Of a stretch of DNA of 64,000 nt, positions 1-64,000 are shown piece by piece. The stretch lies in NCBI GenBank assembly GCA_965235115.1, contig OZ249436.1, positions 21,702,001 through 21,766,000 on the forward strand. The letters run 5' to 3'. A model generated the notes under the pieces. It was not told where the DNA came from. It did not search any database and saw only the letters and a program-made list of their open reading frames with translations. The DNA is from Laetmonice hystrix (lineage: Eukaryota). The position numbers and the translations under genes were made by a program. Position 1 is the stretch's first letter; every line of letters begins with the position of its first letter.

Positions 1-302
1 GAAGGTGTATTTAACTATTTTTGATATCACTTCTGTTGGTCATATTATAGTTTCTTTACGAGTGGAAGTAGTCTCTTAACTCTTTTTCATCTATTTAGTG
101 ACCAGTTAGTACCTACTGTATACATTATTCTTTTCACAAAATTTACAGATCTATATATTTAGAACATTTACCTCATTCTATAGCAGATTTCTGTGTCTCC
201 TGCAATTTGAAATTGGCATACTTTTAAGATTATATGATGGTTTCAACATTGTATAATTTTGAAGAAGCATTCCCTCTAAGAAATCTTTGTTTGGTTGAGC
301 AG

Positions 303-3300
303 AATGCATAGAAGGTGCACCCTGGTTCAAGGATCACTATGTGAGTATCCATGCACCACTGGCCCCCAGCGTCTCACTTCAGTGGACATATAGAGATGGA
401 GTGGTGGTCAATCTACCCTGTGGATTCCTGGTTGAGGGAGACATCATCCTGCTACGGCCTGGCCAGGTTGTTCCCGCCAAATGTCGTACCCTTCAAGTAA
501 GTTTCTTCCCCAATCCTGTTTCTGAAGCAAAATTTTATAGCTGAAGGTGATTCCCCGTTGGTGAGATGGTCAAAGTTCATATTGGTTTTTGAAATCCCCA
601 AAGTCACACTCTATTCCAGGCATGAAATCATGAAAAGTGAGAGTAGAAAGAACAACGAAAATATCGAGGTTAAACACTTTTGTGTCCTTTATGGTTGTTG
701 AGTGGAAACGGCTTGACTAAAGAATTTTGTTACATCTCAGAAATCTAAACCATTTAAGTTCCCTGCATTCCATAAATTATAAGATCTCTGTTGGATTGGA
801 CTAGTGTACCAAATTGATCCTAGTTTATGATAGAGTAATGTTACAAAAGTTCAACCTTTAGGAGAGATGTAAGGAATTTTACTCAATGGGGTTTTTGAAA
901 GGACAGCACATTTTAGATAGAGGCTTTTGCAAAATGATAAGTAAAATGCAACAATTGATAATTATGATTCAATTGTAGACATAAAGGAGAATAAATCATT
1001 TGAGGGTTTTCAATCAAAATGTGCACGGTCTAGTACATTACACATCACGTCAGCCATGTTGAGGAGTTTCCCTGATTTTGCAGTGGTTCATGTCGTGTAT
1101 GCCTGAGTCAGTCTTGTAACATGTCTGTGATCTCCAATTTTGTTTTACTTACTCAACATAATGGAATGTAGACACATGTCCAGGTAGTACTGTATGATGA
1201 TACATTTATTCATTAAATATTCCTTGACCAAACATTTTTACTTCATTTAAGAGTAGTGTGGTCCTTTTTTTTAGATATTCGTTGCACAGTCATTAACCTC
1301 TTCATTATAGCGACCTTAGTAATCAAGTATTTGTAATGAGTCAAACAGAATGGTTTGCAGTTAGCCTAAGTGGCCACTTTATGGTTTAAAGAATCATTTC
1401 TCACATGACCTTTCTGAGTGGATCTCTGTTAGCCCTGACCCACATCCCCACGCAATATCAGCCTGTGACCAACACGTATCAGCATGGATGACCTTTGACC
1501 CACATCTGTGTCAGCATATGACATAATTATTCAATTTGCCCAGCATGTGAGCTAAAATCTTTAGGCCAACCAGCATGTAACCTAAGCCGAACCAGCGTGT
1601 AACCCACAAAGCAGGGGGAGATTTAGAACATGAGTCAGCAGGACTCCCAAGTTGGATGTATAAAAAAATTACCAATTACAGGCTGTGTTATGCAATCAAG
1701 ATGTGTGCAAATATCTGGGAGACAGTCGTACTCATAGGCAGGTGGCTACCTGGAGTCCGTCACGATTTTTAGGAGTCTCGGACTGACAGACTCCTGTCTA
1801 AATTAACACCTGAAGAGTATATATCAGACTTGCAGTACTGCTGTATCAGACTTGCCCTGCTCTCCATCATGTGATCTAGATTTGGCCCGACCCTCTAGCA
1901 TGTGACAGACCTGGTGTGTTTGACACATGAACAGCACACACAAAAATATATAAAAACTTTACTTGGTGTCTTTTATAATTCTATAAATTTACCTGCCAAT
2001 AATAATTGAAATAATCAGTAGACAGAAACATCCTGATGGATTAAACTGAATGCAACTTTTATCTGTTACTTTCGTTTTCACATTAGGCAAGAAATCTATT
2101 GTACTGCAAAGTAAATTCGGACAGCTGTGTCAGACAGGCAAATCGTGATAGAGTTCATTTTGATAGAGTAGGGTATCTAGAGTAAACTTTACAGCACAAA
2201 TACTAGGATTTTAAATTCGATTGTTCTGTTATTGGCTGACTTTTCATCACTGTGACAGAAATCATATGCATGGAGTTTAGTTTGCAAGCCACTGCTTCAT
2301 TTAGATATTTTAGGCAGAGATAAAAGTTGTTGGAGGTACTTTTCATTGTACATTACTGCTTCTCTGGCAAATTGAAGGTTGTAATTTCACGTACCATTAA
2401 TATTTCCCATATTTTATGCCAGTAAAACCTGAGAACTGTACATGTACTATCAATTTATTCTGTTGTTTGCATGGTTTTTAATCAGTGAACTAAATTTACA
2501 TGATGGTCAAAATTTCTGTGAAAACAAATTTATTGCATGACTTTTTGTAAGTCTGAACCTTTATCTATTTCTGTAAAAAGAAATTCTAGACTATGAATGT
2601 GAAAAGTTTGTCTGAATACATTGATAGTTCTGTCAAAGATAGTATTTTACCTTCCACACAGTATTTCCCCCAGCTGTTGGGTGATGCTGATATAAAAAGG
2701 TTGAATGCTGGTGACATCTTCAACCCAGAAATGTCTCGTGAATCAAGCACGGACATGTTCAGTCAGCCTCAAACCCGAGACCCACTAAAACCATGGCCAT
2801 TCATCATGCTAGAGACGCCATCTGTACAGAATCTGAAGTAAGTCCCATTCACCCTGTCTGTGGCTGATGATGATGTGTTGAAGTGGGTAATGTGATGTAT
2901 CCAGTCAAGAGTTAAGGGAATCGACCAATAAAGTAGATTTTAAGTTAAAATCGCCTCCGGCTGTATTGGTTCTATTTACTATAATTTATACCACAACAAT
3001 TGCACATGATGTAGAAAATGTCTCATACTCCCAATATCTCAATTTCTCCTAAAAGTATCAGTCACATTGTCTACCATCTTGGAACTTAATTGCGTGTGAT
3101 TTTCTAGCAAGAAATGACCCTCGGCATGAATATTTTTATACTGAGACTTTTTTCTATTGTAGAACTATGATTGCTCAAGGCCAAAAGCGCCCAGTCAGCG
3201 TACTCAACAATGAAAGATACATGGTATACTCAGTGTGGATAGAGCAAAGAATATTGCCTGCAATTTTTGTAAGTTATTATATGTAAGGCCTTTTGTACTC

Positions 3301-6300
3301 AGTAGGTAAGGAAAATGATAGCACTGAAATTGAAAATAGTGCTGCCGGTATTGTATTTATTTATTGTGAAACACAGAAATTGCTTCAAGAATTACAATAT
3401 CTAGAATGAAACTATAAAATTATCTGGTACATCGTCAGGATGTGGTTATGGAAATCTGGTTTAGGAATTTTGTCTTCTGAAGTTTTGCTTATTGTTAGGA
3501 GACATTGTTAGCCAGAATACAGTAACATTTCTTTCACAGCTCCTCATGCTGTTGACGAACGTCCTGCGATTCCTCCTCCTTCGAGATCATGTGGGCCACT
3601 GGACAGATATGTTTATAGTTTTACAGGTATTCTTTCAGATGTTGAAGACATTATATTGCGGTTCTTTTGACATACCGGTACTCCTAGGCCAATATCAATA
3701 CATTGACATCATATATATTCCCATATGTAAATTTCTGAGACTACACCTCTTGTCCCAGTGATTGACATTTTTTTCTGACTGTGTTAATTTTTAAGATGCT
3801 TTGTGCCATGAGATTGGAAATACACCCGTAACTGATTTTGAGTATGGCTCATTCATTTATTCCCATAAATGGTTGTTTTATGTAAGAGGGAAAAGAATTC
3901 ATTTATCTGTATGGAGAGAGGAAAATATGAAATTATGAAATATACCAGTACAACTGATACAAAGATAACTATTAATGATCTCAAAACTTTTAGGTAGAAA
4001 GTGTACTTCCCCTCACTGCACTGGTTCTGCCATTGATGTGGAAACTCTTGGATGCATATGGAGTTGCCAAGCTTATCATTGTCTTCAATAGATTCAAGGG
4101 AAAAGCTGGTCATGTCGAGGTAAGAATACACCATCAGGAATGTTGTACATTTGTCTAACGTTCAGTCAAGTCAGCAAGTGTGCTTTATTTTTATACATAA
4201 ATGTAAAGAATTCTGAATACTCTGCAACATGTATGAAAGTAAATTTGCAGTGAAGTAGGTGCTGTTCTGCTCATAAAATTAATGTCGGTTTCTAAGCTGG
4301 CAGGGTTTTCTGCAGGCCCTTTTTGGGGGGGAGACTCCCCCCATTATTCAGCTACTCCCCCCCCCCCCAAAAAAAAAAATTCCCAAGGGGAAATATTTTG
4401 CATTACTCTCTCCCCCCCCCCCCCAAAAGTCGAAATTCCCCAGGAAAGCCTTGCAGGGTTCATGAAATATTTGGATATTTAGTCATATCTTGAACATAAC
4501 GGCAACTTCTTGCCGTCCTGCAGTTAACCAACACCTGTACTTCAGCTGTTTTATGTAAAGACCTCTAACTTTCCTTCTTGTTCCTCTACTTTTTGCAGAT
4601 GACACACATGGCAGACTTTGCAAGTGTAGATAGTCTGAGTGGCCCAGCACCAGTGTTGTGGACTTGGCGAGAACTATGGTATACTTTTTATGAAGTTCTT
4701 AGTGGTAGAGCTGACACACTGTCAAGAACAAGCAATATGACTCATATGCTTGGCAATGTTACTGTGAGTATCTTACTGTTTGTATTTGAATTTTTAACTT
4801 TTTATCAGTATGCATGTATTCTAACTTGTTTACACTTTGAGTCTATTCTTTCTATTATTTTTAATAACAATTTGAACCATGGTAGGGTTGAAGTTTGAAG
4901 TTTCTACATTTGTACATCATTTTCCAGCTATTATACCAGTATGTATACCAAGACCTTGCTTTATAAACGTGACAATATCCTTTTAATAAACACAGCACCT
5001 TCTAAGTGACTCAAACTAAAGTCTTGTCATGGAACAAAGTCTCTCTCTCCCACTGAGTGATGATGAGGTTTGCTGTGTTGTCTTGCAGTCATTGTGTTGC
5101 GTGGACAAGAAGGGTATCCTCTCGTGGCCAAATCCCACAGCAGAAAAGGTCTTCTTCCTGCGTAACGACCTGGAGTCTCGTGACAAGCAATGGAGTTCGC
5201 AGTCAGCCCCTTCCCTTGATGTTGATAGTGGTAGTGTTCACATGGATTCCTTTGAGGATGATCTCAAGTCAGTTTCTACCAAGAATGTCAGGCCAGACCA
5301 TGGTAAGTAGCAGTCAAAATAAGATTTTTAAGTCCCATGCAGAGCAACTGAGAATTTACCAGTGACGAAAATTTGTAGCTTGACTAATGTCAGTGCAGCT
5401 TTAATAACGGCATATAATAGGTAGAACTGACCATGGTCGAAGGTGTTTATGAGACCACCATTCACGGCAAATTATGTAGCCTAACACCTATACAGGTGTT
5501 AATTCTCATGTTGGTGAGATGTCTTATTTGATTTTTTTAATACTTCTAGATCAATTTGTTTCAAAATATTTCTTGCAGATTTCCATCTGGAGACAAACTT
5601 TGAGGTCTTGGATCTGACACCAGATGCCAGGGTTAGCTTCTTGTTTTTACCTTTTGTAAATGGGTGGTGAATGCATAGAAGGTATACCTTTTCATCCAGG
5701 AAAAACTGAACATAGTGAGCTTTTTAAAAAAGTCACTTTTGTACTTCTAAAACCAGAGGAGTTTGTTAACATTTCAACAAATTAGAGAGTCTTTTTGAAA
5801 GAATTACTGCAGTTGGTTACAACCTTGTGAGTAGTAGGTCACGTTTTTTTGTCACTCGGTCATTGGAAGCCCACTTGCAAGTCATTGGTCCCATCTGACA
5901 GTGGTGCTCCTTCCTGTGGTCATCATGAGGGATTCTTATAACCTCATCTTTATTGTTAATTGTGTTTTTTCTCTTACAGAATGGATACAGCCTGCAGTTT
6001 GACGACCCCTCTTGGAAAAAATACTTGAGTTCACTGAAGCCTTTGGTAGGTCATGACATTTGACTTCTAAGCTCCTCTAGTATTGAAGACCAGTAGTTTC
6101 TACTACAAATGTATTGAGAACATTGCATACAGTTTAGTTTCATGTTGTTACGTTTTGCAGGGGCTGAACATCCTACTCAACACATGCAACCTGCAGACTC
6201 AGGAGAAATACACCCAGTTTGCTGATCATGTAACTTGTGCATCACTGAAACGAGAGGAGGCAGCACCTGTACTCAATCGAAGGTTAGTCAATCTTTGATC

Positions 6301-9300
6301 AAGGCATCAGGAAATCCTCCTTAGTTTGACCTTTTTTAAAGTAATAATCTATGGCTTGCATTTCCCAGCTATGCTTGTGCTTAAGTCTTTTAGTTCTAAG
6401 TAAACTGCTACGGATTTGTACGGTCAATAACAATATCCATTTGCTGGAATTCCAATTTCAAAGTGATAATTAATAAGCCAATCTATCACCAGTTGTCATA
6501 GAATGTACACATCAGCAGTAAATCATCGACCTGATGCACCTATTTCAGTCAGCTGAAGGAATACATGTTTGAACCATCTACCATGTACAGGCGGAGGTAA
6601 CAGTCAATATTGTAGCCCTTACAGTGTGGGAAGGGGGACCGGAACCCCCTCCATGAATTTGACATGGACAGAGTTTCCGTCCTGTCTGTTGCACAGTTCC
6701 TGAATGATATCATCTTCCTTGGAATACCTTTATACCTGCCCTTTTTCCACCTTAAAGTACTCTCCCATCATTAGCCCAAACCCACTTACATCCTATTCTG
6801 CCGTTACCCCACACTTTCTTGTCCTGTTTATCAAATTATGTTGCTGACATTGTTGGTTTTCATTTTTGATTGAAGTCGATGTTTAAGTTGAAAATATTTT
6901 AAATTAAAGCTGAAGATGATTTGTAGTTAAGATTTTAAATCAAGAGCTAAGCCTATTTAATGGCAGCAGCTGAGATTATGTGAAAAAAGCTTTTAGTCTT
7001 GAGACCGACGTTAGAAGGAATATTGACTTAATTTAATTTTCAGGTCCAAAGACTTTTTACGAGAGTAAACAAAGAACTTATTTAATCACACTAACTGATA
7101 GTAACAGGATATTGGAGGCAGCCTTGGTTTTATTTGAAATGGGAACTTTTAAGTTTCAGAAGACAACACAGTTTGGCAGTTTACATTATGTTTCAAAAAT
7201 TGAACTGAAAGATGAGAGGGATCAATAAATCAATAAATTATAGTCAAGTTACAGATCGAAATTTTCTAGAATGTCTCTTTTCCTCGATTCCAGATGTTTC
7301 TGTGAATTAGCTCGTCAGATTGGCTTCAGTGAACATGCCAGAAAAATCTTCAAACTTCAGCAGATTTTGGGCATGTACCGACACATTGTGAGTTTAACAC
7401 ACTTGTGATTTTGCAACATTGGTCAGTTGTTGAAGAGATTGTCCAAACTTCTTTGATCCCCGGTATGAATCCTCCCACAAATGTCAGGCCAAACCAGCTC
7501 AACCATGAGATTTCTACCAATTGTAGGCCACCTCAGCACATCTCTTCCGTGATGTATTATTTCGCAAGGGATTCAAACTATGATTTGATCAGAAAATGTT
7601 CATCCATTTTTCTCACAGCCATCCAAGACTATAGGCAAGAATCATGTGCTTCATAATACCAAGTCCTTCATCAAGTACAAGATGCCAATGCCAAACATGT
7701 TTTCTGTTGTTGTTAAGGAAACAAATACAGGTAAGCACTTCAACTGTATGGTACACCACTGACAATCAAAGTCAGGCACATGCTCATAACACCTACAGTA
7801 GGAATATGAAGTGTGACCACATTTCAAACAAACTCTACTAGATAAACCTAACAGTAACAGTCTTAGAATAGGAGTAAATGCTGAATAAATTCGTATTGAT
7901 GCGTTGCATGCTGAGGAAGACCTCATATGTAGGTTGAGGTGCTGCGGGCAGAGCATCTATTCAACCAGTTCTTCCCCATAACATGAAGTTTCAGCTGTTC
8001 TCTATGCCTCTGTCCATCATACTGTTAGCCATATCTTTCTTAACTGTACTCACGGTTGGCCACGTGTATCCCAAGCAACACTTGCCAGTAACTACACTGT
8101 AAGCCACATTTATCTATAGCTGCAGTTATTGTTAACCAAAGTTACTTTTAGCTGTGCTTACCTTTAGATTTTTTTCTACTGTGAATCATAAGTACCTGTT
8201 AGTGTTGCACTACTTCACTTGCCTCTAGGTGTTCTTTACTGGCGTAACACCTGGCCATAGCCTCCACTTTGAACTCTAGCTGCACGCACTAGGAGCTATA
8301 TTTACTTATAGAATGGCGTTGCCAAACATTTCATGATTAAATTAAGATACAGCATACGTATACCTTTTCCTAACTCCAGGCTGCAAGGGAAAATTAGAAG
8401 GTATTGTAGGTACCGGAGATGCCGAGTTAGACCTGCAAATTAGAAGATATTCTAAGTCTTAGACAGGATGATCCTCATGCACTCTTCTCATGTTTCAAAA
8501 TAATAGACTTTTATCAGGCTTTTTCCTATGTTTCCTGTGGGTAAGGGAAGCACCATCATCCAGTTTGATATTCTCAGTCACAGTGTCTCTCTGATGGGTT
8601 TCCATGTTTGATTGGAATATATTAATACGGTTAATGCAAATACAACTCAATACATTTGTATATTTGTTACCTTCATCTGACTTTTTCATTTCTATTTAGA
8701 GCACCTGGGGGTGTTTTACAATCACCATTGGTGTGTCAAGTGGAAAGATCTACATTCAAAATAGATTGGCTTTAACAATACCGGCACAACAAACTAACGA
8801 GAGACTGTGAATACCCCCTGCATTTTTTGTTGAAATGCATGTATTTACTGGATTTCTGTCGAAATCTGCATTATTTTCTGCCAATGGCAGAAGGAACATA
8901 CTTATTTAATGCTGGGAAAACTTCAAAGGAATGATCATCATGGAAAGTCATGACTTGGTAATTCATGAAAGATGTAGAAAAACGAAAATATATTTGAAAA
9001 GTCATATGTATTAGCCAAAAGTTGCAAAAGCTACCATCCAGTTAGATAATGTCATAATGGTTTTCAGCCTGAAGATGTATAAGTTATTGGTACATTTAAG
9101 GATGAATAAAAAATGCAATTAATAGCTTTGCTTTTTATCCTGAAAAGGTTAAGCTATGAGGGACGAGAAACACTAGTTACCACATTGATTTGGCACCCGA
9201 CTGTGACTTTCAAAGAAACACTTTAATATCAGCATTTACTGGGGTGTGGGTGCAGTCTGTTTATGCATGGATCTCTAGAAAATCATTAGACGAGAGACTC

Positions 9301-12300
9301 GGTTTAAAAAGGCTCTGTTCTATTATGTATCTTCTTGTGAACCTGCACGCAAAATTCTGCATGTTTAGCACTTTGGCAGAGAATATAACAAATATGGCTT
9401 AGCTAGAGCCTGTTCTCTGCCTGCCAAAAAGTTGCAGCAATACAGATACAGATAAACGGAAACCGTACTATATTCATGATTACCAGTTTGTATTTCACTT
9501 CTCCTTTGGGCATGAACTTTCTGGATTAGTGTCAAAACTGAAATTGCATGTTGACAGATCACAGTGTATCCTGGTATTTGAAATAAAGAGGATGACATTC
9601 TTGGTTAAGATCTTTTCCACTTTCACCTAAAATCACAAAATACACGGTAGGCTACATCTGAGTTGACACGTTCCCCAGAAAAAATCATTTACAACTTTAG
9701 TTACCGTAGAGGCAAGTTTGAGGTAATATTGTATTTAGAAGTTGGTGTTTACGTTTCAGGGATGTTGCAATTGATGTCACAGGGGACTGGTGACATGCTA
9801 CTTGACTCATGTAGTGACTACTGGGATGGTCATGACCTGTGTCCTCTCTCGGAGATAGACAGGTCTGTATCCAACTGGCTTCTTCTTCATCTTGGTGTAC
9901 CCTGGTTTACTGAAAGGCCCAGTCCAATGTAACATGCCGAACTTGTTGTGAATGGCTTGATACCTTAAATCATGATATAAATGTTTAAATGCAGATGTGA
10001 CATTGTATCGAGATACACTATGAATATTTGATATTACGGACAGTAGATTTGAACTTTCTTATTCCATAATGCAACTTATGAAATTAAAAGATTTAAAAAT
10101 TATGGCTGTGAACGTCCTTCTATTCTTAGTAATTGGGTTTGTTTTAACTTTTTTCTAAGAAAAAAGATTGCCGACTTCTACCACCGGAACAGTATGTCAT
10201 CCTACTGCACAGCTTTTAGTTACCGTCCGCTGACGCAGACTGTCAGCAATGAGTTCCATGATGTCTTCATTGAGATACCAGAGTTACATGAACACCTATA
10301 TCCTCAGGTGCACAGTCCAACCCCGACAAAGTAAGCACCAACCTTCCCAATAGGGTATGATTGGAAATTTCAAGGCATGGTAATACTGTCTTGGTATACT
10401 GTCACCATCACCTATGTCAAGCTTAAGTCTTTTTGTTGTTGAGGCCTATGATATTATCAGTTAATAAGCTTTATTTCAGTTGATTTGTTCCCAAATTCAT
10501 AATTCCAAACTAGAGTGTTTGATTTGGAGTTCAACGATGATTTATATGCTGTGTATTTGAATGCTCTGCTAAAATTAGGTCTGCTGAAGTGGACTAAAAA
10601 GCAGGTTTTTTTAAATTTTTTAAAATTGACCTAACAGTATGGGAAATATGAGCTGTTAGATAAGGTCTATTCAGTCAAAGTTTTTGGGACAGGTCGTGGG
10701 ACACTGAATCGCTGGACAGTCGGTTGCAGTCTGGAAAGTCCCGCTACCACTGCAGCATGGATTCGCTGCTGACCAACATGGACTCAAACTCCATCCACGA
10801 TGTGGATGGAGTATTCCGCATTCAGTCAAACCAAGTCTTCATTGGCATGATCACCATGCAATACCAGGCCAAACAGGTATCTGCTGGCCACTTTAAAATT
10901 GGAGGAACAAAATATATCATTGCCATTTTTTCATAGTTGTAGATATTTCAGTTCATTGAGAGATACATTTGAAATACGTAGATTGTTTTCTTTTTGACTT
11001 AATCTTGGAGAGTCTTCATTACCCTTTGTATTTATTAAATTGTAACACCATGTTCTTGATTTGAATGAACTGCTTCCATAGGCCAAAAAGCCTGACTTAG
11101 GTCCTGAATTCTTTGCAGGACGTTGTGCAGTTGATCGAGGACCTAGAATCGGCATGCATCCGCTTTGTACACTTTTCTACGGAAAATGAGTTACGCAGTC
11201 GTGTTTTCTCTGAGAAGATGGGCCTAGAAGCTGGCTGGAATTGCCACATTTCTTTGCTCAGTGAGACCCACATCGATCAGGAGACAAGTATACCTGCAGT
11301 GCAATCACACTCTGCCAAAACAGACAGCAGTGCCAAAAGTACCCATTTCTCCAGTCCCCATTCCCAGGACTCTCTAAGAGGACTCTCCCACGGAGAAAGG
11401 TCCCAGTGGTCTAACGATTCAGTACGCTGTCGGCGCGGGAGTGCACCTGGGGCAGTTAACCTTGAAATCACTCAGGTCAAGTTTGAGTCAGGGAGTCCTT
11501 CCATGGACTCAGCAGGAGGCAGTGAGAGTCTGCAGGAGGCTGTCAGAGGAAACCCAGAGCATCCTGACCTGGAGTGTGCTGGACACTCAGATACCACAGA
11601 GAGTCCTCCTTCAACCAAACTTCCAATCCAGGTGACAATCAAGAACCCAGGCAAGCCATGCCTGAGGCGGGACTCGGACGAACACTCAGAGGGCAAGATG
11701 ACTGACCCATTACTACGGAGGTCACAGAGTAAGGGGAGTTCTGGGAGGGAAATCAAGTTTGACCGGGGGTATGGGGGTCTGGAGGAGGCAGAAGTGGAGC
11801 TATTGGAGGTCAGGCCAGGGCAGGAGGAGGAACGGGAGGAGGGGGAGGAAACTGGAGGTGATGAGAACCTGTCCACCTCGGAAAGCTATCCTGCATCCAG
11901 TCACTTTACAGAGACAACTGATAGTGTTACAGGAGTCTTCTTACCTAACAGGGTGAGTAGACCAGTCTGAGAGGTGATGCCTATCTATGCCTTATACTTT
12001 GTGCAGTAGATCCTTGCTATATTCCCTTGCAAATCCTACTTTGTTGGAAAAGTCTTAATCAAGTACATGTAACCTTAAAAATAATTTCAAAATGATCAAG
12101 TTGGTTTGTGGTGCTAAAGAGTATTGATCACTCTTTTTTTTTGTTTTCAGGCCAATCTACCAAAAGGTATTGAGAATATCCGTCCACACATAGAAAATGT
12201 TGATAATGTGCCACTGCTGGTTCCATTATTCACAGACTGCACTCCAGGAAGTAAGTCAGCTTCAGCTTGTGGCTACAATGTGGCTTTTATTATTTAAACA

Positions 12301-15300
12301 CATTCTCAGTCTTCTTCCAGGGTTTTGACAGTTTTACAGAAACCTAACATGACAACTCCAGAGCAGAGGCAGATTGGAGGGGGGGGGGGGGGCATGCGGC
12401 GTACTGAGTTAAAACTGACTGCTGAAGATAGCTACCTTTCTTATCGTTCTTGTTTTATGTCGGATTAAATTGATAATCTTTGTGTTGAGCAGCAACTCGG
12501 GAGATGGTGTCAGTTCTGCAGGAGTACGGAGAGGTAGTCTGTTGTCTTGGCAGCTCAGCAAACATTCAAAATACTGGTATCTTCCTTCAGGCAGATTGCA
12601 GGTATGGGAAAAAAAATCTCCCTGTACATAGCCATGTTAGTAGTCACAGTCACAGTACTGGTGTCTGGTTCATGAGCCTTTATTAGTACTACGTATATGG
12701 ATTAACAATTATGTAACGAGTAGTTTCATCAATATGGTAATTTCAGTCATTTCTTGTTTTGTACATATAATGTAAACCAAAACCACCAATAAGCTGCTTT
12801 AAAATTTATACTTGTGCCTCCACCAGTACAGGGAATCTTTCCTTTGTATGAACCCATAAAGGGATCCAACAAATTCGATGTCTATTCAAGGCTGGTCTTA
12901 AATCTGTTGATTATGGAGCACACCCTAAATAGCTGATTTTTTAAAGAGAGCTGCTTGGTTTGCTTCAGCGTGGCCGTAGAGCCTCAGTACCCTGAGGTGT
13001 GTATGTGTGAGCCAGTAGTTGGCACTGACAGAGCACAGAGAACAACGCCCACGCCACTGGAGCTTCATTCCATCCTGCTCTCCATACCTTGTACACTTTC
13101 CTTCAACCGGGATGACACCATAAGTTTGGTTCAACTCATAGCTCAGGTCAATACTCATAGTTTTAAAAAAAACCCTGAAAATTTGAACAATTACTGCTGA
13201 GATGTTTTTCACTGGGTTACTGTTAGTCCATTTTAAACATTTCAATGCCAAGGCCACACTTTTTATTGTTTGTTTTACGTGCACCCTGCAGAGTTACCCA
13301 AAGTACGGAGGACAAAATAAAAGTAAAATTCCTCCCACTTTACTTTTTCCTCCAAACTTTTATGATAGTTACATTAACATGTCGGAGGGAAAAAAATCTG
13401 CACACTAACTTAAAACCCTCCATAGGGCCCCTGGGGCCTTAATATAGATTACCAGATAGGGCCTAGGCCTAGACGCTCCCTGGCCTAGGCCTAGAGTAGG
13501 CTAGGAAAAGAGACCAGGGAATAAAAAAAGTGATTTTTCCAATTTTATTTTTTTTTTACTTTTGCGTTTTTCAATGTCGGTGGGCCCGTAAACCAAACAG
13601 TAAGAAAAGTGTGACCTAAAGACAAATCTAAATGGTCATAACAGTGGCGTATCCAGAAATTGGTTAAGGTGGGAACTGGTGTTATGAATAATTTTTGTGC
13701 ATTGCTTTACTGAGGTTTCTGTTTGTATGTGCAGGCCCGTGACCACGTGCAGGGTGTGCGACACACATTCCTGCTCCTGCTCAACATGCAGCTGGGACTG
13801 GTCATGCTGCAGCTGCTCGCCTCCATATGTCTACTTCCACCAATCCTTGCTCCCCATCACATTGTGTGGCTGGCAGCCATTGCTGTCCCAGCCCTGGCAC
13901 TCACCATGAATGGCAATCCGCTTGACTCACAGATAATGAAAAAAGCCCTTGGCAAAAATATCCAGCATTTAACCCCCCAGGTAAGAGGTAACAGAGATAC
14001 CGTATAATATGTAACTCTAATTGGCTGACTCCAATAGAAGTCACCTTGTTCCTGGACGACATTCAGAAATTCAGGAAAAGTCACGTTTACCAATTGTAGC
14101 GTTATCTACCAAGATTATTTTGTTTCAAAAAGAGGAGTAAAGAGACAAGGTCCTCATCGATTATCATCTTTATATAAAATAAGGTTTCACTTTGTTGAGG
14201 TATTTTATCATACAATAAAAGTAATGAAGAGTGTGTTTGTTCTAAGAGAAGCTTAGCTGTGACGTAATTACATGGGCCCACTTGATATCAACAGAGTGGT
14301 CTTATTGTAAAGTCTGTCGTCGATTCTTGGTTTCTGGTAGGTGCCAGGATCAGGCAGGTTTGACGTGAGTCTGGTGTGATTTTAAGGGGGTTAGAGAGTA
14401 GAAAGTAAAGGTATCAAGCAGAGATAAGTAACAGAGAGAAAGAGCCCTTAGATGTGGAGGGGAAATATCTGGGAGACATAATGGAGATACATTGTAATGG
14501 AAAACATCAAGAAGAAATGAGAGGGAATCCCGAGAGAAAAAAAAATGAAGACAAGATACTGTTAAAAGTCTCCGCAGGGTAAGAAAATTGGCAGAAGTTT
14601 CTTCTTTTTTTTTGGAGGAGATCGAAAACAAAATACTATGATCAACTTGGCTGTAACTAGTAAATTTTTCTGCAACTTGCAACATACACATGCTGGACAT
14701 TTATTCATAAAGTATTGTACTTGATTACATAGATTGAAACTGGAAATAGATATAAATAGTTGGTTAAATTTTCTTCTCAAGGAATATCTATAACAGTTAT
14801 TGTGGGAAGAAAACAGATCCTTAATGTTATATCCTGTGGGCGCCATAGATAAGATGTCCACATATTTAGTTATAAGTCCCTTCCCCCATGTCACGTCCGA
14901 TAGAAATATATTTTGAAGTATGTCCATTTGTTGAAGGGCCCCCTCATAAATTTACTGCCTTCACATAGTCCTTGCAGTGTTATAACTGGTAAGCTGATGT
15001 AAGCTAGAAACAAAAATTTTGCATTTTAGTGCAGGCTGCCCCTCCGTGCCTAGCAGATGCTACAATTAACTATCATGTCTAATAAAGAGAGATCTTCCAT
15101 TGAGGTAGAGACCAGATACGTCACTGTTTGCTCATGTTGTTGCGGAAAAGGAAAACATATTTAGTGCCGTAAAAGTGGGTAGTGTCGAATACATGGAAAC
15201 ATGAAATAATACAGTGTTTTCTAGTTCTATATCCTGGTAAGTTCCATGTATGAGAGAGCACTGTATAGACTGACATGGTGAATGTGTTTTGTCAGGTGAT

Positions 15301-17561
15301 TTTAGAATATCTACTCTACTTTGGTGTTGGGTTCCTGCCGACCATTGCTGTCTGTCTCATAAGTCACGCTGCAATCCTTGTATCACTCTGCCAGCGGGTA
15401 ACCTCAACTAACACAACTTGCGACATGCTCTATGGACACATGTGAGTACTTCTTGCAGCATAACTAGGTTGCTGTATCCCATGTGTTGAAGGGATAAATA
15501 ATATCTCTATCGTGTATTAACAAAAGAAAGTCGCAAGTATGAATTTCAAATGAGTACCATGACTAGGGGAATAAAAGATCTGACCAAGTCTGCAATATAA
15601 CATAATGTCTTGCACATTACAACAGTAAAAATTTGTGTGATGATCAAGTAAATCTTGCTATATCAGGGGTTTTCCCTCGATATTCCAGTAACCTCTAACT
15701 CTCATAACTCTCAAAATGAGCATCTGGATATGATCCTAACTGTTAGTGTTACCGTACTGAGGTGTACCTCATTCAATCAGTCCTCAGCACCTGGCTTTGT
15801 TCTCACTGCAGTGACTTTGCAACTCCAGGCAGTTGGAATGGATGGGCCACAGAATATTCTGCAGGCCTTGCTCTCTCACAGAACTTCGTAGCATTTCAGT
15901 TCATGCTTTATTCAGGTCAGTATTCAACATGTTAGCTTAAATCTAATGAAATGTATAGAATTCTGACATACAAGAGCGTGGTCTACCTTTCACGTGAAAG
16001 TCATGGTTGGTCAGTATGGTTCTGATTCCGTACACTGTTACTACAGTCTCCCAGGGTTCGCGCAACCCACTCGCCAAATCGCCAATGGCGACTGATGACC
16101 TAATCTGGCAAGTCCAACGCTTGCTTTGGTGAAACCAGGTCTACTCTTCCTGGTCTTAGAGACAAAGAACTTGTATTGTGCCGTTCTAAGACTATACCAG
16201 TGCCACTCACAGTGATTGACAACCTATGCAAGCCAGGAGACGAGCTTGGCTCCGCCCACTCCCTCCCCACCTGCAATGTATAAATTATTATTAATTGGCT
16301 AAGAGTGACTGGATTTCGCGAATGTCCGGGCCTAGCTCTAACCCTGGTCTCCCCTGTAGATTTGAAATCTTTAGTGCATGTAAGGCACTAAAATAATTTT
16401 TATGAAGACTCTAATGTAAGACATATATATGCTTTCAGTGTGTGCTTCACTCAGCTTTGTCCATCGATACCATCACTTGTGGCAGCGATCGCCTTTGGTC
16501 AATAGAACCTGGTGCATTGTGGCACCAATACTGTTAGTATATGCCCCATGAGATACTGCATTATATATCTACAGACTTTGTAATGTAAATTCAGATTAAA
16601 CACAGTTGTGAAGTACCAATACTGTTAGTATATGCCCCATGAGATACTGCATTATATATCTACAGACTTTGTAATGTAAATTCAGATTAAACACAGTTGT
16701 GAAGTACCAATACTGTTAGTATATGCCCCATGAGATACTGCATTATATATCTACAGACTTTGTAATGTAAATTCAGATTAAACACAGTTGGGAAGTACTA
16801 TCTTATTTACCATCTATTGTTTTTTGAGATTTAATTAAATTAATAAAGAGGTATTAATTTTGTTTGTTTATTTGATTAATTATTATTAATTCCAACTACC
16901 GGTACTTTTGACAAAAGATAACTTTTTAAAGCCTTATTCATTTTAATATTCTTCTTGTAGGTTGTTACTTCAGTTGTTGTACTTTGTGGCCGACGTCAGC
17001 ATTTGTAACAAAATTGGAGCAGTGGCTTTCAGCCTGAGAGATATTCCAGTTGTGGCCTGGGTTCTGGCACTTGTTTGGCCTGTTGGTCTTCTTGCCCTAC
17101 AAGAGCTTATCAAACGCAGAGAACGGAGGTCAGTAAAAACAGAAGTACAGTCTCTTCGTCAGAATTACCTGATTCAATATTTGATCAGGATGGTTTTTTT
17201 GCTTATCAGCAGAGCCTTTGTCTCAAAGTTTGGATGCTAGCTATCCGACTTACACAAAATCTTTCCTGTTACATGTATATCACAAAAGTACTACATATAT
17301 GACTAATACCAGTAACTCCTAGCCTTACTTTAATAATTTCTTCCTTGACAAGATTAAGATGTTAAACCATGATAAGTTAATCGATCTGAGGATATACATG
17401 TACATGCATGTACACTAATACTACAAATATAGGTGTAAAAAAATAATATCTGCAACATACTTTAATAAGCCTCAGTTTGCCATTTCAGGTTGTCTGTTCG
17501 ATACCAGAAGAGGGCACGACTTGACTTTGGCACAAAACTTGGCATGAACTCCCCGTTTTAA
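303..17561 (+). CDS. TMEM94: Transmembrane protein 94 (ERMA, P-type-ATPase-like ER Mg2+ transporter), 5' end outside window
   Basis: Phase-consistent GT-AG exons: 303-496, 2674-2837, 3163-3268, 3540-3626, 3994-4119, 4599-4763, 5089-5302, 5579-5631, 5980-6045, 6161-6282, 7294-7387, 7619-7730, 9760-9862, 10160-10330, 10693-10876, 11119-11952, 12151-12250, 12493-12601, 12969-13146, 13735-13980, 15296-15441, 15812-15915, 16439-16532, 16961-17128, 17489-17561. Motifs recognised as TMEM94: SLQWTYRDG..VNLP..LVEGDII.LRPGQ, LCCVDKKGILSWPNP, ACIRFVHFS.ENELRSRVFSEKMGLEAGWNCHISL, LPKGIENIRPHIENVDNVPLLVPLFTDCTP, and C-terminal YQKRARLDFGTKLGMNSPF*. Confidence 0.95.
1612..1812. mobile_element. Short non-autonomous TIR element (CAGGGG..CCTG ends), internally deleted relative of 45242-45668
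   Basis: Shares TGAGTCAGCAGGACTCCCAAGTTG and GGAGTCTCGGACT.AC.GACTCC blocks with 45242-45668; ends are imperfect inverted repeats. Confidence 0.6.
16524..16798 (+). repeat. Tandem repeat, 3 x 91 bp, spanning a TMEM94 exon/intron junction
   Basis: Unit ACCAATACT|GTTAGTATATGCCCCATGAG...GTGAAGT starts at 16524, 16615 and 16706; copies are nearly identical. Confidence 0.95.
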
Positions 17562-20500
17562 TGCTAGTTTGTACAAAATATGTTTTTTGTAATTTTTCTT
17601 TGAGACTCTTGTTGTATTATATTTATGAAGTACACAAGGTTTTAATGTGAATCGAGTTGAAGCAAAATTATCTACTGGATATAGCTACTATGAAAAGTAC
17701 TTTTAAAATCAAACGTTATAGTTCAAGTTTAGGATAAAAACTAAGAACTCCCATCCTTTGTTGAATTACACAGGGCTATTTTGAAATATTGAAAGGTGAT
17801 GAGGAAATTATAATCCTTGTGACAAAGGAGGACATGGCAGAAATGTGTAGCCTTCAATTTTCCGTTTTATCTTCAGAATCAAATATCACGTGCCAAAAAT
17901 GCTACTTAAAGCTTTTAAAATATTGTACATTGACCAGTAAATATACATCGAGTGAAAATGTTTTAGTAATTTATTGGGCAGCAAATATGTCCAGAAGTAT
18001 GGATCCAAGAGACTGAATCTGCAATAGGAAGCAAGTAAAGCATCAATGGGAGATATTGGATAGGAACATAGACTGCTTTTTATACTCAAATTAAAGGGAC
18101 TGTTTGCAGCATTCACTGCAAATGGCCAACGAGAACTCTTAGCAGTGGAGGGTCTACGGGTAAAGTCTATGGGGAACTCTTGTATACTGATGTGCCAGTC
18201 CTACTGGTGAACAGAAACTTGAGACAATTAATTACTTATTCTTAAGAAGTACACTATCACGCTATGGGTGTAGACCCATGCATATAAAATGCTCCCAGGT
18301 CAATAACTGTATAAAGTATGTAATGGATGACGCAAACTGAACTAGTCGTAACAACGAAGAGATTGAACGTGAAGGCAGGAGAGGTTCACTTTGCTTTAAG
18401 GAAGGTTGCCTGCGGTGAGCCTTTAACAAATGGTGATAATGCAATATAAATATTGTCTGTGTCAACGGCCCTGATAGACTGTTGCCTTGCAGAGCATGTT
18501 TACATACTGCCAAGAACTTGCAGTTGTTGTGTAAACTCGTTAAGGATATCCCAGTGATTTAGGTGATACTTTTTGAAGAACTTGTATAGGGTTTCTCCAC
18601 ATCATTTGCAGTGTCCCTCACTGCTCAAGGATGTTATTTAACGGAGCAATTGATGGATCTCATGGCATACCGGTGCAACCAATATCAGTGGCACCATGAA
18701 TCAGACACTGGACAAAATACTTATATGGCACATTTTGCATTTGAATTGGTGAATTCAATAAGGGCCCCAAGTCCACCTTCTTTCGAAAGTCATGTTTTGC
18801 ATGACTTGGGCTCTTTAGGTGACAAAGTTTTAGTTTATGTGCAAGAAGGTCCCAACTCCCAGCAATAAATGGGTTTATGGAGTTGAGCTGTTCTTGAACT
18901 CTCTTTGTAGAAAATTTTGTCGCAAGGAGTTGAACCCTTATTGAATTCGCCGATTCATTTTCTGTCAGTGTAACCGTAGTTGTTGGGGGATTTTGTAAGG
19001 GGAGAAAACCTGGGTGGGCGACCCAATGCGACATGTATGGGTGGGCAATCCAGAACATCTGGGACTACACGTGTACTGTAACTCTGTACTGTTCCTTTTT
19101 GAAGTGAAAGCCAGTTGTTAGAATAATTATACTTACAGTAAGTGGACTTCGATATTTATGATTATTATAGGTTCCTATCAAGTGGAAACAAATTAGTTTT
19201 TTTTGTTCTGGTTTGTGAAGGTTAAGCCCTTAATTAATTAATTACAATGCTGACTTGCCCCCGTTTTGCGCTACCCTCCTCTGTATCCACGACACAGAAA
19301 ATGTATACAAATTGTGGACTATGTTTAGCCAGAGTTTCACGACTTTGTGCGTAGTTTAATGTTGTGTCTCTTTCAGTAATTTAAGAATAACTGTATAATA
19401 ATCTTAAGCAATTTATTGCTTTTCCATGGTTTAACAGTTAAGATTATTTGTATCTTTCTATTCAGAGTTTGAGTAAGAAAAATATATTTGTGAATATTGT
19501 TAGGATCTGAGACAATATGTACATAAAGAATTTTACTATGTACACAAATTTGTCTCATCTGTAAAAAAAATTGCCCGATAAGTTGAATGTAAACATTCTC
19601 TAAGTCTTTAAAGTCAGTGTAAGAACCTAAATATATAGCAGATCATGCAAAGTTGATTCGTTCAACAGTGCCCACCCACTTACCATAGTATTGTTAAAGT
19701 GTCTACAATAAGTGTTTCCAACCTAAACCTGACACCACTGAGAGGGCTTCACTGATGATACGACATTCTACTTAACTACGACATTCATCACTGTTCTTGT
19801 CTAATTCTAGTGTAAACTTGAGTAAATGAAAAAGTTTGAGGCTGCAAGTTTGGAACTATGCACCGTTCTACTGTGTCTGTGGTACATCTGGCTTTACCAG
19901 TACTGGCGGTAGCCACAACTGGAACAAGGCCTTTGGGTATTGGAGCTGGTGTAGAAAGTGACAGGGGTAATGCTTGGTATCGGGTAACACTTACAGTTAC
20001 AGCGATCATAGAATTGTGAATGTGCCAAACAGTTCACAATGTAACTCGATGTTAATACAAATAGGTGTTGCTCATCATGTCTAAGTGGTGTGAAGGTTTT
20101 GATAGGAAACATTTGCCTAATTTTATTGTGATTAGTCTGTCCCAACCTGGTAAAGTAATCAAGCGAAGCTCTCAACAGACGTCATTTCTTGACGAGGCTG
20201 TTTTTTCTAGTTACCAGGTGTTCATTCTACATCAGATATTTTTGTGAAAGACAAATTTGGAGTCTGTTATGGGAATTACAACTTACAACACAAGATGGAA
20301 TTTCGATTCTGTAAATTGCAGCAATATACAGTAAATTTTGGTGTGGTTATAGGGTGGGCCTAATTAACTTAGGTGAGAAGTGTCGAGCTGTCCCAACATA
20401 CCTAATCATGCAGTTTTAATAGTTCAGCAAGTACGTATAGACTGAGCAATTGTAGGGCTAAGAGAAAATATTACATGACAGTTTCAAGCATGTACTGACG

Positions 20501-21607
20501 ACACCACAAAAGTCAAAAGAAAGTGATTGTGGAATTACGTTATTGTGATACTCATGTGCTACTTTGTTGTATGTTAAGCTTCATGAGGTTGTAACCTGAC
20601 AATCAGTGAACCGTCTGAACAGTTGCAGACTGAACCCGTAGAAACAAGCGATTTCAGAAAGGGAACCTGAGGAACTACGAACTAGGGGTGGATAAAATAA
20701 TCCCTTGCATGTGTACAGGCCTGTCTTTTGAAGTTTAGGAGCACAATTACTTGTGCACCTAAACTTTAATTTGAACCTATAGCCAACTTTTTTTTTCTGA
20801 TAACCTGAAGATAAAGATGGGTATGTCTGATATCCAACTGAATATGTTACCAGAGCTACATGCTCATCTGAAAGCTCCACGATATAAAATACTGAAATTT
20901 TCACCTGTTCTTATTGGTAGTTATTATTAATTCCTTGACTAAAGTTTTTGCTTGTTATGGCATGCAAGCACAAATACATATCTTAAACACAAGGCCTGTG
21001 TAGGTCTATTGTACACATAAGACTCTGTTCACAACTAATACTGTACTTATGGTCTACAGATATATTTAATACACGTAGACTGCAACATGCTGTCAGTCTT
21101 AATGTAATAAAACGTTAACATTATTTATTCTTTATGCATGTTATAATGTTCAGTGTACCGGTTCAGAAAACCAGACCCCAACTAGCCCCCATAATTCTAA
21201 TTTTCCCCTTGGATTTTGATCTTTTCTTGCTACATTTTCTCTTTACAATTACGTGCCAGGCGAATGTTGTTAATCTCAGTTTTAATGCTAAAGAATATGT
21301 ACACGTGTCTGGAAATTAAATGCTGCAATCTGGTCATGATCTCATCATTTAGAGGCTGGTCTCATCACTTATGTCCTCATTGGGGCCAGGGCTAATTGGA
21401 GACGGTGTATTTATTTTACATCAGAGGAAAACTGCAAGTTAAAGTGCGAGAGACTCACAAGAATACGACCCACACCCTATTTCTAAACTGAGGGACCAGA
21501 ACCAATTATGCCTCAATTTAATTGAATTTTGCTAGAACGCCATAACTAAAGGACCCCACCCCTCCCAACCTGAATCCCCTTACACCAACAATTTCCCCTC
21601 ATACCTA

Positions 21608-22470
21608 TATATCGGGTGGATAAAAAAAAACGCCCCGAACTTTAAACTTCAATATTTCAAGAAGTAATGATTGTAATTTAAGGAAATTTTTCTTAATATC
21701 AGTTCATGATGTTGTCTCTTAGTTGTTAATGTTACAACTCAATAGCTTGGATAATATTTACGTGGGGCTAAAAACAAAAATCATTGTACAAAAGCGCAAT
21801 GCCGGCCTAAAGCGAGTTGTAGTCGCACCCAGAGTCCCTGGCCTCACACTAGAGTAGGTGGTCAATCGCTCCCCCGTTTTCACTCCATACTGCTCTCAGT
21901 CTCTTTTTCCATGAGCCAATGCACTTCCTAATCTCTGATAGGGAAATATCTTCCCAACATTGGGAAATACGCAACGTTCTGAACGTGTTGCTAAACGTGA
22001 TAATGATACGATTTCCCTAGAACTTCTCATTACAGTCACGTCGTCCTAATGTTTCATTTTCTCTGTAGGGTTTGGCACATTAAACATCTGTTTTTCTCTA
22101 AAAGTACTAGGAATAGCACATATTTTATTATATCTAATGGTCCACAACATGATACATATTGTAAAACATGCAAAAACTAAATATTGAATTTTTCTTTACC
22201 CAAGGTACAATGCGGTGAATCAAACAGGTGTCAAATTGGACACCTGGCAGCGGCATGATATTTGACCTAATTCCGGCATTGCATTTTTAGACACTGATTT
22301 TTGTTTTTAGCGCCACAGGATTAATATCAAAGCTATTGAGCTGAAACTTTAACATACCAGAGATAATATGATGAAGTAATATTAAGAGAAATTTTGTTGA
22401 ATTATAATGCATAGTTTTGGGAATATTAAAGTTTAAAGTTCGGGGCGTTTTTTTTTATCCACCCGATATA
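21608..22470 (-). mobile_element. Internally deleted Tc1/mariner-superfamily element
   Basis: TIR TATATCGGGTGGATAAAAAAAAACGCCCCGAACTTTAAACT and its reverse complement at ~22430-22470; imperfect inverted similarity extends ~200 bp; TA context at both ends. Minus strand 21849-21963 reads QCWEDISLSEIRKCIGSWKKRLRAVWSENGGAIDHLL*, resembling a Tc1/mariner transposase C-terminus. Confidence 0.85.
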
Positions 22471-22717
22471 TTCAATTTGCCAAATACAGTCCACCTTATC
22501 AATGTACATTTTTATGAAATGAACAACTATGGAGAAATTCTTACTCTGGTTTATTCTATTTCACACAAAAAACACAATTGTAATCTATCCATGGTTTTGA
22601 AATACATATAGCTTTGTACTGCATAGTTTGGATGATGAGGACTAGCAGTATAAACGTGCAGCCCATGATAACCATTGTGATACAAATATACAGTAGAATA
22701 CAATTGCTTATTCACCG

Positions 22718-25700
22718 TTACCATCTGAAGTGTGCATATGCTCGATTCGCCTCACATAATCTGTGCAGTTCTTGTTTCTTCCTTATAGTCTTGCCCTGAA
22801 GTTTAAAAAGGACAAGTTGAGAAACTGTGACAACACGTTCCAGTCACCTGTTTTAGTGATAGCTGGCATGGTAGTTGTACACAAAGTTGAATGGATGTTA
22901 GTAAAATCACTGAATGCTTCCTATATTACAGACGATTCAATCATTTAAAAACGTGTGATCATGTGAATTCCTGTTATTTAGTACGAAGACAAACACTCCA
23001 ACAAACTACCAACAACAAGTACCAACCTCATTTTTGTAAGCATCTAAAATTTCGTAGGCTAATTTATCCCAAACACGAAGACGCCTGTCCTTGTCACGTC
23101 CAGACTCAATAAGCCACTTCATAGCTGTGAACAGCTGGTAGTTGGGCTTTACTGGGATGGGTACCTGTAACATGCAGGGATTAAGCCAGGATTTTGAAAA
23201 AGAGGGACACCATGTCCCACTGCCCAGAAACCTAGGGGACATTTTCAATATTTGGGGGACAACTGAGTCACTTGACGAGGAGCACTGGCAACTGCTGTTT
23301 TGCCTAATACTGTATAATGTGTTGTTCTTGTTATCATGTTCCTCATATAATACTACAGTACTGGTGTTCACAAATGAGTCAACCCATACAACACTGTCTT
23401 TAGGGCGGGAAGGGGAAGGCCATAACCACTCTCCAGACAGAGATCGTTCTGCATTATGGGAGATTGGGCCATAACGTAATAGAGAACTAAGTCATTAGAT
23501 GGCGCTTCTTTATATCACACTAGGGCCCGGTTTCTGGAAAATACTTAAGTCTGAGTTTCAATCAACTTTACTCAACTCAGAAAATGGAGGATTCACATTA
23601 GCTAAAAACATTCTTTTGAGTAGATTTGAGTGAAACTAGTGGGCCTATTATTAAGTATGTTCGAGAAATCGGGCCCTGGTGGCAGCATTGGCATGCCTCC
23701 CTCTCGGTCGGCCCTCCAAGGTGGGACATTATGACGCAGCTAAGCTATAATAAGGGGACATTTGGTTAATATTTTGCGCCAATGGCGCGTGGGCGCGCTC
23801 TAGCTAAATCCCTGAACATGGTGTAATGCAATGACTACATGTACTTCTGAACCATAACAAGCTTACCCTCACTCCTACCTGCTACCAAACAAGGACTGCT
23901 AAATGTTCCAACCCATTGCTGACATGACTGTAAACTGTTCCAACCCTTTGCTGACATGACTGCTAAATGTTCCAACCCATTACTGACATGACTGCTAAAC
24001 GTTCCAACCCATTACTGACATGACTGCTAAACGTTCCAACCTATTGCTGACATGACTGCTAACTGTTCCAACTCATTGCTGACATGACTGTAAACTGTTC
24101 CAACCCTTTGCTGACATGACTGCTAAAGTTTCCAACCCATTGCTGACATGACTGCTAAACGTTCCAACCCATTGCTGACATGACTGCTAAATGTGCCAAC
24201 CCATTGCTGACATGACTGCTAAATGTGCCAACCCATTGCTGACATGACTGTTAAATGTTCCAACCCATTGCTGACATGACTGCTAAATGTCCCAGCCCAT
24301 TGCTGACATGCAGGTAAAATTTGAAAATGTAAGATAATGCAGCTTGTATACCTGATATATGACGCCTCCTCTTTTCACTGTTTGGGTGATAAGCAGTGGC
24401 TTACAGTTTTCAATAGCAGTGTAGAATATCTTCTTCGCATTCAACTCAATGGAATCTCTCTCTTCACTTGTTGCAGCTTTGTGGAATTTCTCTAGCTGCA
24501 TAAGCTTTACATTTTCTAATGTCTGAAACAAATTAGGTAAGCATTTACATTGTAAATATCTACAAACATCACCCATTGTGAAAAAAGTAATCATTCAACT
24601 GGGGAGAGAAAGAATTTCTTCACAGATCAATAGAAAATTTAATGATCAGGGTTGAGATTTTTCCACTGATCAGCAGATTTCTTCTCAACCCACACACATG
24701 ATGCCTCTGGTGTACAGTTTGGGTGCATAAAGTTTTCTTTTTTTTCATTGTTGGCCTGTCTCATCCCTAATGATATCAGGCAAACTCTCAGTAAAGGCTA
24801 GCAGAAAAACATGTGGACTAATGAAATTGGACATAAAGTAAATTTGCAAGAGGATTCAAACTTTGTAAACTTTCAAACCAAGTAATATGATGTGATTGCC
24901 AATCTCACCTGTATTTACTTTCTATGCATAATCTCAAAAACATACTATAAATGTTGCAAAAAACATTTATAAGTAAAAAGTTCCATACTGTCCATGACAC
25001 ATGGGTAAATAACCAGGCACTGGAGGCTTAACTTTCCAAGGTATGATTTTCCTTCCACAATTTTGAGTTGGGGTTGTGGTGGTTGGGGGGGGGGGGGGGG
25101 GGGAAGGGGCATCTGCCCCATCGCCAAGTTGTCCCACAACAAGTATTACTCTCTTCAGCTCCCCTAACATGACATATGGGAGCTAATGATTGCTCCCAAT
25201 GCTCATTTCCTAAGGCAGACACTGCTGCTTATGCCAGACAAATAACTCACCCGGGTGACAATGTATGTAGCTCTCTCCTTATTTCCTTCTCTCAAGATGT
25301 GTCTCACAAATTTTCTGTTGGGAAATAAGAACTAGACATTACATTTGTTATTTGATGCATATTTACTATGATCAAGATAGCAGGACTTAATTCATACTAC
25401 ATGTGTATTATCTTTTCAGTCAACATATTATCTCAAATTTAGATGGGAATTATGACAATCCTTGTTGACATATTCATACATAAATGCAGACTTTCAAATT
25501 GCCTTAATCTTGATGCTTATACTTACTGAATAAGTTCATCATAATTGACTGATGATGTTTGTTCTGGTACTGCTGCTTTTATAGGTTGAAATCTGCGAAC
25601 ATCATCATCAGATAAAGGCTTTTCAAGGTCCTCTTTTGTGAAAGTTGGTTCCAAATATAAGGGTGAATAATGGCTCCATCGTATTGATACTTTTCTGGAA

Positions 25701-28700
25701 ATGAACAGAACATGAAATCTAGTCTACATTAAAATTAGTAGTATCTTAGCTTGTTGTAGGAAAGACATACCTCTCCAAATATTTGAACTCTTTTTTTTAA
25801 ATTTTGCAAACATTCAGGCAAAATAATTAAACAAGTTTGACTAATTACCGACAGGAAACAATATGTTTGGGTTAGGGTTAAGGTTAGGCCTAGGGTGTTA
25901 CTAGTTTAGTCTAAAATTGGTTTTTAATTAGGCACTAATTCCATCCATCCCATCCATATAAATTAGGCAGTGGTTATTCTGCCGGCATATGGATGGGTCA
26001 TGTGACTGCAATATATTCTTATTGGATGATGTCTGACAGCAGAATAGCGGATTATCTGCCTAATTAACAACAATTTTAGGACTATACTAACACTAACCCT
26101 AGGCCTAACTTTTACCCTAACCCAACCACATTGTTTCCTGTCGGTAATTATAAATTAGTCAATTTATTCTGCCGTCTGACGGCAGAATAACCACTGCCTT
26201 ATCTAAATCCCTGCTGCCTAATTTCGGAATACTGGGAGTGTGACTGTGGACATGGTGACTGATAGATCTACAGGTGAGTGAGACTGCAGAGTGTGATTCA
26301 GTCGATTAGACAGGTTCAATCAAGTTTCATTTGGTACAGACATTTATATCAAACATAAAACACATCCTTTTCAATAATACTTGTATTTTACAAACCTCGG
26401 CTACAGCACAGGAGTCTGACAAATTTATTATTGGCTACCGCCCGCCCAATGTGTCAGACTCCTGTGGCTACAGCGGAGACTCGCTGCCTGGACAGGCTTG
26501 TGCAGCGGGAACAACCTTACACAAAGTGACAACTGACGTTTAATCGCCCTAATATCGTTCAACTCAATGCGGAGGACAGAATGAGAAAGCATTGTTGTAG
26601 CGCAAAAAGACTACTTCAGTTGGAACCCCTCAGTTGCCTAAACCTTCACAGTAGACTTTGCTCATAGAAATCATACATACATTGGTTGCCAACTTCGGGA
26701 TTCACCAAAAAGCTTTGTGACACCCACGGCACACCTTACGCACCCTGCCATTCTCGGACCTGGGACCTGCCTGAGCAGAAACTGGTACCCGGCTCTGCGC
26801 GTGTCGCGGTCAATGGGCAATCCCAACTTACCCGAATAGTGGGTTGGACAGGCTCCTACGCGCTCCTACGCTCTCGCGTGGTGTTGTGTTGCTCGTAAAG
26901 TCGACGATAAAAGAGATACATATTAAATCAGTTATGGAACATTAAACTAAATTATCCGATTTCCTCGTCATTAGATCTATATCACCTTAATGAGGCTAGT
27001 TTCGTATTTAGTATGTTAACCTGTGTCCCCTCCCAGCCGGTTCCTTTATGGATTCGTCAGTAGTGTCCGGCCTTGACCGGCCTTGACCCTACAGTCTGGA
27101 CGACGAGAAGCTGTCGTGCAGGTAAGGAGCGTACCTCTTTGTGGATGCATGGTTCGATACCTGTCCTTTCAGTCGGTTAAATGTAGGTAATCACGGTGTG
27201 TTTTATGTTTGATATATGTCTGTACCAAATGAAACTTGAGTGAACCTGTCTAATCGACTGAATCACTATAGTCTCACTGTCTCAGTCACCACGTCCACAG
27301 TCACACTCACACCCACCCCCACAGACTGATCACCCCGACTCACACTGAGTGTCTTGGCCAAGCCCCCCTTGCCTTTGGCTTGGCTCGCTGTATCTTACCG
27401 TACTTAGACTGAGCAGGGTCCGGTTCACAAGCAAAGTCCCGCAAAGTCAAGTAAATTTTAATTAACTTCAAATCTATTTTAACCAGTCAGATTCAAGTAA
27501 AATTGACCCAAGACGTTGATTAAAATTGACTTGACTTTAAAATTGTGAACCGGGCCCAGGGCAGGGGATCCTTTTCAATAATACTTGTATTTTACAAGCT
27601 CGCATCAGTTTTTTCTCATTTACAAGCTATAAATAGTATAGCCTACGTAGTAAGCCTTGCCGCGCCAGCAAGGCTTACGGGCAGTCAATGTTAATTCCTG
27701 GCGGGTCTGCTAGGCCCTATTACACACCTGCCACACCACCACCGCTTGCATTCGGGACTCCCTCGGGCATATGACGTCACTTCCTGCTATTCGAATATAC
27801 CCTCGGGTGGAATAGCGGCCATGTTTGGCAACCAGATACACGGCCAAATGGAGGTGTGTAGCGAGGCACTGAGTGAACCGTCATATCCCATCGAGCCAGG
27901 AAGTAGTGCATTATTGACATCTGCTCCTTCGGCGTTGTATGTGCAAATATAAATTTCTGGTATGAAGGGGAACGTTTGAAGAAGAAAAATGAATCACCAA
28001 ATTTACCTAAATAGGCGTCAATACGGTAATTTATCAAATTCTGGGAAGCAATATGGCCGCGCCCATGTACGACACTGGCCCGACACATGGTAGGACTACT
28101 TGTAATCATGTTGTAATTTAAGTTGTATCATGACATGATACTATTGTAATATTGCCCACTGACTTCGGAGAAAGCATTGTAGGCCTATTTTAGTTGCTTC
28201 CATGCCTGATGCAGACAAAATACTGCAAGCACTGCCATGCTGTCGAGAGTCCCGGCTAAATGTACCCGCGATGCAATGCTCAAAATGGCACCTATTTCAC
28301 CCGAGGCTACTTTCGAAGATATGGCCGAGGATTCCCGAATGCACCGCTTGCACTGATCAACTCACCGGCATCCATTTATCTCGACAGTAGGTGTGACGAG
28401 CCCTGAAGCAGTGTTTCTAATAGTACAGCGTCAAATTTAAAATTCATGTCAGATTATCGTTCTACCGGCCGCCATGTTACCGTTGATATCCCAGCATGCA
28501 TCTCCCCGCTCGGAAATCCTGAACAGCGACCACAGATTACCATACACAAACAGATTGGAAACGGCCATAGTAATGACGTGAAACAAAGATGGCGTCACAA
28601 TTCAGTGATTTGTCAGTGGCGACACCATGCGTCGGAGGAGATAAACTAAACGCCCTCCATAGGAAAAGCATGGCGTGACAGGTTTAGGACAACATATCTG

Positions 28701-28765
28701 ACAAATGACCTGCATTTGGTGGCAGGCGTAAAAAAATACGGTACTCGGATGCCTAGGGAAGCCAT
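22718..28765 (-). CDS. MRPS7: Mitochondrial ribosomal protein S7 (uS7m), ~224 aa
   Basis: Minus-strand exons: 28765-28710 (MASLGIRVPYFFTPATKC, presequence-like, least certain), 25694-25527, 25314-25251 (KFVRHILREGNKERA), 24522-24352 (AIENCKPLL...KRGGVIYQ), 23164-23027 (VPIPV...AMKWLI), 22795-22718 (GKTIRKKQELHRLCEANRAYAHFRW*). The C-terminus is typical of uS7 and all phases are consistent. Confidence 0.95.
23523..23676. mobile_element. Small MITE with GGGCCCGG-type TIRs (PIF/Harbinger-like)
   Basis: GGGCCCGGTTTCTGGAAAATACTTAA ... TTAAGTATGTTCGAGAAATCGGGCCC; a similar terminus occurs at ~27416-27557. Confidence 0.6.
23894..24310. repeat. Minisatellite, ~13 x 32 bp, in an MRPS7 intron
   Basis: Head-to-tail unit GACTGCTAAATGTTCCAACCCATTGCTGACAT with point variants and no spacers. 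Confidence 0.95.
25842..26150. mobile_element. Fold-back MITE with ~90 bp TIRs
   Basis: TAATTACCGACAGGAAACAAT..GGGTTAGGGT..GGTTAGGCCTAGGGT matches the reverse complement ending TTTCCTGTCGGTAATTA at 26150. The internal motif GGCAGTGGTTATTCTGCCG recurs inverted at ~26181 and ~62723. Confidence 0.8.
26236..27308. mobile_element. Non-autonomous TIR element, ~1.07 kb, ~130 bp inverted ends
   Basis: GTGATTCAGTCGATTAGACAGGTTCA.TCAAGTTTCATTTGGTACAGACAT..ATATCAAACATAAAACAC (26293-26363) is inverted at 27197-27266; outer GAGTGTGACTGTGGAC pairs with GTCCACAGTCACACTC. No convincing ORF inside. Confidence 0.75.
27723..28395. mobile_element. Degenerate TIR element in MRPS7 intron 1
   Basis: 27745-27826 (GCATTCGGGA..CCTCGG..TTCGAA..CCTCGGGTGGAATAG..GCCAT) is inverted at 28281-28343; possible CACACCT/AGGTGTG ends. 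Confidence 0.55.
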
Positions 28766-29030
28766 ATTTTCCCGGTAGGCTACCAACCTATGTCCAAAAT
28801 GGGACTGAGGACGTTTCCAGCCGGGCTCATGCATAACTTGTCATAGGTGCATTGTAGTTTATCTCACCATTCGCCAGGTGTCACTAGTGGTCACGGGCGC
28901 AAACCGGAAGTTTCAAATCGGCCTATCTCATTTCTAATCTGTTTGTGTATGCTAATCTGTGCAGCGACCTTCGGCTCTGTACAGAGCACAGAGCCGAATT
29001 CTTTGGCTATAAATAGTATAATTTATTAAG
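28766..29030. promoter_or_regulatory. Probable bidirectional promoter between MRPS7 and the LRRC14-like gene
   Basis: CpG-richer segment just upstream of the MRPS7 ATG (28765), with ETS/GABP-type CCGGAAGT at 28904-28911. The LRRC14-like gene has a 5'UTR acceptor at 30481-30482, implying an upstream non-coding exon (candidate donor at 29031). Confidence 0.5.
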
Positions 29031-29304
29031 GTCATATGAGCTCATATAGTCTTAGACTTAGTGAAACAAGCCCTAGACCAGGGGAGTGGAACATTTGTGC
29101 TCACTGCTTTTACATTTTCCAACCTTTGGAGATTGACTAGACCTCAGTCTAGTTATGATTGACTGTCAAGGAAATAGAGATTGAGTGATAACGGGAGATA
29201 ACTTTAGATCAACTGGTTTGCCACTCCTGTACTATTGGGAGCCGAAGTAGGTCACGAGATGATGCATTACAATGCGATAAAAGTCTTTTTTTTTTACACT
29301 TCAT

Positions 29305-30099
29305 CAGGCCTTGCGTTTTAAGGTGCGCGATCGCTCTCGCGCACCATCGCGCACCTAAATTCTCTTTTTGGCGCGTGTATTTTCGCGCTCCATGGCTTAG
29401 GAAAATGAAATACAACTGCACACACGGGGAGGTGGGCTAATGACGCCAGTGACAGAGTTGGGCTGCAACCATCAACCCTATGAAACATACTGAGACGTGT
29501 ATCAGCTAGATGCTTCACCAGACTGGTCATAGTGTGAAAACTCACTGTCCAAACGCCAGGGTCACCATCACCTCCCATTGTTAATCGGGCTGTTACTTTC
29601 CCTGGGCATTGAAAACAATAGGGACACCTTTATTTTTGGAATCCATCATATATTGACATGTAAAACAATGGGTGTTAAAGGAACACCATGCAGCTTTTGG
29701 TATATAGCAGGCCAGTTCCCACTGGGAACCTAGAGACCCAGGGAATATATAGACATAATACTGAACTAACTTCTTGACCATCCTCAGACACATGAGTGTC
29801 CATCTATAAGCCGCACCCCCAATCTATGATTAGTTTGAGGAGGAAAAAAGTGCAGCTTGTACACGAAAGATTACGGTTCAAGAAAGGAATTCATACTGCT
29901 GGATTCAGTACTTTTATAAATTATCTTATGGTATCAGTTTCTGAAATATAATTCATCAGTCAATGTATAATAAACATACAACATTCAATTGATGTAGCAA
30001 AGTGTCACTTTAGTCTAGACAAGAGAGCAAATCACTCTCCTGGACATTTTTAGGAGGACTGTTAATAGCTCTCCACCATTTTTCAAACTGCAAGGCCTG
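29305..30099. mobile_element. hAT-like non-autonomous element with 6-bp TSD
   Basis: CTTCAT|CAGGCCTTGC ... GCAAGGCCTG|CTTCAT. Confidence 0.75.
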
Positions 30100-30627
30100 C
30101 TTCATTATCACTCACACTTGTTTAGCATTGCGCTGGCCATAGCATAGGGAACAGCGACTGTTTACTTCAACTTGTGATTTCTCTGTAATTATGCTGCTCT
30201 TAGCAATGAGATATTTGTATCAACCTGTCTGACGTTTGAATAAATATGTTTGATACATAAAAAATCGAAATTCATAAAGATTAGGCCAATCTTTGGAACA
30301 ATGTCTCTTCACCCTATGTTAAACCAATGGGAAATTTGTGACGTAACAATTGTGTGTCAACATTGACGCTCCATTTTTACCTCCTATCCAGAAAATCCAT
30401 AACCGTGCTGCGAGACTTCAGCTCCCTATAGCCTATTCTGGGTGTGTTGGTAATATTGGACCATTACATTTTATTATTTCAGTCTTGTGATATGGCTGCA
30501 TATCGCCCTGTTGTGCTAAGATGACTACAACCTTGTGAACAGTGAAAGGCAACCTTGTGGCTGTGGTTGTCCGGTGTAGTGGGCTCATGTCAGCTTAAAC
30601 CAGATGTAATCCAAGAATCAAGCAAGA

Positions 30628-33600
30628 ATGGTGGATGTGTCCTTCCTGTGTAACTATAAAGGGATACTTTATCCCTTGGACCTTGACAAACAAATACAGA
30701 GCTTCATGGACCCAAGTCCTCTGGCACGGAATGGAGGCAAGGACGGTTTGAAATCATTGGTGGATCTCAGTTCCGAGAAGATTGTGATGGATTCTACCAG
30801 CACAGCTCGTGCCCTGGAAGTGGTGCCCAGTGAGTTGTGCTACAGTTTAATGCGAGCAGCATTAGTGCGAACCCGTGACCGATCCATAGAAGTCCTGATT
30901 GCAAAATGGCCCTGGAGTGTACTCCGTCTTCAAAGACTGGCACCATGCCTGTTTGACAGCATTAGCGCCCTTTACAATGATGTGACAGTTGCTGACCAGA
31001 TGCGTAAAGGTGTCAAGTACACAACATGTTTGGCTCACACATTTGTAGAGTGTCTTAAGAAGAGAGCCCCAACAAAACTGAAGTACCTGGATCTTACAGG
31101 CTTTCCAGCAGGTACGTCATTTTAAAATACTTCCTGGTCATGACTACCCTAACCAGATGACAGGGAATACGTTAAGTGTGTCACCTGTGGCAAGTTCCCC
31201 TGCCAAAAGAAATATTTCACCACACCTTAAAATTAAAATTTTTTTTTAAGATTCAGGCAGTGGGTGATTATGACCATCTCAGATTTGCCTGAAATTTTTT
31301 TTTGGTGGAAGGCCTATTGGTAAATAGAAAAATCCTAAATTTTTAGGTCCCTAAACTAAACAGTTTTTTTTCTAGGGCCTCTAGAAGGGTCAATTTCTTG
31401 AGGGCCAAAATTTGACTTTTTACAAAATTAGCTTTTGAACTTGAAATATCTCAATGGGCCAATGACTGCCCAGCTTCATTTTGATTTATGTCAATCTGCG
31501 ATGGAAGGAGTTCCAGAAAATTGCAAAATTTCGATGGGCAGTTGAGGGCGCCACCTATAGGGGTGCTGCAAAACGCTACTTTTTGCTGAAATGACACTTA
31601 TATTTGAGGCATTTATGGACTGCGCCCTCAACATCCCAAGCTAGTTTATGTATGATATGATTCCATTAGCCAGCCCAATACTATGCCACTTGAAATTAAT
31701 GTGGGATAATGAAGGCGCGAGAGTATAGGTGGCGCTCAAGTCAGTCAAAATGTAAAATTTGGTGTTTTGGGGGTCGCATAGCTCAATGCACCCTCATCCG
31801 ATTTGAATGAAATATTTTTTATCAGGTAGCCCTGTATGTCTACTAACTGTCATATTTGGCCGGTTGCAAGAACAGTAGCGAGAGTTAACCCGCAGAACGG
31901 CTTAACCCACACTTTGGTTTAACCTCGTCTCTGGGTTAACTCAAAATCACTGGGTTAAGTCGGTCAATTTCGTTTCATATCACTCCATCGTAATCTGTAT
32001 TTTCCATACAGCCTAATGGTGGTTTTGACCTTTAAAATAGAAGGAAACTTGCTTTAGCTGACATATTTAAATCAGTAACAACAAAATAGTACAAATGCAA
32101 CCAACTTGCAATAAAAATGGTGCCGCATTTGGCTGCTTAGGATAAACTCGCCAGCCACAGTCAAGCGGCATCTTGCGGTAATGTACGGAGATATCAATTC
32201 TGACGTGATCTTTACTGTGACGTCACAATTAATAGGTCAGGCTGACTGTGACGTTGGACTGCTATGTCACAGACACGGCTCGATTCACGTCTTTGTGGCC
32301 TCTTATTTAGTCAGCAAAGAGATGGCAAAATGGGTCAGGCTGTAGGAACGGTATACATCTCAGCAAGTTAGAAACGGAACTTGAAGCGTGTCTATGACTC
32401 GTAGGCTCGGTGATAGGCAAGTATTCAGAGGCAATCGACACTCACGGCCTCCATGTTTATGTGGGTTAAACCTACTAAGGTAGCAGGGTTAACTTTAACC
32501 CAGAGAACGGGTTAACCCTGAGAATTTTTACGTTCTTGCAAACCGGGTTAACGAGTTAACCCACAGACTGGGTTAACCTCGAGGTTAAATACGTCCTTGC
32601 AACCGGCCAATTAAGATTACAGTGGGGTTCTAGCTAGAAAATAATGTCAGCATGGAGGTAAACAGCTGAAATGGCTCCCCCACCCCGCACGTCATAGCTC
32701 CAGGGTGGGGGAGGGTGCGGTGGTTGTCCCTTCCCTGATGGGGATATGGGGGGCCTCCCCAATAAAATTTCTGAAAAAACGGATGTAATTTGGTGCAATC
32801 TGAGCGAAAAACACACTTCTAATTTTCATTCTAAGGGCAGTGGAAAGCAGGAATCCTTCTCAGCTTTATAGCTTATAGGTGATTTTGTCCCATATCAGGC
32901 CTGAAACAGCATATCAGTGATTTGGGTCACGTATCGGGGCAAAAACTCAGCATATCAGGCTTATACGCCAAAAAGGCCTAGCTAGAACCCTGGAACATAT
33001 AAATTAAGAACTTGCATAGACTAGCCAAGATGTATCCTGAGACCGGGGGATTCAGTGTCTACTTCTACATTTATATTGGACAAAATTTGATTCTGTTGTA
33101 TTACTTTTTGTGTAATTGCCCTATAATTCAATTTCAGCTGAGGTGATTGTCAACTATCTGTCGTCACATGTTCTCCTGGTGTACAATGAAGCCCGTCAGA
33201 AAGAGATCATTTCTATGTACAATAAGGTCACCCATGACTGGCCAGAAGAACAGCGACACAACTATAACCTTGACACAACACTTCCAGATGACATGTGTAA
33301 GTACTTTCGCTGATCCTCTGAGGTTCATGAGTTTTTATTGTCTTAGATCATGTTAAAGTTGCAAATGATTTGGTGATGAACAAATTTTTGGAAAGAGGGC
33401 CTGTGTGACATAAATTGATATACATTTTACCATGGAAAGGATGGTCAGAATTTTTTTGGTCATCGCAGAAGGTCAGAAATGTTTTAGTCTTCACAAAGTA
33501 ATGACAAAGTTAAGGTGTTGTTCATCAAAAGGAAGTGCATGTTTGTTTCAATTTATGTCTTTCTAAAAGATGCTATGTTTATTTTCAGTTCTGATTTGTG

Positions 33601-35683
33601 TAGATGCCTTTCTCCAAACCAGTGATACCCATATGGAGCTGTGTAGGGCCTTGAAGATGTCTCGTTTAGATGCCTGTCGATTCCGATTACGTGTCCAGAA
33701 GCTGGATCTAACGTGTCTGGGTGTTGCGCGCATTAGTGTCCTGTTAGAACAGGTCGATCCTCGGGTCAGTGAATGATAAAGTTTATAGAGCTAGATTTAT
33801 AAATCATGGCAGAGATCCTCGGGTCAGTGAATGATAAAGTTTATAGAGCTAGATTTATAAATCATGGCAAAGATCCTCAGGTCAGTGAATGATAAAGTTT
33901 ATAGAGCTAGATTTATAAATCATGGCAAAGATCCTCAGGTCAGTGAATGATAAAGTTTATAGAGCTAGATTTATAAATCATGGCAGAGATCCTCAGGTCA
34001 GTGGATGATAAAGTTTATAGAGCTAGATTTATAAATCATGGCAGAGATCCTCAGGTCAGTGGATGATAACGTTTATAGAGCTAGATTTATAAATCATGGC
34101 AAAGATCCTCAGGTCAGTGAATGATAAAGTTTTTAGAGCTAGATTTATAAATCATGGCAGAGATCCTTGGGCCAGTGAATGATAAAGTTTATAGAGCTAG
34201 ATTTATAAATCATGGCAGAGATCCTCAGGTCAGTGGATGATAACGTTTATAGAGCTAGATTTATAAATCATGGCAGAGAAACCATAAGTATTGGTGTTTG
34301 TATTTTGGGTATACTTTCAACATTTTGTTCTTTTCTGTTTATATAACAGTCCATTTGATTAATCACATAATATGCCTTACTAATACAGTGTTCTCGCCAG
34401 CTTTTTTCTGCATAGCAGGCTGCTACGCTGTGTATTTAGGCCGCTACGCTGTCTTTGAGGCCACTACACTGTCTCTTGACCAGCGTAGCAACAAAAACTT
34501 GTCTAAATTCAACAGAACCCACAGGAATACGAGTAAAATATCACTCGTTTACTGTCCAGTTTAGCAAACCTTTCTCATCTGACTATCTAGACTGCAAGAT
34601 AAGGCTCTAAAATAGCCTAAATTACCAGACCTTGGGTTGAGGGAGGAGGGCTTTGCCCCTCCTGTACCCCTAACCAGGGCTCTGACCTTGGTTTGACCAC
34701 TACGCTGTCAAAAATATCTGGTGAGAACCCTGTAATAATAAGGGTTTCGCAGTTTCTATGTCTTAAATTGAGTTTTATACCAAACTGCTACAAGTACAAA
34801 CCTATAGCGGTAATCCTCTGATTCTAGTCAGATTAAACTTGCCCTTTAAATTAAAATTTCTTAAATTAACAAATTGTTTTAAGTTATTCCTCTAATATTT
34901 ATTAAATGATACTTTTGTGTCATATGATTATTTCTGTTCCAGCATCTGACAGCACTGTGTCTCCAGTTCAATTCCCTCGATAACCAGGGCCTCGTCATCC
35001 TGGGCCCACAGATCCAACGATTTAATAAGCTGACAGCCTTGGACCTCTCCTGTAACAATATCAAAATTACAACAAATGACACAGCCCCAGAGCTCCTGGC
35101 AGAGACACTCGGTGCACTGCCAGACCTTGTCAGACTGGACCTTAGCAACAATAGCATAAAGCATAAACTAAGACTGGTACTACATAGGATCCAAAGACCT
35201 TTAAACTACCTCCGAATCTGTGCCTGTTGCTTGAGTGAGCTCGACCTTCAGTATCTGGGCATGTCTCACCATGTTCAGGGATTGCGAGAGCTTGACATCT
35301 CAGAAAACAACCTCGGACGACACTTCATACATGTACCTCCCTTGCTGGAAGCCTTACGGAGTCGTCTAATCATCTTGGAGGTAGAGAGCTGCCAGTTCCA
35401 GAATAAGGACTTGCATGAATTTTTAACACTGTCCCCTCGCCTACAGAAGTTACGATACTTAAACATCTGTTACAACAATGAATTTCTTACCGACTTCATG
35501 TTGGCAGAGCTACCGCAGCTGGCCAAGATCAAGAGCCTTGAGGTGATCAAGCTCTCCTGCCCATTGGACTCCTACAATGATGAGGTGGAAATGCGCCTTT
35601 TTCAACAGCAACTGTGCACACTGATGATCTCAGTGTGTGACCAGTTACAAAGACCTTACATTAAGATTAGTTTTACTGCATGA
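30628..35683 (+). CDS. LRRC14: LRRC14/PRAME-family leucine-rich repeat protein, ~519 aa
   Basis: Exons 30628-31111, 33138-33296, 33589-33764 and 34943-35683 are phase consistent. N-terminal LKSLVDLSSEKIV / ALEVVPSELCYSLMRAAL / LIAKWPWSVLRL / KLKYLDLTG resemble PRAME/LRRC14. C-terminal RI-like LRRs: LTALDLSCNNI, LVRLDLSNNSI, LRELDISENNL. LRRC14 versus LRRC14B cannot be resolved. Confidence 0.85.
31856..32610. mobile_element. MITE with TTGGCCGGTTGCAAG TIRs and GGGTTAAC subterminal repeats (PIF/Harbinger-like)
   Basis: TTGGCCGGTTGCAAGAAC ... GTCCTTGCAACCGGCCAA, with many GTTAACCC/GGGTTAAC motifs near both ends. Confidence 0.8.
33756..34279 (+). repeat. Tandem repeat, 9 x 58 bp, starting in the last 9 nt of LRRC14-like exon 3
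   Basis: Unit GATCCTC(G/A)G|GTCAGTGAATGATAAAGTTTATAGAGCTAGATTTATAAATCATGGCAGA at 33756, 33814, ... 34220. Confidence 0.95.
34386..34732. mobile_element. hAT-like non-autonomous element with 5-bp TSD
   Basis: TAATA|CAGTGTTCTCGCCAG ... CTGGTGAGAACCCTG|TAATA; related ends at ~58671-58899. Confidence 0.65.
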
Positions 35684-37270
35684 TGCTGTGTGTGGTTGGG
35701 GATCAGTGTTAACCGTTTAAATCCAGTTTCCCTAAATTTAAGGTAAGCAAGAAGTGCTTGAAAGGTCTGAAAAAATTTGCCCTACCATCATGAATATTGG
35801 CCATGAGAAAGGATTCTACTAATTATAAAGAAGAAAATGCAACAGTGTATGGAATAAGTCCAAACTACATGGAGGACCTTGACGTGAATAAGGCCAGTAA
35901 GGTCTGAGACATTTGTAGGGCTTAAATCAGAATTTTTATTATCTTTAAAAGTAAATTCTACACAGAAACTTAACATGTAAAACTTGAAATATGGGTAGGC
36001 CCCTACATGGTCTTTATTCTGTTGAACTGTTTGATTTATTGACAAAAACACACCCTGAATTCCAGTTTCCTTGGGCACATAAACTTTGATATCAAAACTA
36101 CAGGTTGCAGCCCATTATAAAAGAAAATGAAGACCTAGCATTATTCAGCCTATTATACGCGTGTATTTTATATTCCAAAAAATTGGGTGGTCGTCAGTAT
36201 GAAACGGTCCAGATAGCCACTGAGCCTGCCCACCATACATGTAAAAAGAGGATGTCTACTTAGTTTCATAATTTCACATTTATAGCTACACATTAAACTA
36301 AGGCCAATCATACATGTATTCAAATAAATGTACAAATGTAATCAATAATTACAGGTGACACATCTGACTTAACCTTGTAAAATAAATCCGCCAGTCACTT
36401 TCAGATTACCCGGTAGTGGACATCACTTGCCTTTTGCCATCTATACAAATTTTATGTTACATCTAAAGACAGAAATCACATGGAGTTTGGCAAAAATTTA
36501 TAGGACTATGCTATTATGGATCTCTCCATTCCCTTTAAAGTTAATTTAAACTGGTAATTAATCTGGAGCATTGTATTACTACTATATAGTATCATAAAAG
36601 TGTAAATCATATTAAATGCCTGACAATGAATAAAATCTTGTTAGTATCTCTGTTTACTTCTTTTTCAATGGTGCTTTGACGCCAGGAAAGCAAGGATTAT
36701 AGGAGACTTCAATGGAATAGGAGTGTAGCAGGGGGGGGGGGGGCAAAGGGCGCCTTGCACCCCCCCCCCCCAACCCAAACTTGCATACCGTATTTAATTG
36801 GTTGGTGCCCCCCCCCCCCCCCACCTCAGAAAATCCTAACCTATGCCTAGGGTTACTACGTCTATGACATGTATTAGGTATTTCTGAGTTCAGCATTCTT
36901 TTTAATTTAAAGTGACCTGCTCATATAGAAGGCTGCAGTGCCCTGCTACTAATCATGGATTGTACAAAGTTGATCTAAATTCTCTATTTCATTAATAGAG
37001 TCTAAATTTAGTATTCAGTATATCCTACAGACTATTAATTACCAGCTCAGCAGCTGTGACATTTTGAGACCTTCCCCTCGTCTTGCCTTGGCTTGGAGTT
37101 GAGGGTGCAGCAAATATAACTGGTATATTTCTTCTAAAACTCGCATACATCTACCACATATTTCGGACATTGAGTCATGTTTCAAGAGCTGCTTATTTTT
37201 TATGCTTCCATCCAGGAATATAGGAAACACTCTCATATAATCCTTGCTTTCCAGGCGTTGATAGGCCTAT

Positions 37271-37701
37271 GCGGATCCAGCTTTTTGCGTTAGGGGAAGT
37301 TACGAGCGCCGAAGACGCGAAGTGTGCAAGCGCCGAAGGCGCGAAGCCTTCCTAGGGGGGTCCCGGGGCATGCCCCCCCCGGAAAATTTTGAATTTCAAG
37401 GTGTAATTTGTTGCAATCCGATGCATTTTGGAGCATAAAATAAGCTATTCAATGCCCAATGTGACCAAGGGTAAAAGGGCCTCCTCAACTCCAACAGCAA
37501 CTTTGGCTATAGCATGAAATCTTGCCAAGCGTAGCGAAGCAAATTTTTTTTAGATGGTTTTTATCTTGCGACTGAAAGAAAAAACTTCTAAATTATAATG
37601 TTTGAACCACCTTAATTAAGTTAAAATGTGTGTATCTGCAAAATTTTAGGGGGGGTCGAGTCGAACCCCCTGAACCCCCCCCCCCCCTGGATCCGCCAGT
37701 G
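37271..37701. mobile_element. GCGGATCCAG-type short TIR element (second copy at ~39042-39479)
   Basis: GCGGATCCAG ... CTGGATCCGCCAGTG ends with poly-G/C tracts; related termini at ~46386, ~50117 and ~53263-53413. Confidence 0.6.
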
Positions 37702-37785
37702 CGTCTATGGAGTATGGTGGTAACATCAAAGAGTGTCCTACACGTGCTGATTCTGCTGTTTTGTTTACAAGTTCATTCATGTCTC

Positions 37786-37867
37786 TTTCGCGCGATATGA
37801 CGTCAGGCGACCTAATAAGAGTAACCAATGAAAGGGACACATATTATATAGGTCAGGATTTTGGCGC
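37786..37867 (+). promoter_or_regulatory. Duplicated kinase promoter, copy 1: E2F, CRE, CCAAT, E2F
   Basis: TTTCGCGC 37786-37793, TGACGTCA 37798-37805, CCAAT 37825-37829, TTTGGCGC 37860-37867; 100-180 bp upstream of ATG 37969. Confidence 0.6.
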
Positions 37868-37968
37868 TCAATAAGAAACTCGAGTCGGGTCATAACGGCA
37901 AGCCTGGCCATAAGAAAAACAAGAAATATTTTGTGCACGTCAGGAACCCGGAAAATAAGATCTCCAAA

Positions 37969-38014
37969 ATGTTAGGAGAGCTAGATCTTAGCTACGAAGG
38001 ATTTGAGACGATTG
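37969..38014 (+). CDS. Duplicate copy of kinase coding exon 1 (MLGELDLSYEGFETI)
   Basis: Identical to 39747-39792, with AAAATG start context and G|GTAAGT donor. Confidence 0.7.
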
Positions 38015-39563
38015 GTAAGTTGACACATGTATTTTGTTGAACTTGAAGGAGAATATTTTGTGTTGCGACACCCAAACACGGAAAGTGAAATCTGAAATGG
38101 CGCGTTCTTCGACGACCGTGTTTACTCACATGTCAGTTTCTCACTTTTCGTTGTCCTGAGTGCGTAGATTCTTTTATTACAAGGAGACATCACTTGCCTT
38201 TTGCCATCTATACAAATTTTATGTTACATCTAAAGACAGAAATCACATGGAGTTTGGCAAAAATTTATAGGACTATGCTATTATGGATCTCTCCATTCCC
38301 TTTAAAGTTAATTTAAACTGGTAATTAATCTGGAGCATTGTATTACTACTATATAGTATCATAAAAGTGTAAATCATATTAAATGCCTGACAATGAATAA
38401 AATCTTGTTAGTATCTCTGTTTACTTCTTTTTCAATGGTGCTTTGACGCCAGGAAAGCAAGGATTATAGGAGACTTCAATGGAATAGGAGTGTAGCAGGG
38501 GGGGGGGGGGCAAAGGGCGCCTTGCACCCCCCCCCCCCAACCCAAACTTGCATACCGTATTTAATTGGTTGGTGCCCCCCCCCCCCCCCCCCCCCTCAGA
38601 AAATCCTAACCTATGCCTAGGGTTACTACGTCTATGACATGTATTAGGTATTTCTGAGTTCAGCATTCTTTTTAATTTAAAGTGACCTGCTCATATAGAA
38701 GGCTGCAGTGCCCTGCTACTAATCATGGATTGTACAAAGTTGATCTAAATTCTCTATTTCATTAATAGAGTCTAAATTTAGTATTCAGTATATCCTACAG
38801 ACTATTAATTACCAGCTCAGCAGCTGTGACATTTTGAGACCTTCCCCTCGTCTTGCCTTGGCTTGGAGTTGAGGGTGCAGCAAATATAACTGGTATATTT
38901 CTTCTAAAACTCGCATACATCTACCACATATTTCGGACATTGAGTCATGTTTCAAGAGCTGCTTATTTTTTATGCTTCCATCCAGGAATATAGGAAACCA
39001 CTCTCATATAATCCTTGCTTTCCAGGCGTTGATAGGCCTATGCGGATCCAGCTTTTTGCGTTAGGGGAGGTTACGAGCGCCGAAGACGCGAAGTGTGCAA
39101 GCGCCGAAGGCGCGAAGCCTTCCTAGGGGGGTCCCGGGGCATGCCCCCCCCGGAAAATTTTGAATTTCAAGGTGTAATTTGTTGCAATCCGATGCATTTT
39201 GGAACATAAAATAAGCTATTCAATGCCCAATGTGACCAAGGGTAAAAGGGCCTCCTCAACTCCAACAGCAACTTTGGCTATAGCATGAAATCTTGCCAAG
39301 CGTAGCGAAGCAAATTTTTTTTAGATGGTTTTTATCTTGCGACTGAAAGAAAAAACTTCTAAATTATAATGTTTGAACCACCTTAATTAAGTTAAAATGT
39401 GTGTATCTGCAAAATTTTAGGGGGGGTCGAGTCGAACCCCCTGAACCCCCCCCCCCCCCCCCCCCTGGATCCGCCAGTGCGTCTATGGAGTATGGTGGTA
39501 ACATCAAAGAGTGTCCTACACGTGCTGATTCTGCTGTTTTGTTTACAAGTTCATTCATGTCTC

Positions 39564-39645
39564 TTTCGCGCGATATGACGTCAGGCGACCTAATAAGAGT
39601 AACCAATGAAAGGGACACATATTATATAGGTCAGGATTTTGGCGC
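39564..39645 (+). promoter_or_regulatory. Kinase promoter, copy 2: E2F, CRE, CCAAT, E2F
   Basis: TTTCGCGC 39564-39571, TGACGTCA 39576-39583, CCAAT ~39603, TTTGGCGC 39638-39645. Confidence 0.6.
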
Positions 39646-39746
39646 TCAATAAGAAACTCGAGTCGGGTCATAACGGCAAGCCTGGCCATAAGAAAAACAA
39701 GAAATATTTTGTGCACGTCAGGAACCCGGAAAATAAGATCTCCAAA

Positions 39747-42700
39747 ATGTTAGGAGAGCTAGATCTTAGCTACGAAGGATTTGAGACGATTGGTAAGTTG
39801 ACACATGTATTTTGTTGAACTTGAAGGAGAATATTTTGTGTTGCGACACCCAAACACGGAAAGTGAAATCTGAAATGGCGCGTTCTTCGACGACCGTGTT
39901 TACTCACATGTCAGTTTCTCACTTTTCGTTGTCCTGAGTGCGTAATTCTTTTATTACAAAGTGCAGAAAAGAGGTATTATAAACCAGTGGTAGCAGAAAG
40001 TAAACGAAAAGCGGGAGGCAGCCTCATCCACTCTTAATAACTACAGCTGCATGGTTGCCAGCCTGGTTCGAGTCACGCCGGGGCCGTCAGAGCAGAGCAC
40101 CTGCACTGCCACTGCGCCAGTGCTGCAGAGGCGCCGCCGCCGATCTACACAGTCACAGATCTACAAACAAAGTCACTGCAACTGCAAGGATGAATACAGC
40201 GTAATGCGACGGAGAACCTACAGTCTAACCTTATTAGACTAATTAGTACTAAGCATGGGAAAGTTGACATTGACAGCATCTCTGCTTTTTCACTTGAGGA
40301 GCTTACTCCATAAAAAGATTCTAAAATATTCTCCTTCAACAAGTCTGCTGAGCCGGCTGAGGCGTGAAGATACACACGATGCAGGTGATTGACAAAAAAA
40401 TTGCCAAGTCAGTTAGATCTAATTTAAATTTAGAATGGCAAGAGATCCACTCATAATAATATAAACTTAATTAATGGTTAGTAATGTTAGTGTATATTTA
40501 GCCGGCAGCAAACAAATTGCTTGGGATAGGGTTTATTTTTGTAGTCAAATTGGGCGTAAATTAGAGTTTGATAGACGCCTATTTAGCCGTAGAGTATTAT
40601 ACAATAGGATCAAAGCTTAATGGTCACATGACCCCCCCCCCCCATGCTGGCTAAATATACAGTAATAAAATGAACAAATGATATGCTACTTTTAATATGC
40701 ATTGCCAGGGATGTACTGTATAAATTACGTGAACAGTTAACCCTTCCCAGTCGTATCTCGTACACCACACCAGTGGTGTGTCCGGTCTCTCCCTCTCCCT
40801 CCCTGCTGGTAGTGGTACATAATAATCGGGGCTTCAGATAAGGTGCGTATTTATGCACTAAAGTGGGGAAAATATGCAGCAATTTTGAAGACCCTATCAT
40901 CAAAAACGCATCTGTATTGCGTAATAAAAGCTTTTCATACGCTGAGTCCTTCTGCACTGAGCGTCAAATATGGTTGGGAGGGGGCCTCTAATGGTCTGCA
41001 GTGGTCAGCAAGCGCTGGCTGGGTGCCAACAGCCGTTGTTCCCAGCATTAGCAAACACATGCAGGTCAGTTGACTGGAAGTCAATTTATACGCAACACAA
41101 GTTTGTTGAGGACAGAACTGAGCGACATTTCACACCTGTGGTTTCTTATACTAGTAAGAATTCTATTTGTGGCAATGTGGCCCTATAGGAGTGTGAATTT
41201 CTTTTGGCCTGTAGGAAGGATGTCCCCCCCCCCCTCCAACTCTTCCACTGAATATCTTCCACCACCTATGATAAAATAAAGAAACTTTTAAATTTGAATA
41301 CTAGACAACCAATAGTGTGCCAGGACAACTATATTTTGTATTTGGTTGTCTGGACAACCAGGTTCTTTTTGTGATTTAACCATAGTGTTTTTGTCTTTAA
41401 TCAACAGATGGAGTCACTGCTCTACGTCAAATATGTGCACGCCAGAAGAAAAAGTTTACAGTAAGTTTAGGAGTATTTGGTTGGAGCATTTTTATGTGAG
41501 GTTTGCCAGATCAGCCTAATACAAAATGTACTAGACTGGTGGGTTTTACAAGATATCATAAGCAGTGCTTGCCGTTTGAAATCTTTACGGGAGCGATCCA
41601 TCACTCCCCTTGGTTATCCGAGGGGAGCTAAATCACTCCCCTAGAAATTGTTCCTGTCCCACGTTTGGGTATTTCCAGGTAAACTCAGGGTAGTTTATAA
41701 GGTTTGGCATAGGCTTAAGAGGTCCTGGGAGCCGTCTAGGAAATGATTGACTCATTAATAACTGGGGGACAAGGAGAAACAGAGAGCGCTTTTGAGGTTG
41801 CCTCAGATATGGCTGAGGGTTCACATCAGTCAGTGAAGTTGAGGGGCGCGATAAAAAGCGCTTCTGAAACAGATTTTGCAAGCGCTTAGGGGCGCAAGCG
41901 CGATCGCGCCCGTCAAACGGCAAGGCCTGCATAAGCATGTTGTCTGGCCACAGTGCCCACTGCATACTTTGTGAAACTTTCCTACAAGCTGTGAGGATCC
42001 TGCAGAATATCAATTGAGTTGAGTGGTGTGCTGTAAAAGTCTTTGAAACATTAAACCTAAAGAGTATCATGCTTTTTTTCACCTTAGGCTCATGTGTTTG
42101 GTTCCTAAATTAGTAGATTAAAGTAAAATGAAGAAATCAGTTCCTGTTACACCCTGAATTAGTGAATAGGATTACATGTAGCTTGATAATTTGCTTGAAC
42201 TGTTTCAGGTGTCTGTCGAAGGCAACATTGGATGTGGCAAATCTACATTAGTGTCTTACTTTAAGAGTTTTCCATCAGTGCAGGTAATTGCAACTTAAAT
42301 AATCAGAATCACAAATATTCCAAATTTCTAATTTAGTGTCATTGTGATCCTACACTGCAAGCAATATTCATGAGTTGCTGGACATCATAACTTGGAGTTA
42401 ATTCAGAACTTCATAAAACATAAATGAAAATACATTGTACTTACTTTTTTAGCTTTGGAAGTTCTATAGTCTGTAGAATATCAGTTAATTAAGTGTAATA
42501 ATTTCTTATTCTTATGTCAAGGCAGTCCAAGAGCCGGTGGAAAAATGGTGTAACCTTCAGGGGCATAATGCACTGGTAAGTAAAGTGAAGGTAAACTGAC
42601 CAAAAGAAATTCTTAAAACACATTTGTATGATACTTGGCGTCCTTGACTATAGAATGCTGCCACTAATCACTTCATTTTGTATATCTTTGCCAAATTTGC

Positions 42701-45700
42701 TGGCAAAATTGAATATTTTCCATTGAATTGAAAAAGACATGTTTTTTACCCAGTTTTGTTTTTTTTGGTGGTCATTATCAGTCTGCGACGTTGGCCAATA
42801 GCCCGAAGCCCGAGTCTAGTAGAAATTGCGACGGGCTATTGAAAGCACTGGCTGCACAAGCCCACCAGTCTGAAAGAGTAAACGGGCCCCCTCCCACATT
42901 CTCCCGTCCCCCAACACCAAATCACATTACTTTTTGTTTCGCAGTTCGTTTCACAGAATAATGAAAAGAGAGGGGGCTAGTAAAAAAAATTCACTTAGTA
43001 GCCCTATTGTCTAGTACTGAAAAAAAGTAAGACTGCATTATTCACAGGAAAAATTTGTTGTAATTTAGGGTATAAGATGACTACCCTATCTGTGATAAGT
43101 TGGCTAACAACCAGAACGTTATATAAGAGGTAGAAGTATCATTCACTATCAGCAAATGATCGAGTTCAACCTTCGTTTTAAGGTTAATATTTATGCTGAT
43201 TAGGGCTGGGACGATACACTTTGTTCACGATACAATATATACGATAGTATTTCGATATTTGCTCCACGATAGGATACGTATCACAATACGTATCTAAATT
43301 CCATTCAAACTGATTACTGATCAGTAGTGCACGTATTAAACAATAAAAATGCCATATCACTCTTTTTCTTTTTGATGTTTGCCCTGGAGGGGGGCACCAG
43401 TAAATTGAGCAATGCCGATGGTGCAATACATAAAGAACATGGCCGCAGTGTCAGTATGACACCACGGGCCACAGCTTTCATCAGATTTCTATCACTTTTT
43501 ATCATATTTTAACACTTTTTGATAACAAAAGAATATTAACATATCGATACATATCGTATTCACAGCTTTTGAACCGTAAATCGCATCGTTCCGTGAAAAT
43601 ATCGCGATTCACGATTGTATAGATGAATCGTCCCAGCACTAATGCTGACTGACAGTCCCTTACAGAGTACTCTAAATGGTGAACCTTGGAACCTGATATC
43701 AACAATTATTATGAGTAAGAGTCGATGAAACTGAGAGGTGTAATATGTGATGTCCTGTTGAGGTTTTGTCTTTTTCAAACATAACTTGAATACAGACACT
43801 GCTTTTCTCTTGATTTTGCTACAGAAACTTTTATATGAAGACCCTGCAAGATGGAACTTTACATTTAATAATTATGCCATGCTTACAAGGTTACAAATGC
43901 ACCAGAGTCAAATGGTAAGGAAACCTTTAAGTTCTTTCACATTCCATTCAAGGGACTAAGCTATTTACACAGATTTGAAAAGCTACTGAGTGTAGCATTT
44001 GTGAATGTTATAGAAACATTCTCTCGTCATGAAGATGTATACAAAAACAGATATGGCTAGATGAAAAGTAGGTATGTAATATGTGATTACCTTTCCAGAT
44101 GCGGCCAGTCAGGATGTTGGAGAGGTCACTATTCAGCACACATTATTGCTTTGTAGAGAATAGCTATAGAGAGTAAGTATTTATAGGTATTATAATGATG
44201 TACAAACACATTCAATTGAATGATTTAAGAGTCATTAAATGGGATTTCAGTTAGGGGAATGGATGTAATGATCATTGATTAACAGTTTCATGAGGATTGA
44301 AAATACCCATATAGATAATCCCGTGTATTACTGACTTTTGAAGTGTGTTAGTACAAACGAAATTCATAATTAATTAAAGGAATAAAGCACTTAAAAAAAG
44401 GAATATAAATTTGAAAAATATTTGCCTTTGTTTCAGCGATCAAGATGTTTAATATTTAATCATTAGTAGTCTTGTTTTAATAACTGAAATGTATGTGTAC
44501 TTTGCAGTGGTTTATTGACTGGCTTGGAGTATGCTGTTCTGTCAGAGTGGTTTGATTTCATCATCAAATCACAGAAAATAGAGGTCGATCTCTTTGGTAA
44601 GTACAAAACTTCTTAGATTGCTGAAAAGTTTTGACAACTGTCTTGAAATTTTTTATGAAGGACAAGTTTCCAGAAAATTTAAACTTTGGTCATCTGCTAA
44701 GACATTCAAACCCAATCAGCTTTTTTTTAACAGATCTGCCACACAGTTCAGTTTAAGATTTTTAGATGAGCCATGCATCGTTGAAGTGTGCCATAGGCCC
44801 ATACATCATTGAAATTTTTGTGAAAGGCTTAGTTAAATCATGTAATTTTTCCAGGGGAAGATGTTTTTTTTCAACCTGAAATACACATAATAATGGCAGT
44901 ATCACTATCACTGATAAACATTTCTTTACAAAACATTTTGCTAAGTTTAGTTGTAATGGTGAAAGCTGTAAAGTGGAGATTTTTTGCAGTATATTTGAGG
45001 GCCCCACCCAGCGTGTGCCATGAAAGGTTAAAAAAAAGGAATCGCAAGGAAGAAGCTGGAGTGCCAATTGTAAGTATGATGCAGGCAGTCAAAGTCATCT
45101 CTTTTTGCTTTGTCCTCTTTAGTTTCTCATTTATTTTGTGAGGTAATTCCAGCTATTACTTTCAGCTGTAGAATAACTGCATAGTTGTTTTGTTTTTTTG
45201 TTTTTTTGTTTGTTTTTTATATTTTTTCAATTAAAAAACTGCAGGGGTAGATTTCGTGCGTGATTTTTTTTGAGTCAGCAGGACTCCCAAGTTGCAAAAT
45301 TTAGGAGTCCGCCAAAAGATGTGGGAGTCCACTATCCTATAAGGAATACAACGTGACTGGATGTAAAAAAAAAGACACAGTTGACAGTGTTATGCCATAA
45401 TAGTTTGGCATAAACAATCGAGTAATCAAGCCATGACGGGGGGGGGGGGGGCTGAGTGAAACATATCAGTCTTCTGACCCCCTGCTGAGTAGCAAATATT
45501 CGGTTCACCTTGACTGGGCGATCGTCACCTGGTCTTGGGTTAAAATCTGCACCAATCTGTGTGTAAATATCTAGGAGACAGCTGGACTCCTGGTCAGGTG
45601 GCTGCCAGGAGTCCGTCCCAATTTTGGGGAGTCTCGGACTCACGGACTCCCGTCGAAATCGACCCCTGCTGTGGCGTTATAATGTGAGCATGTTACAGCC

Positions 45701-46957
45701 TTTTAGGCAGTTCCGAGAAGCACTTTTGATATCCGCTACTGACAATCTTCAGGCATATCCCGGATATGTAAAACGATGGCCGATCTGTTGAGCAATCATC
45801 CATGTTTTATCCATATAAAGCTTAGAACTCGATGTCAATTCATTTGTTTGTGATGTGCCAAAGTTTACTGGTCGGATTTTGGCCAGTTCCGATAAACTTC
45901 CGGTAGTTGCGAGAAATGCCATCTAGTGAAAAGATGCTGGCGATGAGGGCCCGTTTCAAGATGTTACTGTGCCATATTATGGGCCTGATAAACCACTACA
46001 TTATGGTAAATAAGTTTTTCTTTGTCAAACTTTTGATTTTTCAGAGTAAGACAGACGTAAGACAGTACGAGTACAACTACAAGTGTTGTGGATGTGGGCA
46101 TCCATCTTTGCATGTTACTTTGCATGTCACTAGATGGCGTGTAGATCTACAGATCTGACATCAAATATGTGTCAGAATGAAATATTTCAAAACTACGCCT
46201 GAGCGAATTTCACATTTCTCGCAACTACCTAATTCTCGGAACTGCCTAAAAGACGCTTTGGATGCTTGAATAAATTATTTTCCTTTGGTTCAAATAACTT
46301 TGTTGTTATTTGAAGTAAGAATTTCGAGATTAGTTTTAATGAATGCCTATTCATAAAAAGTTTGTGCCCTCCTCTAAAAAAAATCCTGGATCCGTGCCTG
46401 GAGAATATGTCTTCTGTTTTTAGGAATTTATTGAGGCTCTCCACACATTGCATGAAGAGTGGTTGATGGGGAAACAGTTCCCTGTGCCAGCCCCAGTCCT
46501 GGTGAGTACATTTAGAATAATGACCCTCTCATGACTGACCGAACAGTCCTGTAATAAAGAGTTTCTTTCAACTATAGTATCTACAATGTCGAATAGAAGA
46601 ATTCTCCATCGTAATCCAATTTTACAAGCTCGTATTTTCTGATCATAATAGCAAAATGTACGAGTTTTTCCTTGTTTACGAGCTATAAGGCCATATATAT
46701 ACGAGTTCATACAGTCTTAGTTAAACAAGCCCCTGGCTCTCAACATGGTCATATTAAGAGTAAGAAAAGCAAGATTATGTGAGTACTATGAGACTTGGAT
46801 GTAGAGATAGGGCTAATCCTGTAAATGATTGTATCAAAGGTTGACACGGGAAGAAATTATTTCTACTCTGCAGGTTTTGGATGCCAGCCAGGAACTGCCC
46901 AGGATGAAGCAGCTCTATGAAGAGTACAGATCTGAAATTCTGTGTGGATGCACATGA
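39747..46957 (+). CDS. Deoxynucleoside kinase, TK2 / insect dNK-like, ~240 aa
   Basis: Exons 39747-39792 (or the duplicate 37969-38014), 41408-41460, 42209-42283 (VSVEGNIGCGKST, P-loop), 42522-42575 (EPVEKW), 43825-43914 (LYEDPARW), 44099-44172 (MLERSLFS..YCFVEN), 44508-44596, 44990-45069 (YLR..P.VC.ERLKKRNRKEE, lid), 46424-46501 (LH.LHEEWL), 46874-46957 (VLDAS..*). All phases are consistent. Confidence 0.93.
41563..41929. mobile_element. hAT-like non-autonomous element with 6-bp TSD
   Basis: CATAAG|CAGTGCTTGCCGTTTGA ... TCAAACGGCAAGGCCTG|CATAAG; same terminal family as 29305-30099. Confidence 0.75.
43201..43641. mobile_element. hAT-type MITE with 8-bp TSD
   Basis: ATGCTGAT|TAGGGCTGGGACGAT ... 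ATCGTCCCAGCACTA|ATGCTGAC (7/8 TSD match); CGATA subterminal repeats. Confidence 0.85.
45242..45668. mobile_element. Non-autonomous TIR element (CAGGGG..CCCCTG)
   Basis: CAGGGGTAGATTTCG ... CGAAATCGACCCCTG with GGAGTC/GACTCC subterminal repeats; relative at 1612-1812. Confidence 0.75.
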
Positions 46958-49721
46958 GATTAATGCCCCTTTGTTTGTACTAATGCTGATACTTATACTG
47001 CCAGGGTAAGACACGGGTCTTTCCATCAGGGAAACGTGGCTAAAAAACGGTCCATGACACTCATTTCATTTCAACTTATTAAGACTCATTGAAAGTCATT
47101 AGTTGACAATTTTTACCTCAGTTCTCATGCACATAACTAGGTGCCTCACGATTGAGACATTGGTACCCAAATATAGAAAGTAACTGCCAGTAGAAGTTGG
47201 AAGTCTGTATTTAAAGAAAACAATTAGCTTCCGGGAGAATAACAATCTCTGCAATTGTAGAGTTGCCATAAAACGCCCTATAACCTACCGATTCTAGTTT
47301 TGTATTCGGAGTGAGTTATAGTAGACGCTAATGCATGGTCTGCTATTGCAGTCGGCTTCCAAGTGCAATTAAATGCATACTCGTTAGTCATATCAGTACA
47401 GGGAAACGGAAATTTAATTGCAATGTGAAAAAGGGCAAAATAGTTTTTAGATTGACGATATCGTCAATCCTGTCGGAGTTCGAAACGAGCTGTGTACTAA
47501 AAGTGTAAATGTTGGTTAGAATTATGACAGTCAGATGGCTTTATAGATTGATGCAAAGCTGAGTAATTTTTAGCAGACGAATCTTATTCCATATGTGTTT
47601 CTTGAAACTTGTGTGAGCCTTGCATGTAAATAGAATATAATAATCTCAGGAGAAAAACCTCTACAATAATGTACGTTTTTTCCATAAGTTTAAATGAGGC
47701 CTTTTATGAAGATAACCAATAAATTAGAATTGGGCCCAGAAAGACAGTGGTGTACTTGTTCAATTCAATTGTCCATATATATATATACATGTACTATAGA
47801 TATTGTGAGAAAAAAGGTGTGATGTTACGTTTTATTACAAAGCACAGTCGGTGACGGTAAAAGATTACCAGGAAACCACTTTTAATGTTTCAGTGAAAAC
47901 ATCGCTGCTAAGATTGCAGTAGGATTCAGACTAAACATCTCGTACTGCTGCGAATATTATAGGCATATTCCTTGTCGTTTGTTGTACATACTAGCTGTAG
48001 AAACGATACCCTAGGTACCCTAGATATTGCAATAAAATACGAACTATTACAAAGTTGATTTATACATGTTCATACAGATAGAATGACCTTGAGTCAGACA
48101 GAGGGGAGAGGGGGTAAAACTGAACGTCCAGAGCTAGGGTACGGTAATCCTGAAGAAATGAGCCTAATATGTTATTGATTACGTTCGGTAAATAGGGCCA
48201 CTATCGGTCAGTTTGACGTCACAGCAGTAGCGTACCGAGGGGGGTGCTTGGGGTGCTCAAGCACCCCCCTCAATTTGCCCAATTTTTTTTGGTGGCTCAC
48301 AGCCCCCTCCCAATTTGCAGCGCCTACGATTTGGTTATTTCCAGCACCCCCTGGGTCCTCCAGCACCCCCCCCCCCCCCCCCGGGTCCAGTTTCTGGGTA
48401 AGCCACTGCACAGAGCCTATATATTTTAAGGAATTCTATATGAAGAAAGCTATGGTCTAGCCGAGCCTATTATATTTCGAATTAAAAACGTACCAGTATA
48501 AATTAAACACAATTTGGGATACAAAAATATATAAGATGGGAGTGAATACAAGGCTGTTGAAGGAGGGAGGCAAAAGCGGAAACTGAGAAGGATCGATCAA
48601 AAACTTTAAGACAAGAAGAAAGAAAGAAAAAAAGGAGGGGGGGGGGTCCAATATCCGCCAAGTAACGAAATGTTGGGCCTTAGAAGAAAAATGCCTCAAA
48701 CAAGGGGGTCAATGACTGACCATGCCAACAAGGATACGCAGTAAGGCGTAATTGATCGCAGTCGTTTTGAGATTCATTTACGACTTGTGAAGGTAATTCG
48801 ATGATGATTACATCCTGTAAGGTGTTATATTTTCTTGACATGCGACAATTATACTTCCAATCGTCGAATGTTTGAAGCGCTAAAGCCCAGGACGATTCAG
48901 GCGACAGCAGCGCGAAATAGCATGACGAGGGACCTCTAGCGGGACCTCTTGCTGCCGTCTGGCGTTATAACCGTAAACTAAAACTACTGACTGCCATCTA
49001 GCGTTTTGTATTGAACTCATTATATTGTCGGCCACCAAGTAGGCGCTATGATTGGGTGTGTATAAAACGAAGACCGAAGACCTAAGACTGGTGTGAGCCA
49101 GGGTGACTACCTGTCCTGTTATGTAACATGTATGCTGCGTTGAGCGTGGCCTATCCCTATTCATATAGTCGAAGGTCTGTTATGTGGAGTCTCCTTGGCC
49201 TTGTATTTTAATCGAAGTAATTATGTGCTGCTATAAAAACATATCATAGGCTATATAGTAGGCCAATATGTTAGGGTGTCGGAAGGTAGGCCTAACTAAA
49301 TGCTGAGGTAAGAAGGCAGGAAACGATCGACGACAGCATAATTTAAAATTTTATTTACCATAACAAAATACATCGAGTAGGGTCTACGCCTACTTATGAA
49401 CGATATTTACAGTATATCCGCATATTACTTCAATCTGTTTTGTCATATATGTATAACAGCAAGTAATATCAAAAACTTCATAGTGACATAGAGAAGTTAA
49501 TTTACGCATTGAACAGTTTATGAACTAATTAACCCCACAAGTGAACAGTATGGACGATATAAACTAGAGAAGCACCTCGCCAGGCCTTTCCTTACGTAAT
49601 CTTCAATATATAGATAGATCTATCCATATGATATCACATACCACTTTAAAGTTTTAATATCTCTCAGATGTGAATGGGATCATCTGTGAATGTTTACTCT
49701 TCTCGTTGTCAACACGAGTAC

Positions 49722-49912
49722 AGCCGTGTTTTCATGTGTGCGTTTCCGTTTTCCCATTCCGTTTTCCGTTCCGGTTCGATCGGTTATGCCTATTTCCTAT
49801 GAGAGTGTTTCCATGTGCGCGTTTCATTCAAATCGGACTACAAACAGTCTCATAGGAAATAGGCATAAACGATCGAATCGGAAAACGGAAACGCACACAT
49901 GGAAACACGGCT
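49722..49912. mobile_element. Palindromic MITE (~190 bp hairpin)
   Basis: AGCCGTGTTT.CATGTGTGCGTTTCCGTTTTCC..TATGCCTATTTCCTATGAGA is inverted as TCTCATAGGAAATAGGCATA..GGAAAACGGAAACGCACACATGGAAACACGGCT. Confidence 0.85.
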
Positions 49913-50412
49913 TAAGTCTGCATCATAGGCGAATCGGGGGGGGGGGGGGGGGGGGCGGCACCGGGGGCACGTGCCTCCCCCAGCTTCCCTATACTCATTT
50001 TAAAATAATTTTGTCATAGGCCTATTTAGATTAGACCCAGCACATGAGTGGGCATGATGACGCAAATGGTTGTAGGGCCTAACTTATGACACAGAAGTCC
50101 CCCCCCCCCCCTTCCCCTGGATCCGCCAGTGCCCGCATGCTACATGTATATGTACCATCACAGTTACCAGGCTGATACCACTAATAAACGCCATTTGATA
50201 GCTCCCGTTACGAATCCGTGACATATACGCCCACTGCAATCCACATACATTTTGGTGTGCGCACACTTTTTTTTGTAAACTGTTCTAAAACAAAATAAAC
50301 CAAACGTAGAGCCATTTCATCGGGACATCGGCGTATCAAGGATAGTAAGATCTAAGACGACAAAACACGTGTGAATTTACATCTGTGAAATCTTGTGATG
50401 GACCATGTGACG

Positions 50413-53400
50413 TCAGTTGTCCACAGATACACTCTGCAGAGCCGCCTCAACGGCAGCACTTGCCCCGGCAGTGATGGAGTCCCGGTCTTTCTGTAAGATA
50501 AAAACATAAGTTAAGATAAGAACCTCACTTAGATTTAATGATTTTATTGCAATATCAGAACCTACCATGTTGTAACAGATGCGGGGTCTCTGCTGTTCCA
50601 CAACAGCTACACTATGAACCAGCTCTCTCAGCGCTATTCCAAGTAGGCGTATACGGTACACTTCACTCTCCGCCGGATATAGTGGCAGCAGCTGAACTGG
50701 TCTTAAAACAGGACTATGTGATGAACTGATCCACTAACAGCTGCACTGAACGTTGTAGAATAGCTGAGCCATTTGCTCTGAGAACAGTTACAGAGGGTTT
50801 AATCCAACTGAACCACACAGGCTTCGACACACGAGCTGTTTAAGTGTTTTCATTACAGGTGGTACTGTAGATCACTTTGGATGATATCATATAATCATTA
50901 ATAGTTATACAGTATTCTGCTCCACGTAGAGAGACCTAAAATGGTTCAAGTGGCATAAAATGGCATACTGGGAGCCTAGCTTAAGTTCCGTTGTTGACCT
51001 GTAGTACATGTAGCTGGAATTCCATCAACATTTTTGGGAGATGAAATGACAGAACGTTTCACTGCAAAGATGCTACCGGTGTATTTGAAACAGAATATTT
51101 CGAGTCCTACAACTACAAAATACATCCAATAATTGCAGTGTTCTTTTCAGCCATGCATACCCGATACTCGTATTAATGAACATAACCTGAAGACGTGTAA
51201 TCTAGTGATTTTTAGCCCAGCGTATAATTTGCCCTAGAAGAAAACATCTATTAAGAAAACAGGGTAAACCTATTATTGCCATCACCAACAAACAGGCTAT
51301 GCAGTTGAGGTCTATAGCGTTTTATATCCCCTCACCAGCGGGGATAGGTGTCAGAAGGAAATGGTAACTACAAACTAAAATCTGTATCACTCAGGGAAAT
51401 CTGGAACTGGGAGCAAAGCATTTTTATCAAAACTCAATTTAAAGGTCAAAAACCCTATCCAACGAGTATAGAATTCTATACTCGTTGCCCTATCTGATAA
51501 AGCTCAAGTCCACGCCGCAAACCTTATGCCCCTTTAGAAGCATTCTGGTCTTGAATCAATCAAAATCCTTGTATGCCAGTGATACTTATCTACATCCAGA
51601 ATTATTAATAACACAAATCTTACTTGAGTCACAGACACTGCAATCATCACAGCTCCCTTTCACCTGAGGAAGGCCCCACACAGGCGTGCGCGAGGGCTGG
51701 GGGGGGGGGGGGGATAAGCGGCCGCACATAATGCCGTTGAATCAGGGACAGGGACACCCAAATTATTATTCCACTGTGAATTCTTTCAATGAGGGAGTGG
51801 GGTGTGCTGCCCCCACCCCAGCCTCTTTACGCCTATATGCACCCACATGCATGTAGCACCACAATAGCAATAGGTGTCCCTGCTGAAACAATTGAAAACC
51901 ATCCATCCTACACAGTGTAACTATTCTGCAATTTCCACGTTTTTGCCTCATTACGCTCTATGGTATATCAAATTCAGTGTCAATACTACTACTAGAGAGT
52001 ATGCCATGTTCATAAACATCTTTACTCAATTTTAAATGAAATTGTTGAGAAAGAAGATGTCCTTGAAATTTTCAGTTGCAAAACGAAATTGTAAAATGGT
52101 TGCACGTTAAGTAGGCGGACTCATGACTTATCACCTACCAGTGGTTTCTGGCCTGTTAGGGGCTCTTTAGCCTGGAGAGGCAATCAGGAATATCTGTCAA
52201 GCTCACTGGCAATGTCCTGACCTCAAGCCATATACCGGTAATGACCGTATGATTTATGACTACATGCTCCCAAAAAGAAAAATATTCCCGCCCTCCATTT
52301 TCGGTTCAGTGGCATTTCTCTCAACCAAGCCGTCATTTCTTCATCAACAATAATGAATACTAGGTAGCCACCTTGCAGAATGATGACTACGATTACTACA
52401 TTGATGTAGCGCTGTATCATGTGAGCGTTGCAGGTTAGTTCTAATCCCCTTATACAGTATGTAGTCCATCCCTCCTGCTTATAACCAAGAAGAATACCAT
52501 AACCACTGCTCATAATCTAGCAAAAAAAGAACAATTATTATATTCGAGTCATCTTTAACAAAGAACGCCCCTTTTTTACTCTTGGGTATCAATTGTATGC
52601 TCACATAAAGCACTTCATTGTGCTGTGTATGTGTCACATGGACCCATCAATGTAACCTCCTGGCTTTACCTTGAGTTCGAGGATGAGAAGGTCGGAGAGA
52701 CGCTTGACCTCTCGAGGTTTGGAGAGAAGAGCGGCCTGTCTCTGGAGGTGGTCATGGAGGGCTGCCTTCTGTTTGTGTACGAATCGGGCGCTGTCGGTAA
52801 CGTCTCGGTCGACGAGCCTGACAGCATACAGTATAGACAGTAGCATCAGACTGTGCATGCACTATAGTAACAAGTCACGATTCTAGGCTGTTGAACGTGC
52901 AAGTTTCAAATCTAGGGACAAATTACGTTATTTCTATAACTCGGGATGTAATCTTTCCGCCAATCTTCAGTTCCTGCTTCATGTTGTATACTCTACTAAT
53001 ATTGGCTCCAAAAGCTTTAATGGAACTTATGCTACCAATATACACCCGGTATCTAAGAAAAGAGTACACATAACAAAGACACAACGCGCTCAATAAGAAG
53101 TTATGAGTGGAGGAATTAATGTATCTGTGGTATCTGAATTGTGAAATCAATGTGTAATACATTTGTACCAGAACAGTGGCATACTTTGGCAAATCTGTGA
53201 TGCCACGACCTTTTCCACATGCATACCAATCCCCCCCCCCCCCCCCCCCACCCACCCATTGTCAGGCGAGGATCCAGGGGGGCCTGGGGGCACGTGCCCC
53301 CCTAGACCCCCAAAAGTGGCCGATCCCCGTTCTATACTTTAGGCTCTTTTTTACATAATGATTCCGACTGTGCCCCCCCCCCCCCCAGGCCACCCCCTTC

Positions 53401-56400
53401 TAGATCCGCCCCTGATTGTTGTCCCTTCCTACCGCCCAAAGAACTCTTTCACAGTTCTTTATGCCCTCTCAGGCCTAAATGTACCACTGATAACTGCTTG
53501 TTTCTAGTCGATCCCAAAATACATTTTAGGTCCCATTACCTAAACTTACAACATACCTAATCCTATAGTAGGCCTATAGATATGTCTGTAGGATGATATG
53601 ACTTACCATGCCAAATGCTCTTTCTGACAGCAGGGAAAATAAAAGTAACACAGAGTCTAAGCTTAGTCAATACAGCTTCTCCCACAAAGGATATCATCAA
53701 AGATAATTATCACTTAGCTAAGTATGAGGGGCGGTTGAACCACGTTAACCTTACATTTGGTAATCTTTTTCAAGCTGCCGAACACCTTTAAAGGAATCTT
53801 GAATCAGATCGTGATATGTTTTCGTTCCAACTGTGACAACAGTTAAGGTATGGTACGAAGATACAGCTTATGCAAGGAAAAATATGGTGAAACACAAAAA
53901 ATTATTAAGTACTAGACAACATTATATAGCTAAGGCCATGCCCCTGACGGCAATGCAAGCGTTTGTAGATACGACTACAGTTGTTTTCAGATACTCAGTA
54001 TCCCGTTTACCTGAAAACAAGTTGATCATGCAGGTAATACATATATTTAGAGATGGTGGGATTTCAAGAAAAATGTTTTGGCAAACTTACAATTTCATGT
54101 TATTTCCTGGAAAAATGATGGTGTCTCTCCAGACTAAATAGTTAGCATCGTCACTTCAGAGTACGATTAGGTTAAGGTTCATCAAGTGCCAATACACCAC
54201 TATCTACGAATTCTGTTATCCCCATATCTGCATGGTACTAGGAAAAGGATATGGAGGAAGGACCCCAAACTCGGTCCTCTGAACACGAATCACTTTGCCG
54301 GCGTCTTCCTCGAGCCGCTTCATCCGCAGAAAGTGTGCCACGAGAGGGCTCTGGCCGTTTATGTTGAAGACGTTGCGGACGAATTCGGGCCCCCTTCCGA
54401 CTGGATGTGACTGAGTCAATGAGGGAATGATGCAGGAACATGTGAAAACGGTAAGGATGACGGAAAAAGTGTGGGTAAAGGAGGTCGGGGATGTGAGCTG
54501 TATGCCAGGATGGGACGTTTAGTCACGTGGCTAGGTACATTGGTGGCGTCTGTTAAACTAATTGAATTCATTAGGTGGGAATATGTGAGGTGGTTGGTTT
54601 AATTTTTGAAAAAGTAAATATTAAACAATGCAGAAGATCGTTTTCATCACCATCTAAAGGTAAAAATAATCAGCTAGATCTATATCTAATATCTATACAA
54701 TTGTATGGTATCTAAGCTGCTGCTAAGCGATCATGGAATACACTGCCTGAAAGTCGGGTATCACAAGCACGTAGTGTGTTACCAAATAAAAGAAACAATT
54801 TTCAAATAACCTCTTTCTTGGGAAGATTGCGAGGCTGAGCCAAACTGACGTAAGACTTGCCATCAACAGTTGACATCTTGGATTCCTTGGCATCAAGGCT
54901 TGCAATTGCTCCAAGAGGATCATACTCGTCAAACTCCCTAATTGGTGTCAGAATCTCGGGCCCCTCTGTTTTGTTGCCATCTGTCGTCACTGAACGACTG
55001 GTCTTTGAATTTTTCTTAGCTGTCTTGTGGTTTTTCTTCATGCGTGCATTGCGTTCCATGTCGAGCAGACGCTGGGCCTCGGCCACCCTCTGGATGGCCC
55101 CAGCATCACTGAACACAGGGGAGGACTGGGCGATGGACTGCCGGGCTATACTGTGCCGTCTGTGGCCAGCATGCCGACGGAGGCCTTGACCAAGGTTTGA
55201 CATGGACGACGTGGATGTCCCTAGCTGGTGTATCGTTGCCTGGGACCCTGTGTATTCACTGTTGGACGACTCCAAGAAGTCAAAGTTCAACACCGAGGCT
55301 GCAATAGAGGTGTATGACTTGCATACGATTTGTCTAGAATCCTTTTTATTCTTTATGGAAGAGGCCTGAAAATTACCCACATATACGTCAGGCCAAGCCA
55401 ATATTTACCGTTGCTCCAAGAAATAATGATTTCTCATAATGATTTCTGATTATTTATATTTGTAGATCGATGTATCCAAGCTTTTCAAATCAATGCACAC
55501 CTTTCTTCTTGTCTTTTGCTTGGGTCATGATTTCCTCACGTGCCTTAATGTTTGCAGGCTCCAGTTTCTTCAGGTTCCATGTCTGCCAAAGGCCGGGGAC
55601 TGGCTGGATCCCTGCCAAACACGTCCATGTTTCATGGATAGTAAATTAGTAATGAAGCAGACACAAAAACTTACATCATATATAAAAAGCCAAAATGCAA
55701 GCCAATGGGGTCACTCACCAGCCACCCACTCATAAATGAGGTTTATCATGTCAGCTTTGAAGTCCGAGTTGAACTGTCGGTAGGAGTCGGGGAAGGTGCT
55801 ACAGAAGGCTGTGTACACGGCCTGGGACAGCAGGCTCGGGTAGTCTCGTAAAAACGTGTCACGGTACTGTGGGTGCTTGGCGTACGTCAGCAGCTTCACG
55901 TAGTTGTGTGCGATACGGTTGAAAAGCTTCATCTGGTACTGTTGGCTGGGCTGATACTTCTCTTGGAACACCCACCAGAACGTATCCTGAAAAAGGTATA
56001 CAAAAGTGTCGGATCACCCACAGCAATGGCTAAGTCACAGAGCGTCTCCGTAAAGTTATAGCTTTATGGTAAAGTCGAGGTCCAGCAAGAGACACCCCCA
56101 CCACAGACCATCAGTAGTATATGAAAATAGCAGTTCTGTCAGGCCTGGCTCCTGGCCCAGAACTGTCATTTTATATACTAAGTAAAAACTGCGATCTAAA
56201 TTCCGTACGCTTAAACTCACGTCTGATGTTCTTTCCTTTTTACGTATGCGTTTACTACATTTTGAAATGCTATTCATTATTTATTTAATCATATTTAATT
56301 TTATTCATATTTAAACAGCGAAAAGTGTGAGAAAGCAATTATTACCAGCAGTACAGCCTGGGACATCTGGGAATAGAACAACCTCTCAAACTCTGGCCGG

Positions 56401-59400
56401 TAATGAACCTAGTGGAAAAAAGAAACACTGACATATTGAGCACTTTTAAGAAGATATTTTGAATTTTACCATAACGAAAAAGTTGTCATCTTATATGATA
56501 GTAATTGGGTGTGGTGAGAACTATATAGGACTATCAGAGTTGAATGATGTACTGTAAAAATTTAGTATGGGATTCCACTTCTAACTCCCTAAGAAAGCCT
56601 TAATTCAACCTGGATGCCCAAAATTTTGGCGACGGTTCCTACCTTCGTTCTAAGTTTGGGCTGTGCTTTGGCAACTTTTGAAAGGATATCCGTACACGAT
56701 ACATCGTTTGGGAAAGGTGTGAGCTCTGACGGATCATAGCCAGGGTACTGGTGTAACTGAAGGTTCAAAACAAACACAACAATAGTACTGGATGGTCATT
56801 CCTCCCTGAACGTGGTGATTACACAACAAAATCATAAAGGGGCTTTCCTCAATGTAAACCAGTGCAAGCTGACTTCTAGAAAACGTTGTACTAAACTTTA
56901 CTTTGAGGGAGGGGCATAGATTTGAATTCTATTAACGTTGTCTAATACAATTACTTACACCGATCGTACTGAGAATTGGTAAGGAAAATGGATAGTCATT
57001 TGAGTAAGGTCTTTTGCATTCGTTTTTTGTCACATGAAAAAAAACAATATTAGTCCTGGAAAATTACACACACCCCTTTGGCTGCATACTTTTGGTACAT
57101 ACCTCCACAAACTTTGGTTTTCCGCTATCCTTCTTCATCTGCAGCAAAATGAGTATGATATCGTCAGAACTTATGAGAAGACATAATGTAATGGGTTCCA
57201 GTAACGGCTGTGAACAATACATTCAACAGGATTATGATGGTTTGAAATCATGGTTGCAGCTAACCAGTGTTAAAAGGTTAAAATCTGAGATGAGGTTCAG
57301 GGAACTGCTTGCAGGTGTGCAATAACAGATACAAGCAAGGTGTAATACAAGGCGTGGCTTGCTTACCGTTGTTTTACTAGGGCTCATGCTTATTTTTGAA
57401 ATGTTTTTGACTCTTTCACTCAGTCCTGGGGTAAAGGCTGAAACCAGAAGCAGTTACACAGATTTGAACAAAATAAAAGATTTGACAAATATCTCCCTTA
57501 GCAATTCTGTCAAGTACATTGAGGTGCAGCCGCTATGTAGGGATGAGCCCTGCAGCAACTGCCACCATTAGCCTGATGAGGAAGAAAATAACAGCATATC
57601 CTTCTATCTATACAATGTATTCAACTTTCCAATTAAAGTTGGTGCTCGAACAACTTATGTGTGACTCTAGTTCACCAAAGCTATACTGATATTAGCAGTA
57701 TTGTAGACCCGTGTGTACTAGTAGTCCAGAAACTATAATTCTGTGCAGTCCCTTCTAATAAATATGTCCTACTCCCTACATCCCCTTGAAGTAAACAAAC
57801 AAGAATATTAATTCAACAATGGGTTATGGCATATTATATATTCCTCCTATTCTGAGATGTACCACTAAGCCTTGTCTTAGTCAAAACGATAAAATTTTTA
57901 CATGATGACATTGATTAAGCACACTTGATCTAAACGATAGTAAATCTAATAACAATTAACTACCGGTACCTATGTCCCTTGAATGATTCTTAATTGAAAG
58001 GTGCTTTCAGTTTTGCGTCCAGGTTGATAAGTTGGGCTCCTTAGCACTTACTTTGGTGGTAACCCGCCTTATCAAATTAGTGTAAAAGTTGCTACGTGAT
58101 ACACCAGTCATTATGCTAGATATACCGGTACATTTACCTCCTTGCATGACTGAAATGATAACAAAAAGGTGAACATGTAAATGATGGTGAGTATCAAATT
58201 ATTCTTATGTTTGATCCATGGATTATCATATCAATATCAATCCTGACTAAGTCTATTTCCCATTAAGGCTATACACTTACAGCTCATCGTTTGACATGCT
58301 ACACTTTCATAAATCATTCATTTTTTAACGATATCATATGCCTGCATTACTTAAAGTTAAATGGTTAGATCCCTGTTTTTTACGCTACATCGTCTGGTTA
58401 TAACACGATAAGTCTTTTTTTTATGCTGGAATATAAATAAAAGTATACTGAAAGGAATTACTGTAGCGTAGACCTGATCACCAAACTACTGGAAAAGCAT
58501 TGTCCTGCATCCTATTGTTAGGTGTATTATGAATAAATCATTTAAACTAATTCAGAGCATGATCAGGGCTGGATTATCAGCAGCTGGGTAGTGTGGTTTA
58601 AGTTAATCTTTTAGCAGCAAAAGAGAGTTTTGTTGCCCATTGTTGCTGTCCACTAACCCCATGTGATCTCCAGGGTTCTTACCAGAAATGTTTGACGGCG
58701 TAGTGGTCATACCAATTAAACACGGACAGAGCCCTAGTTAGGTACAAGAGGGGCAGTAAACAATTGACATTTTACTGGTATTCCTGTGGGTTCTGTTGAA
58801 TTTAGACAAGTTTTTACCACTACTGTTCAAGAGACAGTGTAGCGGCCCAAATACACAACAAAGTAGCCCACTATGCAGAAAAAGGCTAGTGAGAACGCTG
58901 GACTCTGTTGGTTGCCAAATTGATGAATTCAGTCCCCCAAAGACAAAGGATACAATTGGTTTAGTAACTACTTACAGTACCTACAGGCCTACACTAACAG
59001 GTACCTGCCTACTATTAGCTTAAGATTTTTCATGGAAACTAAAATATTTTATGATTTCTACAGGCTTGAACCTATAACCTATGCGGTCTCTGTCTTAAAA
59101 TCTACAATTTTAAGGAAGGACTCCATTATTTTTTTGAGTAGCAACATTCCCAACATTCAGCCTCATGCCCCAAAGTGGCACAGCCAGGGCACGTGCCGCA
59201 TGCCAGGATGCAGGGTTAGGTACGGGAAGGGGTTATCGCCCTTCTGCTGGGGGATATGGGGAGCCACCCCCCAAAAAAATTAAATTAAGGGTTGTTTCAG
59301 ATGCATTCTGAACAGATTTTGAGCAGAAAGTGATGCCTAACATATAGGCCCTTCTTTTTCAAACGGCAGTGACAAGGTGATTTTTATGGTAAATAGCCAT

Positions 59401-62208
59401 TTCTAGAGAGATTCTGTGTAGGATATGAGGGACTGAGCAAAGCAGCGTAGTTGGAGTGTCAAATGCGTACCAAATATGCTAAATACGTAGCAGTTGGCAG
59501 GTCTGTAATTTACCTATGATTCCCCCTCTTTTTAGAGATTTTTGTTTTCTCTCCTATACATTCCCTGGAAAAATTAGATTAGGAATTTTAGGAGAAGATA
59601 ATTGATATACTTAATAATAATTGTAACAGATGGGAGGAATCCGAATGGCTTTAAAACTGTATTTTCTCGCTTTATATAGAACAAGTACAATTTTTATCAC
59701 CTTGCTGTTCACTGCCTATAAAGGATGTACAAACAACAAGTGAGGTATTACACAAGAATTTCAGAATAGAGATGTTTTTTTTTCATTCTGGCTATAATAC
59801 ATTTAAAATTTCGATTTTTATAAAATTGAAATTAAGGATCAGATTCATTAGAAGGCAAACATTAAAATGCTGTGGAATAATTCAAGGTAATAACATTCAA
59901 AAAGGGGGACTGGGTATGTCATGCTTCAGTCTATAGTGACAAAATTGGTTTTGTGTTACCAAAAAAAGCAATGCATTTTTTCTTCAACATTGCACATGAT
60001 CCTTGTATAAAAACGGTAGTACTACACAAGGTTAATAAGTCCCACTTATCAAGCAAAATATATTTTGAATACCAACATATTTCATTGTCAATTCATGCAA
60101 GACAACGTAGAAGTACATGTACAGCAATCACAGATTCACACTTAATGAGGACTGTGCTACCTTATAACCAAACTAATTATTTTGTAAACTTGAAATCCAT
60201 CCAATACCTACTGGCTTTCAAGGTGTAGACTCCGGCAAACCTATGCACCTCTTTAGCTTCACGTTCTATGGAGGAATAAAGGTTATAATTACATCGTGGT
60301 GATCAACTGTTTTACTGCACCACTTCACAGATAATAATTTCCACTTTTCTTGGTCCATCAAGTAATCTAGGAAACATAATACATGTAGTGACTTAACTAA
60401 GATACTGTACCTTTTGCCCCCTCCCCATGTTAGGCCTTACGTATTTAGCTAGATCATATTAACATAATAACGAGCAGAGCTGACATAGACTGACTCACCT
60501 CGTTTTTGATAAAGTTCTCGACCCTCTGTGCTTAAGGGTCGCACCAGACCCTGCAGGTCATCTGTGTGATCTGAAGCTCGACTTTCCACCACCAACTCTG
60601 TGTAGGTCTGTAATTTTCTGTCCAAACTGCTAATTCGCTTGTTAATTTCATCAATTGATCCAATGAGAAAAGCTTTTGGTGAAGTTAAGGATATGTTTTA
60701 ATCTGGAATGGATTTTTCATATCTCATAACAAATAAAAAAATATATATATAAAAGAAGGCCAAAAACAGAATCAATATGGTGCTTGCTCGCAGATTCACC
60801 CTTCACCCAGCACCCCGACAAGGCTGTGGCTGTGGCTGTGCGTGGCCCATGCCATGCCCATGGTCAGCTGCTGAGTGTTGAGTGCTGAATACTGTTGGAC
60901 TGTGATAGTGAGAGACAAGGGTAGGGGCCACTATACTCTATCGTGACTGTAAAAAAATTACATACACCAGCACTATAGGCAGCAGTGCAGCTAGGGAATT
61001 AATTCACTAGTCGTACCATTACCAGGCCAGGCTATACAGAGACTCCCTTCTAAACAAAATTCACAAACTAGTATGATATCTCAGACTTTTATACAAGCAC
61101 GGCAATGCCAATAGAGCTGGCCAGCTCTCATGTCCTAGATATATGCAAATATGTAAGAACAAGTGAGACTGGGGACAAACAGAGGCTAGTCTCAATAGTC
61201 TCGCGACTTCGGCATTTACAAAGGATTTCAGTATTTCTCCGGGGGTAAGTTCGTTATTTGGACTGGATTTCGGTATTCAAGAGGGATATCGTTATTTGTC
61301 AATAGTGATTTCGGTAATTAGATTGGATTTCGTTATTTCTCAATGGTGATAATTTCGATCATTAGATTGGATTTCGGTATTTGTCTGGGGGGATTTCGAT
61401 ATTTAGACTGGATTTTGGTATTTTGTCTCTGGTGACTTCAGTATGTCTTTGGGGGTGATTTTGGAATGTAGAGTGGATTTCGTTATTTCTCAACATGGTG
61501 ATTTCGCTAATTAAATTGGATTTCGGTATTTTTCAATGGCGATTTCGTTATTTAGGAACCATAGGAACCAGCGACTATCAACTTAAAAATATATTTATGG
61601 TGATTTCAGTATTTTTCGGGCCTGGGGGGGGGGGGTGATTTCAGTAGATCTAGAGACTATCTAGACTGCATGATCCTGCAGACACTATTATTATTGAAAT
61701 CACCTTTAAGAAATGACGAAATCCAATCTAAATAAATCAACGTTGAGAAATTACCGAAATCCAATCACTGTGTCTGTGATTGGATTTCGGTAGCCTATTC
61801 CTCAGCGTTGATTTATTTAGATTGGATTTCGTCATTTCTTAAAGGTGATTTCAATATTTAATTTGGATTTCGGTATTTGTCTGGGGTGATTTTGGTGATT
61901 TGGATATTTAGGTCTACGGCTACGTAGTAACGCTCAGGCTCAGCCGCCCTCAGCACTCCTCCGTCCTATCACTTCTCATTCGAGACGAGTCATGATGTTG
62001 TGCTAACTTAATTAATGTGGGAAGATGTAGATAAACACCATTAACACAATTGCTAGCAAACAAATAGGATACGGGACTTAGTTTTCTGACCATCTTCAAG
62101 ATCTTTCCTACGTTGTATCTGTTGTTCCCTACTTTCCTCATAATTTTCTTCGACGAGTTTCATTGGTGTCGTTGCCCGGTTAATCGCTTCGCCTCCCTTC
62201 TCCGCCAT
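50413..62208 (-). CDS. FAM227-family protein (FWWh domain), ~657 aa
   Basis: Minus-strand exons: 62208-62073, 60672-60499 (PFLIGSIDEINKRI), 60366-60316 (least certain), 57437-57367, 57138-57103, 56756-56643 (LHQYPGY), 56408-56346, 55986-55719 (DTFWWVFQEKYQP..QMKLFNRIAHNYVKLL..YPSLLSQAVYTAFCSTFP), 55611-55501, 55298-54811, 54410-54253 (GPEFVRNVFNINGQSPLV), 53832-53755 (KTYHDLIQDS), 52817-52670, 50490-50413. FAM227A versus FAM227B cannot be resolved. Confidence 0.9.
53833..54252 (-). other. U12-type AT-AC intron (420 nt) of the FAM227 gene
   Basis: 5' site CC|ATATCCTTTT; branch motif CCTTAAC (plus coordinates 53842-53848); 3' site TCAC|AG. Splicing gives in-frame VLPP-VGTKTY. Confidence 0.9.
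60673..62072 (-). other. U12-type GT-AG intron (1400 nt), first intron of the FAM227 gene
   Basis: 5' site C|GTATCCTAT; branch motif TCCTTAAC (plus coordinates 60684-60691) just upstream of AAAAG|; no polypyrimidine tract. Splicing gives in-frame KS-P-FLIGS. Confidence 0.85.
61222..61910. repeat. Degenerate (TTGGATTTCGGTATTT)-like array with an embedded long palindrome (61692-61856)
   Basis: Many GATTTCG(G/T)TATTT units; 61692-61768 is inverted at ~61776-61856 with a short loop. Confidence 0.85.
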
Positions 62209-64000
62209 CTTGAAACCACTGTAAATACTGCATTTGGCCGTAACAGCGTAATTTCGAATTATTTATCTTGGGACTAGAAATCCCATATGAAAGTATTCTA
62301 TTGGAATAAAATATTTATTTCAAAATATTTATTTGATGTTTATCTGCATTATTGATATAATCTGATCAAATTTAGCGTGACTGTATATACCAAACTTACT
62401 AGGGAATCATATACTAAAACGTGGAATTGTTGTTGCTGTGACAGGTGCTCGAGCAGGTTTGTAATAGATCTTCCGTATCTACAATTTTAGGCAACATTCA
62501 CACACAGTAATAGTAAATAAGAGGTTGTGAACTACGATATAAATAATATTAGAACCGGTAGAAATGTGTGGTGCGTGCATGTCGAGTAAGCCCGCCGTAC
62601 AGTGTCAAGCTCTGTCACGTCTTTGCCCGACTCCGACTGACCGCCGTACTGCCACTGGCTCCCCCCATACCCACTGAGACTCCCCCATGGCCATGCCATG
62701 GCATGATGACCCATCCATACGCCGGCAGAATAACCACTGCCTTAACTGCTGACGATACATGTGTCACAGTGGTGTTGACTTTTTTTCCGCATCTGGGAGC
62801 CCAGACTTAGGGCAGTAGAGAATCCAGTAGCCCGACGTATTCAGGCAGGCCTAAAGCTAAAGTATATAATGACAACCTGAACATTTATCCAGTAGCCCGA
62901 CTGGAGAATTCAGTAGCCCCGGCGGCCCCGGGCAATAGAAAGTCAACACTACTGTGTCATGATACGATACATGACATACGATACGTATCACGATATTTCT
63001 CAATGAAACTAAAAGTGTACTATCTATGCTGAAAATGAAAAAGAATATAACGCATGCGGCATGTTTATATTTCAAGAAGTGCAAGAAAAAAGCACTGATG
63101 CGTGGCATATGAAGTGACATGCATGCCAACCCGAAACCGGGAATTTTTTTATTTTTTTTTGGGGGGGGCCTTAGAAAGGGCAAGCAGTGCGTTATATCTT
63201 TACATAGCCTTCAGGTTTTTCTTCAAGAATATAAAGCAGGGGTGTAAATTAACGCTCACCCGTGGCGAGTTAAACCTCTGTTGGGCGACCTTGTCTGACC
63301 ATTCAGGTCGCCCTGCTGGCGATTTGTCTAAAATTATTGGGCAAGTGATTTTTTCCGGCAATCGCCTTCCCCCACAATGGCAGTCGTCATGATACTACCG
63401 GGCAGAGAACTTAGAATGTTCAGTAGGTTCTAAGTTCTCCAGTTGCCCAATTCCAGACCTTCTAGAGCCACAAGGTAGCACCTTCGACTGTACAGATTTC
63501 TGTGGGTTGAATGGCCGGGCAGTGGTCACGTGGAGGGCGAGTAACCCTTCACCTGAACTCGCCCTGCTGGCTAGTTCATTTACAGCAGGGCTAGTATTCT
63601 ACCCCGATTCATTTTTCGAATCGGATACTGCAGTCGGGGGCAGCCAGGAACCATGGTTACCGACTAGAGTTGGAAAAAATCGGGAAAGTGTATGGCAGGC
63701 TTTACCCCTTTATAGTAACGTAAAGCTCACCCAGCCACTGTTCTGACATCTGCTGCTGCAGTGCTGCATGACAGGACAAGGGATGCTGTGGTAGTCCAGG
63801 AACCTAGACCCTGTTATCGGTCCTGGGAAAACCATCTCAGTCAACACTCGCTAATAAATAATATCAAATAAATTTGACTAATCTCTGCCAGGCAAGGATG
63901 CCTGCACCAACATTCACTGCTGAGGAATGTGTCGTCCCGCTCAGCCCGGTATACAGGTTGGAGTGGAATTGTAAGGGAGACTAGCCTCAGCAAGTGGGGA

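What the first reader, a model, noticed from the sequence alone, without database searches (positions are those of the whole stretch)
53833..54252. AT-AC minor-spliceosome intron overlapping an in-frame U2-type alternative (twintron-like)
Seen: on the minus strand the FAM227 exon ends CC|ATATCCTTTT, the U12 AT-AC donor consensus. The intron ends CCTTAAC-TGTTGTCAC|AG, a U12 branch box followed by an AC acceptor, giving VLPP-VGTKTY in frame. Also seen: a weak GT donor 14 nt downstream (CCTA|GTACCA, 54238) and an AG 2 nt past the AC (53831) also join in frame, replacing V with YPFPI (+4 aa). Established: AT-AC introns are rare, and nested U12/U2 splice-site pairs are known as regulatory twintrons (e.g. 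Drosophila prospero). Inference: both spliceosomes may process this intron, or automated annotation would wrongly choose GT-AG.
Basis: partly seen in the sequence, partly recalled or inferred. Interest (0 to 1): 0.72.

Follow-up and report, generated by a model that had tools for sequence, protein, structure and literature searches.

The report
Ancient AT-AC intron; twintron unsupported
A 420-base intron in a FAM227 gene has the rare AT-AC ends and is cut out at exactly those ends in the one spliced transcript seen, so it is likely removed by the minor spliceosome, as in its likely human and mouse counterparts, and the second intron proposed on top of it is probably a chance match, which makes this an ordinary finding.

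Summary
The AT-AC intron is real. Intron 11 of a 14-exon FAM227A-like gene (54252-53833, minus strand, 420 nt, phase 2) has a U12 donor and a branch box 10 nt from the AC. One spliced contig skips exactly 420 nt. The genome encodes U11, U12 and U6atac, and U11 and U12 pair with the sites. The donor leaves a Tyr-Pro read-through mark at this position in 21 of 161 homologues. Human and mouse FAM227A/B are catalogued minor-intron genes (PMC6717393 supplements). The in-frame GT-AG pair exists but looks like a decoy. Its donor makes 4 pairs with U1, against 6-8 for the 11 real donors. Such pairs arise by chance in 5-58% of simulations. None of 161 homologues has the +4 form, and the AG is impossible at this register in 41 of 42. 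Genome-only gene models in other species do dodge this intron. Against my reading: contigs hide minor isoforms, and human FAM227B shows shifted 5' and 3' sites in testis. The scan reached a similar verdict for another gene in another genome (e1-9537428).

The parts
53833..54252 (-). Intron 11 of the FAM227A-like gene: U12-type, AT-AC subtype, 420 nt, phase 2
   Evidence: Sequence; skipped as 420 nt in the spliced contig of run X4; whole ORF of 658 aa
54243..54252 (-). U12 5' splice site ATATCCTTTT
   Evidence: Matches RTATCCTTT (PMC1635337); 6 Watson-Crick + 1 G-U pairs over +4..+11 with this genome's U11
53841..53850 (-). U12 branch box; likely branch A at 53843, 10 nt before the intron end
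   Evidence: 8 of 9 pairs with this genome's U12 when the A is bulged; that this A is the branch point is inferred
53833..53834 (-). AC 3' terminus (used)
   Evidence: Only the AT..AC placement of the 420-nt joint gives recognised intron ends
54231..54238 (-). Decoy GT donor at +14, no G at -1 or +5
   Evidence: 4 pairs with own U1 against 6-8 for 11 real donors; 73% of 477 intronic decoy GTs score as high or higher
53831..53832 (-). AG formed by the first two bases of exon 12 (the proposed U2 acceptor)
   Evidence: Exists because the codon after the junction is Val here; that codon starts with G in 1 of 42 homologues
54253..54410 (-). Exon 11, upstream of the AT-AC intron
   Evidence: Contig pieces and joints
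53755..53832 (-). Exon 12, downstream of the AT-AC intron
   Evidence: Contig pieces and joints
60673..62072 (-). Intron 1: a second likely U12-type intron, GT-AG subtype, 1400 nt, phase 1
   Evidence: Donor GTATCCTATT, branch box 12 nt from the end, 8 of 9 pairs with U12; skipped in the X4 contig
50166..62208 (-). FAM227A-like gene, 14 exons, 658 aa, from the start codon to the end of the contig
   Evidence: 13 joints; ORF; Pfam FWWh PF14922, E 4.5e-39; best hits for one exon are annelid and mollusc FAM227 proteins, 72% to Owenia

Best explanation
This is an AT-AC intron that is cut out at its AT and AC ends in the transcript seen and is likely removed by the minor (U12) spliceosome alone, with the overlapping in-frame GT-AG pair probably an unused chance decoy. 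Mechanism: the U11/U12 particle would pair with donor bases +4..+10 and with the branch box (pairing computed with this genome's snRNAs; the binding itself is inferred). U6atac would replace U11, the bulged A would attack the donor, and the 3' end would be set about 10 nt past the branch A, at the AC. The intron is ancient: the same position and phase are marked in molluscs, an echinoderm, a skate cluster and the paralogue in this genome. It is very likely the orthologue of the minor intron catalogued in human and mouse FAM227A/B. The GT is at most a cryptic site that could show up when minor splicing is slow or fails.
For: Spliced contig: 13 of 13 introns skipped, this one by 420 nt, and no 408-nt joint listed in either laying. 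The three other runs do not skip it, and no retrocopy appeared among 2 genome matches. U12, U11 and U6atac are over Rfam cut-offs in G000, and pairing is good. Of 161 homologues, 21 read into the donor as Tyr-Pro after the same residue, 120 join directly, 5 delete around the site, 15 do not cover it, and 0 show +4 aa (hand-corrected). The residue after the junction is L 29, M 7, S 3, I 2, E 1 of 42, so the AG cannot exist in 41 of 42. The alternative donor makes 4 U1 pairs against 6-8 and lacks both -1G and +5G, whereas all 11 real donors have at least one. The paralogue keeps the U12 donor but has no GT at +14. Human and mouse FAM227A have two minor introns each and human FAM227B one, with AT donors after CC (PMC6717393 supplements; PMC6800510 supplement).
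Against: The transcript evidence is one contig from one sample, and run X4 is not on record as RNA; I infer that from its 13 clean skips. Contigs drop variants: at exonic sites such as 53817 the DNA contigs and the X4 contig show different letters, one each, so a minor isoform could be hidden. In human testis the FAM227B minor intron is listed with alternative 5' and 3' sites (CAT6 and CAT7) at index 1.0 (PMC6717393 Table S7), without coordinates in the rows I saw. At the tightest window the chance rate is only 4.7%. The AG has a fair pyrimidine stretch (0.69, within the 0.44-0.81 range of real acceptors). Dependence on the minor spliceosome was not tested, and some AT-AC introns are U2-spliced (PMC6717393 passage). 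Orthology to the human intron is inferred; no human or mouse sequence was aligned.
Confidence: 0.87

Rival explanations
1. A shifted U12/U2 twintron: the minor spliceosome makes the 658-aa form, and the major spliceosome uses GT 54238 and AG 53831 in some tissue or stage to make a 662-aa form.
For: The pair is in frame and open. Shifted twintrons make up a third of 18 human cases (PMC3564746, first part of the text). Human FAM227B shows CAT6+CAT7 in testis. Contigs cannot exclude a minor isoform.
Against: No 408-nt joint. The donor is at decoy level. 0 of 161 homologues have +4; 0 of 24 transcript-like and 0 of 85 RefSeq-type proteins rejoin after Tyr-Pro. The spacing across the junction is fixed within each paralogue group. 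FAM227 is not among the 18 genes of PMC3564746 Table 1.
Confidence: 0.06
2. Low-level cryptic use: the GT-AG pair, or another of the 8 in-frame pairs, is used as noise or only when minor splicing is impaired, with no regulatory role.
For: Activation of nearby cryptic U2 sites is the typical outcome of impaired U12 splicing (PMC8329584 passage). Alternative 5' and 3' sites are the commonest events around minor introns (PMC6717393 passages).
Against: Nothing here shows it. The donor is weaker than most decoys. This reading overlaps with the best explanation rather than opposing it.
Confidence: 0.15
3. A U2-dependent AT-AC intron, or GT-AG as the only true form.
For: U2-dependent AT-AC introns exist (PMC6717393 passage; PMC1557818 abstract start in a listing).
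Against: The donor and branch box match the U12 consensus and pair with U11 and U12. The contig skips 420 nt, not 408.
Confidence: 0.02

Closest known systems
Minor (U12-type) introns of human and mouse FAM227A and human FAM227B (PMC6717393 supplements; PMC6800510 Table S3)
   Same: Same gene family. AT donor preceded by CC (mouse Fam227a, human FAM227B rows). Two minor introns per FAM227A gene, as here.
   Different: Invertebrate host and a much shorter intron (420 nt; the human entries are 2407, 4381 and 31951 nt). Position was matched by inference through a skate FAM227B cluster, not by direct alignment to human.
Drosophila prospero twintron, SRSF10 and the 18 human twintrons (PMC8329584 section 7; PMC3564746)
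   Same: An AT-AC U12 intron with a nearby GT-AG pair that gives a longer protein.
   Different: There both forms are seen in transcripts, and they are conserved or regulated. Here only the AT-AC form is seen, and the pair is shifted, weak and lineage-specific.
Annotation bias against AT-AC introns (U12DB, PMC1635337)
   Same: Gene models avoid the AT-AC join. Direct and read-through or rejoin models coexist for one species in Biomphalaria glabrata, Magallana gigas, Mytilus galloprovincialis and Mya arenaria.
   Different: Shown for homologues; I saw no annotation of this genome.

Membership tests
U12-type intron, AT-AC subtype | Donor RTATCCTTT | tested here: met
   ATATCCTTTT at 54252; consensus from PMC1635337
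U12-type intron, AT-AC subtype | Branch box TTCCTTRAY close to the 3' end | tested here: met
   Core CCTTAAC, one mismatch upstream, branch A 10 nt from the end; 8 of 9 pairs with own U12. The optimum quoted in PMC6717393 is 11-13 nt; ways of counting differ.
U12-type intron, AT-AC subtype | AT and AC ends used in a transcript | tested here: met
   420-nt joint in one contig of run X4
U12-type intron, AT-AC subtype | Minor snRNAs present in the genome | tested here: met
   U12, U11 and U6atac found; U4atac not searched
U12-type intron, AT-AC subtype | Position conserved in orthologues | tested here: met
   Read-through mark in 21 of 161 homologues; same donor in the paralogue
U12-type intron, AT-AC subtype | Excision depends on the minor spliceosome | not testable with these tools
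   Needs a knock-down or in vitro splicing; intronIC was not available
U12/U2 twintron | Both sets of terminal dinucleotides at one intron position | tested here: met
   but at a chance-level rate
U12/U2 twintron | Both introns spliced in transcripts | tested here: inconclusive
   Only the AT-AC joint was seen; contigs drop rare variants and no raw reads were offered
U12/U2 twintron | U2 donor of usable strength | tested here: not met
   4 U1 pairs against 6-8 in 11 of 11 real donors; 73% of 477 decoys score as high or higher
U12/U2 twintron | U2 pair conserved across relatives | tested here: not met
   0 of 161 with +4; AG impossible in 41 of 42. No close relative's genome was available.
U12/U2 twintron | Regulated ratio of the two isoforms | not testable with these tools
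   No tissue-resolved reads

The most novel reading that the evidence does not exclude
The FAM227 AT-AC intron is a recurrent site of spliceosome competition. In this animal a shifted GT-AG pair gives a +4-aa isoform in some tissue, and the shifted sites listed for human FAM227B in testis are a convergent case, so the intron would be caught on the way from minor to major type.
Probability: 0.06. Interest if true: 0.4.

Novelty: new member of a known kind. Interest (0 to 1): 0.13.

Why it matters
As it stands, it matters modestly. It extends a catalogued vertebrate minor intron to an invertebrate (likely lophotrochozoan) gene with transcript support. It shows that both FAM227 minor introns predate the A/B paralogue split, and it gives a clean example of gene models failing at AT-AC introns. 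If the twintron were real, it would add one invertebrate case to a class known from insects and vertebrates and offer a snapshot of minor-to-major conversion.

Tried and rejected
No RNA holder was listed by the run search; this counts neither for nor against. A profile search of the large representative library was not obtained, so no mammalian or bird FAM227 sequence was aligned. Literature: FAM227 + 'minor intron' found 0 papers in main text and FAM227B + U12 found 2 unrelated papers; the gene appears only in supplements. I did not search for a paper on this species' intron by name, so I make no claim that it is absent from catalogues such as those of PMC10639083, whose supplements I did not open. 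One supplementary file of PMC6800510 was not searchable. Rejected: X4 as a retrocopy (2 genome matches only, a lower bound); other placements of the 420-nt joint (ends TA..CA or CA..CA); a conserved GT-AG escape route (the rejoined models differ: about +25, +23, +16, +7, 0, -1, and three exon skips); AT-AG use of the AG at +2 (a frameshift). Source labels were assigned by hand from names and accessions. P0024, P0030, P0149 and P0150 were moved to 'direct' and P0072 to 'not covering' by eye. That Logan and JGI proteins come from transcripts is inferred from their short contigs. Homologue counts include isoforms and close species and are not independent.

Full report
Observation. On the minus strand the exon ends CC at 54253, the intron opens ATATCCTTTT at 54252, CCTTAAC lies at 53848-53842 and the intron closes AC at 53833, 420 nt in all. 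The GT at 54238 and the AG ending at 53831 give a 408-nt intron that is also in frame and adds 4 residues. The pair is shifted rather than nested, since its acceptor lies 2 nt into the next exon.

The gene. The exon at 55714-56013 matches Pfam FWWh (E 4.5e-39; 1 of 7 pieces scanned matched). Its best hits are FAM227 proteins of annelids, molluscs, a hemichordate and a nemertean. The run search listed 4 runs of one sample, none on record as RNA. Three cover introns evenly. The fourth, X4, holds one 2124-nt contig that skips 13 introns, and joining its exons gives an open 658-aa protein. I infer that X4 is RNA; a protein search of the genome found only this gene and one paralogue.

Which junction is used. 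The contig skips 420 nt here, with 2 nt of placement freedom, and only the AT..AC placement gives recognised ends. No 408-nt joint was listed at 95% or 90% likeness with a 1% share threshold. This shows use of AT-AC and suggests it is the main form. It does not show absence of the other form, because contigs keep one path: at exonic sites such as 53817 the DNA contigs and the X4 contig show different single letters.

Minor-spliceosome fit. G000 encodes U12, U11 and U6atac over Rfam cut-offs (U4atac not searched). The donor makes 6 Watson-Crick pairs and 1 G-U pair with U11, and the branch box makes 8 of 9 pairs with U12 with the A bulged, 10 nt from the end. Both match the consensus given in U12DB (PMC1635337, passages). 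The intron is phase 2, in line with the bias of minor introns away from phase 0 (PMC10639083, passages). Dependence on the minor spliceosome is inferred, not tested.

The proposed U2 pair. Its donor makes 4 pairs with this genome's U1, while the 11 real U2 donors of the gene make 6-8. All 11 have G at -1 or +5 and this one has neither, and 73% of 477 intronic decoy GTs score as high or higher. The acceptor is unremarkable (pyrimidine share 0.69). In 20,000 simulated AT-AC insertions per setting, an open in-frame GT-AG pair appeared in 4.7% (+-14/+-2), 17%, 31%, 58% and 82% (+-30/+-30). The real intron has 8 such pairs within 50 nt, and the paralogue has 6 at other offsets.

Homologues. 161 proteins were examined (tallied with five hand corrections). 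Transcript-like (27): 23 direct, 1 reading into the intron to a stop, 0 rejoined, 3 not covering. RefSeq-type (92): 82 direct, 3 reading through, 0 rejoined, 7 not covering. Other models (42): 15 direct, 8 reading through, 9 reading in and rejoining, 5 deleting around the site, 5 not covering. The 21 read-ins all begin Tyr-Pro after the same residue, which is the translated U12 donor in phase 2. They occur in molluscs, a sea cucumber and a cluster whose named members are skate FAM227B. None of 161 has the +4 form, and the rejoined models differ in length. In four species direct and read-in models coexist, which is what annotation bias predicts. The residue after the junction has a G-starting codon in 1 of 42 direct homologues, so the AG is a by-product of a local change to Val, assuming the same intron position.

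A second minor intron and the paralogue. Intron 1 (62072-60673) has a GTATCC donor and a branch box 12 nt from its AG and is spliced in the contig. The paralogue at G000:C1 near 31.13 Mb has both introns at matching places: a GT-AG one of 192 nt and an AT one whose homologue-length join ends in AA, 10 nt from the branch A (predicted, no transcript laid). AT-AA ends are known.

What is known. Supplements of PMC6717393 list two minor introns each in human and mouse FAM227A and one in human FAM227B, with AT donors after CC for mouse Fam227a and human FAM227B. PMC6800510 Table S3 lists the same three human introns. I take intron 11 as the orthologue of the AT-type one by inference. Twintrons are defined by use of both introns (PMC3564746, first third of the text; PMC8329584 section 7 part 1 and passages), and FAM227 is not among the 18 human genes listed. 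The main point against my reading is that PMC6717393 Table S7 lists alternative 5' and 3' sites for the human FAM227B minor intron at index 1.0 in testis only. Reads were aligned with Hisat2. A value of 1.0 implies no reads at the annotated join, which could be real or a mapping shift away from AT-AC (aligner penalties recalled, not checked). The rows gave no coordinates.

Verdict. A real, ancient AT-AC intron, likely U12-dependent, in a gene family already known to carry it (confidence 0.87). The twintron reading is unsupported (0.06) but not excluded without raw reads. Earlier scan notes: none near this place; two elsewhere, seen after my reading was fixed. New member of a known kind; interest 0.13.

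Noticed in passing
window 62072-60673 (minus): Second likely U12-type intron (GT-AG subtype, 1400 nt, phase 1) in the same gene, spliced in the X4 contig; human and mouse FAM227A also list two minor introns.
   Followed up: yes
G000:C1:31129155-31128962 (minus; loci L008): The FAM227B-like paralogue has the same intron with an AT donor; the join that matches homologue length ends in AA (predicted AT-AA, 194 nt). Not checked against a transcript.
   Followed up: partly
G000:C1:31133344-31133153 (minus; locus L007): The paralogue also has a GTATCCTT donor at the position matching intron 1 (192 nt, open join); its branch box is less clear.
   Followed up: partly
PMC6717393 Table S7: The human FAM227B minor intron is listed with alternative 5' and 3' sites at index 1.0 in testis; real or a mapping shift is unresolved.
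   Followed up: partly
window 53230-53400: A G-run-rich element in intron 12 with very high depth in the DNA runs (12,000-29,000 in two runs), so a high-copy repeat.
   Followed up: no
window about 49690-49915 and 58800-59350: Repeat-like stretches with many X4 contigs; the first shows a joint between opposite strands, perhaps a small inverted-repeat element.
   Followed up: no
window about 61200-61900: Many short AT-rich repeats of a GAAATC-containing motif inside intron 1.
   Followed up: no
P0058 (Dimorphilus gyrociliatus): This protein lacks about 20 residues before the junction; the species is reported to have lost most minor introns (PMC10639083 passage). Real change or model error is not resolved.
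   Followed up: no
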